Below are positions 1 to 48,378 of a DNA stretch of 48,378 bases, piece by piece. The stretch lies in contig LCOA01000012.1 of the NCBI GenBank assembly GCA_001002405.1, positions 1 through 48,378 of the forward strand, written 5' to 3'. The DNA is from Candidatus Amesbacteria bacterium GW2011_GWA1_47_20 (GTDB taxonomy: Bacteria > Patescibacteriota > Microgenomatia > CAZETR01 > Amesbacteraceae). The notes below the pieces were generated by a model, which had not been told where the DNA came from, did no database searches, and saw only the letters and a list, made by a program, of their open reading frames with translations. Position 1 is the stretch's first letter, and each line of letters opens with the position of its first letter. Position numbers and translations under genes: made by a program.

Positions 1-492
1 ACAGTGCATGCTTACACCGACGATCAAGTAGTCCAGGACGGGTCACACAAAGATCTAAGAAGAGCCAGAGCGGCGGCAGCCAACATTGTGCCCACTTCTA
101 CCGGAGCGGCCATTGCCACGACGGAAGTAATACCGGAATTAAAGGGACTGTTTGATGGCATCTCTTTACGCGTTCCAGTGTTGACAGGATCAATTTCGGA
201 TTTTGTGTTTGTAACAGCTAAACCAGTAACGCGGGAAGAAGTAAATCAGGCGTTTGTGGAGGCGAGCCAAACGCCGAAATATTCAGGGATCTTGGGGGTC
301 TCGGGGATGTCAGGGGTGTCGGAGCATTTGGTGAGCTCGGATATTATCGGAAGTAGCTATAGCGCCATTATTGATCCGGAGTTTACCCAGGTAATTGATG
401 GAGATTTGGTAAAAATGCTGGCCTGGTATGACAACGAATGGGGATATGCTAACCGGTTGGTAGAACAGACGATTATATTTGGAAAGAGTTGA
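1..492 (+). CDS. gap: glyceraldehyde-3-phosphate dehydrogenase, C-terminal part (5' end outside window)
   Basis: ORF 4..492 is open to the window edge. AWYDNEWGYANRLVE is the conserved GAPDH C-terminus. Confidence 0.9.
   Translation, partial: TVHAYTDDQVVQDGSHKDLRRARAAAANIVPTSTGAAIATTEVIPELKGLFDGISLRVPVLTGSISDFVFVTAKPVTREEVNQAFVEASQTPKYSGILGVSGMSGVSEHLVSSDIIGSSYSAIIDPEFTQVIDGDLVKMLAWYDNEWGYANRLVEQTIIFGKS
286..321. repeat. in-frame 9-nt tandem repeat (GGGRTNTYR x4) inside gap
   Basis: GGGATCTTG GGGGTCTCG GGGATGTCA GGGGTGTCG encodes GIL GVS GMS GVS. Confidence 0.7.
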
Positions 493-493
493 G

Positions 494-1057
494 ATGGAGA
501 TTATTCCAGCAATATTAACAAGTGATCCGCTGGAATTAGAGGTGCTGCTGCGGCGGATTAGGGATAGCAAGAAGTATTCCCGGGTGCAGGTGGATTTTGT
601 GGATGGGGAATATGCGGACAATAAGAGTATAACCCCACTTCGCATGAAGCTAGGTTGGGGGCAGGGGCTTAAGTTTGATGCGCATTTGATGGTGGTGCAG
701 AAAAATTTGGATGATTATGTAAAAAACCTATTCGGTTTTGACAGAGTAATTGTGCAGATGGAAAGTGTGTCGCGGCCGGAGGATTTTGATTGTCTGGCGC
801 TGGATGTGCATTCGCCAGTGGCGGCCATCGAACCATACCTACCGAGCCTGAAGTTGGTTAACTTAATGGCTATAGAGCCGGGGCGTGGAGGGCAGGAGTT
901 TAGTGATGAAGTGATGGAGAAGGTTAAGAAGTTAAGGAGATATGAGTATAGGCTTTGTGTGGATGGGGGAGTGGAGCAGGAACACTTGCCGGTTTTGGAA
1001 AAAATGGGGGTGGATGAGGTAGCGGTGGGTGCGAAGCGGGTGCTAGAATGGATTTAA
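494..1057 (+). CDS. rpe: ribulose-phosphate 3-epimerase family protein
   Basis: ATG lies 2 nt after the gap stop. DFVDG, HLMV, MAIEPGRGGQEF and VDGGV blocks fit the Rpe barrel pattern. Confidence 0.65.
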   Translation: MEIIPAILTSDPLELEVLLRRIRDSKKYSRVQVDFVDGEYADNKSITPLRMKLGWGQGLKFDAHLMVVQKNLDDYVKNLFGFDRVIVQMESVSRPEDFDCLALDVHSPVAAIEPYLPSLKLVNLMAIEPGRGGQEFSDEVMEKVKKLRRYEYRLCVDGGVEQEHLPVLEKMGVDEVAVGAKRVLEWI

Positions 1058-1677
1058 TGCCCAATGAAGTAACGAAAAAGATAAAAACGGTGGCGTGCTT
1101 GGGTTTTGCAGACGCCACTCCCGAAGACCCGTTATTTAAAGAGGCGTATGGGGTGGGTATGGCGCTGGCCAAAGCCGGGTATGTGGTAGCCAACGGGGGA
1201 GGACCGGGGGTGATGCGGGCTACCAGCGAGGGGGCCAAGGCTGGCGGAGGGCATGTGGTGGGAGTGACTTTTTATCCAAAAGATGTGGCTAATTTTGAAG
1301 GCAAGGATAAAAACAATCCTATTGACGAGGAAATAAAGGCTAATAATTATTTGGAAAGAACATTGAAACTTCTGGACGTGAGCCAGGCGTATGTGATTTT
1401 TAAAGGAGGGACGGGGACGATCTCGGAATTTGGGATGGCGTGGGGATTGGCCCGACTGTATTTCGGGCACCACAAACCATTAATTTTGTATGGCAAGTTC
1501 TGGGAGAATATCATGGCCACATTTTTGTCCAACATGCGCATGCGGCCGGAAGAATTCCAGGTATACCGGGTGGTGGAAACGCCGGAAGAGGTGGTAAAAA
1601 ACCTGGAGATTTTTGAATATATGCTGGAACACGAGCCGCACGTTTTTAACCCAGCCGAAAAACCATTCCAAGTATGA
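1048..1677 (+). CDS. LOG family / TIGR00730 Rossmann-fold protein
   Basis: GGGPGVMRA and KGGTGTISEF (PGGxGTxxE-type) motifs. Confidence 0.8.
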   Translation: MDLMPNEVTKKIKTVACLGFADATPEDPLFKEAYGVGMALAKAGYVVANGGGPGVMRATSEGAKAGGGHVVGVTFYPKDVANFEGKDKNNPIDEEIKANNYLERTLKLLDVSQAYVIFKGGTGTISEFGMAWGLARLYFGHHKPLILYGKFWENIMATFLSNMRMRPEEFQVYRVVETPEEVVKNLEIFEYMLEHEPHVFNPAEKPFQV

Positions 1678-2415
1678 TTTCTGATGATCAAATAAAAAAT
1701 TTAGAATGCTGCTGGAGGCAGGAAGTGGACACAGCGCGGGGCCGTTGGGGATGGCGGATGTGTTTACGGCTTTGTATTTCGGAGGAGTATTAAATTACGA
1801 TCCAAAAGATCCTTGGAAAAAAGACAGAGACAGAGTAATTCTCTCTAACGGACATATTTGTCCGGTGTGGTATGCAACACTAGCACACGCGGGATTTTTC
1901 CCTCATGAGCAACTTGTAACTTTGAGAAAATTGGGGTCAGGACTTCAGGGGCACCCGCACTACCGGGAACTGCCGGGAGTGGAAAACACCGGCGGACCGT
2001 TAGGCCAAGGATCGTCCCAAGCGATAGGACACGCTCTGGCGGCCCGCATAGACGGAGCCAGTTGGCACACATATTGCCTGATGAGTGATGGAGAATTGGA
2101 TGAGGGACAAACGTGGGAGGCGATCATGCTGGCCGGAAAAAACAACTTGCATAATCTGACGGCCATCGTGGACCGGAACAATATTCAGATAGATGGGTTT
2201 ACGGAAGACATCATGCCTCTGGAAAACCTGGTTGATAAATGGACGGCGTTTAACTGGTCGGTGATTGAAATAAACGGCCACAATATTCCCGAAATATGGA
2301 TTTTATGCAATGGAAATCGGAGTGGCATGGCAAGCCGCCCAAGGCGGATGAAGCCAAAAACGCGTTACATCAGTTGCGCACGCTAGGCGGCAGAATTCGT
2401 GCGGAGCATGAATAA
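1674..2415 (+). pseudogene. tkt: transketolase N-terminal (TPP-binding) subunit with the reading frame broken twice
   Basis: Three frame segments. ATG 1674 (ATGA overlap with the upstream stop) gives MISDDQIKNLE. 1706..2386 gives MLLEAGSGHSAGPLG...INGHNIPEI. 2296..2415 gives MDFMQWKSEWHGKPPKADEAKNAL...*. Family-conserved stretches between the segments are absent. Confidence 0.6.
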
Positions 2416-2450
2416 ATTTCTAATTACTAATTTCTAATTTCTAAACAAAT
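2416..2450. repeat. heptamer tandem array (ATTTCTA-like, 5 units), intergenic
   Basis: ATTTCTA ATTACTA ATTTCTA ATTTCTA AACAAAT. Confidence 0.8.
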
Positions 2451-2454
2451 TCAA

Positions 2455-3441
2455 ATGACTAAATTTTTAAATCCTAAAATTTTTGATAAAGATGTGGAGC
2501 AAGTCCCCACCAGAAACGGGTATGGGGATGGGCTTTTGGAGTTAGGAGCTAGAGTTGGGGAGATAGTAGTTTTGACCGGAGACTTGAAGGAGAGCACTAG
2601 AGTAGAAGAGTTTGCTAAGAGATTCCCCGAGAGATTTATTGAGTGCGGGGTGGCGGAACAAAACATGATGGGGATTGCGGCGGGACTGGCTTCGGCCGGC
2701 AAGATTCCCTTCGTATCTTCATATGCGGTATTTTCTCCAGGTAGAAGCTGGGACCAATTGCGTGTTTCGGTGTGCTATTCGAATCTAAATGTGAATATTG
2801 TGGGAGCACACACTGGAGTATCAGTAGGTCCCGACGGGGCAACGCACCAAGCGCTGGAAGACATAGCCATAACTAGAGTGTTGCCAAATATGACGGTGGT
2901 GGTGCCATGTGATTACTGGGAAACGAAAAAGGCCACATTGGCGGCGGCTAGCAGACTGGGGCCGTATTACAGCCGGTTTACCCGGGAGAAAACGCCGGTG
3001 ATGACAACAGAGGAGACTCCGTTTGAAATTGGAAAAGCGGCAGTTTTTGCAGACTATGGTGACGATGCAGCGATTCTTGCTTGCGGGCCGCTGGTGTATC
3101 AATCGCTAGTGGCTGCAAAAGAGCTAGAAAAAGAGGGGATTAAGGTGAGGGTGATAAATAACCACACTATAAAACCCATGGATGTAACTACGGTGATGAA
3201 AGCGGCTAGGGATTGCGGAGCGATTGTGACGGTGGAAGAGCATCAGGTAATGGGGGGCATGGGATCGGCGGTGGCAGAGATTTTAGTTAAGAATTACCCG
3301 GTGCCAATGGAATTCATCGGCATGCCGGACGCCTTCGGCGAATCCGGCCAGCCCGAAGAGCTACTGGAAAAATATGGGATGAGTGTGAGGGAAATAAAAG
3401 AAGCGGTTAGAAATGTTATATTAAGGAAGCGGCCCTCCTAA
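2455..3441 (+). CDS. tkt: transketolase C-terminal (pyrimidine-binding) subunit
   Basis: 328 aa. ECGVAEQNMMGIAAGLA, GPDGATHQALEDIA and the C-terminal domain are typical of split transketolase. Confidence 0.9.
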   Translation: MTKFLNPKIFDKDVEQVPTRNGYGDGLLELGARVGEIVVLTGDLKESTRVEEFAKRFPERFIECGVAEQNMMGIAAGLASAGKIPFVSSYAVFSPGRSWDQLRVSVCYSNLNVNIVGAHTGVSVGPDGATHQALEDIAITRVLPNMTVVVPCDYWETKKATLAAASRLGPYYSRFTREKTPVMTTEETPFEIGKAAVFADYGDDAAILACGPLVYQSLVAAKELEKEGIKVRVINNHTIKPMDVTTVMKAARDCGAIVTVEEHQVMGGMGSAVAEILVKNYPVPMEFIGMPDAFGESGQPEELLEKYGMSVREIKEAVRNVILRKRPS

Positions 3442-3446
3442 CCTTA

Positions 3447-3494
3447 CCCCAAGTCTTTTCAGCACTGTTCGTGCACGACTTGGGGAGCGGTTTT
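3447..3494 (+). terminator. hairpin plus T-run after the transketolase genes
   Basis: CCCCAAGTC ... GACTTGGGG stem followed by AGCGGTTTT. Confidence 0.5.
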
Positions 3495-3521
3495 AGGCGG
3501 GTGAAAAAGGCGGTGATTTAG

Positions 3522-3758
3522 ATGGCGGTTAAGAAAACAACAAAGCTAATAAAGCAATGTGAAGCTTGTGGGTGTACTTGCAATGGCAAATGGGCGACTG
3601 CGGGATGGGCTTTACTGTTAGTGGGGGGGCTATCTCACATGTTGCCTACACAAATGGCGCCAGTTTTGTCCTGGTCCCTATATGGAGTATCGGTACAGAT
3701 GGCAGTTGGAGTAGTGTCAGTAGTGACTGCTCTGTATTTCCTACTAGGAAATGAGTAA
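3522..3758 (+). CDS. small hypothetical membrane protein
   Basis: 78-aa ORF with two hydrophobic segments. No recognisable family. Confidence 0.4.
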   Translation: MAVKKTTKLIKQCEACGCTCNGKWATAGWALLLVGGLSHMLPTQMAPVLSWSLYGVSVQMAVGVVSVVTALYFLLGNE

Positions 3759-3767
3759 ACTAGAGTT

Positions 3768-4748
3768 ATGAAGTACGACATGCTGTCACTTGGGCCGGCC
3801 AGGATGGATGTGTTTGTAAAACTGCCGGATGTGGATGTGGAGGAGGTGTGCAGCATTGACCGGAAAAGGTGCGTGATTGAGCTGGGATTCGGGGAAAAAA
3901 TCGGAGTGAGAGGAATTGATTTCGGTATAGGGGGAAATACGGGGAACAATGCCGTGGGGCTGACGAGACTGGGCTACAATGTGGCCATGAGCGGAAATAT
4001 GGGGGACAGCTGGACAGATAGGCAAGCTCTGGAAATATTAAAAAATGAGGGGGTGGACACCCAGTACATTAATATTGTCCCCGGGAAAAGCGGGTTTGGG
4101 GTGATTATTAATTATCAGGAAGAAAGAACTATCCTGTCGTACTATCCTGTGGCGGCTGACGGGTTTAAGGTGGGTGATGAGGTGAAAAGCGAGTGGATGT
4201 ATCTGACAACTGCCGGAGAAGATTTTGAACAGTTTTACCGGGAGGCGGTGGAGTGGGCGGTGAGAAACAACGCAAAAATCGCTTTTAATCCCGGGTCGCG
4301 GCAAATCAAACTGGGGGTGGAGAAACTGCTGCCGGCTTACAAAAACGCCTGGGTGTTGTTTGTAAACCGGGAAGAAGCGGCGAAACTTTTGGGGTTGGAG
4401 GTGACAGACGTTAAAGCCCTGCTGGTGGGTTTGCAGAAACTGGGACCGAAGATTGCGGTGATCACGGATGGGCCGGCGGGGACATATGCCTATGATGGGC
4501 AGAAGTTTTGGCACATGCCGATTGTGGAGGCGCCAGTAGTGGAAAGAACGGGAGCGGGGGATGCTTTCGGGTCGGGATTTTTGGGGGCGTATATGCAGGG
4601 TAAAGCCCTGGACGAATGCCTGAAGTGGGGGACGGTTAATTCCGCTTCAGTCTTGGGTTACGTCGGCTCTCAAGCCGGACTTTTGACTTCGGACAAAATG
4701 CAGGAGTGGTTGGTAAAGGTTTCAACAGTGGTGCCTGTGGAGATTTAG
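3768..4748 (+). CDS. PfkB-family carbohydrate kinase (ribokinase-like)
   Basis: GIGGNTGNNAVGL near the N-terminus and TGAGDAFGSGFL near the C-terminus. Confidence 0.85.
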   Translation: MKYDMLSLGPARMDVFVKLPDVDVEEVCSIDRKRCVIELGFGEKIGVRGIDFGIGGNTGNNAVGLTRLGYNVAMSGNMGDSWTDRQALEILKNEGVDTQYINIVPGKSGFGVIINYQEERTILSYYPVAADGFKVGDEVKSEWMYLTTAGEDFEQFYREAVEWAVRNNAKIAFNPGSRQIKLGVEKLLPAYKNAWVLFVNREEAAKLLGLEVTDVKALLVGLQKLGPKIAVITDGPAGTYAYDGQKFWHMPIVEAPVVERTGAGDAFGSGFLGAYMQGKALDECLKWGTVNSASVLGYVGSQAGLLTSDKMQEWLVKVSTVVPVEI

Positions 4749-4796
4749 GAAGGTTTGGATTGTTGGGTTTTGAAGGCATTTGTTAAGGCGAGCCTA

Positions 4797-4825
4797 TTGA
4801 CATAACTACATCATGATGATATGAT
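4797..4825 (+). promoter_or_regulatory. sigma70-like promoter of the antitoxin/PIN pair
   Basis: TTGACA, 17 nt, TATGAT. The spacer contains the palindrome CATCATGATG. Confidence 0.55.
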
Positions 4826-4833
4826 GCGAGGAT

Positions 4834-5091
4834 ATGCAAATGATTAGAACGACTATACCTTTACCCGTGGATATACACCAGGAATGGAGGATGGAGGCGT
4901 TGTTGAAAAAGATGACATTGGGAGAATTAATCTTGGAGAAAACTGGGACGAAAAAGAAAAGGAGTTCAAAGATGGACGTTGATGGACAAATAAGGAAGGA
5001 TTTTGCATTCTTTGACAAAGTGGGCCGGTCTGGCTTGGCGATTGACGCGGTAGCTGCGGTGAGGGAAGATAGAAACAGAGACAATGCCTAA
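4834..5091 (+). CDS. putative antitoxin of the downstream PIN toxin
   Basis: 85-aa ORF overlapping the PIN gene start by 8 nt. Assigned by position only. Confidence 0.5.
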   Translation: MQMIRTTIPLPVDIHQEWRMEALLKKMTLGELILEKTGTKKKRSSKMDVDGQIRKDFAFFDKVGRSGLAIDAVAAVREDRNRDNA

Positions 5092-5509
5092 AAGAATTGT
5101 AATTGATACTAGCGTGGTTTTGAAATGGGTTCCTTCGTCGGGAGAGAATGGGGTGGACGAAGCTAGGGAGATTTATCGGAAGATGAAGCTGGGACAACTG
5201 GAGCTTCTGGCTCCGGTGTATTTGTTGGTGGAGTGTTTGAATATATTGGTTTTTAAGAAAAAGTTGCAGCTAGGTGAAGCTATAGAGACGGTAGATAGGT
5301 TTAGAAAAAGCGGGATTGATTTTGTGGAATTAAAAGTGGCGGGGATAGATCAGTTGTGCAGATTGGTGAAAAAATACAATATTTCTCCGTACGATGCTCA
5401 GTTTTTAGTGGTGGCGAATAACTGCGATTGCCAATTGGTGACGGCTGACAGAAAGTTTGTAGAGAAATGTAAGTTAGCGACGAGCCTAGTTGATTTTTCC
5501 GAACAATGA
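5084..5509 (+). CDS. vapC: PIN-domain ribonuclease toxin (VapC-like)
   Basis: The N-terminal IVIDTSVVLKW acidic motif and a 141-aa size are typical of PIN proteins. Confidence 0.85.
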   Translation: MPKRIVIDTSVVLKWVPSSGENGVDEAREIYRKMKLGQLELLAPVYLLVECLNILVFKKKLQLGEAIETVDRFRKSGIDFVELKVAGIDQLCRLVKKYNISPYDAQFLVVANNCDCQLVTADRKFVEKCKLATSLVDFSEQ

Positions 5510-5556
5510 AGATTTTAGTGACCAAGAAAATTCCATTTTGGGAAGAGATTAAGAAA
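5506..5556 (+). pseudogene. orphan duplicate of the 5' end of the downstream 2-hydroxyacid dehydrogenase gene
   Basis: ATGA overlap with the vapC stop. It encodes MKILVTKKIPFWEEIKK, against MAKIFVTKKIPFWEEIKK at 6018. 5521-5556 and 6036-6071 match at 33 of 36 nt. Confidence 0.65.
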
Positions 5557-5571
5557 AGAAGTGTCTGGGCT

Positions 5572-5592
5572 GTTCCACCTCTTAGGTGGAAC
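5572..5592. repeat. GTTCCACCT-CTT-AGGTGGAAC palindrome (family copy a)
   Basis: Perfect 9-bp arms with a 3-nt loop. Confidence 0.9.
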
Positions 5593-5613
5593 GGTCTTTG
5601 GCTAAGTTTGCTT

Positions 5614-5847
5614 CTATGGTGCCAAGGGAGTCTTAGGTTGTAATCGTTCTGTTCTAATTCTATGAGCCTCAAGGATCGCCTGATTCTTAGACAGAGTGGG
5701 AGCGATGGGAATGACTTCCCTTTTATGCTTACTCCAATCGCCTGTCATTAGAGCTTCTTCCCAACCCGTTTCGTACACTACCTCAGTGTATGGTTCTACC
5801 GTTACACACCGTTTGCCTGCTTTGTCGAAAATTTCTACATCTGCCAT
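5614..5847 (-). CDS. hypothetical protein inside the inserted segment
   Basis: 77-aa ORF with no recognisable motif. Confidence 0.3.
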   Translation of the reverse strand: MADVEIFDKAGKRCVTVEPYTEVVYETGWEEALMTGDWSKHKREVIPIAPTLSKNQAILEAHRIRTERLQPKTPLAP

Positions 5848-5927
5848 ACTGTGGTGGATTGTACTCTTTTGATCGGGTAAGTCATGGGGCGTTTAACCTG
5901 ACGGGACGTTTGCGACAAAGCCCATAA

Positions 5928-5963
5928 ATTTCGCCAAAACTACGATCGTAGAGTTGGCGAAAT
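5928..5963. promoter_or_regulatory. 36-nt near-perfect palindrome (possible operator)
   Basis: ATTTCGCCAA AACTACGATCGTAGAG TTGGCGAAAT. Confidence 0.4.
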
Positions 5964-6017
5964 AAATCACATATCAGAGTTGTGTCCTTTTTTGTCAATT
6001 GTGGTAGATTTAAGTTA

Positions 6018-6935
6018 ATGGCAAAGATATTTGTAACCAAAAAAATTCCGTTTTGGGAGGAGATTAAGAAACCACTGGTTGATGCCGGGTATGAGCTGAT
6101 GGTGGGGGGAGATATAAAGCAAGAGTTGGAAAAGGGGTATGACGGATTGTTGTGTTTACTGACTGACAAAATCGATGGAGAAGTGCTGGCGGCGGATAAG
6201 AATAAAAGATTAAAAATAATTGCCAATTACGCGGTGGGTTTTGACAATGTTGCAGTTGAAGAATGTAAAGCCAGGAATATTATGGTGACCAATACGCCCT
6301 GCGACGAGGTAAATGAGAGCGTGGCAGAATTTACGTGGACATTAATGCTAGCTTTGTCTAATCAACTGCTGCCGGCGGCGGCTTTTGCGAAAAATGCGGC
6401 GTATAAAGGCTGGGAACCGGACATATTCCTGGGGCAGCTTCTTAAAGGGAAAACTTTGGGGGTTATCGGAACGGGAAGAATCGGGGGGTTGGTGCAGACC
6501 AGAGCAGAGGCCTTTAGGATGAAAGTGCTGGGGTATAGCCGAAGCAGCGGGTTGAAACTGGAAGACGTGCTGGGTCAATCTGATTACGTAAGCCTGCATG
6601 TGCCACTGACTCCAGAAACTACACATCTGATGAACGAAACTACTTTTGCCCAAATGAAACAAGGATCATATCTGGTTAACACTGCACGAGGTCCGGTGGT
6701 TGATGAAGTGGCACTGGTGTACGCGTTGAAAACCGGAAAAATCGGGGGAGCGGCGTTGGATGTATGGGAAAACGAACCTGACCCTCGGCCAGAACTACTA
6801 GAAATGGAAAATGTGATTCTGACCCCACATATTGCTTCGGCTACCATGGAGGCGAGGACGGCGATGGGAAAGACGGCGGTAACAAACTTGGTGGAAGGTT
6901 TGGCTGGAAGGACGCCCCCCAACTTAGTAAAATGA
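6018..6935 (+). CDS. D-isomer-specific 2-hydroxyacid dehydrogenase (glyoxylate/hydroxypyruvate reductase-like)
   Basis: GVIGTGRIGG NAD-binding loop plus the NTARG and LTPHIAS blocks. ATG 6018 is preferred over the TTG at 5982. Confidence 0.9.
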   Translation: MAKIFVTKKIPFWEEIKKPLVDAGYELMVGGDIKQELEKGYDGLLCLLTDKIDGEVLAADKNKRLKIIANYAVGFDNVAVEECKARNIMVTNTPCDEVNESVAEFTWTLMLALSNQLLPAAAFAKNAAYKGWEPDIFLGQLLKGKTLGVIGTGRIGGLVQTRAEAFRMKVLGYSRSSGLKLEDVLGQSDYVSLHVPLTPETTHLMNETTFAQMKQGSYLVNTARGPVVDEVALVYALKTGKIGGAALDVWENEPDPRPELLEMENVILTPHIASATMEARTAMGKTAVTNLVEGLAGRTPPNLVK

Positions 6936-6951
6936 GTGATTGCGTTCGGCT

Positions 6952-7875
6952 ATGACGGATTTAGTAAGACAGGTGAATTTGAAACGCATGCCGGTGAACA
7001 GAAAACTGATTGCGTGGGTGTTTGTGGTGACAGGAATAATCAGCGGGTGGTTGTGGTGGCGAGAGCAAAAACCTAAATTGGAACTGGAACCGTTGAAGAT
7101 CAGCTACCAAATCGAGAGAAAAGAAGTGGCGGGAGACAGGGATGTGTCGCGGGAAACCAGCAGGCTGGTGACGCAAATCCGGGGCAAATTAAATTCGGTC
7201 CAGGGGACGTGGGCGGTGGCGGTGTACAGATTGGATGAGAAGAAAGGGTATGGGGTGGGGGAGGAAAGGGTGCTGCCGGCGGCATCGATTATGAAAGTGC
7301 CCATAATGCTGGCGGCGGTAAAAAACCTGAATGTGGATGACATATATATGCTGCGGGACGCGGATAAACAGAGCGGGTCCGGGCCGATCGAGTTTATGGA
7401 TTCCGGGACTAAGCTTTCAGTAAAAGACCTAATAACTTATATGGCCAAAAACTCCGATAATACGGCTCCGGTAGTGCTGACGCGGATGGTGGGGAAAAAT
7501 GAGGTGATAGAAGAGATTAAGAGATTAAGTATGAAAGACACCGACTTTGAGGAGAATACGACGACGGCCAGGGATGTAGTGGCCATGTGGAAGAAAATAT
7601 ACGAAGAGAAGAATGAGCTAGTGCTGGATGTTTTGCAGGATAGTATTTATGAAGACCGGATTCCCTTGGGTTTACCTGACGGAATAAAACTTGTTCACAA
7701 AGTCGGATCTGGGGATGGGGTGTGGTCCGACGCGGGAGTTGTGATGGCCGAAAAACCATTTGTGCTGGTGATTATGAATGAGGGAGTGGAGATAGATGAA
7801 GCGAAAAAATTGGTGCCGGAGCTGACTAAACTCATCTGGGATTTTGAAGTAGGAAGAAGCGCAAAATTACAATAA
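6952..7875 (+). CDS. class A beta-lactamase-related serine hydrolase, membrane anchored
   Basis: SIMK (SxxK), SDN and KVG (KTG-like) motifs in the correct order, with an N-terminal TM segment. Confidence 0.75.
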   Translation: MTDLVRQVNLKRMPVNRKLIAWVFVVTGIISGWLWWREQKPKLELEPLKISYQIERKEVAGDRDVSRETSRLVTQIRGKLNSVQGTWAVAVYRLDEKKGYGVGEERVLPAASIMKVPIMLAAVKNLNVDDIYMLRDADKQSGSGPIEFMDSGTKLSVKDLITYMAKNSDNTAPVVLTRMVGKNEVIEEIKRLSMKDTDFEENTTTARDVVAMWKKIYEEKNELVLDVLQDSIYEDRIPLGLPDGIKLVHKVGSGDGVWSDAGVVMAEKPFVLVIMNEGVEIDEAKKLVPELTKLIWDFEVGRSAKLQ

Positions 7876-7925
7876 CGGCCACTGTTGCGGAAAGAAAAGC
7901 TATTAGAATAAGCGTGTTGCGATAG

Positions 7926-10196
7926 TTACGGTTCATGTACCCCTTGGAGTATTTTATCTCTTTCCTCTTGTTCTTTCTTGGCCTTGTCCTCGAGAAGTTT
8001 TTGAATAGCCTCTTTGGAGCAAGCGAGCCGAGGCTCGGTGCCGGGGATGAAATATTCAGAACGGACGGGACAACCTTCACAAGCGAGCTGGCCGGTGAGG
8101 GTACAAATGTTGACTTTGAGGAGATTGGCGGGTGAGGTGAACCCGGTAGCGGGAGTGGTTTTGAGAAGTTCGGTCATAATGCGGCGCCAAATAGGGGAGG
8201 CGCCCGTGACGCCGGAGGCCACATAGCTCATGGGGGAGTTGTCGTTGTTGCCCACCCACACCACTACTAGGCGGGAAGGGGTGTAACCGATGGTCCAGTT
8301 GTCCCGGAGATTGTTGGTGGTGCCGGTCTTGACGGCAACGTTGGGGACGTTGAGATCCGAATTGGGGCCGAAAGCCGGGGTGCGGGCTGAATTGTCGGAA
8401 AGAATATTGAATATAAGGTAGGCCACCCGGGGATCGAGAACGGGTTCGGCGGCGCAGGCGGTAATTTCTACGGCCTGGGCGGCTTTGACACCTGACTGGC
8501 GGTTGCACCTAAACTCTTCTAAGACTTTGCCGGTAGCGTCATGGACGGAGAGGACGGGATGGAGTTCCACTTTGGAGCCGGAATTGGCAAAAACTCCGTA
8601 GGCGGTGGCCATATCCAGCATGGTTACTTCTCCGCCACCCAGGGTTAAAGACAGGCCGTAGCGGGAAGGATCGGTCCAGGAAGAAATACCTAAACGATGG
8701 GCAAAATCTATGAAATTGGATACACCATTGGCAGCCAGGACTTTGACTGCCGGGATGTTGTACGAGGAGCCGAGAGCTGTTCGTAAAGTGACTTTTCCAT
8801 GAAATTTGCCGTCGTAATTAACCGGGGAGTAATTGGGCTGACCCGGGGTCTTGTAAGTAATGGGCGAATCGTCGATAACGGAGGCGGGGGTGAAGCCGCG
8901 GGTGAGGGCGAGGGCGTAATTTAGGGGCTTGATGGACGAGCCGGGCTGGCGCAGGGCGGTGGTCACATTGAAATTGCCGTCGTGAGTCATGTCGAAATAA
9001 TCTTTGGAGCCGACCATGGCTAAGATTTCTCCAGTTTGGGGGTTAGTAACTACGGCGGCGCCATTGCCAATGCGCAGGTAGGCCACCTTGGTTACTTCTT
9101 GGGTGACGGCGGTTTGAGCTGATTGCTGGACGGATAGGTCTAAAGAAGTGATGACTTCCAGGCCTCCCTGCTCGACGATGGAAGCGCCGTATTTTTGGGC
9201 TAAATATTCGCGGACGTACATGACAAAATGCGGGGCCTTGATATCGATGGTTTGGGGCGAAAATTTCAACTCTTCCGCGGAGGCGGCATTGGCCTGGTTG
9301 AAGGTAATGAAACCTTCGGAGACCATACGGCGGAGAACTTCTTTTTGGCGGGATTTGGCCAGTTCGGGATGGGCGCCGTAGGGAGAGTAGGTGGTGGGAG
9401 AGGCAGGCAGACCAGCGAGAAGTGTAGATTCGGCCAGAGTAAGCTGGGATACGGGCTTGCCAAAGTAGGTTTGGGCGGCTTCTTCTACTCCGTAAGCGGC
9501 GCCGCCGAAACTGACCCGATTTAAGTACATTTCCAAAATTTGATCTTTGGGGTATTTGAGTTCGACTAAAATGGCTAAAACCAGCTCGCGGATTTTCCGG
9601 CGAAGGGTGCGTTCGGGGGAAAGAAGGGCCGTTTTGACCAGTTGCTGGGTAATGGTGGAACCGCCTTGTATCGTGGATGTGTTGTGGGTGGTGAGTAGTG
9701 AGGAGTTGCTGATGAGAGCGCGAAAAATGCCACGCAAGGAAAATCCGGAGTGGCGATAAAACTCGGCGTCCTCGATGGCGATGGTGGCTTGACGCAGCTG
9801 CAGCGGGATATCCGGCAGTTTGACCAGGGTGCGGTTTTGGGAAGCGTAGATTTTGTACAGTTCTACGCCGTGGCGGTCGCGGATGTGAGTGGTTAGGGGA
9901 ACAGGCTGGGTGGTGAGAGCGGAGGGAGCGGGAAGACCACGGAATACATACCAATAAATACCAATAAATACCAATAATACCAGCGCCACCAATTTGAAAT
10001 TTGAAATTTGAAATTTGAATTTGGGAAAACGAAGTTGGGTGAGGGGATATATAAACTTGAGAAAGTTTTTGAGATAGGGGGTAGGAGCTTTGTAAATGAC
10101 AACTTCTTTTCGACGGGGTCTCTTAGGAGAGAGAGAAAATAAGAACCGAAGGAGAATATATAGGGGATGGCCGAGAGAAATGAGAAATTTGCGCAT
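7926..10196 (-). CDS. class A penicillin-binding protein (glycosyltransferase + transpeptidase)
   Basis: EDAEFYRHSGF, GGSTITQQLVK and RKIREL (GT51), then SSIKP and KTGTTN (transpeptidase). Confidence 0.9.
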   Translation of the reverse strand: MRKFLISLGHPLYILLRFLFSLSPKRPRRKEVVIYKAPTPYLKNFLKFIYPLTQLRFPKFKFQISNFKLVALVLLVFIGIYWYVFRGLPAPSALTTQPVPLTTHIRDRHGVELYKIYASQNRTLVKLPDIPLQLRQATIAIEDAEFYRHSGFSLRGIFRALISNSSLLTTHNTSTIQGGSTITQQLVKTALLSPERTLRRKIRELVLAILVELKYPKDQILEMYLNRVSFGGAAYGVEEAAQTYFGKPVSQLTLAESTLLAGLPASPTTYSPYGAHPELAKSRQKEVLRRMVSEGFITFNQANAASAEELKFSPQTIDIKAPHFVMYVREYLAQKYGASIVEQGGLEVITSLDLSVQQSAQTAVTQEVTKVAYLRIGNGAAVVTNPQTGEILAMVGSKDYFDMTHDGNFNVTTALRQPGSSIKPLNYALALTRGFTPASVIDDSPITYKTPGQPNYSPVNYDGKFHGKVTLRTALGSSYNIPAVKVLAANGVSNFIDFAHRLGISSWTDPSRYGLSLTLGGGEVTMLDMATAYGVFANSGSKVELHPVLSVHDATGKVLEEFRCNRQSGVKAAQAVEITACAAEPVLDPRVAYLIFNILSDNSARTPAFGPNSDLNVPNVAVKTGTTNNLRDNWTIGYTPSRLVVVWVGNNDNSPMSYVASGVTGASPIWRRIMTELLKTTPATGFTSPANLLKVNICTLTGQLACEGCPVRSEYFIPGTEPRLACSKEAIQKLLEDKAKKEQEERDKILQGVHEP
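9944..9982. repeat. 10-nt tandem repeat (ATAAATACCA-like x4) in the PBP N-terminal coding region
   Basis: ATACATACCA ATAAATACCA ATAAATACCA ATAATACCAG. Confidence 0.75.
9991..10025. repeat. heptamer tandem array (AATTTGA x4 plus a partial unit) in the PBP N-terminal coding region
   Basis: Encodes PKFKFQISNFKL on the minus strand. Confidence 0.85.
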
Positions 10197-10225
10197 AGTC
10201 GAGGAGCAGGAGTGGGCGAATTATA

Positions 10226-10741
10226 CTACTTTACGGCTCGGCCGTGGCGGTCGAGGCTGATGATTTTCAAGTTGGGGAGGCGAAGTTTTTGGAGTCTAGT
10301 ATCGTGGGTGATGAAAAAGTCTGCGTGATTGGCGATGGCGGTGGCTAACTGAATAGAGTCTGGGGTTTTGAGAAACTTGTTTTCTCGGCGGAGGCGGGCA
10401 GCCTCGAGGCAGATTGGCCAGTCGACTGGGCAAATTGAGACGCCGGGGGTGCTTTTGAAGAAATTGACAATCTCTGTTTGAGTGTACTCTGCAGGGATGT
10501 ATTTTGAAGGAGAGAGAGTTTCAAGTACGGAAATAATGGAAGAGAGAGCTATTATTTGACCAGATTCAGCCAGAGAAAGAAGGTGTCTACAGGTGGTGAA
10601 GTACGGTTCGGTTTTTTCTATGAGGTAGATGAAAACCATCGAGTCTAAAGCGACAGTTTTGTTTAAGATCGATTTATCTATCCCAAGATTTCCGTTCGTT
10701 TTTGATGTATTCATCGACATTGCCATACATGCCTTTTCCAA
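10226..10741 (-). CDS. PIN-domain toxin (start uncertain; an internal Met is likely)
   Basis: ALDSMVFIYLIE and FFITHDTRL acidic motifs. It overlaps the upstream antitoxin gene. Confidence 0.8.
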   Translation of the reverse strand: MEKACMAMSMNTSKTNGNLGIDKSILNKTVALDSMVFIYLIEKTEPYFTTCRHLLSLAESGQIIALSSIISVLETLSPSKYIPAEYTQTEIVNFFKSTPGVSICPVDWPICLEAARLRRENKFLKTPDSIQLATAIANHADFFITHDTRLQKLRLPNLKIISLDRHGRAVK

Positions 10742-10919
10742 TACCAGCGACTCGGTCTACCCAACTTTGGGTGGGGGGTTCGAGAATGACCACTTTTCGG
10801 GAGCCAAGATTCGTAGGGATAGCAGTGACTGTGGATTGGGATGAAATGCCAAGATGCTTTCTAATAGCCCGATTAAGAGTGACCTGATTTTGAGAAGAGA
10901 TAGGTAAAGAATATGTCAT
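10674..10919 (-). CDS. AbrB/SpoVT-type antitoxin
   Basis: The N-terminal SSQNQVTLNRAIRKHLGI swapped-hairpin-like segment, and its position upstream of the PIN gene. Confidence 0.65.
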   Translation of the reverse strand: MTYSLPISSQNQVTLNRAIRKHLGISSQSTVTAIPTNLGSRKVVILEPPTQSWVDRVAGIGKGMYGNVDEYIKNERKSWDR

Positions 10920-10966
10920 GGTACATTTACTTTTATCAGAAATCTAAATGAATGTCAAGATAGCAT

Positions 10967-13135
10967 TTAGTTTTTGATAGCTTGACCGTGGCGGTCGAGG
11001 TGGACAAGGTCGGCTTCTCCATAACCTCCGGAGCAGTCCAGGCAGAGCTGGCCCCCCAGGGTATCAAAGATTACGGCGTGATTTTGGTATTCGATGTCTC
11101 CGGGGTTTTCTACAATTTGTTTGGGACTGGCGGGGCTTCCGGTGGGGCGGAAAATGGGAATGTCCCGGCGGAGAGAGTCGGTCTGAACCGCGGGGACAGT
11201 ACCCCGTAAGAAATATTCGTAACGGGGGCCGCAGTCCGCTGGGGGTGAATCCGGAGCCTTGAGGCCTGATAGTGAGCAAACTAGAGCGCCAATTACGTCT
11301 GGAGGTTGGACGGGCCAATGCTGGGAAGAATCCTTAAGCGCATATGAAATAACTTTGTTCCAGATGGGGGAGGCGCCGGTGACACCCGAAGCGACGGCAG
11401 ACATGGGGGAGTTGTCGTTGTTGCCTACCCATACGGCGACGAGCACATCGGGGTTGTAGCCAATAGTCCAGTTGTCGCGGCGGTCGTTGGTGGTACCGGT
11501 CTTGACCGAGACTTCGGGGTGATTTCTGACGACTAAATATGAACTGGAGCCAAACATGGCAGAGCGGGCGCCGTTATCCAGTAGGAGATGGGAAATAATA
11601 TATGCGGTGCCGGTGGAAATGACCCGGGTGTTGGAGGGCAGTTTGGGAGTTTCTTCTAAAACCTGGCCCGTGCGGTCGGTGACTTTGAGAATAGGGTTGA
11701 GATTAACGCGCTGGCCGGCGTTGGCCAGGACGCCGAAGGCAGTAGCCAGGTCTTGCATGGTGACCTCGCCGCCGCCCAAAGTTAAGGATGGGCCGTAATT
11801 TTTGGCATCTTTAAAGGTAGTGATGCCAAAAGCGGAGGCCGAGGCCACGAAATTTTCCAGTCCATTGAGAGTGAGAACTTTGACGGCGGGGATGTTGAAA
11901 GAATTGGCTAGGGCAAAACGGACTTGAGTGGGGCCGTGCCACTGATTGTCGTAGTTGTTGGGACAGTAAGGCGGCTGATCGGGGATTAAAAAGCACGTAG
12001 GTTTGTCGGCTAGAACCGAACTGGCGGTAATTAAGCGGTGCTCTAGGGCCAGAGCATAATTGATGGGCTTGATGGCCGATCCCGGCTGGCGCAAGCTTTG
12101 GGTAACGTTGACGTTGCCGTCTGAATTAGAATCGAAATAGTCTTTGGAGCCGACCATGGCTAAAATCTGGCCGGTTTTGGGCTGAGTGACTAAGACTGCC
12201 CCGTTGCCCACGCGAGCGGACTTTAAGCGGCCAACTTCGGTAGCTACGGCTGCCTGGGTAAAATTTTGCAGATCTAGATCCAGAGTGGTAGTGACAATCA
12301 GGCCGTTTTGCTCCACTTTTTCAAGGCCGTATTTTTGGATGAGCAGGTCTTTGACCCACAGGGAAAAATGGGGAGCCTGGATACTAGGCGGAGGAGCGTA
12401 GTTCAGCTGTTGGTCTTTAGCTTTTAGCCACTGGTCTTGATTGATGAATTTGGCATCGAGCATTTGCTTTAAAACGTATTCCTGGCGGGATTTGGCTAAT
12501 TCCGGGCGGGAGAGGGGAGAATAGAAACTGGGGGCTTGGGGCAGACCGGCCAGGAGGGCGGATTCTGCCAGGGATAGGTCGGCAGCGGGCTTGCCAAAGT
12601 AGGTGCGGGAAGCGGACTCGATGCCGTAAGCCGTGCCACCATACGGGACTTGGTTTAAGTAAAACTCCAGGATTTGATCTTTTTTGTAGAACGTTTCGAC
12701 GGCGGCGGAGAGAATGAACTCACGAATTTTGCGTCTGACAGTGCGGTCGGGTTCTAGAAGGGCGTTTTTGACCAGTTGCTGGGTAATGGTCGAGCCGCCC
12801 TGGAGTTTTTGCTTGAAGAAAGTACTAATAAAGGCCCGGGCGATGCCTCGTATAGAGAAGCCGGAGTGAGAGTAAAAATCCCGGTCTTCGGCGGCCAACG
12901 TCGCTTGCCAGACATACTTGGGCAGGGACTTAAGTTCAATCGGAGTGCGCCGCTCTCCGACAAAAACTTCGTATAGCAGTTTGCCGTTGCGGTCCAAGAG
13001 CTTAGTGGAAGCAGGAGCGGGGTGGGTGGTAAGTCGGAGGGGGTTAGGTAAGTCCCATAAAAAATAGAGCAGGAGAGTAGAAGAGCTAGAGAGCAGGAGT
13101 AATAATTTCCAGTTTTTTTTGATTTTTTCTTTCAC
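10967..13135 (-). CDS. class A penicillin-binding protein (second paralog)
   Basis: EDRDFYSHSGF, GGSTITQQLVK, SAIKP and KTGTTN. Confidence 0.9.
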   Translation of the reverse strand: MKEKIKKNWKLLLLLSSSSTLLLYFLWDLPNPLRLTTHPAPASTKLLDRNGKLLYEVFVGERRTPIELKSLPKYVWQATLAAEDRDFYSHSGFSIRGIARAFISTFFKQKLQGGSTITQQLVKNALLEPDRTVRRKIREFILSAAVETFYKKDQILEFYLNQVPYGGTAYGIESASRTYFGKPAADLSLAESALLAGLPQAPSFYSPLSRPELAKSRQEYVLKQMLDAKFINQDQWLKAKDQQLNYAPPPSIQAPHFSLWVKDLLIQKYGLEKVEQNGLIVTTTLDLDLQNFTQAAVATEVGRLKSARVGNGAVLVTQPKTGQILAMVGSKDYFDSNSDGNVNVTQSLRQPGSAIKPINYALALEHRLITASSVLADKPTCFLIPDQPPYCPNNYDNQWHGPTQVRFALANSFNIPAVKVLTLNGLENFVASASAFGITTFKDAKNYGPSLTLGGGEVTMQDLATAFGVLANAGQRVNLNPILKVTDRTGQVLEETPKLPSNTRVISTGTAYIISHLLLDNGARSAMFGSSSYLVVRNHPEVSVKTGTTNDRRDNWTIGYNPDVLVAVWVGNNDNSPMSAVASGVTGASPIWNKVISYALKDSSQHWPVQPPDVIGALVCSLSGLKAPDSPPADCGPRYEYFLRGTVPAVQTDSLRRDIPIFRPTGSPASPKQIVENPGDIEYQNHAVIFDTLGGQLCLDCSGGYGEADLVHLDRHGQAIKN

Positions 13136-13347
13136 TCTTGAATTATAACGTAGGGGGGATTATATTATCCGTATGGCAGTGAAGAAAAAGGACGATCTGA
13201 TAGGAGGAGAATTAGATCCCAAGGAGGAAAAAATGCTGGATTGGATATTAAATGCAGTAGTGATCTTCGTCCTAGGCTGGCTGGGATTGGGAATACTTCT
13301 GTCCGTCGGGGGCCTATTTCATCTGTGGGGATAAGTTTTGTATAGTT

Positions 13348-13520
13348 TTGTTCACTTTTGCTCGTGCTAAAAGTGAACCGAAAAGCACGCCCGCCAGATG
13401 AGCTAAAAATGCACAGCAAGGAATCCCAATGCACCCCGATAGCCATCGGGATTGGAGCCGTGACTAACCAACGTGCTTGCTGTGCACTTTTTTGACGCTC
13501 ATGCCCTGGCGGGATTAGCC
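13348..13520. ncRNA. unclassified structured element, copy 1 (strand undetermined)
   Basis: Homologous to 24832-25004, with compensatory changes in three helices. Intergenic. Confidence 0.6.
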
Positions 13521-13667
13521 CCCTTGATTTTTAGAGAGAGGGAGAGTTTAATGGGGGTATGGATGGCGGATGAGGTTTATGTTGCAGGAGGGCCGGATAA
13601 AGGGCGAGTGGGTGACCATGATGGTGGCAGCCTCTGGTACCAACGGAGTTGTTTGGGTGGTTGGTGT

Positions 13668-13699
13668 GTTCCACCTATGTTCCACCTAAGAGGTGGAAC
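13668..13699. repeat. GTTCCACCT half-site followed by the GTTCCACCT-AAG-AGGTGGAAC palindrome (copy b)
   Basis: GTTCCACCTATGTTCCACCTAAGAGGTGGAAC followed by ATTTTT. Confidence 0.9.
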
Positions 13700-13744
13700 A
13701 TTTTTCTCCTTTGACGAGTTTTATCCGAAAGCGGTAAGATTGGC

Positions 13745-14230
13745 TTGATGGATTTTGAAAATGCAAATTGGTGGAAATATTTGACCGATCCCATGCGGGA
13801 TCTGGCGGGAGAAAGCTTTATTTTGTTGGAGAGGGAGGAAAAGTTACAGGAGGGGTTGCATGATTATAGCTTTGTGGTGTTTCCGATGGCGAAGGCGTAC
13901 GAAGGATTTTTGAAGAAGTTGTTTTATGACTTGGGACTGATTAATAAAAAACAATATGGTGGAGACCGGTTTAGAGTGGGGAAAGCTCTGAATCCTAATT
14001 TACCTAAAAGGTATCAGTGGGATTGGGTGTATGACAGGTTAACGCTAGCGTGTAAGGGGGAGGAAACGGCCATGGAGATGTGGGAGGTGTGGAAGAAGGC
14101 CAGAAACCGGACTTTTCACTTCTTCCCCGACCACCACGAGTTTATTTCTTTGGAACAAGCGAAAGAATTAATCGGGGAAATTGCGGATGTGATGGAAAAG
14201 TCCCTGATACAGTGCGATAGGGTTGGTTGA
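13745..14230 (+). CDS. hypothetical protein with a HEPN-like RNxxxH motif
   Basis: 161 aa, predicted helical, with KKARNRTFHFF (Rx4H). The family assignment is tentative. Confidence 0.45.
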   Translation: MMDFENANWWKYLTDPMRDLAGESFILLEREEKLQEGLHDYSFVVFPMAKAYEGFLKKLFYDLGLINKKQYGGDRFRVGKALNPNLPKRYQWDWVYDRLTLACKGEETAMEMWEVWKKARNRTFHFFPDHHEFISLEQAKELIGEIADVMEKSLIQCDRVG

Positions 14231-14826
14231 AATACTTGACAGGGCGAGATATACTGGAGGGTACGGGTATGAAAGCCAGTGGACAAAACTTGTCCGATAA
14301 GGGCTCTTTTATCGAGTCGGCCTGGGGTAATTTGCGAAACGCCCTGATTGGCTGTTCGGTGGCGATGCTGTTTGGATTAGTGGTTTTGTTTGTGTCGGTA
14401 TATTCTGCAAGAGCCGTGGAGCCGGTGACGGTGAAAGTGGAGTATTACTTGCCATATCCGGGGGTGCTGCCCGATAGCCCACTATATAAGTTGAAGGCGA
14501 TGAGAGACCGGGTGATGCTGTTGCTGATTTTTGATGAGGTGAGGAGAGCTGAAAAGGAGCTGTTGTACGCAGACAAGAGGGTAGGGGCCGCACTGGCATT
14601 GGCTGAAGGAGGAAAGATGGATTTGGCCGTTTCTACAGCAACAAAGGCCGAGAAGTATCTAGAAAGAGCCGTGATTCGAGTAAGAAAGTTATCTAAGCTG
14701 GGGCGGGATGTGAAGAGCATAGAGATGACTTTGGAGAAAGCGATAGCCAAACACAAGGAGATTTTGGAAAGCAAACCTGAATTCAACCCAGCCTTGAAGA
14801 TAAACGAGACTTTGACGTTCAAATGA
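14227..14826 (+). CDS. membrane-anchored DUF5667-like protein (alternative start ATG 14269)
   Basis: TM segment, then YLPYPGVLPDSPLYKLK and a helical repeat region as in DUF5667 proteins. Confidence 0.55.
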   Translation: MKYLTGRDILEGTGMKASGQNLSDKGSFIESAWGNLRNALIGCSVAMLFGLVVLFVSVYSARAVEPVTVKVEYYLPYPGVLPDSPLYKLKAMRDRVMLLLIFDEVRRAEKELLYADKRVGAALALAEGGKMDLAVSTATKAEKYLERAVIRVRKLSKLGRDVKSIEMTLEKAIAKHKEILESKPEFNPALKINETLTFK

Positions 14827-14851
14827 TCCCCTCTGATGTAGAAGTTGATAG

Positions 14852-14880
14852 TTGACGCACTAGATCTAGTGTCTTAGTCT
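14852..14880 (+). promoter_or_regulatory. nrdR promoter with an embedded NrdR-box-like palindrome
   Basis: TTGACG, 17 nt, TAGTCT. The spacer begins with CACTAGATCTAGTG (14858-14871). Confidence 0.5.
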
Positions 14881-14897
14881 AGAGGTCGCCACTAAAT

Positions 14898-15344
14898 ATG
14901 CGATGTCCATTTTGCGCTAACTCGGAGACATCCGTGTTGGAATCAAGAGTAGCAGAAGACGGACAAAGCTTAAGAAGGCGGCGCGAGTGTGAGAAGTGTC
15001 AAAAGCGCTTCACGACATTCGAAAGAATTGAGGGACCGACAATTTTTGTGATCAAACGGGATGGCAGCCGCCAACCATTTGACAGGGAAAAGATTGTCCG
15101 GGGGACGATCAAATCCTTTGACAAAAGACCAGTGTCGATTGACCTGATTAATCAATTGGCCGATGAAGTGGAAAGGGAGGTCAGGCGCAAAGAAGTGTCT
15201 GAAATTCCTTCGAAAACCATCGGTCGGATAGTTTTGAAGAGGCTGAAAAATATCGACAAAGTGGCCTGGATGAGATTTGCCAGCGTATATCTGGAGCTGA
15301 CAGATCTGACCGAATTCGAAAAGTTATTTGAAAAAATTTCTTGA
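14898..15344 (+). CDS. nrdR: transcriptional repressor NrdR
   Basis: MRCPFC...ECEKC zinc ribbon followed by an ATP-cone. Confidence 0.95.
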   Translation: MRCPFCANSETSVLESRVAEDGQSLRRRRECEKCQKRFTTFERIEGPTIFVIKRDGSRQPFDREKIVRGTIKSFDKRPVSIDLINQLADEVEREVRRKEVSEIPSKTIGRIVLKRLKNIDKVAWMRFASVYLELTDLTEFEKLFEKIS

Positions 15345-15348
15345 AAAA

Positions 15349-15531
15349 ATGCCTTATTTACAAATATCAATAAATGATGGCGAAAGGATTAAACAACCCA
15401 CGCCTTGTTTAAAATGTGGGCAACAAATTAGTCCGTACTATTTGTCACCGGTAAAACTTGAGGACGGGAGAACCTTTTTGGTGAATAGGTGTTTAAGCTG
15501 CGGATTTTTTGGGGAGGGAAAAAATGTTTAA
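15349..15531 (+). CDS. small zinc-ribbon protein
   Basis: CLKCG ... CLSCG pair of CxxC motifs. Confidence 0.4.
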   Translation: MPYLQISINDGERIKQPTPCLKCGQQISPYYLSPVKLEDGRTFLVNRCLSCGFFGEGKNV

Positions 15532-15805
15532 TCCGACGGCTGAGGTGGCAGAGGGAAAAGTGGCCGTAGAATGGTTGATGACGAGATTGGCCGAAAGGCT
15601 ACCGCAAGCGAGAAAAATGGATTTTATTATTTCTGCGATGGGGTATGATTCAACAGAGGCGGCGAGATTGTCTGGAGTGAGTGGGGCGAGAGTGCGGGAG
15701 TCGTTAGCTTACGCTGGAGTGGAGTTAAGGCAGATGGCAGAGGAGGATCCTAGTATAGCTGAAATAGTGAGGGAGTTAGGTAGAGAAAGGGCAGAGTTCT
15801 GGTGA
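15524..15805 (+). CDS. small HTH protein (sigma region-4-like)
   Basis: The STEAARLSGVSGARVRESL helix-turn-helix-like segment. Confidence 0.4.
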   Translation: MFNPTAEVAEGKVAVEWLMTRLAERLPQARKMDFIISAMGYDSTEAARLSGVSGARVRESLAYAGVELRQMAEEDPSIAEIVRELGRERAEFW

Positions 15806-15811
15806 AGGAGG

Positions 15812-16132
15812 GTGATGAACTGGGATCTTGTACGTGATGTTGTGTACGCAGGAGTAGAGAGGGGAAACGGATCGCTGAGAGGGGAAGGAAGTACACCTAG
15901 TGGTGTAGTGGCGGCTGCTTTGGGACTGGCGATGAATGTAATTGGAGAAAAAATCGGAGACGTGGCCAATGCGGGGACTCCGGCCGTTCTTCTGGGAGGA
16001 GATGAAGCTGAGGTGTTGCAACTGCTACAACGAGCACAGAGGGTGGTGGGTGATGGAGTGGATGGGGATGGAGACGCCAGTGTGCGAAAAGTAAAGGGGT
16101 TGGTGGCAATTGCTTTGAGCCAATCGCATTGA
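15812..16132 (+). CDS. hypothetical protein
   Basis: 106-aa ORF with no motif. Coding status is uncertain. Confidence 0.3.
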   Translation: MMNWDLVRDVVYAGVERGNGSLRGEGSTPSGVVAAALGLAMNVIGEKIGDVANAGTPAVLLGGDEAEVLQLLQRAQRVVGDGVDGDGDASVRKVKGLVAIALSQSH

Positions 16133-16159
16133 ATAGTGGAAGAGCTATAATAGTGACCG

Positions 16160-17146
16160 ATGATTATTACCAGGACACCGCTACGGATTAGTTTTTTGGG
16201 AGGGGGGACGGATTTTCCGGATTTTTATAAGAAATATGGAGGGTGTGTGGTGACAACAGCGATTGATAAGTACGTGTATGTAATCGTCAAGGAAAGATTT
16301 GATAAGCAAATTTATGTAAATTATTCGATTAAAGAAATAGTAGACAGAGTAGGAGAGTTAAAGCACGAACTGGTGCGGGAGGCCATGAGAAAAGTAGGAG
16401 TTAAAGACGGAATTGAAATTTCGTTTCAATCTGACGTACCGTCCTCGGGATCCGGATTAGGGTCGTCCAGTACGGTGACAGTGGGAACTCTGAATGCTTT
16501 ATATCAATACACCGGGCGGGCGGTGGATGCCCAGAAATTGGCGAGAGAGAGTTGTGAGATAGAGATAGAGAAGTTGGGGAAGCCCATTGGGGTGCAGGAC
16601 CAGTATATCGCGGCTTTCGGAGGAGTAAGATTTTTGGAGTTTAAAAAGTCTGGGAAAATCGTGGCGGAAGATTTGCAACTGTCGGAGGAAATCTTAGATG
16701 ATCTGAAAAGCTGTTTAATGGTGTTTTATACCGGCCGGACACGGGCAGCGGGGAGTATTTTGCAGGAACAGAAAGAAAATATTAAAGCAAAAAATGTAGT
16801 GCTGATGAAAATGGCCAAACAAGCCCGAGAGGCCAAGGAGCTATTGGTGGCGGGCAAGATTTACTCTTTGGGGAAACTGATGGATGAAGGATGGAAATTG
16901 AAGCGGCAATTGGCCAGCCGGATTAGCGACCCGGAAATTGAGCGGATGTACAATGCGGCTAAAAGAGCAGGGGCAATCGGGGGCAAGATTTCCGGGGCTG
17001 GGGGAGGAGGATTCCTGACGCTGTTTGTGCCAACGGGAAAAAGGGAAGCGGTGAGAAAAGCAGTTACGGCCTGCCTGCCGGCAGGCAGGGAGATGCCGGT
17101 GGGATTAGCTAGAGATGGGAGTAAAGTTATTTTTAATATCCGTTAA
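16160..17146 (+). CDS. GHMP-family sugar kinase (heptose-phosphate kinase-like)
   Basis: TRTPLRISFLGGGTD and PSSGSGLGSSS (GHMP motif II). Confidence 0.85.
   Translation: MIITRTPLRISFLGGGTDFPDFYKKYGGCVVTTAIDKYVYVIVKERFDKQIYVNYSIKEIVDRVGELKHELVREAMRKVGVKDGIEISFQSDVPSSGSGLGSSSTVTVGTLNALYQYTGRAVDAQKLARESCEIEIEKLGKPIGVQDQYIAAFGGVRFLEFKKSGKIVAEDLQLSEEILDDLKSCLMVFYTGRTRAAGSILQEQKENIKAKNVVLMKMAKQAREAKELLVAGKIYSLGKLMDEGWKLKRQLASRISDPEIERMYNAAKRAGAIGGKISGAGGGGFLTLFVPTGKREAVRKAVTACLPAGREMPVGLARDGSKVIFNIR
17063..17100. repeat. GC-rich hairpin insert inside the GHMP kinase 3' coding region
   Basis: Contains the perfect 20-nt palindrome CCTGCCTGCCGGCAGGCAGG (17070-17089). It shares GTTACGGCC and ATGCCGG with 18733-18778. 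Confidence 0.6.
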
Positions 17147-18267
17147 TGAAAAGCCGAGTTTTGGTAACAGGAGGGGCGGGGTTTATCGGGTCGCATACGT
17201 GTGACGTGCTTTTGGAAAAAGGCTATCGGGTGGCGATTCTAGATAATTTGAGTGAACCCGTGCATGATGGATCGGGGCGGTGGCCAAAATATTTAGACAG
17301 GCGAATTACAAAAATTAAGGGCGACGTCGCAAGTAAAAATGATTGGATGAAAGCTTTGGGGGGGGTAAGTTTTGTGATCCACCTGGCAGCATATCAAGAC
17401 CTGGTTCCAAATTTCAGCAGATTTTTTGAGACAAATGCAGTGGGAACAGCGAATTTATTTGAGCTGATTGTGGAGAAGAAATTGCCCATCAAAAAAGTGG
17501 TGGTGGCGTCGTCGCAATTTGTGTATGGAGAAGGGAAATACGAATGTAGAAAACATGGGACAGTTTTTCCCCAGGGACGAGAGGAGAAAGATTTGCAACG
17601 GGGCAAATGGGAACCGGTATGCCCAACTTGCGGAGGGGGGATTTCTCGACTGGATTTGACGGAGGACGGCCACGACCCAAGAAATCAATATTCAATATCT
17701 AAATATACGCAGGAATTAATTGGCTTGAGATTGGGAAAACTGTACAACATCCCGACAGTGGCAATGAGGTATTCAATTGTCCAAGGATCTAGGCAGTCGT
17801 ACAGAAATTGTTACTCTGGTGTGTTGAGGTTGTTTGTAACCCGAATGAAGTTAGGGATTGCGCCAGTAATATTTGAAGACGGGGGGCAATTAAGGGATTA
17901 CGTAAGCGTAAAGGATGTAGCCAGGGCAAATGTAATGATGCTGGAAAACAGGGCCCAATATGAAACGTTTAATGTGGGAGGAGGGATGGCGATAAGTGTG
18001 TTAGAATTCGCTAACGCCGTACAAAAGGGAATTGGGACGAAAACTGGTTATCGGATAACAGGCGAATATAGAGTGGGGGATACGAGGCACAGTGTCTCGG
18101 ATATATCGAAGATAAAAAAATTAGGCTGGAGGCCCAAGGGGAATATCGAAGAATCGATACGGGAGTATTGTGCATGGATTAAAGATATAAAAATTGACAA
18201 GGCCAAGTTAATTGCGGCTGATAGAAAGATGAGGAAAGTGGGGATGGTGAGAAAGGCAAAAGGATGA
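17146..18267 (+). CDS. NAD-dependent epimerase/dehydratase (SDR family)
   Basis: VLVTGGAGFIGSH and YSISK (YxxxK). Confidence 0.85.
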   Translation: MKSRVLVTGGAGFIGSHTCDVLLEKGYRVAILDNLSEPVHDGSGRWPKYLDRRITKIKGDVASKNDWMKALGGVSFVIHLAAYQDLVPNFSRFFETNAVGTANLFELIVEKKLPIKKVVVASSQFVYGEGKYECRKHGTVFPQGREEKDLQRGKWEPVCPTCGGGISRLDLTEDGHDPRNQYSISKYTQELIGLRLGKLYNIPTVAMRYSIVQGSRQSYRNCYSGVLRLFVTRMKLGIAPVIFEDGGQLRDYVSVKDVARANVMMLENRAQYETFNVGGGMAISVLEFANAVQKGIGTKTGYRITGEYRVGDTRHSVSDISKIKKLGWRPKGNIEESIREYCAWIKDIKIDKAKLIAADRKMRKVGMVRKAKG

Positions 18268-18803
18268 GCAAAATTTACACTAAGACTGGAGACCGAGGCA
18301 CAACCGGAACTTTCCGTGGACGGATGGCTAAAAGTGATCAACTGGCCCAAGCTCTGGGAACAATTGATGAGTTGAATAGCTGGATTGGAGTATGCAGACA
18401 CCACGTGCTACACGACGACGAACTTAAAAGAGTACAAAATAATTTGTTAACTATTGGATCTCAACTAGCTGGATCTGAGAAAAGAATTAGACCAGGGGAA
18501 ACGGCTCACTTGGAAAAACTAATTGATAAATTAACAAAAGACCTGCCTAAACTATCTAACTTCATATACCCCAAGGGAAATTTGCAGATAGCTAGAGCAG
18601 TTTGCCGGAGGGCGGAGCGGGAAGTGGTCTCTGCTGAGATAAAAGAGAAAAACATTTTGAAATACCTGAATCGCTTGTCTGATGCGCTGTTTACGCTTGG
18701 TAGGTGGGTGAATTGGACCCTCCTTCGCCAAGGTTACGGCCGTGCGTCGCCAGAGGCTATGCCGGCGGCACGCGGGGTAAAAGAGGAAGTGTGGAGAGGA
18801 TAA
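18264..18803 (+). CDS. PduO-type ATP:cob(I)alamin adenosyltransferase family protein
   Basis: IYTKTGDRGTTG and TIDELNSWIG. Confidence 0.85.
   Translation: MSKIYTKTGDRGTTGTFRGRMAKSDQLAQALGTIDELNSWIGVCRHHVLHDDELKRVQNNLLTIGSQLAGSEKRIRPGETAHLEKLIDKLTKDLPKLSNFIYPKGNLQIARAVCRRAEREVVSAEIKEKNILKYLNRLSDALFTLGRWVNWTLLRQGYGRASPEAMPAARGVKEEVWRG
18733..18778. repeat. GC-rich hairpin insert inside the adenosyltransferase 3' coding region
   Basis: CCGTGCGTCGCC ... GGCGGCACGCGG imperfect arms. Confidence 0.5.
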
Positions 18804-19293
18804 TTTCTTGGCACTGCTGAATGGAATATTTTTCGGTATCTAGGGAAACAGCGTCTGATATAAAGGTTGTTTCTAGTTGGTTGTAAATATTCTCGATAAC
18901 TTCGTTTCCTAATGGTTTTCTACAGCCCTCTTTTATTCCGGGGCGAGATCTGTCTCGTTCTTGTAATATGGGCAAGGAACACTTGATTTGAAATACTTTG
19001 CATGTAATATTTCTCTTTCTCGCGGTGTTTTGGGCCTGGGGAATTATTGCCGGGTCAAAGAATATTTTTTCCATCACGACAGAGAAGCCGTTATCTAGTA
19101 AATATTCAAGAGTCACCAAGGCACTTTGATCAACGTATTTTTGTTCTTGCCGGCTTGAATTATCAGAGAAGAAATCTTTGAAATTGTCCACTTTTAACCA
19201 GACTATTTTTTTGTCGAAGTTTCTCAACTTTTTAGCGATGGTAGTTTTGCCGCTGGCAGGGGCGCCTCTAATAATTACCAAGAACTGATTCAT
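18757..19293 (-). CDS. P-loop kinase/ATPase (AAA_33 / zeta-toxin-like)
   Basis: The GAPASGKTT Walker A motif. The locus has low GC. Confidence 0.6.
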   Translation of the reverse strand: MNQFLVIIRGAPASGKTTIAKKLRNFDKKIVWLKVDNFKDFFSDNSSRQEQKYVDQSALVTLEYLLDNGFSVVMEKIFFDPAIIPQAQNTARKRNITCKVFQIKCSLPILQERDRSRPGIKEGCRKPLGNEVIENIYNQLETTFISDAVSLDTEKYSIQQCQEIILSTLPLLPRVPPA

Positions 19294-19333
19294 TAAGCGT
19301 AAGTATTCGTTTTGCGGCTGGAGTTGTCAAGAC

Positions 19334-19594
19334 TTGACAAACATATACAAGATATATACAATTGATGTATATGCAAACGCAGACATTTACAGAATGGACT
19401 TGGTGGCCGTGGATGAATATAGAAATCGGAGTGAGCTTATTCGGGAGGCGGTGAGGGTGTATTTGGACAGGGTTGAAAAGTGGAGGAGGATTTTTAAGGC
19501 AGGAAAAAGGGTAGCTAAAAAGATGGGAATTAAGAGCGAGGAGGATGTAAATAGGATTGTGCTAGAGTATAGGCATGGCGGGAAAAAGAATTAG
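19334..19594 (+). CDS. ribbon-helix-helix (CopG-like) antitoxin
   Basis: NRSELIREAVRVYL, and its position upstream of the PIN gene. The start is TTG or later. Confidence 0.7.
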   Translation: MTNIYKIYTIDVYANADIYRMDLVAVDEYRNRSELIREAVRVYLDRVEKWRRIFKAGKRVAKKMGIKSEEDVNRIVLEYRHGGKKN

Positions 19595-20000
19595 AGTGGT
19601 ATTGGATACGAACGTGTTGGTTTCGGCGATTGTTTTTGGAGGCACACCAAAAAAGATTTTAGATATAGTTTTGATCGGCAAACTCGTGGGGGTGACGACG
19701 GTAGCGTTAATGGCTGAATTGAGTGAGGTGGTTCATAAAAAATTTCCCTTTCGAGATGCAGACTTGGAATATTTTGAGGAACAAATGAAAGTTGATTTTG
19801 AGATTGTCAGGCCAAGGAAAGTTTTAAGCGCGGTGAGAGATGTTGGAGACAATAAAGTCTTGGAGGGGGCAGTTGAGGGAGAATGCGAGTATATCGTGAC
19901 CGGAGATGAAGACCTGTTGATTTTGGGTAACTATAAAGGAATAAAAATCGTAACGCCGGCCGAATTTATGAGGACGGAAGAGAAAGCGTGGAGAGGCTGA
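19575..20000 (+). CDS. PIN-family toxin (TIGR00305-like)
   Basis: VVLDTNVLVSAI and YIVTGDEDLL. Confidence 0.85.
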   Translation: MAGKRIRVVLDTNVLVSAIVFGGTPKKILDIVLIGKLVGVTTVALMAELSEVVHKKFPFRDADLEYFEEQMKVDFEIVRPRKVLSAVRDVGDNKVLEGAVEGECEYIVTGDEDLLILGNYKGIKIVTPAEFMRTEEKAWRG

Positions 20001-20005
20001 TTCTC

Positions 20006-20056
20006 GTTCCACCTAAGAGGTGGAACGTGGAACAATTGGCGCTCATGCGCTGGCGG
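20006..20056. repeat. palindrome copy c plus a GTGGAAC half-site plus a fragment of the structured-element 3' arm
   Basis: GTTCCACCTAAGAGGTGGAAC GTGGAAC ... GCTCATGCGCTGGCGG. The last block matches 13497-13512 at 15 of 16 nt. Confidence 0.8.
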
Positions 20057-20097
20057 TTAAAGGAGACGAAAACAACCGGCTCTGATATGATTAATGT

Positions 20098-20490
20098 ATG
20101 GATGATGCTGCCCGGGATCCACAGAAGGCGTATAACGCCGGAGGGAGGTTTAAGGAACAACTGGAAGCGCTCGCTTCCAGCTTCAGAGCAGGAGAGCGGG
20201 AGGGCGGGAGAGTAGAAGTAGTTGAGGAAATACCGGTGAACGTGGAAGAAGAAAAGCTAAAGGAAGGCGAAGGATATATTGAAAAAGTAGAGAGAGAAGC
20301 GGAGCTGGCTAAACCAGTGGTGGACGATTACACTCAGCAAGTGCTGGTGGGAGCGGCGGCGCCGCAGAAGCCGAAAGTGACCTTACCGCTGACTGACGAC
20401 CAGATTAAGAAAGGCTTGCATCATAAAGTATGGGAAGCCATTCGCTGGTTAGCGGAATGGTGTCTGCGACAGCTGAAGATGGTAAGATAA
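20098..20490 (+). CDS. hypothetical acidic protein preceding the coupling ATPase
   Basis: 130-aa ORF ending 4 nt before the next gene. Confidence 0.5.
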   Translation: MDDAARDPQKAYNAGGRFKEQLEALASSFRAGEREGGRVEVVEEIPVNVEEEKLKEGEGYIEKVEREAELAKPVVDDYTQQVLVGAAAPQKPKVTLPLTDDQIKKGLHHKVWEAIRWLAEWCLRQLKMVR

Positions 20491-20494
20491 AAAC

Positions 20495-22837
20495 ATGGCG
20501 GATTTGACACTTTTGGTGTATCAACTGATGACCCTGATGCTGGGGGTGGCGGTGTTGTTTTTGACGGTGGTGATTTCCGGCTATTTGCTGATTTTGTGGT
20601 ATAGGCACAAAGACCGGGAAGAAAAAAGCCTGGAGATGGTGTGTCTGCAAGTGGCGGTACCTAGAGAAAACGAAATAAAGATTGACGCCATGGAGCAAAT
20701 TTATGCTAGCCTGTATTCAATTAAAAAAGGGTCACTTGGACCCTTTGGTTGGTTTTCTTTTTTGCAGACGCAGCCGCACATTTCCTTTGAATTGGTGGCT
20801 CGAAAGGAAGACATCCGGTTTTACATTATTGTGCCGGAGAAACTAAGAGATCTGACGGAAAAACAGATCCATGGAAGTTACCCCGGAGCAGATATCCAGG
20901 TGGTGGAGGAGCCGAATATATTTACGGAAACTGGGAATGTGGAATTTGCTTGGCTAGTAATGCGGAACTCCGCCTATAACCCGATTCAGGTGTACAAAAA
21001 TCTGACGGTGGATCCGCTGGCAGGGTTATCGTCGGCATTGGCTAAGATGGGGGATGGGGAAGGGGCACACGTGCAGGTACTCATTGCCCCGGCAGACAAT
21101 AAGTGGAAAGGGAAAGGGCGGGCATGGATTGGGAAAACTAAGAAAGCGGAAAGTGATCCCGAAAAGGCCAGCTACAAAGTAGATCCCAAAGTAATGGAAG
21201 CGGTGGATAATAAAGTAAGTAAATCTGGATTTGAAACGACAGTGAGAATTGTGGTGTGTTCTAACGATAAAACTTCAGCCAAAGCCCACCTGGCTAATAT
21301 CCGGGCTTCCTTCGAGCAGTTCAATGGAGATTTGAATGGTTTCAAAGGCAAAAAAGTGAGAATGAAAGGAACGTTTGTGACCGATTTTATTTACCGATAT
21401 CAACCCATGTTGTGGTGGGGAGGAAAAACGATATTAAACACTGAAGAGTTGGCCAGCATTTACCATTTTCCCAACAAAACCATTGAGACGCCACACATCT
21501 TTTGGCTGAATGCCAAACGGGCACCGGCACCCCAGGGGATACCGGATCACGGATTGTATTTAGGCAAAAGCGTGTACCGGGGAGTGACCCGGCCGGTATA
21601 TATTTCCGATATAGACCGGGAGAAACACATGTATATTATCGGGAGGACGGGAGTAGGAAAAACCCAGCTGATGAAAACCATGATTTTGCAGGACATCCGG
21701 GCGGGAAAAGGAATAGCAATTATTGATCCCCACGATTTAGCGACAGATATTTTGGGATATATTCCCCCCGAACGGGCGGAGGATGTAATTTTCTTTGATC
21801 CGTCTGACCCGGAGCGGCCGATGGGGCTGAATATGATTGACGCTCGGACGGAACAAGAACGGCACTTGGTGGCCAGCTCGATTATTGGCCTCATGTACAA
21901 ACTGTATGACCCGCATAAAACAGGCATCATTGGCCCCAGATTTGAACACGCTATTAGAAATGCCATGCTGACAGTATTGGACGCCATCCCTGGGGGGACG
22001 TTTGTGGAAGTAGTGCAGGCGCTGCAGAGATCTGAATTTGTGCAAGAGATGCTGCCCAAAGTGACAGATCCGATCGTGCGCCGGTATTGGACGGACCAGA
22101 TTGCACAGACTTCGGATTTTCATAAGTCCGAAGTCTTGGATTATATCGTGTCCAAGTTTGGAAGATTTATTACAAACAAGATGATCAGAAATATTGTTGG
22201 CCAGTCGCAGAGCGCGTTTGATTTCAGAAAAGTGATGGACGAGGGAAAAATTTTGATTGTGAATCTATCCAAAGGCAAGATGGGAGAGGAAAACTCCAAT
22301 TTCTTGGGACTTATCCTGGTACCCAGAATTCTGATGGCGGCCATGTCCAGGTACGATACACCGGAAGCGCAACGGCGGCCGTTTTATTTGTATGTGGATG
22401 AATTTCAGAATTTTGCCACGCCGGATTTTGCTACCATTTTGTCCGAGGCGCGGAAATATAAATTGAATCTGATAGTGGCCAACCAGTTTATCGGGCAGAT
22501 GGAGGAGGAAGTGAAGAACGCTATTTTTGGCAACGTGGGAACAACGATGACTTTCCGGACCGGCGTGTCTGACGCACAGTATTTGCAGCATGAATTTTCG
22601 CCGACCTTCACTGAAGCGGACATTTTGAATGTGGAGAAATATAACGTGTATATCAAAACGATTGTGAATAACGAACCGGTGCCGGCTTTCAGTATGGACG
22701 TGACTAAAGATCTTAAAGCGGAACAGGCGTTATATAATCCGAAATTGGCGGAGGCGATTAAGCAGTTGTCGAGGCTGAAATACGGCAAGGACGTGCGGCT
22801 GGTGGAGGCGGAGATTAACGAGAGGGCGAAGCTGTAG
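20495..22837 (+). CDS. VirD4/TraG-like type IV secretion coupling ATPase (HerA/FtsK superfamily)
   Basis: N-terminal TM segment, Walker A GRTGVGKT and Walker B LYVDEFQNF. Confidence 0.7.
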   Translation: MADLTLLVYQLMTLMLGVAVLFLTVVISGYLLILWYRHKDREEKSLEMVCLQVAVPRENEIKIDAMEQIYASLYSIKKGSLGPFGWFSFLQTQPHISFELVARKEDIRFYIIVPEKLRDLTEKQIHGSYPGADIQVVEEPNIFTETGNVEFAWLVMRNSAYNPIQVYKNLTVDPLAGLSSALAKMGDGEGAHVQVLIAPADNKWKGKGRAWIGKTKKAESDPEKASYKVDPKVMEAVDNKVSKSGFETTVRIVVCSNDKTSAKAHLANIRASFEQFNGDLNGFKGKKVRMKGTFVTDFIYRYQPMLWWGGKTILNTEELASIYHFPNKTIETPHIFWLNAKRAPAPQGIPDHGLYLGKSVYRGVTRPVYISDIDREKHMYIIGRTGVGKTQLMKTMILQDIRAGKGIAIIDPHDLATDILGYIPPERAEDVIFFDPSDPERPMGLNMIDARTEQERHLVASSIIGLMYKLYDPHKTGIIGPRFEHAIRNAMLTVLDAIPGGTFVEVVQALQRSEFVQEMLPKVTDPIVRRYWTDQIAQTSDFHKSEVLDYIVSKFGRFITNKMIRNIVGQSQSAFDFRKVMDEGKILIVNLSKGKMGEENSNFLGLILVPRILMAAMSRYDTPEAQRRPFYLYVDEFQNFATPDFATILSEARKYKLNLIVANQFIGQMEEEVKNAIFGNVGTTMTFRTGVSDAQYLQHEFSPTFTEADILNVEKYNVYIKTIVNNEPVPAFSMDVTKDLKAEQALYNPKLAEAIKQLSRLKYGKDVRLVEAEINERAKL

Positions 22838-22852
22838 TAAAATATAGGGACT

Positions 22853-22924
22853 GGGCCTGTAGCTCAATGGTAGAGCGGCTGTCTTATACACAGTATGTTG
22901 GAGGTCCGAATCCTCCCGGGCCCA
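22853..22924 (+). tRNA. tRNA-Ile with anticodon UAU
   Basis: Cloverleaf: GGGCCTG/CGGGCCC acceptor, GCTC/GAGC D stem, GCTGT/ACAGT anticodon stem, loop CTTATAC, GGAGG/CCTCC T stem. CCA is not encoded. Confidence 0.85.
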
Positions 22925-22932
22925 CAGCGGAA

Positions 22933-22960
22933 AATTCTAAATTCTAAACCCTAAACCCTA
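22933..22960. repeat. heptamer tandem array (AATTCTA x2, AACCCTA x2), intergenic
   Basis: Read directly from the sequence. Confidence 0.8.
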
Positions 22961-23437
22961 AACAGTTTGTAATTGGTGGTTGGTGTGAGAGAGGAATTTG
23001 AGGAAGTCATCCAGACTGATTTCTAAGGTGGCAGTGTTGGTGTTGGGGTGGAATAGCAGTTTGTCTTTGGTCGTTAGCCTTTGGTCGACGAGAACGGTGA
23101 CGAGGTGATTTTTGTCATTGATTAAACCGAAGGGGGAGACGGAGCCGGGAGTGAGGCCCAGTATAGCTTTTAGCTCTTGGTCGCTTGCGAAAGTTAGCCG
23201 GGACGAGAGATTCAAGGATTTAGCCAGTTGTTTTAGATCGGCCCGCTGGGAACACGCCAAAATGTACAGAAAGTAGTGATGAGAGGTTTTTTGGGTTTTT
23301 AAAAACAGGTTTTTGGTGTGGGCGGCTTTGGAGCTGATCCAATATTTGTCGGCATCAGCGCAGGTATACACCGGAGGGTGGTCGAGGCGGGTGTATTTAA
23401 TGTTTAGGGAATCAAGAAGTTTGAGGATATCGGTCAT
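22958..23437 (-). CDS. YbaK/ProX-type aminoacyl-tRNA deacylase domain protein
   Basis: HTKNLFLK and PGSVSPFGL blocks. Confidence 0.8.
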   Translation of the reverse strand: MTDILKLLDSLNIKYTRLDHPPVYTCADADKYWISSKAAHTKNLFLKTQKTSHHYFLYILACSQRADLKQLAKSLNLSSRLTFASDQELKAILGLTPGSVSPFGLINDKNHLVTVLVDQRLTTKDKLLFHPNTNTATLEISLDDFLKFLSHTNHQLQTV

Positions 23438-23449
23438 GGGCCGATTATA

Positions 23450-24325
23450 TTACAGTTCAACGAGGCGAGTGGTTAAAGGTCCAGAACAGGGTTTAATGAA
23501 GTCGAGGTATTTGGTGGTGGAAGTGAGGCGTTTGTGGCCGACGATTTGGGATAGATATTGGGGATCGCAGCCGGCGGAGAGCTGGTGGGCCATGAAAGTA
23601 TGGCGCAGATCATTGACTTTGGTTCCTTTGACGTCGGCCACTCTAAAAAACCTGTCGATGGCGGTTCTGATGTTTCTGATTAACAAAGGATGGCCAGTTT
23701 TGGTGACGAAAAGATGGGGGTCGGTTACAGAAGGACGAATGGCTAGATAATTGGCAACGGCGGTGGAGACATATTTGTTGAGGGGGACAGTTCGTCCGGC
23801 GTTATTTTCCTGGGGGCGAATGTACACCTCTGTTTTTTTGATGTCTTCAGTATGCAGGTTAGCAAGTTCTGAGATGCGCATACCGGTTTGTAAGAGGAGT
23901 TCGACTACCGCTGACATCCTAATATCTAGGCGGACAGCGTCGCGTAGGGAAGAGTATTCGGCGGGGGTGAGAATGCGGGGGGCAGAAGACTCATATTTAG
24001 GATGGGCTAATTCAGAGGCGGGGTTGGTGGGGGTAAGATTATTTTGATTTAGGAATTTAAAAAATGTTTTGAGGGAATTAATCTTGCGACTGACTGATTT
24101 GGCGGTATAACCATTGCTTGATAACGAGAGAAGATAGTCTTGGAGGTGTTGGGAGACAAGAGTGGTGACTTGGGTAATGCGGCGTTCTGCGAAGTGTTTT
24201 TTGAGCTGAATAAGATCGCTGTTATATGCAATAACAGTAGCAGAAGAGCGCCTTTGGGTTTTGAGATAGGTTACAAACTTCTCTAGGGCGATGTCGAAGC
24301 TAACTGGTGTGGGTAAGGTATTCAT
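23450..24325 (-). CDS. tyrosine recombinase (XerC/XerD-like)
   Basis: RISELANL, HDLRHTF and GHKRLTSTTKYL catalytic blocks. The ORF extends to 24379, but Met at 24325 is preferred. Confidence 0.85.
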   Translation of the reverse strand: MNTLPTPVSFDIALEKFVTYLKTQRRSSATVIAYNSDLIQLKKHFAERRITQVTTLVSQHLQDYLLSLSSNGYTAKSVSRKINSLKTFFKFLNQNNLTPTNPASELAHPKYESSAPRILTPAEYSSLRDAVRLDIRMSAVVELLLQTGMRISELANLHTEDIKKTEVYIRPQENNAGRTVPLNKYVSTAVANYLAIRPSVTDPHLFVTKTGHPLLIRNIRTAIDRFFRVADVKGTKVNDLRHTFMAHQLSAGCDPQYLSQIVGHKRLTSTTKYLDFIKPCSGPLTTRLVEL

Positions 24326-24380
24326 ACTACAGGTTATCTTTCGTTTAGGGATTCTACAAGATATGATGGAAAGAAGCAAT

Positions 24381-24731
24381 ATGAAAGTAAAAAATAAACT
24401 GGTGTATTGGGGAGCAGTGATAGTGCTGGGGGTGTTTACGGTAAGGCTAGGGAGGAATGTGTGGAAGCTGTGGAAAGCGGGGGAGAGAATAAAGCAAGCC
24501 GAGTTAGAAGTCAGGAGTCAGGAGCTAGAAAATCAAGAGCTGCAAAAGAGGTTGGCGGAGGTGCAAAGTCCGGAATTTATAGAAAAAGAGGCGAGAGAGA
24601 AGTTGGGACTCGGGAAGGAGGGAGAAACGATCGTTGTCATGCCTGACAACGCAGATCTCAAATCTCAAATCTCAAATCTCAATGGCGAGCCTAACTGGCG
24701 GAAGTGGTGGAAGGTGTATGTAAGTGATTAG
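24381..24731 (+). CDS. septum formation initiator (FtsB/DivIC family)
   Basis: TM segment, coiled coil, and SPEFIEKEAREKLGL. Confidence 0.75.
   Translation: MKVKNKLVYWGAVIVLGVFTVRLGRNVWKLWKAGERIKQAELEVRSQELENQELQKRLAEVQSPEFIEKEAREKLGLGKEGETIVVMPDNADLKSQISNLNGEPNWRKWWKVYVSD
24655..24682. repeat. heptamer tandem array (ATCTCAA x4) in the FtsB-like 3' coding region
   Basis: Encodes DLKSQISNLN. Confidence 0.85.
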
Positions 24732-24803
24732 TGGCTGGGGAGAGATTCGGACTCTCAACCGTGGTCTTATGAAGGCCCTGCTCCGCCATTGAGCTACCCA
24801 GCC
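24732..24803 (-). tRNA. tRNA with anticodon CAU (Met or Ile2) and a weak anticodon stem
   Basis: GGCTGGG/CCCAGCC acceptor, GCTC/GAGC D stem, loop TTCATAA, GAGAG/CTCTC T stem. The anticodon stem GGGCC/GACCA has two mismatches. Confidence 0.65.
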
Positions 24804-24831
24804 ATAAATTTATGCCCATATATTTTACCAT

Positions 24832-25004
24832 TTGTTCACTCTTTGGTCGTGCAAAGAGTGAACCGAGAAACACGCCCTCACGATTGGCTAAAAATACTGC
24901 GCAAAACTATCCCTATGCGCCCCGATAGCCATCGGGACTGGAGCCGTGACTGTTCAACGTGTTTGCGCAGTATTTTCTAGACGCCAATGCGCGTTCGGGA
25001 TAGG
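24832..25004. ncRNA. unclassified structured element, copy 2 (strand undetermined)
   Basis: Aligns end to end with 13348-13520, with compensatory helix changes. Confidence 0.6.
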
Positions 25005-25013
25005 CATGAAATG

Positions 25014-25116
25014 TGATATAATTACGTGGTTAGTACGCTGAGGGAACAACCCAGGCGCTAACCCGGAGATCCAATATGTATATGAAGATGTGGATTGAAG
25101 GGAGAGCGCCTTTTTT
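25014..25116 (+). ncRNA. candidate small transcript (extended -10 promoter through an intrinsic terminator)
   Basis: TGATATAAT at 25014-25022. GGCGCT...AGCGCC hairpin at 25054-25110, followed by TTTTTT. Confidence 0.3.
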
Positions 25117-25226
25117 ATTTAAAAAAATTGGGGTTGAAAACCTAGTTTGCCTTCAAATAATGTGGGTCTATATCATCAATATGATGAATATTATAAAAAA
25201 TCAAGTGAATTTTTCTGGTAACACAT

Positions 25227-25940
25227 TCAAAATGTTTGACTGGGTGGGAGTTCCTTGGTGGGTGTGGGTGTGGTTGTTAATCCTGTTATCAATCCTTTTA
25301 TTTTCTTTAATAAGTCGGTACTCTTAGAAATTCTGATTCTTAGGGTTCCGAAGTAATTTTCTGGATGTTCATATATCTTTTTCCAGGTAGATTTTTGATA
25401 AAAAGGGCGGTTAAATTGAGATAGGGGAATTTGGGTAAGTTTTGACCAATAATTTTCAATTTCTTTAGTCCGATGATGGTGGCTTTCATTAATGCCGACC
25501 CGGAGTCTAATTTCGCTTGTGGGAATGTCTAATTGGTTTTGGAGCCAGCCTAGAGCAAATTTAATCATTTCTGGATCGGTATTGGCGAAACCCGCCATTT
25601 TGTCTTTTTTGAATCCTTCGGCCCAATAGAGAGCAGTGCCAGCTATGAGTTTTTCCCTATCGGAGAGGTTTCCGATTAGATTTTTGGCTTCTGATTTAAT
25701 TTGCTCCTCTTTTACTTTTCTGGTGAGCTGCTGTTTGAGAGAGTAGGAGAGACGACGGCCATAGAAAGGGTCTTTTGAGTTTTTTTCGAGTTGAGCTATT
25801 TGTTTTGTAGAAAGTTTTATGTCTCTACACCACAAGCTTGCAGTACTAGATGAAACTTCTAGATCTCTGGCAATGTCTTTAATACTCTTACCTTCAATCC
25901 TAAGTTTCCTAGCTTCAATTTTGAGCCTGCTTTTTGCCAT
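25227..25940 (-). CDS. HTH protein with a divergent LAGLIDADG-like core (possible free-standing homing endonuclease)
   Basis: N-terminal GKSIKDIARDLEVSSSTASLW HTH. GTALYWAEGFKKDKMAGFANTDPEMIKFALGWL resembles a LAGLIDADG helix, beta hairpin and helix. Low GC. Confidence 0.4.
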   Translation of the reverse strand: MAKSRLKIEARKLRIEGKSIKDIARDLEVSSSTASLWCRDIKLSTKQIAQLEKNSKDPFYGRRLSYSLKQQLTRKVKEEQIKSEAKNLIGNLSDREKLIAGTALYWAEGFKKDKMAGFANTDPEMIKFALGWLQNQLDIPTSEIRLRVGINESHHHRTKEIENYWSKLTQIPLSQFNRPFYQKSTWKKIYEHPENYFGTLRIRISKSTDLLKKIKGLITGLTTTPTPTKELPPSQTF

Positions 25941-25988
25941 GGTGTACTTACTGACTATATTATCTAATATCGATTTTATATTGTCAAT

Positions 25989-26014
25989 AAAAAACCCGTC
26001 TAGCGACGGGTTTT
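25989..26014 (-). terminator. bidirectional hairpin terminator downstream of the split tRNA
   Basis: AAAAACCCGTC TAGC GACGGGTTTT. Confidence 0.6.
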
Positions 26015-26074
26015 AATGGATTTTGTACTTCGACTCACTACGTTCGCTCAGTACTGCGTCGCTTACGCTCCTTG

Positions 26075-26265
26075 TTGCGGGGCCGGGAATCGCACCCGGT
26101 CTGGAAGATTATGCTTGATCTGTAATCTCAAATTACTTTGAGTGTCGGACTATATCATTACCCCGAAGGGGGGGTGTCCACCGATATAGCCAAATTTGCT
26201 ACTCCGAATTACTTCGGAGAGGGCCCATACTACTAGCCTTCCGTGCGGCTTTACACTACCCCGCA
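26075..26265 (-). tRNA. tRNA(CAU) gene interrupted in the anticodon loop by a 121-nt insertion
   Basis: Exons give GCGGGGT/GCCCCGC acceptor, GTGT/GCAC D stem, GAAGG/TCTTC anticodon stem, loop CT^CATAA and CCGGG/CCCGG T stem once 26114-26234 is removed. Confidence 0.65.
26114..26234 (-). mobile_element. 121-nt structured insertion (mini group-I-like intron candidate)
   Basis: The 5' exon ends in U and can pair GGCU with the intron's GGCC. The insertion ends in G. Hairpins: CUCCGAA-GUAA-UUCGGAG, CCCC-UUCG-GGGG and CUCAAA-GUAA-UUUGAG. It also carries AUGAUAUAGUCC. Confidence 0.45.
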
Positions 26266-26288
26266 TGTCTATTTTAAAGAACCTTGTC

Positions 26289-26297
26289 ATTATATCA
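26289..26297 (-). promoter_or_regulatory. extended -10 element (TGATATAAT) upstream of the split tRNA
   Basis: The reverse complement of ATTATATCA. It lies about 24 nt upstream of the tRNA 5' end. Confidence 0.5.
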
Positions 26298-26323
26298 CTT
26301 AATTGAGGCTGATTTAAACCAGT

Positions 26324-26686
26324 CTAGAAAGGAGGATTTGTTTCTTCTTCTCGTTTTTTTATTCTGGTGCGGAGGGCTACTGCACCTTTTTCGTGGCTTT
26401 TAACCTGGAAAGGACAGCTGCTGCCTTGAACTCGGGTTTCCAGCCCGTCCGGTCCGGTATTTGTTAACAGGCAACCGAATTGTTCCCCCCTGTCAGGGTG
26501 TGAACAGATGGCGTGGTAGTAAGCACGAATCCGATTCTTAGTGTCTATTCTTGGATAGGCATAGCTGAAAGCTACGCAATCTACTGGCAACCTCGCTCCT
26601 CTTTTGGAGGGAGTTAGGAGCTTAGGTATTTTTCTGAGAATTGCGAAGAGGGAGCGTTGTAAACTTTCTGGGTATTCCTTTGTCAT
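26324..26686 (-). CDS. hypothetical Cys/His-containing protein (internal Met start preferred)
   Basis: ORF 26324..26788. Met at 26686 avoids overlap with the divergent nuclease gene. Confidence 0.4.
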   Translation of the reverse strand: MTKEYPESLQRSLFAILRKIPKLLTPSKRGARLPVDCVAFSYAYPRIDTKNRIRAYYHAICSHPDRGEQFGCLLTNTGPDGLETRVQGSSCPFQVKSHEKGAVALRTRIKKREEETNPPF

Positions 26687-26726
26687 TAAGTCCCAAAATA
26701 ACACATTTTTTGCTACACTTAAAGAA

Positions 26727-27275
26727 GTGAAGAAAAAGAGAGTGACTGCAGATTGGCTGAGAAAAATTGGGGTGAAGGAGGTGCTCATTCCCGGACTTAT
26801 TTTGGCGGGAGTTTTGGGTTGGACGGGGTGGAATAAATTGGACGAAAAGAAAGTAAGATTTCCGGAAAGTGGAGTGGTGAGAATAATTACAGATGGAGAT
26901 ACTTTTGAATTGCAAAGTGGAGTGAGAGTAAGACTGATCGGGATAAACGCGCCCGCAAATGATGCGAGGAGTAAAGACGGACTGGCAAGACTAGTGGAAG
27001 ATAAGAGGGTGTGGCTGGAATACGATAGATACCAGGACGATAAATATGGGCGGGTATTAGCCTGGATATGGATGGGATGCGAAGAAACCCCTAAATTTAC
27101 TCCTCCAGATTATATGCGGCTGTCTTTTAACCGGTCCCGGCCGGGGCTGACAGAAAATCCTAAGGGATGTAAAAAAGGCAAATTGGTGCAGGAGGAACTT
27201 ATAAAAGAGGGTTTAGTAAAAATGGAAGTTTACAAAGACCGGGGCGAACTGAAGTACGAAAATAGGTTAAAATAG
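26727..27275 (+). CDS. thermonuclease (staphylococcal nuclease-like), membrane anchored
   Basis: DGDTFEL..VRLIGINAP and YGRVLAWIW SNase blocks. The GTG start gives a KKKR plus TM N-terminus. Confidence 0.8.
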   Translation: MKKKRVTADWLRKIGVKEVLIPGLILAGVLGWTGWNKLDEKKVRFPESGVVRIITDGDTFELQSGVRVRLIGINAPANDARSKDGLARLVEDKRVWLEYDRYQDDKYGRVLAWIWMGCEETPKFTPPDYMRLSFNRSRPGLTENPKGCKKGKLVQEELIKEGLVKMEVYKDRGELKYENRLK

Positions 27276-27279
27276 GGGC

Positions 27280-28230
27280 ATGAGCAAAACCAGAATATTA
27301 TCAGGAATCAGATCCAGCGGGAGACTGCACATTGGGAATTATTTGGGTGCGGTGAAGGGTATGCTGGCCCTGCAAGAAGATTCTGCTTACGAAACTTATT
27401 ATATGGTGGCGGATTTGCATGCCTTGACGACCCCATATGACAAAGAGAAATTTGCCGAGGAAACCAGAAGTGTCATTAAGGATTATTTAGCGGCGGGACT
27501 GGATCCAGAAAAGAGCGTGCTTTTTGTACAGTCTCAAGTGCCGGAACACGTAGAGTTGGCATATTATTTCTCGACAGTAACGACACTGGCGAAAATGACG
27601 CACCTGCCTACTTACAAAGAAAAGGTAAAACAACTTCCGGACCATGTAACCATGGCCTTGGTGAATTATCCGGTACTCATGGCGGCGGACATTTTGGCTT
27701 ATAAAGCGGGACTGGTGCCGGTGGGAATTGACCAGGAGCCGCATTTGGAAGCAGCTAGAGAGATAGCCCGACGGATGAACGCGGATTTCGGGACAGATTT
27801 TCCAGAGCCCAAAAGATTTGCGACCAAGGGGGAATATGTACCGTCACTTTCCGGAGAGGGAAAGATGAGTAAGTCGGTGGAGGGAAGTTATATTCTTCTA
27901 ACCGACGGATTGGATGAAATTCGGGCCAAACTAGCCAAAGCTCCAACCGACGAGAGAGTGAGTAATTTATTTAAATTGGTGGAGCTGTTTAAACACGAAA
28001 GAATGGAATATTATGCAGCTGGACAAAAAAGAGGAGATATCCGCTATTCAGAACTTAAAGAAGAATTGTCCTTGGCTATTTACGAAGAATTAAAACCCAT
28101 GCAGGAAAAACGAAATAAGCTGACTGATGAATATATAGACGAAGTAATTAAAAAAGGAGCTGAAAGAGCCAGAAAGGTGGCCGTCGAAACCGTAAGAGAA
28201 GTAAAAGAAAAAATGGGGATTTTAGTATGA
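27280..28230 (+). CDS. trpS: tryptophan--tRNA ligase
   Basis: SGIRSSGRLHIGNYLG (HIGH) and KMSKS. Confidence 0.95.
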   Translation: MSKTRILSGIRSSGRLHIGNYLGAVKGMLALQEDSAYETYYMVADLHALTTPYDKEKFAEETRSVIKDYLAAGLDPEKSVLFVQSQVPEHVELAYYFSTVTTLAKMTHLPTYKEKVKQLPDHVTMALVNYPVLMAADILAYKAGLVPVGIDQEPHLEAAREIARRMNADFGTDFPEPKRFATKGEYVPSLSGEGKMSKSVEGSYILLTDGLDEIRAKLAKAPTDERVSNLFKLVELFKHERMEYYAAGQKRGDIRYSELKEELSLAIYEELKPMQEKRNKLTDEYIDEVIKKGAERARKVAVETVREVKEKMGILV

Positions 28231-28565
28231 TGACGATTGATGATTTTGCCAAGGTGGAAATGAGAGTGGGGGAGGTGACGGAAGCAAACGAAGTGATTAA
28301 GAGTACTAAGTTGATTAAATTAACCGTTAATTTTGGTCCTTCGGCAGGCTCAGAATTAAGGACGATATTTACAGGAGTGAAACAGTGGTACAAACCAAAA
28401 TATTTCTTAAATAAAAAATTTGTGTTTGTAACGAATTTGCAACCCCGGCGGATGATGGGAGAGGAAAGTCAGGGCATGATTCTGGCGGCAGAAGGATCCG
28501 ACGGAAAACCCATCTTTCTGGTGCCGGCTGGTAAGAAGGCGGAAATTGGGGCTAAAGTTAGATAG
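28227..28565 (+). CDS. tRNA-binding domain protein (CsaA/Trbp111-like)
   Basis: FAKVEMRVGEV and ESQGMILAAE OB-fold blocks. Confidence 0.85.
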   Translation: MMTIDDFAKVEMRVGEVTEANEVIKSTKLIKLTVNFGPSAGSELRTIFTGVKQWYKPKYFLNKKFVFVTNLQPRRMMGEESQGMILAAEGSDGKPIFLVPAGKKAEIGAKVR

Positions 28566-28622
28566 ATATTTTTGTTTGCTCCGATATTGACTTAGGATCG
28601 TCTTAGATATAGACTTAAGCGC

Positions 28623-29594
28623 ATGGGCGGGGATGGAGGAGATTTGGAGTTAAAGTCTATAGAATCTGGCATTAAGGTTAATAAGAGTTTCAGAACTCAA
28701 TACGACGAGGCGCTGGGAGAGGTGCGGAGAAGAGCTGTCTGGGGAGCTGCTTTTTCAATGGATGACGTTGGGCGATTGTTGCATTTGCACGATCAGAGTC
28801 GGGACGAGCCAGAGGGTGGTGAGAGACAAGCTGGTTCTATTAAGATAAATCAAGACGCTCCGTGGTTTCAGTTAAAGAAATTAAAGAACAAATTGTTGGC
28901 AGGAGGGTTCTATAATAGCGATCTGGGCGCTGTGGAAAAGATCGACGGCGAGAAGGTTGGTAGTGTCTTGTTGGTGAAGGGTGATTATGGGAAGGAGAGG
29001 GAGAGTGTCGTGAAGATTGGGAGTGGATTGAAGGAGGTTTTGCGAGATATATATTCGGTTGGGCCTGGTGGGCTTTCGAGTTATGTGAGAGGAGCTTCAA
29101 AAGAGGAAAAGCGAGGGGTAAGTAAAAGGGTGGGAGAGGGGGTACAAGTTCGCGAACAATCATCTGTTAGAAGGCTTCTGTCCGTGCTAGATTCTGTCCT
29201 TAGGGAAATGGATAAAATCCAGTATGATCGGGTTTTGACTAATATTGGGGTGCGGTTGAAGAGAGGCGAAATTTCTGAAGGAGTGGCACTTGCGGAAGCC
29301 CTGGGCGAGGCTTATGACTCAAAAATTGCGACGGGAGGTGTGGTAAAGAAGGAGCTGGTGTCTGGAATCTCTCAACTAAGGGAACTTATGGGGAATTTGG
29401 AAGGTGGTAAGGTAGATGAGATAAAAAGAATGATTGAGGAGGATGAGCTTGGGGTTTTAGGATCTCGTTTGCGTGAGATAGGGGGCGATCTTAAAAAGTG
29501 TCTTAATGGAAAGGCTGATGATGGAGCGGGGGCGAAACTGGAGGAGTATTTGGGTCGTTTGATGGAAGTGGAAGCGGGAGCCCACCTTCGCTAA
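28623..29594 (+). CDS. hypothetical protein
   Basis: 323-aa ORF rich in G, E and K. No recognisable motif. Confidence 0.5.
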   Translation: MGGDGGDLELKSIESGIKVNKSFRTQYDEALGEVRRRAVWGAAFSMDDVGRLLHLHDQSRDEPEGGERQAGSIKINQDAPWFQLKKLKNKLLAGGFYNSDLGAVEKIDGEKVGSVLLVKGDYGKERESVVKIGSGLKEVLRDIYSVGPGGLSSYVRGASKEEKRGVSKRVGEGVQVREQSSVRRLLSVLDSVLREMDKIQYDRVLTNIGVRLKRGEISEGVALAEALGEAYDSKIATGGVVKKELVSGISQLRELMGNLEGGKVDEIKRMIEEDELGVLGSRLREIGGDLKKCLNGKADDGAGAKLEEYLGRLMEVEAGAHLR

Positions 29595-29629
29595 AGCTCT
29601 GGCGGGCGCGGCGAAAGTGCGGTGATGGC

Positions 29630-29658
29630 TTGACATACTGGAATACGCATGGTAGTAT
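29630..29658 (+). promoter_or_regulatory. sigma70-like promoter of the Phd/PIN pair
   Basis: TTGACA, 17 nt, TAGTAT. Confidence 0.55.
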
Positions 29659-29666
29659 GATTGCAT

Positions 29667-29948
29667 ATGGATATGCAGACAATAACCACCACCTATGCCC
29701 AGAGGAATTTTGGCAAGATTTTGGACGAATTGGATGAGCCGGTGATAGTGATGCGGGATAGCGAGCCGGAAGCTGTATTGATGGACTATGAAGATTATAA
29801 GAGCTATGTGAGGGAGAAAAAGAAAGCGGACACGGAAAAAGTGATGCGCATGCTTGAGCGGATACATAAGAGAAATGCGCATATTCCAGCAGAAGAAGTG
29901 GAAAGAGATGTGGAAGAGGCATTAAAGTATGTTAGGAGTCATCGTTGA
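29667..29948 (+). CDS. Phd/YefM-family antitoxin
   Basis: AQRNFGKILDELDEPVIVMRDSEPEAVLMDYEDY. Confidence 0.8.
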   Translation: MDMQTITTTYAQRNFGKILDELDEPVIVMRDSEPEAVLMDYEDYKSYVREKKKADTEKVMRMLERIHKRNAHIPAEEVERDVEEALKYVRSHR

Positions 29949-30369
29949 CACTAACGTCCTGGTGCGGGCGGTGTTGTCCGGTAGGGGGAGAGAAGATGCA
30001 ATAATAGATAAAATTGGTAATGAGGACTGGAGATTGGCGTATGGAAAAGGGCAATTGGAGGAGATGGTAAGAGTGCTGGGGTACGAAAGGATTTCCAAGA
30101 AGTATAAATGGGATAAGGATGCGGTTGACGAATTAATTTCTTGGGTTGTCAAGTACGGGAGGCAGATCCAGGCGGCAGAAGTGGAGATGTGTAGGGACAA
30201 GGATGATAATTATGTGGTAGGGTTAGCGGTGCGGGCGGCGAGAAAATCCCTGGTTTATTTAGTGACTGGGGATAAGGATATTTTGGATCTGAAAGGTAAG
30301 GTTGAAAATGTGACAATAATTACCCCGGGTGAGTTTTTGAAAGTGGAAGTAGGGGCTCGAGTAAGGTAG
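29929..30369 (+). CDS. PIN-family toxin (TIGR00305-like)
   Basis: VIVDTNVLVRAV and YLVTGDKDILDL. Confidence 0.85.
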   Translation: MLGVIVDTNVLVRAVLSGRGREDAIIDKIGNEDWRLAYGKGQLEEMVRVLGYERISKKYKWDKDAVDELISWVVKYGRQIQAAEVEMCRDKDDNYVVGLAVRAARKSLVYLVTGDKDILDLKGKVENVTIITPGEFLKVEVGARVR

Positions 30370-30380
30370 AATGAGGCGCT

Positions 30381-32267
30381 ATGAAGAAGGAGCCTGATAA
30401 GACAACTAAGACAAATGGGACAAATAGGACGAATGGAAAGAGGCCAGTGCGGGGGGTAATGATTCAGATGCAGTTTGATTTACAAAGACTGGCGTGGTGG
30501 GCGGTGGTGGGATTGATGATTTTTTCCTTGGCCGGATTGTGGATGTCCGGATCCAAAGTACAAAAAGAGGTGCAACTGTCACAAGCCTTGGAAGACATGA
30601 GAGCCGGGAAAATAGAGAAAGTGGAGGTATATGCCGACCGGTTGGCGCTGTTTTACACAGACAAAGAAGACGAACCCATGTTTTCTAGAAAAGAAGGGAA
30701 CGTCAGCTTTACGGAGATTTTGGATCGGGCGCAAATTAAACCGGACACAGTGAAATACGAAATTAAGGATCAGACGTTTGGACAAGTAATGACGGCGGTG
30801 TTGCCGTCGGTGATTGGGACGGGATTTGTGCTCTTAGTTCTGCTGTACATGATGCGTCAGGCGAGAGGTCAGCAAGACAGCATATTTTCTTTTGGCCAGA
30901 GCCGGGCCAGATTGTTTGACAAAGGCAAACAGTCGGTGAAATTTTCGGATGTGGCCGGAGTGGATGAGGCCAAAAAAGAGCTGGAAGAAGTAGTGGACTT
31001 TTTGAAAAACCCGGGGAAGTATAAAGCCCTGGGGGCCAGAACTCCCAAAGGGGCTTTACTGATTGGTCCATCGGGCGTGGGAAAAACACTTTTGGCCCGG
31101 GCGATTGCGGGGGAGGCAGGGGTGCCGTTTTACAGTATGGCCGGATCTGAATTTATGGAAATGCTGGTGGGGGTGGGGAGTGCCCGGGTGAGGGATTTGT
31201 TTGCCACAGCCAAGAAAAACGCTCCATCCATAATTTTCATCGATGAGGTGGATGCCATTGGCCGGCAGAGAGGACACGGGTTGATGGGGGGACATGATGA
31301 GAGAGAGCAAACGTTAAATCAGATACTGGTGGAGATGGACGGGTTTACGGCAAATGAAAACGTGGTAGTGCTGGCAGCCACGAATCGCCCGGAACTATTG
31401 GACCCGGCATTGGTGCGGCCGGGACGGTTTGACCGGAGAGTAATGGTGGATATGCCGGACATTGAAGGGCGGAAAGCGATTTTGGCTATTTATGCAAAGA
31501 ATAAGCCATTTGTAAAGTCGGTGAAGTGGGAAGCGGTGGCTAAGCGGACGGTGGGGTTCTCTGGAGCGGATTTGGAAAATATGCTGAATGAAGCGGCGAT
31601 TGGGGCGGCCAGAGAAAGCCTAAAAGAGATTACGATGGAGAACATCGAAGAGGCAGCCACAAAAGTAAAACTGGGGCCGCAGAAAAAACGCTTGCAGAGT
31701 GAGGATGATCGGAAAATGACGGCGTATCATGAGGCGGGTCACGCGGTGGTGAATTGGGCGCAGAAAGGATTGGATCCCGTGCATAGAATTTCCATTGTAT
31801 CCCGGGGGATGAGCCTGGGTCACACTCTAGTTCCACCCGCAGCTGACCGGGTACATGAAACTAAGTCCCGATTGCTGTCTCAAATTGCCATGATGCTGGG
31901 CGGGCGGGCGGCGGAAGAGCTGGTTTTCCATGAGTTTACGACGGGAGCCAGCAATGATATCGATAAGGCCTCGAGTGTAGCTCGGGATATGGTAATGGAA
32001 TATGGCATGAGTAATTTGGGGCCGATTAATTATGGTTCGGAGCCGGATGTGATTGATTGGGGTCGGGGATATATGGAGCCGACGCAAATTTCGCCTGACG
32101 TACAGGCTAAAATTGACGCAGAGGTGAAAAAAATTATTGACGAGGGCTACAAGAAAGCCCAGATAATTCTGAAAAAGCACAGAAAGAAAATGGACAAAGT
32201 GGTAGAGAGGCTGATGAAAGTAGAGACCATGGATGGCGACGAATTCGCTAAAATGATGGCGAATTGA
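30381..32267 (+). CDS. ftsH: ATP-dependent zinc metalloprotease FtsH
   Basis: GPSGVGKTLLARA, IIFIDEVDA, the SRH region and HEAGHAV. Confidence 0.95.
   Translation: MKKEPDKTTKTNGTNRTNGKRPVRGVMIQMQFDLQRLAWWAVVGLMIFSLAGLWMSGSKVQKEVQLSQALEDMRAGKIEKVEVYADRLALFYTDKEDEPMFSRKEGNVSFTEILDRAQIKPDTVKYEIKDQTFGQVMTAVLPSVIGTGFVLLVLLYMMRQARGQQDSIFSFGQSRARLFDKGKQSVKFSDVAGVDEAKKELEEVVDFLKNPGKYKALGARTPKGALLIGPSGVGKTLLARAIAGEAGVPFYSMAGSEFMEMLVGVGSARVRDLFATAKKNAPSIIFIDEVDAIGRQRGHGLMGGHDEREQTLNQILVEMDGFTANENVVVLAATNRPELLDPALVRPGRFDRRVMVDMPDIEGRKAILAIYAKNKPFVKSVKWEAVAKRTVGFSGADLENMLNEAAIGAARESLKEITMENIEEAATKVKLGPQKKRLQSEDDRKMTAYHEAGHAVVNWAQKGLDPVHRISIVSRGMSLGHTLVPPAADRVHETKSRLLSQIAMMLGGRAAEELVFHEFTTGASNDIDKASSVARDMVMEYGMSNLGPINYGSEPDVIDWGRGYMEPTQISPDVQAKIDAEVKKIIDEGYKKAQIILKKHRKKMDKVVERLMKVETMDGDEFAKMMAN
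30402..30437. repeat. 9-nt array (ACAAATAGG-like x4) in the ftsH 5' coding region
   Basis: Encodes TTKTNGTNRTNG. Confidence 0.75.
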
Positions 32268-32298
32268 TTAGCACGTGATTTTGAGACATGATTAGCAC

Positions 32299-32685
32299 AT
32301 GAGACCCGTTAAGGCACCGGTGTTGTTTGAAGATTTGACTTACAAAATAATAGGGGCTGCAATGGAAGTACATAAGATCTTGGGACCAATACACAAGGAA
32401 ACCGTTTATCAAAAGGCTCTAGAGAAAGAGTTTTTTGATAGAGGATTGAAAGTTCAACGGGAGGTAGATTTACCGGTAAAATATGGTGATATTAAGGTGG
32501 GAACTTATAGGCCGGATTTTGTGGTGGGTGAAAGCGTGGTGGTGGAAATTAAGGCTTTAGAGTTTTTGCCAAAAAAGACTGAGGTGCAGCTGAGCTATTA
32601 TTTGAAGGTAACTGGCTATAAAATAGGGTTACTTTTGAATTTTGGGGCACCAAGTTTGGAAGTAAGGAGAAGAATTTATGGTTAA
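32299..32685 (+). CDS. GxxExxY family protein (PD-(D/E)XK-like)
   Basis: IIGAAMEVHKILGPIHKETVYQKAL and the VVVEIKA block. Confidence 0.85.
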   Translation: MRPVKAPVLFEDLTYKIIGAAMEVHKILGPIHKETVYQKALEKEFFDRGLKVQREVDLPVKYGDIKVGTYRPDFVVGESVVVEIKALEFLPKKTEVQLSYYLKVTGYKIGLLLNFGAPSLEVRRRIYG

Positions 32686-33628
32686 ATCAAGTGCTAATCA
32701 GGAAAAAAATCTTGTGCTCATCCTCGATGGAAATTCGGTTTTGCACCGGGCGTATTATGCGCTGCCGGATTGGAGAAATAGATCCGGTGAGGCAACGGCG
32801 GGGGTGTATGGGTTTTTGAGCATGATGCTCAAAGCCTTGGAAGAGTTGAAACCCACGCATTTGGCTGTAGTGTTTGATCATCCGTCGCCTACTTTTAGAC
32901 ATACGATGTATGTGGGGTATCAGACCAATCGGGAAAAAGAAAGGCAAGTATCGGAAGATATTTGGGGACAGATTGAGAAGTTGAAGGTTGTGTTGGAGAA
33001 GATGGGAATCCTGGTATATCAGGTGGCAGGATTTGAAGCCGACGATGTGATCGGAACGATCAGTGCTCAGATAAAAGATAAAAGTGCTCAGGTAATTATT
33101 ATTACTGGAGATCGGGATTTGATGCAATTAGTGGATAAGAGAATTAAACTATATATGCCCATTAAAGGATTGTCTGATACTGTAATTGTGGATGAAGACA
33201 AGGTAATGGAGAGAATGGGGGTACACCCGAAACAAATAATTGATTACAAAGCGCTGGTGGGGGACAGTAGTGATAATTATCCCGGGGTAGCTGGGATTGG
33301 ACCTAAAACTGCAACTGCCTTGTTAGCAGAATATGGGACATTTGAAAAAATATATGAATTTATAAAAATCTCACCCCGGACCCCTCTCCTTAATTCAGGA
33401 GAGGGGGTGATGAAGAAACTTATTGATGGGTATGAAGGAGGAGAACTTTCGAAAAGATTGGCGACGATCAGGACTGACGCGCCAGTGAGTTATGACAGCG
33501 CGCAGTGCACAGCCCCCAGCCCGCAAAAGTTGACCGAAGTATTACAGGAATTGGGGTATAAAAGTTTAATTAAAAGAATGGGGGGAAAAGCTGATGAGAG
33601 TAGCTCTCGTCCACGATTATTTGAATGA
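32678..33628 (+). CDS. 5'-3' exonuclease (Pol I N-terminal / FEN-like)
   Basis: LILDGNSVLHRAYYAL, GFEADDVIGT and SDNYPGVAGIGPKTA. Confidence 0.9.
   Translation: MVKSSANQEKNLVLILDGNSVLHRAYYALPDWRNRSGEATAGVYGFLSMMLKALEELKPTHLAVVFDHPSPTFRHTMYVGYQTNREKERQVSEDIWGQIEKLKVVLEKMGILVYQVAGFEADDVIGTISAQIKDKSAQVIIITGDRDLMQLVDKRIKLYMPIKGLSDTVIVDEDKVMERMGVHPKQIIDYKALVGDSSDNYPGVAGIGPKTATALLAEYGTFEKIYEFIKISPRTPLLNSGEGVMKKLIDGYEGGELSKRLATIRTDAPVSYDSAQCTAPSPQKLTEVLQELGYKSLIKRMGGKADESSSRPRLFE
33371..33410. repeat. palindromic in-frame insert (TCACCCC..CCCCTCTCC-loop-GGAGAGGGG), copy 1
   Basis: Encodes SPRTPLLNSGEGV within the exonuclease. Confidence 0.75.
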
Positions 33629-34605
33629 GTACGGAGGGGCAGAAAGAGTGTTGGAAGCTCTGGCTGAAATGTGGCCGGAAGCGCCGATTTACACCGCATT
33701 TGCCGTGCCGAATTCTTCGGCAGTAAAAGCGTTTGGGGGCAAAAAAATTATCACTTCTTGGTTTCAAAACATTCCGCTTTACAATAAACTGTATAGCCCG
33801 CTGAGGTTTTTTATCCCATGGATTTGGGAAAGCTTTAATTTATCTGAATATGATTTGGTAATTACATCAGCCAGTTGGTACATAACTAAGGGTTTGGGTA
33901 AAAAAGAAATTTGCTATTGCCATACGCCACCTCGATGGTTGTATGGATATGAAACTTCAATTGCTTGGAAAAAATACTGGCCAGTGAGAATATATGCGAC
34001 TATTGTAGGCCATTTCTTACGCATGTATGATTTTTCCCAAGCCCAAAAAGTGGGGGTGTTTGTAGCTAATTCAAAAAATGTGATATCCACCGGTGGAGAT
34101 GCCAAGAGTGACTGCCAAGAAAGAAGGTTATTATTTGATAGTAAGCAGGCTAGTTGGGGGAAAGGGGATTGAGATGGCTATAGTCGCGGCGAAGAAATAC
34201 GGGTTTAAATTGAAGATTGCCGGAGAGTTTGCGGGATGGAAAAAAATAAAGGAGGTAGAAACTTTGGGGAGAGTAACTGAAGAAGAGAAAGCAAAATTGA
34301 TGACCGAAGCCAAAGGATTTTTGGTGTTGGAGAGGGATGTTGATTTTGGAATTACTCCTGTGGAGGCGCAGATGTGCGGAACTCCAGTGATTGCTTTTAA
34401 TGGGGGAGGATATAGGGAATCTGTAATTGATGGCAAAACCGGAGTGTTGTTTGATGACTACTCTGTAGAGGGGTTGGGAGAGGCGATAAAAAGGTTTGAA
34501 AATTTGAAATTTGATGCTCGAAATTTGAAAAGACATGCCCAAAAGTTTTCCAAAAAAGTTTTTCAAGATAAAATGAAAAAACTATGCCAGAGCTACCTGA
34601 AATAG
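33594..34605 (+). pseudogene. GT4-family glycosyltransferase split by an internal deletion and frameshift
   Basis: ORFs 33594..34172 and 34093..34605. ...FVANSKNV joins directly to (I)YPPVEMPRV in another frame. The family-typical ~14-aa segment between them is missing. Confidence 0.65.
34495..34529. repeat. heptamer array (ATTTGAA-like x5, one degenerate unit) in the GT4 3' coding region
   Basis: Encodes FENLKFDARNLK. Confidence 0.7.
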
Positions 34606-35381
34606 AAACAGTAAAATTGCAGTTGAGGAAGGTGTTGATTGGCCAGAAGCTTTTGGAGAGCAAATTCCCTCAATTGGCGGGGAAGAAAGTGGTGGGGATT
34701 GAACGGAAAGGGAAAGTGCTGCTGATTAATTTTGGGCCGGGGCTGGATTTGGGGTTTCATTTCAAGATGACTGGCCAGCTAATTTACGAGGCTCAGGGAA
34801 AGAGAATTGTGGGAGGACATCCCACGGAGGATTTTGTGAATAAGATGCCAAGTAAGCATACCAGAGCAGTGTTCCACCTCTCAGGTGGAACACTGTATTT
34901 TAATGATCAAAGAATGTTTGGGTGGATAATGCTGAACCCTAAGTTTGTGGACAAACTGGGACCGGAGCCATTCGAGTTGTCAGTTGATCAGTTTATCAGT
35001 TTAATCAGTAAACGGAAAAAACCAATAAAACTGGTGTTGATGGATCAAGAGATTATTTCCGGAGTAGGGAACATCTACGCAAACGACGCCTGTTGGGAGG
35101 CGAAAGTGAACCCGCGGCGGCTGGCAAACACTCTGACGGCTAAGCAATACCACGACCTGTACATCGGGGTGGTCAGGGTGCTTAGGGAGGGGATTAAGTA
35201 TGGCGGAGCGACGGCGGTGGACGCCAAATACATAGATCTGCACGGACTGGGTGGGCATTATCAGGAGCATTTCAGGGTATATGATCGGGAAGGAGAGATG
35301 TGTCACCGCGGAGATGGAATAATTCATCGATTTGAGTTAGGGGGCAGGGGAACGTATTATTGTCCCAAATGTCAGGTCTAA
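34584..35381 (+). CDS. mutM: formamidopyrimidine-DNA glycosylase
   Basis: MPELPEIE N-terminus, GNIYANDA, and the C-terminal CxxC...CxxC zinc finger. Confidence 0.9.
   Translation: MPELPEIETVKLQLRKVLIGQKLLESKFPQLAGKKVVGIERKGKVLLINFGPGLDLGFHFKMTGQLIYEAQGKRIVGGHPTEDFVNKMPSKHTRAVFHLSGGTLYFNDQRMFGWIMLNPKFVDKLGPEPFELSVDQFISLISKRKKPIKLVLMDQEIISGVGNIYANDACWEAKVNPRRLANTLTAKQYHDLYIGVVRVLREGIKYGGATAVDAKYIDLHGLGGHYQEHFRVYDREGEMCHRGDGIIHRFELGGRGTYYCPKCQV
34869..34893. repeat. GTGTTCCACCT-CTC-AGGTGGAACAC palindrome inside the fpg coding sequence (copy e)
   Basis: 11-bp arms. Encodes VFHLSGGTL. Confidence 0.85.
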
Positions 35382-36367
35382 CAAAAATCCATTTACAGAA
35401 CTTTAGAAGTTATGAGAAGAGGAGTTTCTCGTTTGGGGAGAAAACGGTAATTGTGGGGGAGAATGGGAGCGGGAAGAGTAATTTGATGGAAGCCGTGTAT
35501 ATGTTGGCGACGGGAAAAAGTTTTAGGGCTGACCGCGAGGATGAAATGCTTAAGTATGGAGAAGGCTTTTTTCGGGTAATAGGACAAATACGACAGATGG
35601 GACAAATAGGACAAATGGAAATAACGATGGCTGATGCTAGAAAGAGATTTTTGATAAACGGAGTGCCGAGGAGACAGATTGATTTTGTGGGAAAAATGCG
35701 GGCGGTGCTGTTTTGCCCGCAGGATATGGAATTGGTAACGGGAAGCCCCGGTGGGCGAAGGAGGTATTTAGACTTCGTAATTTCCCAAATGGACAGGGAA
35801 TATAGGAGGTGTCTGATTTCTTACGAGAAAGGCTTGCGACAGAGAAACAAATTACTAGAAATGATTAGAGAAGGACTGGCGCAAAGAAGCCAATTGTTTT
35901 TTTGGGATAAGCTGCTGATTAAAAACGGGGAATATATTACCCTGAAGAGAGGAGAGTATTTAGAGGGGTTGGCCGAATATGACAAAAGTGTAATTAGTGA
36001 GGCGAGGTTAAAACAATATGAAGTGGAAGAGGTGGCGGCGGCGGCAACACTAGTAGGACCACACAGGGACGACTTTGTCGTCAATATAGACGGGCGGGAT
36101 GTGAGTAAATATGGGAGCAGGGGAGAGCAGAGAATGGCGGTTTTAGGACTAAAAGAAAAAGAGATAGAGTATTTGTTCTTCGACTCCGCTCAGGATTCGC
36201 AACAACCATTGTTGTTGCTCGATGATATCCTTTCGGAGTTGGATCACAAACACAGGGATGAAGTACAAAAAATGGTGAAGGATTACCCTGGGCAAGTGAT
36301 TATGACGACTGTTGACGATTTGCTGCCTCCTGGGGTTGGGGAGCTGGACGTGATTCGATTGGTGTAA
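35369..36367 (+). CDS. recF: DNA replication and repair protein RecF
   Basis: LQNFRSY and GENGSGKSNLMEA Walker A, plus the C-terminal LLLLDDILSELD. Confidence 0.85.
   Translation: MSGLTKIHLQNFRSYEKRSFSFGEKTVIVGENGSGKSNLMEAVYMLATGKSFRADREDEMLKYGEGFFRVIGQIRQMGQIGQMEITMADARKRFLINGVPRRQIDFVGKMRAVLFCPQDMELVTGSPGGRRRYLDFVISQMDREYRRCLISYEKGLRQRNKLLEMIREGLAQRSQLFFWDKLLIKNGEYITLKRGEYLEGLAEYDKSVISEARLKQYEVEEVAAAATLVGPHRDDFVVNIDGRDVSKYGSRGEQRMAVLGLKEKEIEYLFFDSAQDSQQPLLLLDDILSELDHKHRDEVQKMVKDYPGQVIMTTVDDLLPPGVGELDVIRLV
35577..35625. repeat. 9-nt array (AAATAGGAC-like x5) inside recF
   Basis: Encodes IGQIRQMGQIGQME. Confidence 0.8.
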
Positions 36368-36561
36368 ATACAGCGGGGATCTCATGTTGAGATGAAAAGC
36401 CCCCCTTTGGATTTGAACCGTGACTCTCTTGCCATCCCTCGGGTCTGTTTCCAAGTAGGGTTCTTCCGCGCTCCATACCGGGGTTATTGTGATGCTTGCT
36501 GTGGGCTAGGTCAAGAGTTGCATTTACCGCATATTCTCCGTAAAATCTCCGTAAAGGGTAT

Positions 36562-37615
36562 ATGTACGTCCCCAAATATACTATTACGACCTCGGTTTTG
36601 AAGAATATTGGCCTGGTGGAGGCGGCCAAGGAGGTCATAGAAAACGCCCCTTTGGTGCCAGCTTGGGAAGCTAAGTTTAGGGGAGAAGCCAGGCTAAAGG
36701 CGGCGCATTATGGAACGGCGCTGGAAGGCAACGACCTGACGTTTAACGAGGCCAAAGCGGTGATGGAAGGACGGGAGAGTGAGGTGGTGGCTCGGGAGCG
36801 GGATGTGCAGGAAGTAATTAACTACCGAAGCGTCTTGGACTTTATAGAGGGACTTAAAGACGTTAATAACTACACTAAGGATTTGTTACTACAAATGCAT
36901 GGTTTGGTGGTAGAAAAACTGGTAGCTCGGGAGCAAACAGGACAATACCGGTCCAGCCAGGTGGTCTTGAAGAATTCAGTAACGGGGGAGATTGGATTTA
37001 GACCTCCCCAGGCGGCAGAAGTGCCTTTTCTGGTGGATGAACTACTGCGCTGGTTGAATGGGGAATATGGGAAAAAAGAACACCCAGTGTTGCGGGCCGG
37101 GGTGACACATTATGTGCTGGCGGCGGTGCACCCGTTTATAGAAGGGAATGGCCGAACGGCTCGGGCGCTGGCTACTTTAGTGCTATTTAATGAGGGGTAT
37201 GATATCAAACGCTTTTTTGCCCTAGAGGAATATTTTGACAAACACGCGGAGGAGTATTTTGGCAGTCTGATGACTGTGTCCAACCAATCGCCGATGCTGG
37301 AAGACCGAGATCTGACGCCGTGGCTGGAAGTATTTACCCAGGCGCTGGCGATGGAGCTAACACGAATTAAGGAACAAGTAAGAGAACTGTCGGTGGATAT
37401 CAAAATAAAAGAACAGAGAGGAATGCAGGTCAGCCTATCTGAAAGACAAATGAAACTAATGGAGTATTTGCACAGCAATGGAGAAATGAGCCAAGGGGGT
37501 GCTGGCGATGGTTTCGGAAGACACGATTTTGCGAGACCTAAAGGACCTGATGGACAAACAGGTTATTGACAAGCGGGGGAGCACGAAATCTGCTAGATAC
37601 GTGCTGAAAAAATAA
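36562..37615 (+). CDS. Fic family protein with an apparent 1-nt frameshift in a G5 run near the 3' end
   Basis: HPFIEGNGRTARA Fic motif. After 37495-37499 the conserved tail VLAMVSEDTILRDLKDLMDKQVIDKRGSTKSARYVLKK* continues in another frame. It ends at 37615 in a TAATG overlap with the next gene. Confidence 0.75.
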
Positions 37616-37803
37616 TGGCTGCTGATGCGCAAATGTTTTACGTAATGCTGGCACTGCCCACCCTTTTTGGTCTGACCATGGTGGGGGAGGGGGTATACAA
37701 AATGAGTCACTATGAGCCAGGGTGGGTAAGCATCATTCTGGGCACGCTTTTCTTAGTGATAGTGGCATTTGGATATTTTTTGCTAAAAGGATATATGACA
37801 TAG
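37615..37803 (+). CDS. small two-TM membrane protein
   Basis: 62 aa. The start overlaps the restored Fic stop codon. Confidence 0.5.
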   Translation: MAADAQMFYVMLALPTLFGLTMVGEGVYKMSHYEPGWVSIILGTLFLVIVAFGYFLLKGYMT

Positions 37804-37840
37804 GACAAATAGGTCGGATAGGACGGATAGGTCGTATAAT
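37801..37840. repeat. 9-nt array (TAGGACAAA-like x4), intergenic
   Basis: TAGGACAAA TAGGTCGGA TAGGACGGA TAGGTCGTA. Confidence 0.85.
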
Positions 37841-37848
37841 GATGCATT

Positions 37849-37877
37849 GTTCCACTGTTCCACCTAAGAGGTGGAAC
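37849..37877. repeat. GTTCCAC half-site plus the GTTCCACCT-AAG-AGGTGGAAC palindrome (copy d)
   Basis: Read directly from the sequence. Confidence 0.9.
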
Positions 37878-37935
37878 AATCGTTCGTGGTAAGGGGGGTG
37901 TAGCTGAAAATTGTTAAGTGGAGTAAAATCCGGGC

Positions 37936-38823
37936 ATGAGTGTTGAGGGTGAGCAATTTTACAGGGATCTGCGTGGTAGCCGGTCGGACGTTTTGGTTTC
38001 GATGGGAACGGGGGTTTGGGATGTTCTTATACCTCATGGTTCAAAAGTGGATGGTGTAGTATTTGATTTTGGAGAAAGTTATGCTAAGGCAATGATGCAA
38101 TCAAAAATTGGGAGGCCGTCTCTAGACGCGGTTAAGTGGTTATGGTCAGATTTTGGGAGGGATGATATTTGGGGGGTCGGGGGAGTGTTCTATTATTATG
38201 ATCATCCAGCAGGGTCGGTTGCTGCAATAAAAAAGGTGCAGCGAGTAATTGTTCCTATCGGTTTTTCTTGCACTGGGGGTTTCAATGGGTGGGTTGAGGA
38301 TCACAGATTGGAGCTTGAGAAGAGATGGAACTTGGGGACAGTGGCGTTTGGTGTGAACGGAATGATGTATTCAGAAAATGACATACCGACTGGGGTTCCG
38401 CATGATAATGGGTCACACGGCACGATGATTTTTTGGGATACCGAAGTGACCAATAACTTAGTGTTGAGAAATCCGAGCGACAAATTTTTGGTGTTTAGTG
38501 ACATCGATACAAAAGTTGATGATGCGTTATTGGCAAAAGCAGGATTGGAAATCGGATCACCATTTTTGGTGGCCGAAACAAGGAGGGGTTATCATTTGAT
38601 TTTTCCAGTTTTATTTGTTGGTGGCTATCAGAGGGATCGTTTGGCTAGAGTCGAAGGGAGAATAATGATTGGATTGACGCGTGCGGGTATAGGTATGGAT
38701 GTTTCTAACGCTGGTCATATTTTGGAGACTAATGAATCTGTAATTAGAGTGACATCAGGATTACGTAGAGACGATACGCCGTCAATTGTGGGTGTAGTGT
38801 GGGGTGATCAAATGCTAAGATAA
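37936..38823 (+). CDS. hypothetical protein with primase-polymerase (AEP)-like motifs in its C-terminal half
   Basis: LVFSDIDTK (DxD), ETRRGYHLIF (sGxH-like), GMDVSN and VIRVTSGLR, in AEP order and spacing. It ends 4 nt before the ligase gene. Confidence 0.4.
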   Translation: MSVEGEQFYRDLRGSRSDVLVSMGTGVWDVLIPHGSKVDGVVFDFGESYAKAMMQSKIGRPSLDAVKWLWSDFGRDDIWGVGGVFYYYDHPAGSVAAIKKVQRVIVPIGFSCTGGFNGWVEDHRLELEKRWNLGTVAFGVNGMMYSENDIPTGVPHDNGSHGTMIFWDTEVTNNLVLRNPSDKFLVFSDIDTKVDDALLAKAGLEIGSPFLVAETRRGYHLIFPVLFVGGYQRDRLARVEGRIMIGLTRAGIGMDVSNAGHILETNESVIRVTSGLRRDDTPSIVGVVWGDQMLR

Positions 38824-38827
38824 AAGC

Positions 38828-40507
38828 ATGAAGTTTGGTGAGCTGGCGAAGTATTTGCAGAAGCTGGAGGGGACGGCGAGCAGGAATGAGATGACGGTGA
38901 TTTTGGCTAAACTCTTTGGAGAAGCGAGTCCCGAAGATGCCAGATTGATTGCATATCTGTCTGCTGGAAGATTGGGACCTGCGTATAATTCACCTGATAC
39001 GGGAGTGGCGGACAAGATGATGGTTAAGGCTTTGGGACCAGAGGCGGAAAAACTATTTAAACAAAAGGGAGATATGGGGTTGGTGGCCCAAGAACTAAAC
39101 ACAGGGAAAGGAAGTTTGTCCGTGGAGGAGGTGCACGAGAGACTGCTCTCTATAGCTAGAGATAGCGGAACAGGAAGCCAAGAGAGAAAACAAGAACTGA
39201 TAAGGAAATTATTGAGTGAGTTAGATGCGGTGAGTGCTAAGTATGTGGTGAAGATAATTTTGGGGAAATTGCGGACGGGATTTTCGGATATGACAGTGCT
39301 GGACAGTTTGAGCTGGATGCTGGCGGGAGATAAGAGTAAGAGAAAGGAGATAGAGAAAATATATAACGTGAGAGCGGATTTGGGAGAGGTGGCGAAGACG
39401 ATTAAGACATATAGGACGAATAGGACACATAGGACATATGGACCGGAAGTGGGGACGCCGATACTTATGGCTCGAGCAGAAAGGGCCAAGACACCACAAG
39501 ATATTTGGGAACGGAATGGCAAATGCGCTGTGGAATATAAATTAGATGGGTTACGCATTCAAGCCCACCTGAAAGGTGGGATTGTGACACTCTTTTCCAG
39601 AGGGATGGAGGATGTGACCCATATGTACCCCGATATTTGCGAAGGATTAACAAAACAACTCAAGAATAATTGTATTGTGGAGGGGGAGATGATTGCGGTG
39701 GGAAGTAACGGAAGATTTTTGCCTTTTCAGGAAACGGTACAACGCAAAAGAAAATACGATATTGCGGCCATGGCGATGAAAGTGCCGCTGAAAATTTACT
39801 TGTTCGACGTGCTGCTTCTCAATAGGACAAATATGACTAATAGGACAAATAAGGAGAGGCGGGAAGCGTTGGAAGAACTGGTGAAACCTGGGGAGGTGGT
39901 GAAACTCATGCCGAGGATTGAGATAGAGACAGAGATAGAGATAGAGAAGTATTTTAAAGAGGCGGTGGGGGATGGGACGGAGGGGATAATTGCTAAGAAA
40001 CTGGATGGGCCGTATCAAGCAGGAGCCAGAGATTTTAATTGGATAAAATACAAAAAGAGTTACACTAAATCGGCTTTGGCTGATACTATTGACGCGGTGG
40101 TGATGGGGTATGACGTGGGCCAAGGAAAACGGGCGAGTTTTGGAATAGGAGATTTTTTGATTGGGGTATACGAATCTGACCTAGATAGTTTTGTGACAGT
40201 TGCGAAAGTTGGCACGGGGTTAACGGACCAAGAATGGAGAGAGATGAAACTCAAATGTCAAATGTCAAATGTCAAATCAAAACCGGAAAACTACAATGTC
40301 AAAAAGGAAATGAACTGTGACCACTGGGTGGGGCCGAAGATTGTGGTGGAGATATTGGCTGATGAGATTACCAAGTCTCCGATGCACACTAGTGGTTATG
40401 CATTGAGGTTTCCCAGGCTGGTGACGTTTCGAGAAAAGAAGCCCCAAGACGCTACTACTGTTCAAGAGCTTTTAAACATGTTTAAATTACAACAGGAGAG
40501 TAGGTGA
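38828..40507 (+). CDS. lig: ATP-dependent DNA ligase (Lig1/archaeal type with an N-terminal DNA-binding domain)
   Basis: EYKLDGLRIQAH (KxDG adenylation site), EGEMIA, EGIIAK and the OB-domain blocks. Confidence 0.9.
   Translation: MKFGELAKYLQKLEGTASRNEMTVILAKLFGEASPEDARLIAYLSAGRLGPAYNSPDTGVADKMMVKALGPEAEKLFKQKGDMGLVAQELNTGKGSLSVEEVHERLLSIARDSGTGSQERKQELIRKLLSELDAVSAKYVVKIILGKLRTGFSDMTVLDSLSWMLAGDKSKRKEIEKIYNVRADLGEVAKTIKTYRTNRTHRTYGPEVGTPILMARAERAKTPQDIWERNGKCAVEYKLDGLRIQAHLKGGIVTLFSRGMEDVTHMYPDICEGLTKQLKNNCIVEGEMIAVGSNGRFLPFQETVQRKRKYDIAAMAMKVPLKIYLFDVLLLNRTNMTNRTNKERREALEELVKPGEVVKLMPRIEIETEIEIEKYFKEAVGDGTEGIIAKKLDGPYQAGARDFNWIKYKKSYTKSALADTIDAVVMGYDVGQGKRASFGIGDFLIGVYESDLDSFVTVAKVGTGLTDQEWREMKLKCQMSNVKSKPENYNVKKEMNCDHWVGPKIVVEILADEITKSPMHTSGYALRFPRLVTFREKKPQDATTVQELLNMFKLQQESR
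39407..39445. repeat. 9-nt array (ATAGGACNN x4) inside the ligase gene
   Basis: Encodes YRTNRTHRTYGP. Confidence 0.85.
39821..39853. repeat. 9-nt array (ATAGGACAA-like x4) inside the ligase gene
   Basis: Encodes NRTNMTNRTNK. Confidence 0.8.
40250..40277. repeat. heptamer array (CTCAAAT x1, then GTCAAAT x3) inside the ligase gene
   Basis: Encodes KLKCQMSNVK. Confidence 0.85.
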
Positions 40508-40512
40508 TACTA

Positions 40513-40854
40513 ATGGCAGCAAAAAATACATTTTCTACAAACTTGTCTCCAAATCTGGCTTCGGCCTTGTGCTACGTGCCAGTGGTAGGGTTTGTGGCAG
40601 CGATCGTGCTTTTGATTATTGAGAAAAATTCTACGGTGCGATGGAACGCGATGCAGTCACTCATCTTAGGGCTGTCCACGATAGTAGTGGATATGATTTT
40701 AGGAGCAACTTTGATCTTGGCTTTGGCCATCCCGCTAGTAAACGTGGCGGTATTGGTCATCTCTTTGGTATTGGCGGTTAAGTCTTACCAGGGAGAGACA
40801 GTCAAGCTTCCTGTACTGGGAGCATGGGCAGACAAGATAATAAAGAAAGTTTAG
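40513..40854 (+). CDS. DUF4870-like small membrane protein
   Basis: LASALCYVPVVGFVAAIVLLIIEK and three TM segments. Confidence 0.6.
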   Translation: MAAKNTFSTNLSPNLASALCYVPVVGFVAAIVLLIIEKNSTVRWNAMQSLILGLSTIVVDMILGATLILALAIPLVNVAVLVISLVLAVKSYQGETVKLPVLGAWADKIIKKV

Positions 40855-41357
40855 TCCGGGCGGCCATGGAGGCGGTGGACCGGGCGGCTTTTGTGGCGGA
40901 TGAGTGGAAGTGGGCGGCGGGTGAAGACCGGCCGCTGCCGATTGGTTTTGGGCAAACAGTGAGCCAGCCGTATACGGTGGCCCGGATGTTGGAGCTGTTG
41001 GGCCAAGGCGAGAAAGTATTGGAGGTGGGAACGGGGAGTGGATGGCAGACTGCTGTCTTGGCTCGACTTTTTAAGCAAGTTTATTCAATAGAAAAGATAC
41101 CGGAATTGGCAAAGAGGGCGAGAATTAAGATTTATGAATTAGGAATTAAGAACGTGAGGATTAAAATTGGGGACGGGAAGAAAGGGTGGGATAAATATGC
41201 TCTGTACGATGGGATAATTGTGGCGGCTGACGCGCAGGAGATTCCGCCTAAGCTTCTGGAACAGTTGGCGGATGGGGGGAGAATGGTGATTCCGGTTAGA
41301 GGGGAGATGCTGAAAATTGAAAAGCATGGGAATTTCGTTTTCGTGCCGCTGGTGTAA
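40824..41357 (+). CDS. pcm: protein-L-isoaspartate O-methyltransferase (short form)
   Basis: GQTVSQPYTVARMLELL and VLEVGTGSGWQTAVLA. Confidence 0.85.
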   Translation: MGRQDNKESLVRAAMEAVDRAAFVADEWKWAAGEDRPLPIGFGQTVSQPYTVARMLELLGQGEKVLEVGTGSGWQTAVLARLFKQVYSIEKIPELAKRARIKIYELGIKNVRIKIGDGKKGWDKYALYDGIIVAADAQEIPPKLLEQLADGGRMVIPVRGEMLKIEKHGNFVFVPLV

Positions 41358-41366
41358 AATGTGATT

Positions 41367-41867
41367 ATGAAAATTATTGTGGGACTTGGGAATCCGGGGG
41401 TGGAATATGCGGGAACGAGACATAATATGGGAGTGGCGCTTGTGGAGCGTCTAGCGTCTAGCTCAGATTATGGGTGGAGAAAGCATTACGATGCGTTGGT
41501 TTACAAGACCCCGGATGTGGTTTTGGTCAAGACAAGAGACGTTTTTATGAATGAATCGGGGAGGCTTTTGCAGGGACTACCAGAAGGGGAGCTGTATATT
41601 GCTCACGACGATCTAGATTTAAAGTTGGGGGAATATAAGATTCAGTTTGGCAGGGGACCAAAAGACCACAACGGAGTAGAATCGGTAGAAAGAGCATTGG
41701 GGACAAAGGATTTTTGGCGCGTGCGCATAGGAATAGACAATCGTACTACACCCATTGACGGGGAGAGTTATGTGCTGCAAAAATTTACGGCTGAAGAAAA
41801 AGGTATCTTGGACAACACTCTTGATGCAATCGTTAAAGCAATTATTCCAGACCAAAAACCCGGTTGA
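41367..41867 (+). CDS. pth: peptidyl-tRNA hydrolase
   Basis: IVGLGNPGVEYAGTRHNMG and HDDLDL. Confidence 0.95.
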   Translation: MKIIVGLGNPGVEYAGTRHNMGVALVERLASSSDYGWRKHYDALVYKTPDVVLVKTRDVFMNESGRLLQGLPEGELYIAHDDLDLKLGEYKIQFGRGPKDHNGVESVERALGTKDFWRVRIGIDNRTTPIDGESYVLQKFTAEEKGILDNTLDAIVKAIIPDQKPG

Positions 41868-42075
41868 TAAGAATAAGTTTGTCAGCCGGGAGTTTCAAGA
41901 TTATGGATACCGGCTGGCGGCGGAATTAGGAGACTTGGCTCACAAGTCGTTATATATTAAGTTAGCTAAAACCATAGATAGGTCAATTTTGGAGCAATGC
42001 AAGAGGTTTGTGATTGATAGCAATGCAGACAACCGAGGGGCCTTGTTTATGTGGAAACTGAAACAGCTAAAATAG
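41824..42075 (+). CDS. hypothetical protein
   Basis: ORF overlapping the pth 3' end. The start is uncertain. Confidence 0.4.
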   Translation: MQSLKQLFQTKNPVDKNKFVSREFQDYGYRLAAELGDLAHKSLYIKLAKTIDRSILEQCKRFVIDSNADNRGALFMWKLKQLK

Positions 42076-42142
42076 TACAATAGGACATATGGGTCAGATA
42101 GGGCTAATAGGACAAATAGTACTAATGATAGGGATAGCGGGG
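42071..42142. repeat. 9-nt array (ATAGGACAA-like x8) spanning an intergenic region and a gene start
   Basis: AATAGTACA ATAGGACAT ATGGGTCAG ATAGGGCTA ATAGGACAA ATAGTACTA ATGATAGGG ATAGCGGGG. Confidence 0.85.
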
Positions 42143-42589
42143 TGGACGAGAAGCTGGTGGTTGGCGGTAGGATGGATAATCGGGTACGCGCTGGCGGAGG
42201 CGGACCATTTGTTTTATGTGGCGGTGTGTAATCCCCAAGAATTAACTTGCCAGCGGGTGCGTCAGGAGTTAGGAGCTAGGAGTTGGAAGTCAGCTTGGGA
42301 ACTGCTACGGAGAACGGCGGGAGAGAGAACGAGACTGCCGATACATAATGTGCTGACTGGGTTAATTGTGGCCGTGTTAGGATGGTGGGTAGTGAATAGT
42401 GTGGGAAGCATGTTGGCGGCAGGAGTCGTGGTAGGGTTGGGGGTGCGGTTGTTTACAGAGTTTTTGGCCGGGAACAAAAAAAGTTGGTTTTGGGTGTTTG
42501 CCAGGGAGTTTAGTGTCGGGGAGGTCTGGGTGGTCGGGGGAGTCTGGGGGGTGTTACAGCTGATTTCCGTGGTAGGATTGGTCAGATAG
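42089..42589 (+). CDS. hypothetical membrane protein
   Basis: 166 aa with several TM segments. The start codon and first ~15 codons lie inside the 9-nt array. Confidence 0.5.
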   Translation: MGQIGLIGQIVLMIGIAGWTRSWWLAVGWIIGYALAEADHLFYVAVCNPQELTCQRVRQELGARSWKSAWELLRRTAGERTRLPIHNVLTGLIVAVLGWWVVNSVGSMLAAGVVVGLGVRLFTEFLAGNKKSWFWVFAREFSVGEVWVVGGVWGVLQLISVVGLVR

Positions 42590-42616
42590 GTCATATGGGA
42601 CAAATAGGCCAAATAT
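42572..42616. repeat. 9-nt array (x5) spanning a stop codon, a spacer and the next start codon
   Basis: GTAGGATTG GTCAGATAG GTCATATGG GACAAATAG GCCAAATAT. Confidence 0.8.
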
Positions 42617-43347
42617 TAATTTGGACGACGGTGGGAAGTGTGGTGAGTTTGATTGGGGGGATACTGCTGGCGGTTCGTAAAAAAGCATTTACCCATGAGC
42701 AATCATTACTATTAATATCGTTTGCGGCGGGAGTATTGCTATCCACAGCTTTTTTTGACCTATTACCTGAAGCGATAGGACAAATAGGTCAGATAAGTCT
42801 AATAGGGCAAATAGGGGGGATTATATTTCTTTTTTTGCTGGAAAAATTTTTGTGGTATCACCATCATGACGAAGAACACGAGGGACATAAGCGGACGCCG
42901 ATACTGATTACAGTGGGGGATACGGTGCACAATTTCATTGACGGGGTGGTGATAGCGGGAACGTTTATGGTGGCGCCAGCGACGGGAATTGCGACGGCGC
43001 TGGCGGTGGCGGCGCATGAGATACCGCATGAAATGGCAGATTTTGGAGTGCTGTTGACCAAAGGCTGGGCTAGAAAAAAAGTGATTTTGATTAATCTGGC
43101 GTCGGCGGGGGCATCCCTTCTGGGGGCGGTACTTATGTATTATTTGGGGGGACGGATAGAGGGGGTATTGCCTGTACTTCTGTCTTTTTCTGGAGGGATG
43201 TTTATTTATTTGGCTTGCTCTGATTTGATTCCCGAACTGCATCACGGGCATGCGGAGAAGAAAAGTGAAACATTGGGGCAGATGGCAGTGTTTGGGGTGG
43301 GGATAATAATTGTGTTACTATTAAAAGAATGGCTGCAGTACATCTAA
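42595..43347 (+). CDS. ZIP-family metal transporter (ZupT-like)
   Basis: HNFIDGVVIAG and AHEIPHEMADFGVLL. Confidence 0.85.
   Translation: MGQIGQILIWTTVGSVVSLIGGILLAVRKKAFTHEQSLLLISFAAGVLLSTAFFDLLPEAIGQIGQISLIGQIGGIIFLFLLEKFLWYHHHDEEHEGHKRTPILITVGDTVHNFIDGVVIAGTFMVAPATGIATALAVAAHEIPHEMADFGVLLTKGWARKKVILINLASAGASLLGAVLMYYLGGRIEGVLPVLLSFSGGMFIYLACSDLIPELHHGHAEKKSETLGQMAVFGVGIIIVLLLKEWLQYI
42774..42827. repeat. 9-nt array (x5-6) inside the ZIP transporter loop region
   Basis: Encodes AIGQIGQISLIGQIGG. Confidence 0.8.
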
Positions 43348-43646
43348 CTAAGGCTGATTTTGACGACAAAATTAAGGTGGGGATTTCCCTAGTGGATTTT
43401 TGGGCGGAATGGTGCGGGCCGTGCAAGATGGCGGCGCCGGTGATTGACGGATTGGCTGATGAGTATGCCGGAAAGGTAGTGGTGGCTAAACTGGATGTGG
43501 ACGCAGAACCGGAAATTGCGCAAAAGTTTGGAGTGATGAGCATTCCCACGGTGATTTTATTTAAAGACGGAGCGGAGCTGGCTCGACAAGTTGGATTCGC
43601 AGGTAAGCAAGGATATCTTGACTTACTTAAGAAGGTCATACAATAG
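43329..43646 (+). CDS. trxA: thioredoxin
   Basis: WAEWCGPCK active site. 105 aa. Confidence 0.95.
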   Translation: MAAVHLTKADFDDKIKVGISLVDFWAEWCGPCKMAAPVIDGLADEYAGKVVVAKLDVDAEPEIAQKFGVMSIPTVILFKDGAELARQVGFAGKQGYLDLLKKVIQ

Positions 43647-43688
43647 GCATACGATTGGCATACAATGGTCATACGATGGTAAACAGAT
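43634..43688. repeat. 11-nt tandem array (GGTCATACAAT-like x4-5), left flank of the low-GC island
   Basis: GGTCATACAAT AGGCATACGAT TGGCATACAAT GGTCATACGAT GGTAAACAGAT. Confidence 0.8.
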
Positions 43689-44044
43689 ACGAAGATTTGG
43701 AAATTTATCAAGTCTCAGTCGAAGTTGCGATTGAGGTTTACAGACTGACTAAAAAATTTCCTAAAGAAGAAACTTATGGAATAGTAGATCAATTGAAAAG
43801 AGCAGTTACTTCAATTGGGGCGAATATAGCTGAGGGTTTTGGGAGGTTTTATTTTAAAGACAAATTGGTTTTCTTTTATCACTCTCGAGGTTCATTATTT
43901 GAGGTTAAACATTTCTTGGAAATATCATTCAGGATGGGGTATATTACAAATGAAGAGAAAAATAGTTTGTTCGTGAAGTTAAATAACTTGTCGGTGAAAT
44001 TAAACAACTTTATTAGTTCAATAGGTAAACAGAACGGCAGTTAA
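43676..44044 (+). CDS. four-helix-bundle protein (23S rRNA intervening-sequence protein family, TIGR02436-like)
   Basis: YEDLEIYQ ... FPKEETYGIVDQLKRAVTSIGANIAEG. Confidence 0.85.
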   Translation: MVNRYEDLEIYQVSVEVAIEVYRLTKKFPKEETYGIVDQLKRAVTSIGANIAEGFGRFYFKDKLVFFYHSRGSLFEVKHFLEISFRMGYITNEEKNSLFVKLNNLSVKLNNFISSIGKQNGS

Positions 44045-44048
44045 AACG

Positions 44049-44894
44049 ATGTTTTTGAAAACAGATCTAGAAACTCAAAGCGTTTCTGATGTATTGGCTT
44101 TTTTTGGAATTGAGATTCCTCGAGAAATAACACGAATTGGCGATGGTATAGCTAACCATAGCTACATTGCCAAAACCAACCAAGGGGAATATGTTGTCAA
44201 ATTTTTAGTAGCCCAAACCACAAAAAACATTGAGAACGACATTATAATTCAAAAACAGCTAAGGCGAGTAGGTATAAACACACCGCTGTACATTCAAAAT
44301 AAAGATGGCAGGTATATATTTAACAATAACGATACGAGTGCCGTTGTTTCTGAAAGGATTGATGGTGTAATTCCACGTAAAGTAATGGGGAAACTCGCTA
44401 AAGATATAGGACAAAAACTGGCGATATTTCATAAATCAGTACTTAAGCTGTCCTACCCGAACAACAAAGGACTTATGAATCCTAAGGTATCTGGTATTGT
44501 TTCGGAACTTTTTGCTCAGTCATTACCTAAAGGTATAATTCACGGCGATTTACATAACGGAAATATATTGGTAGATCCTGCCGAAAAAGACAGTGTAGTA
44601 GCGATTCTAGACTTTGAAGAAGCTGGCGAAAACTTATACATAGTTGATCTTGCGGTCACGTTAATGTCCGTGTGCACTTCAAGCGATGAGAATATTGTTG
44701 ACACGGATCTAATGCAAGCAGTTACCTCCGGTTACGAATCCGTTAGGCAATTAAGCAAAGAGGAAAAATATTGGTTGCCGGAAGCCATTAAATACTCAGC
44801 CAAGGCTTGGATAAAATGGTTTAACGAAAACGGCTATGATAAATACGCCGAGAAACATCAAATGCGTTTAAATAGCTTAAACTGGAAGGACTAA
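44049..44894 (+). CDS. phosphotransferase-family kinase (APH / homoserine kinase type II-like)
   Basis: IIHGDLHNGNILVD and ILDFEEAG. Confidence 0.75.
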   Translation: MFLKTDLETQSVSDVLAFFGIEIPREITRIGDGIANHSYIAKTNQGEYVVKFLVAQTTKNIENDIIIQKQLRRVGINTPLYIQNKDGRYIFNNNDTSAVVSERIDGVIPRKVMGKLAKDIGQKLAIFHKSVLKLSYPNNKGLMNPKVSGIVSELFAQSLPKGIIHGDLHNGNILVDPAEKDSVVAILDFEEAGENLYIVDLAVTLMSVCTSSDENIVDTDLMQAVTSGYESVRQLSKEEKYWLPEAIKYSAKAWIKWFNENGYDKYAEKHQMRLNSLNWKD

Positions 44895-44920
44895 ACTAAC
44901 TCCATAATTTTTGTTACAAT

Positions 44921-44970
44921 GATAAACAATGAATGACTATTGTATGACTACTGTATGACAATTTATGACG
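44921..44970. repeat. 10-11-nt tandem array in inverted orientation (ATTGTATGAC-like), right flank of the island
   Basis: ACTATTGTATG ACTACTGTATG ACAATTTATG ACG. The reverse complement reads GTCATACAAT / GTCATACAGT. Confidence 0.7.
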
Positions 44971-45875
44971 TTATCATAATAGGCAGCGGGCCGGCTGGAC
45001 TTACCGCGGGAATTTATACCAGTAGAGCTAATTTAAAAACTTTGATGGTGGCCGGTTCGAAATGGGGCGGGCAGTTGATGCTGACGGAGGGTGTGGAAAA
45101 CTTTCCTGGGTTCCCCGAGGGAATACAAGGGCCGGAGTTGATGACAAGTATGCGTAAACAGGCAGAAAAGCACGGAGTGGAAATAGTGGATGAAGACATG
45201 GTGAGGATAGAAATGGGCGATAGGCCATATAGGACGAATACGACAAATAGGTCATATAGAAGTAGAGCGATAATAATAGCCACGGGGGCGGCGACGCAGT
45301 GGCTGAATGTGCCGGGGGAACAAGAACTTATTGGGCGGGGCGTGTCGTCGTGCGCTCCATGCGATGCCCCATTTTTTAAAGGGAAGAGAGTGATAGTGGT
45401 GGGGGGAGGGGATGCGGCGATGGAAGAGGCGCTGGTGCTGACTAAATTTGCAGATGAGGTAACTATTGTGCACAGACGGAGTGAATTTAGGGCCAGCCAA
45501 ATCATGCAAGAAAGGGTCAAGAATAATTCGAAGATAAAAATAAAATGGAATACGGAAATTTCGGAGATTGTAGGAAAAGAAAAAATAGAGAAAGTGAAAT
45601 TTAAGGACGGAACGGAGATGGAAGCCGACGGAGTGTTTGTGGCCATTGGGCATAAACCGGCTAGCAAGATATTTGAAGGAAAAATTGACTTGGACGAGAA
45701 AGACTATATTAAACGCCAGGGTCAGAAATACCTCACCATGTCTAATGTCGAAGGAGTGTTTGTAGCCGGAGATGTGCACGATTATAGATATAGACAGGCG
45801 ATTACGGCTGCGGGATATGGATGCGAAGCGGCCCTTGACGTAGAGAGGTGGTTGTCGGAGAATGGTACAGCATGA
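44955..45875 (+). CDS. trxB: thioredoxin-disulfide reductase
   Basis: DVIIIGSGPAGLTAG, CAPCDA redox centre and VVGGGDAAMEEA. Confidence 0.95.
   Translation: MTIYDVIIIGSGPAGLTAGIYTSRANLKTLMVAGSKWGGQLMLTEGVENFPGFPEGIQGPELMTSMRKQAEKHGVEIVDEDMVRIEMGDRPYRTNTTNRSYRSRAIIIATGAATQWLNVPGEQELIGRGVSSCAPCDAPFFKGKRVIVVGGGDAAMEEALVLTKFADEVTIVHRRSEFRASQIMQERVKNNSKIKIKWNTEISEIVGKEKIEKVKFKDGTEMEADGVFVAIGHKPASKIFEGKIDLDEKDYIKRQGQKYLTMSNVEGVFVAGDVHDYRYRQAITAAGYGCEAALDVERWLSENGTA
45205..45262. repeat. 9-nt array (x6) inside trxB
   Basis: Encodes DRPYRTNTTNRSYRS. Confidence 0.75.
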
Positions 45876-46633
45876 AAGAGAAAATGTTTCCGGTTTTGGT
45901 GGGAGTGTTGATTGTGATGGCTTTTGTGATGGGGGCAATGTGGAGCAAGTTGCAAACACTGGGAGAACAAGCACCACAGGCAAATCAGGCAGACCAGGTA
46001 AAGCCAGGTAAGTATAAGAATTTTGACGAAGCTATAAAGGATTTAGCTAAGCAGGTAAAGATCGATGGAAGTAAATTAGTGTCTTGCATAAACTCGGGTG
46101 AGAAGAAGGGGATTGTGGATGCCGATACAAACGAAGGGGGCACGTTGGGCGTGACTGGAACACCAGCGTTTTTTATAAACGGAAAGTTTTTAGGAGGAGC
46201 GTTCCCACTAGAATCATTTAAGGAGATTATTGATAAAGAGTTGGCAGGAAAAGGATCAACAAACTATAAGGATTATTCTAAGAGTTTGCAGGAGGCTTAT
46301 GAGGATCCGCGGGGGAAGGCGTTTGATCCTGTGCCCAAAAAGGTGAATGTGGGAAATACTTCTACCAGGGGAACAGCGGGGGCTAAAGTGATAATAGTGG
46401 AATACTCTGATTTCCAGTGTCCTTATTGCGAAAGGGCATACCCAACAGTGCAACAGATATTGAAGGAGTATGAGGGTAATGTACTTGTGGCATATAAACA
46501 TCTCCCATTAGTCTCGATTCATCAGTATGCGCAAAAAGCGGCGGAGGCGGCAGAGTGTGCAAAAGATCAAGGGAAGTTTTGGGAATTTCACGATAAATTG
46601 TTTGAGACACAATCGGATTGGGCGAATTTGTGA
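45872..46633 (+). CDS. DsbA-like thioredoxin-fold protein with domain halves in swapped order
   Basis: TM segment, then the C-terminal-type half (GVTGTPAFFINGKFLGGAFP), then the N-terminal-type half (VEYSDFQCPYC...KFWEFHDKLFE), then the stop. Confidence 0.7.
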   Translation: MKEKMFPVLVGVLIVMAFVMGAMWSKLQTLGEQAPQANQADQVKPGKYKNFDEAIKDLAKQVKIDGSKLVSCINSGEKKGIVDADTNEGGTLGVTGTPAFFINGKFLGGAFPLESFKEIIDKELAGKGSTNYKDYSKSLQEAYEDPRGKAFDPVPKKVNVGNTSTRGTAGAKVIIVEYSDFQCPYCERAYPTVQQILKEYEGNVLVAYKHLPLVSIHQYAQKAAEAAECAKDQGKFWEFHDKLFETQSDWANL

Positions 46634-47196
46634 AACTAAACGCTAAACAACTGCGAGTGACCAAGCCTTCAGAGAAAGAACTGGCAAGAATAGAGAGAAA
46701 GCCCATATATATAGTATTGGATAACGTATTAGATACATATAACATTGGCTCGATTTTTAGATTGGCGGATGCGGTTGCTGCTCGTGAAATAATTTTGTGT
46801 GGAGGATCTGAAACTCCGCCTAGTAGCAGAATTCACAAGGCGGCAGTGGGAACGGAAGAATGGGTACCTTGGCAGTATGCAGCTGATGCTGCAACTGCAA
46901 TTTCTAAACTCAAAACCCTAAATCCTAAAATTAAAATAATTGCTGTGGAACAAGATGAAAGATCCATGCCTCTTTCCCACCTCACCCCAACCCCTCTCCA
47001 AAATTTTGGAGAGGGGAACGGAAGGGATGAGGTTGCTGTTGCGGTGGTAGTTGGTCATGAAACAGAAGGAGTCTCTCGACAAGTGCTCGAGATGGCGGAT
47101 GTGATAGTAGAGATTCCCATGTGGGGAGTGAACAAATCTTTGAATGTGGTGGTGTCCACCGGCATCGTGCTTTACATGGTGGTGGAATTGATATAG
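46618..47196 (+). CDS. SpoU/TrmH-family RNA 2'-O-methyltransferase
   Basis: NIGSIFRLADA, VVGHETEGVS and IPMWGVNKSLNV. Confidence 0.85.
   Translation: MGEFVKLNAKQLRVTKPSEKELARIERKPIYIVLDNVLDTYNIGSIFRLADAVAAREIILCGGSETPPSSRIHKAAVGTEEWVPWQYAADAATAISKLKTLNPKIKIIAVEQDERSMPLSHLTPTPLQNFGEGNGRDEVAVAVVVGHETEGVSRQVLEMADVIVEIPMWGVNKSLNVVVSTGIVLYMVVELI
46901..46936. repeat. degenerate heptamer array (NNCTAAA-like) in trmH-like coding sequence
   Basis: TTTCTAA ACTCAAA ACCCTAA ATCCTAA AATTAAA. Confidence 0.5.
46982..47030. repeat. palindromic in-frame insert (TCACCCC..CCCCTCTCC-AAAATTTT-GGAGAGGGG), copy 2
   Basis: Perfect 26-nt palindrome at 46991-47016. Encodes LTPTPLQNFGEGN. Confidence 0.8.
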
Positions 47197-47271
47197 AATA
47201 CGGAGGCTGTATGACGCAGACTTGCTCATTGACATATTTATTGTCTTTTAAGAAGTGGTAGGAATTTTTTT

Positions 47272-47314
<43 letters not shown>

Positions 47315-47569
47315 TAGGCATGCAAGTAAAACGGGTCCCGCAAGGGACAAGTTGCAGACGGGTGAGTAATACATAGGAATCTACCTTTTAGTGGGGAATA
47401 GCTGGCCGAAAGGCCAATTAATACCGCATAAGATCGCAAGATGAAAGGGCGTAACTGCCCGCTGAAAGATGAGCCTATGTCCTATCAGCTAGTTGGTGGG
47501 GTAAAAGCCTACCAAGGCGATGACGGGTAGCTGGACTGAGAGGTCGGTCAGCCACAATGTTACTGAGAT

Positions 47570-48273
47570 CGAAATGTAGGTCTCCCGTACTGGTAACGGT
47601 ACGGAAAAACTCAACTAATAACGGTGAAATCCATCAGTACTTGACTTCGTATAAACTTCGGTTTAGCATGGAGTTAATGTACGTTTGGGATAATACCGTG
47701 GGAAGCTCTATCAGAGTAAGCCCAACAGTGCTAGCTTATATTGCAGGATTTCTAGACGGAGATGGATGTATCAAGGTAACGATAGCAAAGCGTGATTACG
47801 CTAAGTTTGGGTATTACTTTCGAGTGATCGTGAGTTTTGCTCAACATATTAGAGATAGACGGGTTTTAGTTTGGATAAAAAGCAAACTAAAAGTAGGGTC
47901 AATTTCTGATTACGATTTACCTGGTAAACAAGTCTCTGAATATGTTATTCAGGATAGGAAGTTCAATTTTAGATTGTTGTTTAATTTACGTCCCTTTGTG
48001 GTCGTTAAAAAAAGACAATTAGAATTGGCTTCAGAAATTCTAAGTTTAAAAGATAAGGTTAAAAACCCTATTTCTTTTAAGCGAGCAATGAAAGCAGCGA
48101 TGGAAATTAGAAGGCTAAATAGCCCTTCTAAATTTGATAGTAGCCCCGTAACGACTCATATGGGAGGTACCAGATAATCTGGAATACAAACTTCCATTAT
48201 ATGTTGACGCCCGGTATGGGTATCGGGATGAAGATATAGTCTGATCCCCCGAGTAATCGGGGTAAACACAATG
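47570..48273 (+). mobile_element. group I-like intron in 16S rRNA (near E. coli position ~330)
   Basis: The exon ends GAGAU and can pair with the intron's GUCUC at 47580-47584. The intron ends in G. It carries AAGATATAGTC and a CCCCGA-GUAA-UCGGGG hairpin near its 3' end. Ligated exons restore ATGTT-ACTGAGATACGG-AACAT. Confidence 0.7.
47668..48177 (+). CDS. LAGLIDADG homing endonuclease (single-motif, I-CreI-like size)
   Basis: LAYIAGFLDGDGCIKV. About 169 aa from ATG 47668, and low GC. Confidence 0.85.
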   Translation: MELMYVWDNTVGSSIRVSPTVLAYIAGFLDGDGCIKVTIAKRDYAKFGYYFRVIVSFAQHIRDRRVLVWIKSKLKVGSISDYDLPGKQVSEYVIQDRKFNFRLLFNLRPFVVVKKRQLELASEILSLKDKVKNPISFKRAMKAAMEIRRLNSPSKFDSSPVTTHMGGTR

Positions 48274-48378
48274 ACGGAACATACGACTACGGTCGGCAGC
48301 AACTAGGAATATTGCGCAATGGACGAAAGTCTGACGCAGCGACGCCGCGTGGAGGATGACGGCCTTCGGGTTGTAAAC

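Follow-up and report, generated by a model that had tools for sequence, protein, structure and literature searches.

An orphan structured element of about 175 nucleotides, found in two diverged copies in a groundwater Amesbacteria genome

Orphan non-coding RNA motifs of the Breaker/Weinberg type, as collected in Rfam, are intergenic, approximately 100–200 nt long, and combine covarying stems with conserved loops and bulges. Their range is narrow, and their function cannot be read from the neighbouring genes. ERIC/IRU sequences and the Rickettsia palindromic elements are long imperfect palindromes in intergenic DNA, patchily distributed among relatives, in which the hairpin is kept; these and similar families also show compensatory change. 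6S RNA folds as a rod with an open conserved region, and is present as two paralogs in Bacillus. Integron attC sites and other sites that act as folded single-stranded DNA keep their structure above the sequence of their stems, which are purely Watson-Crick and carry conserved extrahelical bulges. The element described here shares features with each of these, and also differs from each.

It comes from the candidate phyla radiation (CPR), bacteria with tiny genomes and little non-coding DNA. To our knowledge, almost nothing is known of small RNAs or non-coding mobile elements in this group, and a search of the literature on structured non-coding RNAs in CPR/Patescibacteria found no paper describing such an element. 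The window (the whole stretch of DNA analysed, 48,378 nt) belongs to a groundwater member of Microgenomates/Amesbacteria. Stretches identical to it are found in GCA_001002455.1 and in several aquifer metagenomes, and the best protein relatives of its genes are annotated as Amesbacteria or Microgenomates.

An initial sequence-only reading had noted two copies of an intergenic element, at 13348-13520 and 24832-25004, and both are located there. They are more alike than the two thirds identity then estimated: blastn gives 77% over 171 nt (E 5e-31) and global alignment gives 74.6%. A 32-nt core, CCCCGATAGCCATCGGGANTGGAGCCGTGACT, has 2 exact occurrences in the window, compared to 0 expected from shuffles. 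The limits of the two copies are as follows.

13347..13518, + as written, which does not imply the folded or transcribed strand: element copy 1 (covariance model 205-211 bits).
24831..25004, + as written: element copy 2 (covariance model 207-213 bits).

The edges of copy 1 were set by comparison with a relative's locus that lacks it (the empty site L008), and fall between ggataaGTTTTGTATAG and CCCCTTGATTTTTAGAG. Those of copy 2 were set in the same way from the empty site L018, and homology to the orthologous copy in L016 stops at window position 25001.

A scan of JGI metagenome contigs with ATCGGGANTGGAGCCGTGAC yielded six loci, representing four distinct variants. Two of these loci, L015 and L017, are the window's own copies. 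L013 and L016, from Hainich groundwater, carry one variant, adjoining tRNA-Met, and L012 and L014 carry another, adjoining a tRNA cluster; a later look-up added L054, which is identical to L012. Covariance-model search confirms that further homologs exist, though they are few. The model built from the two window copies scores the other variants at 148-178 bits, while two models (R1 and R2) run on the syntenic loci of relatives, reached via homologs of PBP, DivIC and NUDIX, produced L054 as the sole further copy. No copies beyond the known variants were found in approximately 200 kb of related loci. One core pattern searched against 185,579 GTDB representative genomes gave a single chance match, in a high-GC actinobacterial MAG; three patterns searched against viral contigs gave chance matches only, and blastn against phage and plasmid collections found nothing similar. 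The four variants thus come from three Amesbacteria, a very narrow known range.

Both copies have the same overall plan: a 5' hairpin (P1), then a rod (about 30 bp, interrupted by two conserved bulges), then a near-invariant apical domain of about 55 nt. The parts are listed below, with a prime marking the 3' strand of a helix.

13350..13378, + strand: P1, the 5' hairpin of copy 1 (13350-13359 with 13369-13378), GTTCACTTTT / AAAAGTGAAC.
13390..13420, + strand: 5' strand of the rod in copy 1, with P2 (13390-13397), P3 (13398-13403), P4 (13405-13409) and P5 (13410-13420).
13421..13475, + strand: apical domain of copy 1, with P6 (CCCGAT 13435-13440, loop AGCC, ATCGGG 13445-13450) and the block TGGAGCCGTGACT.
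13476-13486, 13488-13492 and 13493-13496, + strand: apical half of the 3' strand of the rod in copy 1, being P5', P4' and the unpaired TGAC, respectively.
13497-13502, 13503-13505 and 13506-13513, + strand: basal half of the same strand, being P3', the bulge GCC and P2', respectively.
24834..24863, + strand: P1 of copy 2, GTTCACTCTTTG / CAAAGAGTGAAC.
24875..24905, + strand: 5' strand of the rod in copy 2, with P2 (CCC 24875-24877 and ACG 24880-24882) and P3 (ATTGGC 24883-24888).
24895-24905, + strand: 5' strand of P5 in copy 2, TACTGCGCAAA.
24906..24961, + strand: apical domain of copy 2, with P6 (24921-24926 with 24931-24936).
24962..24999, + strand: 3' strand of the rod in copy 2, with P5' (24962-24972), GAC (24980-24982) and P3' (24983-24988).
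24989-24999, + strand: end of that strand, with the bulge GCG (24989-24991) and P2' (CGT 24992-24994 and GGG 24997-24999).

P1 conserves the sequence of its stem but not that of its loop. The stem ranges from 10 to 13 bp across the four variants by means of paired insertions, with a total length of 29 to 32 nt; the paired insertion of C and G that distinguishes the two window copies had been seen earlier, and is verified in the sequence. This change of length by paired insertions fits a hairpin, and argues against a double-stranded operator with fixed spacing. The linker that follows consists of CCGArAA and a variable portion. Within the rod, P4 of copy 1 is a run of A paired with a run of T. 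Both bulges lie on the 3' strand and are present in all four variants, one being the unpaired GAC between P4 and P3, and the other the 3-nt bulge GC(C/G) between P3 and P2. The apical region forms approximately 57 consecutive near-invariant columns in the alignment of the four variants.

The four helices proposed by the sequence-only reading all agree with the sequence, as do their coordinates. The long-range helix ATGAGC/GCTCAT (13398-13403 with 13497-13502), which is P3, is exactly as described. The inner helix, GCACAGCAAG/CTTGCTGTGC (13411-13420 with 13476-13485), is also present, but its true length is 11 bp: this is P5, and the extension covaries, with AAG/CTT of copy 1 replaced by AAA/TTT in the second copy. 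The list of conserved blocks needs one correction, in that CACGCCC is not a conserved block in the two new variants.

Both copies fold better than shuffled sequence, whichever strand is taken: the z-scores are -6.5 and -3.2 for the + strand, and for the - strand -6.2 and -4.8. RNAalifold run on the two copies predicts 47 pairs, and in 8 of these both sides have changed in a compensatory way. It also predicts an additional apical helix (P7), which was dropped because its sole variable pair is better explained as the extension of P5. Pseudoknots between the linker and the apical loop were rejected for the reason that the linker varies while its proposed partner is invariant.

Covariation was then counted on a model-based alignment of the four distinct variants, using a hand-corrected structure of 43 pairs; with four sequences this is a count of pairs and not an R-scape test. 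Standard pairs make up 98.8% of the paired cells (four variants, 43 pairs). Changes on both sides are seen in 11 pairs, all of them in P2, P3 and P5, and the observed pairing and number of double changes were reached in 0/500 shuffles. When the 3' partners are slid by 1-3 columns, 33-46% of cells are paired and 0-2 double changes are left. P2, P3 and P5 each exist in three different versions, compared to the near-invariant apical columns; for P3 these are the fully complementary ATGAGC/GCTCAT, ATTGGC/GCCAAT and ACAAAC/GTTTGT. P1 and P6 hardly vary, and P6 is the same in all four variants, so that covariation neither supports nor contradicts it.

The proposal that structure is selected here, and that the two copies are not simply a decaying repeat, is supported: the covariation signal increased on adding the two further variants, and the slid registers collapse. 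Comparison of the variants shows that the predicted single-stranded fold is under selection, with changes in the sequence of the rod tolerated provided that complementarity is kept. In addition, the orthologous pair formed by copy 2 and L013 is 86.6% identical, compared to 72.9% for the adjacent flank of DivIC and tRNA-Met. The element thus evolves more slowly than its surroundings, which suggests purifying selection on it.

The element does not belong to any family that we could recognise. Neither copy, on either strand, matches any of the 4227 models of Rfam 15 at gathering thresholds. In E-value mode (E up to 5-10), searches with copy 1, copy 2, L013 and L054 gave only chance matches (E 0.06-9), and these were to unrelated families, among them models of miRNAs and snoRNAs. 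The earlier view that this is no known RNA family therefore holds for all variants and both strands. ARAGORN finds no tRNA or tmRNA at either copy, and the only tRNAs called in the window by ARAGORN and Rfam are tRNA-Ile and tRNA-Met, both outside the element. 6S RNA gives no match to its Rfam model even at E<=10. It was rejected also on structural grounds, since the apical side has only a 6-bp hairpin, and on distribution, since the element has no orthologs at the orthologous sites of sister species.

Nor does the element appear to code for protein. No ORF is shared among the variants: a 12-codon ATG frame in the core has no start codon in L013, and the long ORFs of the other strand are not the same in the two copies. 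The ORFs that overlap the element had been called spurious. This applies to 13165..13446 and to 24789..24980, and to 13473..13748 only in part, as the 3' part of the latter looks like a remnant of real genes. No reverse transcriptase, transposase, integron integrase or CRISPR feature was found in any neighbourhood. A retron msr-msd or a DGR repeat was considered and rejected: there is no RT domain in the neighbourhoods, and the differences between copies are not adenine-specific, but involve all four bases and are paired in helices.

On the basis of these observations, we tentatively propose, with slightly less than even confidence, that the element is a gene for a structured small non-coding RNA of about 175 nt, lineage-restricted and accessory, of which the window carries two old paralogs. 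The proposal rests on a selected structure (covariation, together with folding z-scores from -3.2 to -6.5), on conserved loops combined with variable stems and an evolution slower than that of the flank, and on a sequence that is non-coding, outside known families and, in L013/L016, apparently stand-alone. The points against it are that there is no register-conserved promoter and that the terminator in L013 is not the element's own. Wobble pairs are nearly absent, the range is narrow, the closest relatives lack the element, and there is no shared partner gene. Several of these points favour other explanations, which are considered below with the evidence that bears on them.

The scarcity of wobble pairs bears on whether the selected molecule is RNA or DNA. 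Among the 172 cells of the 43 hand-corrected pairs there is one U-G (L012, P5) and one A-C (copy 1, columns 69/148), or about one wobble per strand. The raw tally is 8 G-U to 1 A-C, but most of these cells lie in the rejected P7 or in misaligned columns. For the consensus structure the two strands come out equal in energy, and the lower minimum free energy of the - strand arises from alternative G-U pairing in the invariant apical region. With almost no wobble and equal energies, the neutrality of the sequence-only reading between RNA and single-stranded DNA is still right. Scarce wobble is unusual for an RNA, and would fit a constraint that acts on DNA or is strand-symmetric; this is a real point in favour of such a constraint. 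On the + strand, A and C are slightly enriched among the unpaired positions. Scans for consensus promoters, run on both strands, gave none that keeps its register among the copies. The genomic context mildly favours the + strand: copy 1 follows 13 nt after a gene for a 53-aa protein, L013 has a + strand terminator, and the L012 copy runs into the ribosome-binding site of NUDIX.

A site of recombination or initiation that acts as folded single-stranded DNA, in the manner of integron attC, the attP hairpins of CTX phage, single-strand origins or oriT, would explain stems that are Watson-Crick on both strands and the conserved extrahelical bulges. A gene for a Xer-like tyrosine recombinase lies 450 nt from copy 2, with a gene for a TraG/VirD4-like coupling protein also nearby, and the element is linked to breakpoints of an inversion and of an indel, described below. 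We nevertheless consider this explanation improbable. The Xer-like and coupling-protein genes are conserved in relatives that lack the element, and the one inverted segment, in L012, is flanked by the element at one end only. An attC site specifically was rejected since the foot of the long stem reads CCCGCCAG/CTGGCGGG or a variant of it, which are not the R''/R' boxes (RYYYAAC / GTTRRRY), and neither a cassette array nor IntI is present near the element.

The immediate neighbours of the two copies are two genes that are context and not part of the element.

13173..13334, + strand: gene for a small hydrophobic protein of 53 aa, ending 13 nt before copy 1.
24731..24803, - strand: tRNA-Met gene, divergent from copy 2, with its 5' end 28 nt away.

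Copy 2 had been noted to abut a tRNA gene, and both ARAGORN and Rfam identify the tRNA-Met at this distance. The adjacency is repeated in L013 (tRNA-Met) and in L012 (tRNA-Arg gcg). Overall, in 3 of the 4 contexts, representing two independent loci, the element is positioned 28-40 nt upstream of a divergent tRNA gene. A TAAAAT box is found between the element and the tRNA gene, and it is found also at the empty sites. It follows that the tRNA has a promoter of its own, and that the element does not serve as its leader. Copy 1 had been placed between a PBP gene and a HEPN-like gene, which is correct except that the conserved 53-aa gene intervenes on the PBP side (tblastn with the L008 protein, 87% identity). 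A tRNA containing a group I intron is also nearby.

Downstream on the + strand the four contexts are all different. Copy 1 is followed by a gene remnant and then by the HEPN gene, which has its own conserved promoter, and copy 2 by an uncertain 83-aa ORF. The L013 copy is followed by a terminator (L013 positions 1928-1954, 5 nt after the element) and then a convergent tRNA. In L012/L054, P2' continues directly into a GGAGG located 13 nt ahead of the ATG of NUDIX. It is this last arrangement that raises the question of a cis-regulatory leader, either riboswitch-like or a protein-binding 5' UTR, for the downstream gene on the + strand: the closing helix in L012/L054 could mask the ribosome-binding site of NUDIX, and a conserved core with variable closing stems resembles an aptamer. 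However, four different downstream features, with no gene in common, imply that there is no common cis-regulatory role; the L013 context strongly disfavours a leader, and the NUDIX orthologs of relatives have no such leader. We therefore regard this explanation as highly improbable.

The L013/L016 element occupies all of the space from the promoter region of tRNA-Met to the terminator, with no downstream gene following. The same terminator is found at the L018 empty site, so it predates the element and belongs to the neighbouring tRNA gene. No partner gene shared among the four neighbourhoods was found.

The element is accessory: sister species have empty sites at all three loci. At the PBP site, L008-L011 lack it. 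In these relatives, whose PBP is 76-84% identical, the order of PBP, the 53-aa gene, HEPN, DUF5667 and NrdR is kept. The empty site of L008 reads ggataaTTTTGGGGGTTGATTTTTAGAGAG..., while the window has the element between ggataaGTTTTGTATAG and CCCCTTGATTTTTAGAGAG. The stretch 13521-13744, which was considered as a possible part of the element, is in common with the L008 empty site and was excluded; it is promoter-like at first, followed by the gene remnant, which looks like a fusion of two L008 genes.

At the tRNA-Met site, L018, L024, L025 and L031 keep DivIC followed by tRNA-Met, and have no element. The flanks of the L018 empty site are the same as those of L016, with aattttacc on the left and AACCAAAAATCCCACC on the right. 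The relative nearest to L016 in the flank is L024 (81.8% identity). It also lacks the element, and the distribution is thus patchy. In the window, copy 2 ends on the right exactly where an insertion of approximately 1.07 kb relative to L016 begins, and this insertion carries a gene for a 237-aa HTH/LAGLIDADG-like protein, possibly of the homing-endonuclease kind. This protein was rejected as a partner of the element, since a 66% identical homolog is found in L025, itself without the element.

At the NUDIX site, L032-L045 and L050-L053 have no element, and the NUDIX orthologs there lack such a leader sequence. These loci have tRNA-Arg(gcg), tRNA-Ser(cga) and tRNA-Arg(ccg) on the NUDIX strand. 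In L012 the same three tRNAs are inverted compared to L032 and L050, and the element lies exactly between the promoter end of this cluster and NUDIX, so that it marks one end of the inverted segment and not the other.

The accessory status of the element and its location in rearrangement-prone spacers next to tRNA genes make a selfish or mobile origin a serious rival to a housekeeping RNA. It could be a non-autonomous palindromic element of the ERIC/IRU, Rickettsia palindromic or MITE-like kind, or the solo end of a larger mobile element, inserting into permissive tRNA-adjacent spacers. The hairpin would then persist because mobilisation, or tolerance by the host, depends on the folded state of the single-stranded DNA or of its transcript. 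This is the main rival explanation, and we consider it unlikely, though by no means negligible. It would account for presence and absence at three loci among close relatives, including the lack of the element in L024, and for the position of the L012 copy exactly at the breakpoint of the three-tRNA inversion. It would likewise fit the meeting of copy 2 with the 1.07 kb insertion and its HTH/LAGLIDADG-like gene, the nearby tRNA with a group I intron, and stems that are almost purely Watson-Crick. The L012 copy is moreover a mosaic of copy-1-like and other parts.

On the other hand, there are no terminal inverted repeats, and no target-site duplication is recognisable at the junctions (window compared to L008, and L016 compared to L018), although the empty sites are those of other, diverged species. 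No transposase is found nearby. Only two copies of the core motif were found for this organism, and at 75% identity these are as diverged as copies from different species, which gives no hint of recent transposition. Similarity among the copies follows the site that they occupy, as seen for copy 2 and L013 (86.6%), and this fits vertical descent with losses. Furthermore, it is the centre of the element that is conserved and the stems and ends that vary, the reverse of what is expected in a MITE recognised by a transposase.

A MITE was also rejected more directly. The element begins with TTTGTTCAC on the left and finishes with GGGATTAG on the right, two sequences that do not form an inverted pair; its inverted repeats are internal. 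The copy number is against it as well, with two copies in the window, 75-77% identical, and only these two types recovered by the metagenome scan from the organism's samples. A derivative of IS200/IS605 (PATE, omega-RNA) was rejected on the grounds that P1 has no counterpart at the right end and that the neighbours have no transposase domains.

A small RNA gene and a selfish element are not exclusive, since a small RNA gene can behave as a cassette. A further explanation is a new kind of small mobile structured nucleic acid in CPR bacteria, an RNA or folded single-stranded DNA cassette which would settle next to tRNA promoters and be involved in rearrangements there. A recombinase or nuclease with its gene at another place in the genome might use it as a scaffold for recognition or guiding, and the covarying rod and invariant apical domain would then have roles like those of bridge-RNA or omega-RNA scaffolds. 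We consider this quite improbable.

To return to the small RNA gene, which is the explanation that we prefer, a possible mode of action can be outlined. The rod would act as a scaffold, and the invariant apical domain and the bulges would form the working surface, to which another nucleic acid, or a protein whose gene is elsewhere in the genome, might bind. Variable but strictly complementary stems that bear invariant bulges and an invariant apex, in an element that changes more slowly than its flank, are the pattern expected of a functional folded nucleic acid built in this way. Transcription is probably from the + strand. Where the element adjoins a tRNA gene, it may start in the AT-rich spacer that the element has in common with the divergent tRNA promoter, whereas copy 1 would be transcribed by read-through from the 53-aa gene. 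The RNA of the L013 variant may end at the terminator directly after the element. The gene would be dispensable, and gained and lost as a small cassette in tRNA-adjacent spacers that tolerate insertions.

Whichever explanation applies, this is a real and new orphan element, with good support for its structure and a known range that is very narrow. In genomes as small as those of CPR bacteria, an element of 175 nt that is kept twice, and that evolves more slowly than a neighbouring gene, is unlikely to be junk. If it is an RNA, it represents a well-supported orphan family, ready for a seed alignment in the style of Rfam, and would point to the existence of a partner, either protein or RNA. In the case of a selfish palindrome, it would document such elements in CPR genomes, together with their tie to tRNA-adjacent rearrangements. 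The practical value is limited by the range, a few groundwater Amesbacteria only.

It remains to compare the element with the systems listed at the start. Among folded single-stranded DNA sites, integron attC is like the element in keeping structure above stem sequence, in its conserved extrahelical bulges and in its pure Watson-Crick stems. The element, however, has no R/L box consensus, cassette array or integron integrase, and its long apical domain is conserved in sequence, where the terminal structure of attC is variable. With 6S RNA it shares a similar length, the rod with an open conserved region, and the presence of two paralogs in one genome. It differs in having, beyond the open region, a 6-bp hairpin and no second long stem, and an extra 5' hairpin; and 6S is a core gene, whereas the element is absent from sister species. 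ERIC/IRU and the Rickettsia palindromic elements resemble it as long imperfect intergenic palindromes of patchy occurrence with the hairpin kept. Unlike these, the element has two copies per genome, no terminal inverted repeats or target duplication were seen, its centre is conserved, and it has an additional conserved 5' hairpin outside the palindrome. The orphan RNA motifs of the Breaker/Weinberg type differ from it in that the element has no match in Rfam 15, has near-zero wobble and is dispensable among sister species; but they resemble it in being intergenic and non-coding, in their covarying stems with conserved loops and bulges, in their size and narrow range, and in having a function that is not apparent from the neighbours.

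The genes on either side of copy 1 of the structured element can be compared with those of L008 and L011, two relatives at the penicillin-binding protein (PBP) site that lack the element.
13173-13334, + strand: 53-aa ORF, divergent from the PBP gene
13551-13748, + strand: short ORF, an apparent fusion of two L008 genes
14898-15344, within the region 14898-16160: NrdR repressor gene

The C-terminal half of the 53-aa ORF is hydrophobic (LDWILNAVVIFVLGWLGLGILLSVGGLFHLWG). It has a counterpart in L008 at 87% identity and another in L011, and this retention marks it as a conserved small membrane protein gene. The short ORF appears to take its N-terminus from a 195-aa gene of L008 and its C-terminus from a 133-aa gene (FDEFYPK...) of the same locus. 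It has a strong terminator-like hairpin within it (13677-13701), and is probably a deletion remnant.

The NrdR gene is followed by a class II ribonucleotide reductase gene in L008 and L011, but not in the window, and a tblastn search with the L008 reductase as query found no remnant of it anywhere in the window. The NrdR of the window therefore looks orphaned. It adjoins about 800 nt with no convincing ORF.

The surroundings of copy 2 contain the following features.
22958-23437, - strand: YbaK-like editing domain gene
23450-24379, - strand: Xer-like tyrosine recombinase gene
25005-25120, + strand: stretch between copy 2 and the 237-aa gene, with a -10-like box and terminator-like sequence
25227-25940, - strand: gene for a 237-aa protein
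about 26071-26330, - strand: tRNA gene split by a group I intron (also L015 1350-1556 and L016 304-503)

Matches to Pfam and NCBIfam are strong for both the YbaK-like and the Xer-like gene. For 22958-24379, the public annotation of contigs L002-L004, which are identical, gives small + strand ORFs instead, and the source records look mis-annotated here. Three to four tandem copies of the heptamer AAATCTC (about 24657-24683, + strand) lie in the 3' portion of the DivIC-like gene.

Features of the 237-aa protein are an N-terminal HTH and a motif, LIAGTALYWAEGFKKDK, which may be LAGLIDADG-like. Compared with L016, a groundwater locus, its gene lies within about 1.07 kb of inserted sequence, and its homolog in L025, a tRNA-Met site relative, is 66% identical and in the opposite orientation. 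Between copy 2 and this gene an extended -10-like box, TGTGATATAAT, precedes a terminator-like GGCGCT...AGCGCCTTTTTTATTT by about 80 nt; the region may be a small transcript in its own right or form the beginning of an 83-aa ORF.

At 26170/26171, 88 nt present in the metagenome locus L015 and in L002 are missing from the window and L004, these contigs being otherwise identical. Without these 88 nt the window gets no Rfam call for the group I intron, whereas L015 scores 68 bits. The gap reflects a strain-level deletion within the intron, or else a discrepancy between assemblies.

At the NUDIX site, a three-tRNA block (Arg-gcg, Ser-cga and Arg-ccg, with their promoter) is inverted in place in L012 (7405-7683), which carries an element variant, compared with the element-free L032 (2259-2498) and L050 (398-636), and is bordered by the same two protein genes in all three. 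Relative to both, inversion in L012 also affects the tRNA-Ser(gga) gene that follows NUDIX, and L012 has gained a HAD hydrolase gene by insertion.

A further insertion lies in the 16S rRNA gene.
47266-48378, + strand: 16S rRNA gene, from Rfam alignment

It occupies 707 nt of the 5' domain (about 47570-48276), the Rfam alignment skipping 707 nt against 3 in the model at that point. Insertions of this kind in rRNA are typical of CPR bacteria.

Follow-up and report, generated by a model that had tools for sequence, protein, structure and literature searches.

The window analysed here, by which we mean the whole stretch of 48,378 nucleotides, carries on its minus strand a tRNA(CAU) gene (26265-26075) that is interrupted between U33 and C34 by 121 nt (26234-26114). 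The split was first proposed in the initial annotation, and the unsplit orthologues described below fix its junction to the base. The exons, the flanking signals and two nearby tRNA genes are as follows.

26289..26318, minus strand: promoter-like site 5' of tRNA(CAU), with TTTAAA, an 18-nt spacer and a TG-extended TATAAT (10/12 matches, TG present)
26235..26265, minus strand: 5' exon of tRNA(CAU), U1 to U33, 31 nt, with 100% identity to unsplit orthologues; its terminal GGCU is the exon strand of P1
26075..26113, minus strand: 3' exon of tRNA(CAU), C34 to discriminator A73, 39 nt, CCA unencoded
25991..26014, minus strand: terminator-like hairpin AAAACCCGUCGCUAGACGGGUUUU followed by a T-run, downstream of tRNA(CAU)
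24731-24803, minus strand: a second, different tRNA-Met(CAU), near the split tRNA
22853-22925, plus strand: tRNA-Ile(UAU), near the split tRNA

When the exons are joined without 26114-26234, ARAGORN reports a tRNA-Met(CAT) of 71 nt and draws its D stem as 3 bp. The unspliced gene was undetected by ARAGORN with intron mode on or off, and Rfam at gathering thresholds gave no match to it. The ARAGORN call bears out the overall tRNA anatomy proposed earlier, with the exception of the acceptor stem; this had been drawn as GCGGGGT/GCCCCGC by counting one T-stem G twice, and is UGCGGGG/CCCCGCA (U1-A72). The extended -10 box and the terminator claimed upstream and downstream are both present as sequence matches, and in an alignment the TATAAT of the promoter is kept in relatives. 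A protein-spliced bulge-helix-bulge tRNA intron was considered and rejected, the site being 33/34 and not the canonical 37/38, and the insert aligning to a group I model.

Positions 2-7/66-71 of the acceptor (GCGGGG/CCCCGC) together with A73 presumably resemble those of E. coli tRNA-fMet. The pairs 1:72 and 11:24 of the split tRNA are both U-A, and its anticodon stem contains A29-U41, G30-C40 and G31-U39. The trio of split tRNA(CAU), tRNA-Met(CAU) and tRNA-Ile(UAU) recurs in the relatives L006, L014, L016 and L036, which argues that the split tRNA is needed and is not an Ile2 tRNA; with tRNA-Ile(UAU) present in the trio, a UAU anticodon, and not a lysidine tRNA, is probably what reads AUA. The T loops of the clustered tRNAs are UCCGAAU or UGCGAUU, not the usual UUCRANY.

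The neighbouring genes are bacterial and encode TrpRS, FtsH, an integrase and a TraG-like ATPase, and the relatives of the TrpRS are from Patescibacteria/Microgenomates. The FtsH of the related locus L005 (4329-7556) is 1075 aa long and has an intein in its AAA domain (Intein_splicing and a faint LAGLIDADG_3), and the FtsH of the window (30381-32267) has none. Further along the window, the 16S rRNA gene (start 47266) contains a 707-nt insertion at ∼47569-48275 with a LAGLIDADG ORF at 47557-48177, which is the usual CPR-type rRNA intron. The J8/7-P7-like motif that had been pointed out in this intron is found as GATATAGTC at 48233-48241, and lies within a sub-threshold RF00028 match (48068-48263, 36.7 bits).

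Orthologues and the intron family

Loci anchored on TrpRS contain the tRNA(CAU) gene in both states, unsplit and split. In L001, whose TrpRS is 91% identical, the tRNA is unsplit (...GGAAGGCT|CATAATCTTCC...) with the same exons as in the window, and both exons of L001/L009 and of several other unsplit orthologues are 100% identical to those of the window. The tRNAs of L007 and L008 (TrpRS identity 76%) are also unsplit and have few exon substitutions, and L005 and L006 (TrpRS identity 86%) carry an intron of 225 nt at the same site. Exon identity in orthologues such as L001, which have no intron, places both ends of the insert to the base.

To define the family, the 3' half of the tRNA was scanned against one genome per species (185,579 species genomes), and 21 genomes matched, mostly Ca. 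Amesbacteria where classified. Homologous split and unsplit alleles, which the initial annotation had suggested seeking in related genomes, were both recovered. Taking the species scan and the syntenic loci together, the tRNA is unsplit in about 13 genomes and is split exactly at U33|C34 in 8 others, with introns of 193, 193, 201, 201, 204, 206, 209 and 225 nt. Intron presence is thus patchy (9/∼22 related genomes), and the 121 nt of the window are the only short intron at this tRNA among those genomes.

The intron of L006 scores 54.9 bits against RF00028 (Intron_gpI), above the gathering score of 50 bits. An alignment of nine full-length members supports a canonical P1-P9 structure with a P3/P7 pseudoknot, in which 96.4% of cells are paired; as a control, pairing falls to 32-48% when the partners are slid by 1-3 columns. 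Changes on both sides are seen in 22 of 49 pairs, comprising most of P2, P5, P8 and P9 together with a single pair in P3 (U-A to C-G) and another in P7 (A-U to G-C). P4 and P6 are invariant in the family and so provide no covariation evidence, and the same holds for P1, in which GGCU/GGCC is paired in 9/9 family members and in the window copy with pairs that do not vary. A long-range helix suggested by RNAalifold, joining the P1 region to J6/7-P7, was rejected since it involves invariant columns and the canonical P1/P3/P7 arrangement has covariation in P3 and P7. A description of the L006 difference as a 105-nt insertion into P8 was also discarded, as both Rfam and the family alignment show it to be the core from P5 to the P3 3' strand.

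Different peripheral loops of the intron family contain a motif of 15-16 nt, (C)UGAGCGAAGUCGAAG, whose orientation in P6 of the window's strain (L030 1283-1297) is opposite to that in the P5 loop of L005/L006 (L006 2503-2517). The motif is also present in the tRNA 3' trailer (26023-26055, minus strand), where 8 nt interrupt it. For the 16-nt motif CUGAGCGAAGUCGAAG, the window contains a single near-copy (36178-36193, 1 mismatch). The (C)UGAGCGAAGUCGAAG motif could represent a very small insertion element or else a hairpin module common to these sites.

Contigs of the same strain were picked from ENA, JGI and NCBI by the window's exact TrpRS or its 237-aa neighbour protein. Seven complete entries (L030, L031, L036/L042, L039, L043, L047 and L048) have an intron of 209 nt, and the partial contigs L038, L044 and L045 carry the matching end of it. 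At least 8 samples, assembled by more than one program, are represented among these contigs. In each the intron is the window's 121 nt plus an identical 88-nt block, and the flanks around the gene are 100% identical. The 209-nt allele (L030) scores 68.2 bits against RF00028 and has the same core helices by Rfam alignment.

Inventory of the 121-nt insert

Set against the 209-nt allele and the family alignment, the insert of the window comprises the following parts.

26114..26234, minus strand: group I intron remnant of 121 nt, equal to the 209-nt intron minus 88 nt (RF00028, 34 bits; alignment to the 209-nt allele)
26222..26228, minus strand: internal guide sequence AUG-GGCC, whose GGCC pairs with exon GGCU (P1, with a U-G wobble, 5' splice site)
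26202..26219, minus strand: P2 hairpin CUCCGAA-GUAA-UUCGGAG, 6/7 pairs with compensatory changes across the family
26189..26194, minus strand: P3 5' strand UUUGGC, partner GCCAAA absent in the window
26179..26184, minus strand: P4 5' strand UCGGUG, partner UACCGA absent in the window
26170..26171, minus strand: deletion junction, where same-strain assemblies hold 88 nt, GGCGTAACGCC...CACGCCAAATA
26161..26170, minus strand: P8 mini-hairpin CCC-UUCG-GGG(G), native and also present in the 209-nt allele
26148..26160, minus strand: J8/7 (UAAUGAUA) and P7 3' strand UAGUC, partner GACUA absent in the window; one compensatory change, in L016
26127..26142, minus strand: P9 hairpin CUCAAA-GUAA-UUUGAG, 5/6 pairs with compensatory changes
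26114..26126, minus strand: 3' tail AUUACAGAUCAAG, its last base being omega-G (26114)

The group I origin put forward in the initial annotation is well founded. In a permissive Rfam scan of the 451-nt region the sole meaningful match was to RF00028, which aligns to the insert from end to end (34.0 bits, local E 4.5e-7), matching P1, P2, P8, J8/7 and P9 and skipping the 93-nt P4-P6 block of the model; the intact alleles score 55-68 bits. The RF00028 comparison that had been recommended therefore returns a group I match, though the window copy as written is below the 50-bit gathering score and the intact element of the strain is above it. Many of the individual elements had been recognised correctly: the two GUAA-capped hairpins (P2, 26219-26202; P9, 26142-26127) and the single UUCG-capped one (P8, 26170-26161) were all found, P1 with its U-G wobble is present, and so is the terminal G, which is omega-G in 10/10 introns at a junction that the orthologues fix. 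The stretch likened to J8/7-P7, AUGAUAUAGUCC, is also present and rightly identified, AUGAUAUAGUC of the window being aligned to the RF00028 J8/7-P7 consensus AAGAUAUAGUC. We infer in addition that the AUG of the guide can pair with CAU of the 3' exon as P10.

The family alignment shows equally what is gone. The window retains P1/IGS, P2, the 5' strands of P3 and P4, J3/4, J4/5 and the first four C of P5, and these four C run directly into P8, J8/7, the P7 3' strand UAGUC, P9 and the tail. The 88-nt block comprises P5, the P4 3' strand, P6, J6/7, the P7 5' strand, J7/3 and the P3 3' strand. As a result P3, P4 and P7 are one-stranded in the window copy, P6 and (bar its four C) P5 are absent, and there is no complete group I core. 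The missing P7 5' strand, GACUA, makes up one side of the helix that binds guanosine. Given the established group I mechanism, the 121-nt RNA as written could not be expected to build a catalytic core or to splice.

The minimum-free-energy fold of the 121 nt, in which GGCUAUAUC is paired with GAUAUAGUC, was rejected as functional, as these are two conserved single-copy core segments. In the minus-strand RNA GGCUAUAUC (P3/J3/4, 26183-26191) is complementary to GAUAUAGUC (J8/7-P7, 26148-26156), and both are kept in all family members. Their pairing, the dominant one in that fold, might give the intron a second, inactive conformation.

An exceptionally minimised self-splicing RNA was among the possibilities first raised for this insert. 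The comparison with the long allele speaks against it, in that the 121 nt are the 209-nt intron minus 88 nt in which half of every core helix lies. We regard it as hardly credible that the 121-nt RNA is a functional minimised intron, whether by way of a surrogate P7 (GGAC/GUCC) or of a trans-acting RNA or protein. GGAC is indeed able to pair with GUCC, as a P7 in the picture of the initial annotation would require, but the pairing is coincidental; in the intact intron GGAC is made up of the last part of the P4 5' strand and J4/5, and the P7 partner that has covariation behind it is deleted. The insert does keep P1 with its U-G wobble, the P10 guide, P2, P8, J8/7, the P7 3' strand, P9 and omega-G, and its fold is more stable than that of shuffled sequences (z = -3.1), yet the partners of P3 and P4 are gone and the 88-nt block is nowhere else in the window, where a search for a displaced copy (a split or trans arrangement) gave only chance-level matches. 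There is no second short form at this tRNA in the 185,579 species genomes, and in the 241 million contigs of the JGI metagenome collection the deletion junction was found in 0 contigs and a generic mini-intron pattern, with 4-34 nt between the P4 5' strand and J8/7, had 0 matches. Furthermore, outside the gap the short form matches the long allele at every base, and therefore has had no time for adaptation and has no evolutionary history of its own.

Engineered group I ribozymes without P4-P6 reportedly keep weak activity when the P3-P7-P8 domain is intact (Ikawa, Shiraishi and Inoue 2000). To our knowledge these are the only precedent that makes a very short intron conceivable, and they do not apply here because P3 and P7 are each down to a single strand in the window copy. 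An equally slender chance attaches to a genuine 88-nt deletion allele from which the 121-nt RNA is still excised, for example by a trans-acting RNA or protein; the candidate trans factors would be the group I intron of the 16S gene or a host factor supplying the P3-P7/P4-P6 functions. If true, this would be by far the smallest natural group I-derived intron.

The 88-nt gap

Along 19.6 kb of alignment with L039 the window has no substituted base and lacks three stretches, of 28 nt (at 19389), 88 nt (at 26170) and 44 nt (at 34082). The 44-nt gap (34082|34083) frameshifts a glycosyltransferase, which is one 351-aa gene in L039 and is divided in the window between ORFs at 33594-34172 and 34093-34605. 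The 28-nt gap (19389|19390) is apparently intergenic by ORF coordinates and is common to the window and both GenBank MAG contigs described next; it may be genuine variation, and not every gap is necessarily an artefact.

Two other GenBank contigs are also interrupted within this intron. LCOT01000023.1 (L040) has a 37-nt deletion that leaves 172 nt, and LCMD01000008.1 (L041) a 60-nt deletion that leaves 149 nt. The right edge is identical in these two contigs and in the window, and lies just before CCCTTCGGGG. Both contigs are from the same population and have private gaps of 23-119 nt with 0-5 substitutions. The gaps in the GenBank MAGs include 23 nt in the second tRNA-Met (24758-24780), 36 nt in FtsH (30601), 119 nt in the TraG-like gene (22429) and 44 nt at 24060, and private gaps also fall within the annotated integrase region. 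In the alignment to the 209-nt allele, the 88-nt deletion shows no microhomology. Several contigs end inside the intron (L038, L044, L045 and L046), and this is therefore a hard-to-assemble spot; such ends are expected where co-occurring relatives share a conserved core.

On these sequence comparisons, the tRNA(CAU) of the organism in all likelihood holds an ordinary 209-nt group I intron, and the 121-nt form in the window is most probably a collapsed scaffold gap or a mis-join. We favour an artefact because nested gaps with a fixed edge, a lack of substitutions and broken genes resemble contigs that have been butt-joined after loss of the sequence between them. A biological deletion hotspot might, in principle, also produce three nested deletions that share an edge.

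The 88-nt deletion might also be real in a subpopulation, in which case the core is lost, the precursor would be unspliceable and the tRNA(CAU) gene would be a very recent pseudogene. We consider this unlikely. The given sequence does lack half of P3, P4 and P7, all of P6 and nearly all of P5, and the intact state of exons, promoter and terminator would agree with a very recent event; even so, the tRNA is kept clade-wide beside a different tRNA-Met(CAU) and tRNA-Ile(UAU), and so is probably needed. The occurrence of three different deletion alleles in deposited MAGs could reflect an unstable site, but the window differs from independent assemblies by zero substitutions and yet several gene-breaking gaps, the junction is absent from the JGI metagenome contigs and from 10 other places examined, and the deletion has no microhomology. 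The decayed remnant suggested in the initial annotation comes closest among its three options; the loss itself is traced here to a probable assembly gap.

Relation to known introns

The four classical classes of bacterial tRNA group I introns, Leu.3Ug, Arg.5Ug, fMet.2Ug and Ile2.5Ug, are all IC3, and position 2 in this class nomenclature corresponds to CU/CAUAA (Williams 2020, bioRxiv 10.1101/2020.01.27.920355). The classical cyanobacterial tRNA-fMet intron is fMet.2Ug, of subgroup IC3, and MAGs of unnamed phyla have 0.49 split tRNA genes per genome (Williams 2020, bioRxiv 10.1101/2020.01.27.920355). A paper on the finishing of CPR genomes also notes tRNAs with group I introns (PMC8172020).

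Like fMet.2Ug, the intron described here is inserted between the second and third nucleotides of the anticodon loop of a CAU tRNA, with a U-1 wobble in P1 and a terminal G; it is ∼200 nt long, has no ORF and is patchy among close relatives, the class being set by site, U-1 and omega-G. It differs from fMet.2Ug in that the host tRNA is from Patescibacteria, has U1-A72 and has one G-C among the three initiator-defining anticodon-stem pairs, and in that the window copy is short by 88 nt. The compact P2, P5, P8 and P9 of the family are compatible with subgroup IC3. Judged from these features, we take the intact intron to be a further member of the tRNA anticodon-loop group I introns at the fMet.2Ug site.

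The Azoarcus tRNA-Ile(CAU) intron ('Ile2.5Ug', inserted after U36) is ∼205 nt long and is among the smallest natural self-splicing group I introns. It shares with the family described here (193-225 nt) a compact, ORF-less form, a location in a CAU anticodon loop and short tetraloop-capped P2, P5, P8 and P9. Unlike the Azoarcus intron, which follows U36, the intron here lies after U33, and its J8/7 is of the AUGAUAUAGUC type.

The intact intron may be expected to splice by the usual group I mechanism. In its host, a groundwater Patescibacteria bacterium that is Ca. Amesbacteria-like, the transcript would fold into P1-P10, and the guide AUG-GGCC would bring into line both the anticodon CAU and exon GGCU, whose U-G wobble lies at the 5' splice site. 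An exogenous guanosine bound in P7 would then attack after U33. The terminal G would move into the same site and the exons would be ligated to give a 70-nt tRNA, to which CCA would then be added.

The size of 121 nt, well under the ∼200-nt floor of natural group I introns, calls for caution, as it almost certainly derives from a single assembly with several small gaps that are free of substitutions. It is likely that collapsed gaps also disrupt genes in the deposited MAGs of this population. The tRNA(CAU) gene escapes tRNA finders in both its 121-nt and its 209-nt forms, and the tRNA complements of such genomes are consequently under-counted. The real 209-nt ORF-less intron extends a class already known as common in candidate-phyla MAGs to a Ca. 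Amesbacteria lineage.

Follow-up and report, generated by a model that had tools for sequence, protein, structure and literature searches.

Results

Nonamer arrays in the window

The window, that is, the whole stretch of 48,378 nucleotides from Candidatus Amesbacteria bacterium GW2011_GWA1_47_20 that was analysed, carries nine tandem arrays of a 9-nt unit on its + strand, all in strict 9-nt phase, with three to six units each, and all situated between 30.4 and 45.3 kb (Table 1). As assigned by Pfam, the host genes encode FtsH, RecF, the ATP-dependent DNA ligase with two sites, a ZIP transporter and TrxB, in addition to an unnamed membrane protein. An exact look-up of the RecF protein gave no match. 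The motif is A-T-R-G-G-N-C-N-N, a 7-nt core ATRGGNC with two free bases; A1 is found in 43 of the 45 units, compared to deviations in 16-24% of units at each of G4, G5 and C7. A phase-locked scan for at least three consecutive 9-nt units, each at least 6/9 identical to ATAGGACAA, placed the array starts at 30397, 35579, 37800, 39402, 39822, 42080, 42577, 42775 and 45220, and the same scan found no array on the - strand and none in 1-30 kb. Against these nine, 200 first-order Markov resimulations of the window, based on its dinucleotides, gave a mean of 0.165 arrays and a maximum of 2. TRF recovered the identical set. Single ATAGGACAA units with at most one mismatch number 30, compared to 11 ± 3.3 expected; there are 27 single units on the + strand, 25-26 of them beyond 30 kb. 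No palindromes or terminal inverted repeats were found in the window arrays, which are direct repeats in one orientation, and Rfam holds no family over them.

Table 1. Tandem arrays, related repeats and the cassette in the window (positions of the window; peptides in quotation marks).
Feature	Position	Strand	Details
GAPDH C-terminal region, nonamer	286..321	+	(GGGGTGTCN)x~3; not of the ATAGGAC family
FtsH, codons 6-20	30397..30441	+	frame AGG-ACA-AAT, 'KTTKTNGTNRTNGK'
Hairpin in frame in fpg	34871..34891	+	GTTCCACC-N5-GGTGGAAC, 'VFHLSGGT'
RecF array	35579..35623	+	frame ATA-GGA-CAA, 'IGQIRQMGQIGQ'
Array ending a small ORF	37800..37838	+	ends ORF 37617-37803 via its first TAG (37801-37803)
Ligase site 1, linker between N-terminal and adenylation domains	39402..39446	+	'KTYRTNRTHRTYGP'
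Ligase site 2	39822..39857	+	'NRTNMTNRTNK'
Perfect heptamer array in ligase	40251..40277	+	(TCAAATG)x3.9, 'KCQMSNVKS'
Junction array, first	42071..42142	+	TAG stop (42073-42075) of ORF 41755-42075 and ATG (42089)
Junction array, second	42572..42621	+	TAG stop (42587-42589) of membrane protein and ATG (42595) of ZIP transporter
ZIP loop array	42775..42827	+	'AIGQIGQISLIGQIGG'
11-mer array, cassette left end	43634..43680	+	(GGTCATACAAT)x4.3
Four-helix-bundle gene (PF05635 23S_rRNA_IVP / TIGR02436)	43676..44044	+	PF05635 4.5e-34
Inverted 11-mer array, cassette right end	44933..44969	-	ATGACTATTGT x3.5 as read on +; overlaps trxB start
TrxB FAD-domain hairpin array	45211..45264	+	'DRPYRTNTTNRSYRS'

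The repeat lies in frame within many unrelated housekeeping genes, namely those for FtsH, RecF, the ligase (twice), the ZIP transporter (twice), TrxB and the membrane protein. Two open frames are used, ATA-GGA-CAA (IGQ) and AGG-ACA-AAT (RTN), and the TAG frame is never translated through; the TAG of the repeat forms the stop codon of three upstream ORFs, and ATG variants of the unit provide two start codons. The first junction array encodes the start of the unnamed membrane protein over ~17 codons ('MGQIGLIGQIVLMIGI'), the second the first codons of the ZIP transporter ('MGQIGQIL'), and this second array is conserved in the sister species L106 introduced below. Gain or loss of a 9-nt unit cannot shift the reading frame.

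A sequence-only reading of this DNA had described a strict 9-nt, multi-locus family in one orientation, confined to 30-46 kb, situated in the reading frame of essential genes as well as over gene boundaries, supplying the start codons of consecutive genes and never read in its TAG frame inside genes. All of this held up, as did the separation of the gap array as a different nonamer, unrelated to the ATAGGAC family. The 4-8 units claimed per array were measured as 3-6, and the array at 37800, described as intergenic with a stop codon, does contain the TAG but begins at the stop of a 61-codon ORF. It also marks the left edge of a strain-variable segment of 1030 bp (37797-38826), with a variant joint 37796->38827 in run X2. 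An assembly artefact, raised as a possible flaw, can be dismissed, as Logan contigs from three independent runs (X1, X2 and X5) cover all arrays with 0 differences and 0 indels. The reading had further suggested a look at unit-number polymorphism; none was seen in four metagenome assemblies, one of which (X6) gives partial coverage, at a contig level where rare variants would escape.

Length, age and conservation of the arrays

The arrays span 9-18 codons, and the segments that contain them differ in length from their orthologues by 0-5 codons. Ligase site 2 and the heptamer site of the same gene have the same length in about 20 orthologues, the variation of 0-5 codons being found at the other sites. 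Where solved structures of TrxR, RecF and ligase could be aligned, at most single-residue gaps occur at the arrays: the RecF array aligns to β-strands of RecF 5Z67 with single-residue gaps only, the TrxB array shows two such gaps relative to TrxR 5UTH, one on either side, and ligase site 2 equals all orthologues and PDB 2HIV in length. The ZIP loop array exceeds L105 and L107, two close relatives, by three codons, and L106 is another five codons longer. Judged from these alignments, the arrays replace variable protein segments and are not insertions. The terms 'insertions' and 'source of loop-length variation' used in the sequence-only reading are thus not borne out, with lengths that match or nearly match those of orthologues and solved homologues and no variation in copy number.

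In L106, a sister Candidatus Amesbacteria species at 16% amino-acid distance in an NJ tree, arrays are present at six of the same sites. The FtsH array is orthologous in L106, weak in L107 and absent from L105; the array of ligase site 2 is also found in L106, L107, L110 and L111, and arrays at the TrxB site occur in L106 and L133 as well. The comparison indicates that the arrays are old and stably inherited, common to the window and its sister species. In L105 and L107 most of them were lost without replacement, which is in agreement with neutrality but no proof of it. In other lineages, one and the same site can hold unrelated 7- or 9-nt arrays at fixed length, as is the case for RecF and for ligase residues 474-484: at the RecF site, other 9- or 7-nt arrays are seen in six relatives (L105, L107, L108, L110, L111 and L120). 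Ligase site 1 underwent a switch of family, with ATAGGAC units in the window, (CAGATTAAG)x4.3 in L106 and heptamer arrays in L109 and L110.

As evidenced by the comparison of the window with L106, identities at codon positions 1/2/3 are.78/.84/.70 inside the arrays and.84/.92/.56 outside. Against the array-free L105 and L107, the same segments show.46-.66 for the first two positions and.36-.47 for the third. Bases A1, T2 and C7 are conserved in either reading frame. Codon choice in the arrays departs from the background, with ATA for 18/20 Ile codons (background 29%, p = 2.5e-8), AGG for 9/11 Arg codons (21%, p = 3.5e-5) and AAT for 10/10 Asn codons (61%, p = 0.007). As third positions are better conserved inside the arrays and codon choice tracks the DNA motif, it is the nucleotide sequence and not the peptide that is maintained.

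Other repeat families and the window's own four-helix-bundle cassette

The window also holds 7-mer, 11-mer and hairpin repeat families with the same behaviour. At the ligase heptamer site, L105 has (TCAAGAT)4, L107 (CTCAAAG)4 and L108 (TCAAATC)4-5, with equal length in all aligned proteins except L116, which is one residue longer. The hairpin repeat has further copies at 5572, 13679, 20006 and 37857; the 21-nt copy in fpg is confined to the window and L106, other relatives having unrelated sequence of about the same length, and this copy is evidence for an in-place overwriting of coding DNA by dispersed repeats. Many different repeat units are found side by side in one genome, and the lineage yields 1.0-1.65 TRF rows per kb, compared to 0.3-0.46 in other Amesbacteria.

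A four-helix-bundle (4HB) gene and an APH-like gene (44049-44894) form a lineage-specific insertion between trx and trxB. The 11-mer array at the left end of this cassette provides both the stop codon (TAG) of trx and the start codon (ATG) of the 4HB gene; in four other genomic contexts, 4HB genes of 80-90% identity likewise follow these 11-mers. The arms of the cassette, 43634-43680 and 44933-44969, are inverted and fold with -36.4 kcal/mol (z = -6.8). Related cassettes are located at the trx-trxB junction again, or between DksA-like and RIO1-like genes, and not inside rRNA. The encoded protein is a PF05635/TIGR02436/TIGR04258 four-helix bundle with no known catalytic motif and not a Y1 HUH transposase; its AF2 model (pLDDT 83.7) matches 2GSC and 2RLD best, and a PHROG 3206 match places the accessory protein Avd of diversity-generating retroelements (DGRs) within the same four-helix-bundle family. 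The product p295 (37936-38823), considered as a possible 'writer' for apparent primase-polymerase-like motifs, was discarded as an ORFan with no match in Pfam, PHROG, NCBIfam or PDB.

Arrays around four-helix-bundle genes in other genomes

[quoted passage not shown] These genes form small cassettes in CPR bacteria and other phyla, and the branch accounts for 5,731 matches at E <= 1e-10 among 8,000 candidates scored. The arrays flank both sides of the gene and interrupt it in 9/9 contexts examined, seven of which had been picked by protein similarity alone (55-67% identity), and the flanking arrays run in both orientations. The proteins themselves share a conserved array-like motif, NRSYKTY, with member-specific RTN/RTD expansions. 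No 4HB-suffix gene is present in the window or in the syntenic loci of its relatives, and it is solely through identity of motif that the window arrays would be tied to this cassette family. Orphan arrays of the ATAGGAC type comprise those of the window and about 70 loci in other genomes. In Acidobacteriota and other phyla, intergenic inverted arrays occur, and inverted pairs in other phyla are located just after genes.

For the short PF05635 genes, 80 metagenomic loci were sampled and arrays counted within 150 nt of the gene ends. A tandem array is present upstream in 59/79, downstream in 56/79 and at both ends in 45/78 cases; arrays make up 19.1% of bases in the flanks compared to 2.4% elsewhere (sign test, p = 1e-12). 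Heptamers are the commonest period (64/145 flanking arrays). In 51/75 loci, 8-mers are common to both flanks in inverted orientation, against 9% for mismatched loci, and the cassette of the window obeys this rule of inverted arrays with its 11-mers. The ATAGGAC-type unit was found in 0/80 of the short-4HB loci.

The ATAGGACAA family is special and not generic among nonamers. Among the matches listed, loci seeded with ATAGGACAA have arrays of at least four units in 56/104 cases, those seeded with a scrambled nonamer in 21/120; among the same matches, unseeded arrays number 49 and 4, and loci with inverted neighbouring arrays 27 and 0, respectively. The scrambled unit is the only null, for the reversed unit proved to be related, sharing 7/9 bases in one rotation and having an inverted-pair family of its own. 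Note that the raw count of 104 genome matches of (ATAGGACAA)x2 against a naive ~17 has no meaning, as two controls each gave at least 120. A viral enrichment was likewise discarded (ATAGGACNN x3 in 76 stretches, compared to 89 for the reversed control); the matches in viral contigs are probably collagen-like genes. A collagen-like Gly-X-Y run is absent from the window arrays, where the unit is read in two frames plus a stop frame and only 3-6 times. In high-GC genomes, the first TAG of the array ends an ORF of at least 100 codons in 19/81 cases, and this proximity to stop codons was set aside as spurious long ORFs confound the count. In the literature we found neither the 7-18-mers of the arrays nor a link of PF05635 to tandem repeats.

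Discussion

Origin of the arrays

The arrays are real, old, conserved at the DNA level, neutral in length and of one orientation, and their family is tied to a cassette gene. The explanation we favour, at a probability only slightly better than even (about 0.55), is that they are orphan copies of a cassette-associated tandem-nonamer family, spread by copy-overwrite. The home of this family would be the flanks and one internal motif of 4HB-suffix genes. In this Candidatus Amesbacteria lineage, the repeat would have been written over gene junctions and over parts of housekeeping genes that tolerate change. Such copying would replace existing sequence with no insertion, possibly by short-patch gene conversion or by replication template switching between arrays, and homogenisation within and between arrays, a form of concerted evolution, may then keep the copies similar. 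Inside genes, the survivors would be copies with an open frame, IGQ or RTN, and copies in the TAG frame would be left only at the ends of genes, serving there as stop codons today. We infer this mechanism, as well as a selfish or neutral rather than useful nature of the arrays, and we observed neither a donor-recipient pair nor an enzyme or intermediate for such a conversion. Of the 'mobile or gene-converting repeat' suggested by the sequence-only reading, whose interpretation as a whole is partly supported, the gene-converting part is the one favoured by the evidence. Orientation poses a puzzle: 9/9 arrays in the window and 6/6 in L106 are sense although the cassette flanks have both orientations, and either a filter at the protein level or a strand-specific process would be needed. 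The antisense frames of the unit encode LSY, CPI and VLF.

The better conservation of third positions would fit selection for a function equally well, and the arrays might be binding sites, the 'protein-binding array' of the sequence-only reading, with a sequence-specific protein reading ATRGGNC every 9 nt on DNA or mRNA. Candidates would be a nucleoid factor, a segregation factor or the 4HB protein itself in a trans-acting role, with selection in a zone of roughly 16 kb. Nucleotide conservation independent of frame, with third positions above background, is in line with this, as are the single orientation and tight clustering, the seven conserved plus two free bases, reminiscent of operator or centromere repeats and also seen in the arrays of other phyla, and the pairing of protein subfamily and unit (9/9 vs 0/80), which suggests that a PF05635 protein recognises its own repeats. 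We nevertheless consider such a function unlikely: most arrays have been lost in L105 and L107, both close relatives, the presence of unrelated units and of different periods at the same sites in other lineages speaks against a site-specific need for the motif, neither a binder nor a 4HB-suffix gene in the window was identified, and the genome is devoid of a Shine-Dalgarno consensus that the AGGA core could mimic. For the same reason, with A-rich leaders that show no SD consensus, a Shine-Dalgarno-like or ribosome-pausing role of this core was rejected. A CsrA sponge with CAGGAUG-like units would leave the coding arrays and the gene association unexplained, and a rare-codon 'speed bump' is at odds with the usage of ATA for 29% of Ile and AGG for 21% of Arg codons and with the presence of a tRNA-Ile(UAU).

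Copying from an RNA is very improbable. Here a reverse transcriptase of the telomerase type, with an RNA template of 9 nt, would produce (ATAGGACAA)n DNA to patch breaks or gaps at many loci, and the bacterial DRT10/UG17 reverse transcriptases do yield kilobase-long tandem 9-nt cDNA, (GAATCATTG)n, from an ncRNA template (bioRxiv 10.1101/2025.10.16.682844). PF05635 also includes Avd, the partner of a reverse transcriptase in DGRs, and one unit at many sites of a genome, with another unit at the same site elsewhere, would befit a lineage-specific template. However, a scan of 30 window ORFs detected no RVT domain, a single genome contains many different units, DRT10 products are without known integration, and unit variation is not adenine-specific (A1 practically invariant; G4, G5 and C7 variable). 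We give about as little credence to an uptake-signal-like motif under molecular drive, where preferred uptake and recombination of motif-carrying fragments in these presumably competent bacteria would spread point mutations towards the motif at constant length. This would account for arrays that appear in place and with no change in length where coding segments are weakly constrained, and the inverted pairs found behind genes in other phyla are similar to those of DUS/USS, which occur as terminator-type inverted pairs. The known signals, however, are single, in both orientations and spread genome-wide, compared to tandem, 9/9 sense and locally clustered arrays here, and a core common to unrelated phyla and tied to one gene family is not expected of a species-specific signal. 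Least probable, and already disfavoured, are independent microsatellites that arose by slippage and are alike through composition or selection for the encoded tripeptides. The lineage is indeed rich in short tandem repeats, as seen from the TRF rows per kb, and the arrays occupy variable protein segments, but one 7-nt core is used in two reading frames and a stop frame, codon choice obeys the motif and not the genome, nine arrays stand against 0.17 expected, length-neutral coding heptamer arrays are impossible by single-unit slippage, and the unit number is invariant in metagenome contigs.

A possible gene-plus-repeat system and its relation to known elements

Beyond the spread by copy-overwrite, we tentatively suggest, as a possibility that falls short of even odds, that PF05635 four-helix-bundle proteins are partners of cognate short tandem repeats in a two-component selfish system, REPIN-RAYT-like but overwriting and with no transposase. 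The family has so far gone under the names 23S rRNA intervening sequence protein, S23p or Avd-like, and a function is assigned to it in DGRs only. Each subfamily would have its own unit of 6-11 nt, travelling with inverted arrays of it on either side, and may seed or maintain genome-wide orphan arrays of that unit. The data point to a widespread gene-plus-repeat selfish system, of which we found no prior description.

REP/REPIN-RAYT systems combine repetitive extragenic palindromes and a cognate gene, which is present in a single copy and flanked by its own repeats, and were reportedly treated by Nunvar in 2010 and by Bertels and Rainey in 2011. In both cases the gene is flanked on both sides by the cognate repeat, the repeat sequence is specific to the gene subfamily, and there are many orphans, often as inverted pairs after genes. 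The gene here is a four-helix bundle, however, and not a Y1 HUH transposase, the repeats are tandem 6-11-nt units instead of single imperfect palindromes of 20-40 nt with a GTAG head, and the orphans in CPR bacteria lie in frame inside genes. Cyanobacterial STRR are short tandemly repeated repetitive heptamers and share with the arrays the occurrence of one unit at many loci, the window having heptamer families too, but the unit here has 9 nt, belongs to another phylum, lies in frame in genes and has a candidate cognate gene; to our knowledge, no such gene link exists for STRR. The 23S rRNA intervening sequences contain the same protein family, with an S23p/four-helix-bundle ORF between stem-forming inverted repeats, while the present cassettes lie between protein-coding or tRNA genes and have inverted repeats built of tandem short units. 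We found no report in the literature that links orphan arrays to the intervening-sequence/PF05635 gene, and the family has been called functionally uncharacterised (PMC11270868).

Rickettsia palindromic elements (RPE) are selfish DNA that has entered housekeeping genes with the reading frame preserved (PMC10969869), and like the arrays they are dispersed repeats in frame at tolerated positions of many unrelated essential genes. An RPE, however, is an insertion of ~150 bp that lengthens the protein, whereas the window arrays of 27-54 nt replace residues with a change of 0-5 codons and are not palindromic. DGRs have Avd in the same four-helix-bundle family, and their retrohoming overwrites the target at unchanged length, but the window lacks a reverse transcriptase or a template/variable repeat pair, many unrelated genes are targeted, and DGR-type adenine mutagenesis was rejected as its pattern was not found among the 45 units. 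DRT10/UG17 is likewise a bacterial system, whose short template yields tandem repeats with units of exactly 9 nt; its product, however, is extrachromosomal, protein-primed ssDNA with an unrelated unit that serves phage defence, nothing points to its insertion into the genome, and a gene of this kind was not seen in the window. Unlike contingency loci, the window arrays have a constant unit number, as judged from contigs, and are kept between species.

Implications

Parts of essential genes of a minimal-genome bacterium have been re-coded by old, inherited repeats with little or no change in protein length, a spread that differs from insertion, as in RPE or MITEs, and from slippage-driven contingency loci. 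On the practical side, the arrays break short-read assemblies, with many 4HB genes found on contigs of 1-5 kb; repeat finders can take them for CRISPR-like, and annotated proteins gain apparent low-complexity peptides. PF05635, a very large and widespread family, gains a testable property, that of genes situated between inverted, family-specific tandem arrays, and with it comes a candidate origin for dispersed short tandem repeats such as the cyanobacterial STRR. If the two-component reading is true, it would explain the in-frame repeats within essential genes of CPR bacteria.

Nonamer arrays in the window

Nonamer repeats are directly visible on reading the stretch from 41.9 to 42.9 kb, and a phase-locked scan for at least three consecutive units, each at least 6/9 identical to ATAGGACAA, located nine arrays on the + strand, none on the − strand and none in the first 30 kb; 200 first-order Markov resimulations gave a mean of 0.165 arrays per window. 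TRF recovered the same arrays. The 9-nt periodicity, the single orientation and the confinement to 30–46 kb described in a sequence-only reading are thus borne out. By Pfam, the hosts are FtsH, RecF, an ATP-dependent DNA ligase (two sites), a ZIP transporter (two sites) and TrxB, with an unnamed membrane protein as a further host. Four arrays are read as ATA-GGA-CAA (IGQ type) and four as AGG-ACA-AAT (RTN type), and intragenic arrays use TAG-free frames exclusively, as had been stated. The third-frame TAG forms the stop of three upstream ORFs (37801, 42073 and 42587), and the start codons said to be supplied by arrays, at 42089 and 42595, are indeed ATG variants of the unit.

In three independent runs of groundwater metagenomes, Logan contigs cover every array with 0 differences and 0 indels. 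As these contigs match exactly, the arrays are no assembly artefacts, and the unit-number polymorphism that had been proposed as a check is not visible at contig level in the three runs. In the Fic gene, contigs of all four runs have 11 extra bases (GTATGCGTGAG) after 37489, and the window copy probably has a frameshifting deletion in its 3′ part.

GC skew is constant at about +0.3, and almost all genes lie on the + strand. The window is syntenic with Candidatus Amesbacteria GW2011_GWC2_45_19 (L021/L106, the sister species) at 75–80% nucleotide identity, and NCBI assembly GCA_001003245.1 contains an identical gene block. In a tree of 2,035 aligned residues the window pairs with L106 and the relatives' loci L105 and L107 pair with each other, while L108, L110/L111 and others fall outside. 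Among Amesbacteria, TRF rows per kb amount to 1.0–1.65 in one lineage set versus 0.3–0.46 in another.

Features of the window and of one metagenomic contig
Feature	Position	Remarks
Nonamer arrays, + strand	starts 30397, 35579, 37800, 39402, 39822, 42080, 42577, 42775, 45220	
PIN toxin-type small gene	5084-5509	array-free part
HEPN toxin-type small gene	13745-14230	array-free part
VirD4/TraG-like coupling protein	20495-22837	array-free part
tRNA-Ile, anticodon UAU	22853-22925	reads ATA directly
(CCCTAAA)n, plant-telomere-like heptamer	22944-22963	after tRNA-Ile(UAU)
XerC/D-like integrase	23450-24379	array-free part
Small gene, PIN-like by eye only	29929-30369	array-free part
GxxExxY / PDDEXK_3 gene (TIGR04256)	32299-32685	cassette 32261-32719; ends (TGATTAGCACA)x3.3 and inverted copy
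Fic gene	36562-37569	
Hairpin, 21 nt, GTTCCACC-N5-GGTGGAAC	5572, 13679, 20006, 34871, 37857	dispersed, five copies, sometimes with duplicated arm; 34871 in frame within fpg, window and L106 only
1030-bp segment	37797-38826	absent in part of the run X2 (groundwater metagenome) population; joint 37796->38827 bridged by TAGCTAA
295-aa ORF in this segment	37936-38823	
Short four-helix-bundle gene	43676-44044	PF05635, 4.5e-34; TIGR02436
(CCCTAAA)n, degenerate	46904-46929	within SpoU-like ORF 46618-47196
16S rRNA gene	begins 47266 (region 47266-48378)	interrupted at 47557-48177 by a LAGLIDADG-type ORF, as is usual for rRNA insertions in CPR
PF05635 gene, L621 (contig Ga0265296_1008589)	arms 1423-1474 and 1867-1918	(GGGGTT)x8.7 and (CCCTAA)x8.7, telomere-like hexamers

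The nonamer family and four-helix-bundle genes

An exact scan of 185,579 species genomes for (ATAGGACAA)x2 returned 104 stretches. The raw count was rejected as a measure of enrichment, as reversed and scrambled control units gave at least 120 each. Locus content, however, differs sharply between the real and the scrambled seed (GAAGATACA): seeded arrays of at least 4 units numbered 56/104 versus 21/120 among the matches listed, unseeded arrays 49 in 33 loci versus 4 in 4, and loci with + and − arrays within 400 nt 27 versus 0. An anchor fixing only GG-N-C recovered the upstream A-T-A and the A at position 6 from unseeded arrays of non-CPR genomes, but not from control loci. The reversed unit is itself related (ACAGGAT core) and has an inverted-pair family of its own; this sister family, (NNCAGGATN)x3, was met through the reversed control as inverted intergenic pairs in Pyrinomonadaceae and other MAGs (L324, L361, L372, L386, L400, L402), and its core resembles ATAGGAC.

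In Acidobacteriota, Thermoanaerobaculia, Myxococcota, Planctomycetota and Lentisphaerota, including cultured Oligosphaera ethanolica, the arrays are intergenic and laid out as (ATAGGACNN)n, a spacer of 0 to ~270 nt and (NNGTCCTAT)n, frequently with a stop codon at the start. In other Patescibacteria they lie in frame in long ORFs or just 5′ of start codons, as in the window. In two of these loci (L088, L096) they crowd a gene annotated at NCBI as 'four helix bundle suffix domain-containing protein'. With seven further contexts, for which protein similarity at 55–67% identity was the sole criterion in choosing homologues (L567/570, L571, L572/573, L574/575, L576, L577), 9/9 show ATAGGAC-type arrays on both flanks and at one internal site, the longest with 44 copies. 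The protein alignment contains a conserved array-like motif, RKLAYxxNRSYKTYxxYM, and member-specific RTN/RTD/KTN expansions at three sites. The AF2 model (pLDDT 83.7) is a helical bundle whose best solved matches, 2GSC and 2RLD, are the two structures of PF05635, neither with a known function. The suffix gene is absent from the window and from the relatives' loci searched.

As evidenced by 80 metagenomic loci encoding PF05635 relatives (33–92% identity), tandem arrays of period 6–13 within 150 nt also accompany the short family: they occur upstream in 59/79, downstream in 56/79 and on both sides in 45/78. Arrays cover 19.1% of flanking bases versus 2.4% of the rest, coverage being higher near the gene in 67 loci and lower there in 8 (p = 1e-12), and the two flanks share 8-mers in inverted orientation in 51/75 loci versus 9% of mismatched loci. 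Period 7 dominates (64 arrays), followed by 10 (31), 6 (21), 8 and 11 (11 each) and 9 (6). ATRGGNC arrays were found in 0/80 of these loci against 9/9 suffix loci, so that the nonamer belongs with the suffix-domain subfamily and there is a pairing of protein subfamily with repeat unit.

In the window itself, the short four-helix-bundle gene and an APH-like gene sit together between trx and trxB as an insertion specific to the lineage. Ahead of the four-helix-bundle gene stands (GGTCATACAAT)x4.3, the source of both the trx stop and this gene's ATG, and the cassette is followed by an inverted copy; the two arms fold into a stem of −36.4 kcal/mol (z = −6.8). The same 11-mers accompany all homologues of 80–90% identity, which come from other species and also from a different genomic site, and more distant members have 10-mers (L110) or inverted TTAGAGA heptamers (a Bacteroidota MAG). 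Also with tandem-repeat ends, the GxxExxY gene makes up a second small cassette; L106 lacks this lineage-specific insertion, whose gene family is known from rRNA intervening sequences as well.

Age, replacement and conservation of the arrays

L106 has arrays at six of the window's positions, L107 at two and L105 at none; the site-2 array of the ligase is also found in the outgroups L110 and L111, and that of TrxB in L133. The arrays are old. Protein and codon alignments place the segments under the arrays in all orthologues, with exactly equal length across about 20 species at ligase site 2 and differences of 0–5 codons elsewhere, against array spans of 9–18 codons. Aligned to solved structures, the arrays coincide with a beta-hairpin of TrxR (5UTH), beta-strands in 5Z67 (RecF) and a linker and strand region in 2HIV (ligase), with gaps of one residue at most. 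The proposed insertions and loop-length variation are therefore not supported, and the nonamer has replaced pre-existing coding sequence rather than added loops.

Within arrays, identity between window and L106 at codon positions 1/2/3 is.78/.84/.70, against.84/.92/.56 outside arrays in the same genes. Compared with the array-free L105 and L107, the same segments reach.46–.66 at positions 1–2 and.36–.47 at position 3 and are the fastest-evolving parts of their genes. In the motif from 45 units, A1 T2 R3 G4 G5 N6 C7 N8 N9, the bases A1, T2 and C7 are kept in either reading frame. Ile codons in arrays are ATA in 18/20 cases (29% of Ile codons outside arrays; p = 2.5e-8), Arg codons AGG in 9/11 (background 21%; p = 3.5e-5) and Asn codons AAT in 10/10 (background 61%; p = 0.007). 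Codon choice in the arrays is thus set by the motif and not by the genome; it is the DNA that is conserved.

The same protein positions hold different tandem repeats in other lineages. At the RecF site L107 has (GARATGGGG)n, L105 (GAAGTYGGG)n and L108 (GAGATTGGG)n, and L110/L120 show heptamer-like runs of AATTTTC; ligase site 1 carries (CAGATTAAG)x4.3 in L106 and heptamers in L109 and L110. Ligase residues 474–484 are encoded by a near-perfect heptamer array in every repeat-rich lineage, the window having (TCAAATG)4, L105 (TCAAGAT)4, L107 (CTCAAAG)4 and L108 (TCAAATC)4-5, and protein length here is equal in all aligned sequences but one. Within a gene, slippage by one unit at a time cannot lengthen an array of 7-nt units, and renewal of these arrays must therefore be length-neutral. 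Another heptamer, AATTTGA, is present at 9991 and again at 34495, and a related unit lies inverted at 40251. The dispersed hairpin behaves alike: at its position in fpg, unrelated sequence of similar length is found in other relatives. The hairpin arm TGTTCCAC is identical to a Bacillus-type parS half-site. The 1030-bp segment combines a nonamer array, the hairpin and an ORF for which no homologue was found among 5.8 billion proteins and no match in Pfam, PHROG, NCBIfam or PDB.

Discussion

The reading we favour for the nine arrays of the window is that they are orphans of the repeat family of the suffix-type cassettes; its weak points are the all-sense orientation, the clustering at 30–46 kb and the absence of a suffix gene from the window and the relatives' loci. 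We infer that a copy-overwrite process, specific to the lineage, is active by short-patch conversion or by transient template switching from repeat to repeat. It would homogenise arrays, allow a dominant unit to spread over array sites already present and extend arrays into neighbouring tolerant sequence. Inside genes only TAG-free frames survive, and at gene ends the TAG and the ATG variants of the unit are in use. No enzyme or intermediate of such a process was observed.

A function of the arrays as binding sites is unlikely but the strongest of the alternatives; the conservation at the DNA level would fit function as well as conversion. That a telomerase-like reverse transcriptase writes the arrays has a precedent in DRT10 and is nevertheless improbable; an uptake-signal drive we consider slightly more improbable still. 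Plain slippage is the least probable source, given that the 7-nt arrays cannot have grown by single units inside a gene.

The closest architecture to orphan repeats spread from such cassettes is REPIN-RAYT, likewise a gene with its own flanking repeats and orphan repeats elsewhere; unlike there, the four-helix-bundle protein is without known catalytic activity, and spreading in this lineage would proceed by overwriting, not insertion. Dispersed repeats with a cognate gene, in-frame selfish repeats and STRR are already known kinds. Our literature search found no paper with the nonamer motif, nor any linking PF05635 proteins to tandem repeats, and a recent paper describes the domain as functionally uncharacterised (PMC11270868). 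Orphan repeats tied to such cassettes would offer one shared, testable explanation for a large family of orphan proteins and a long-known class of repeats.
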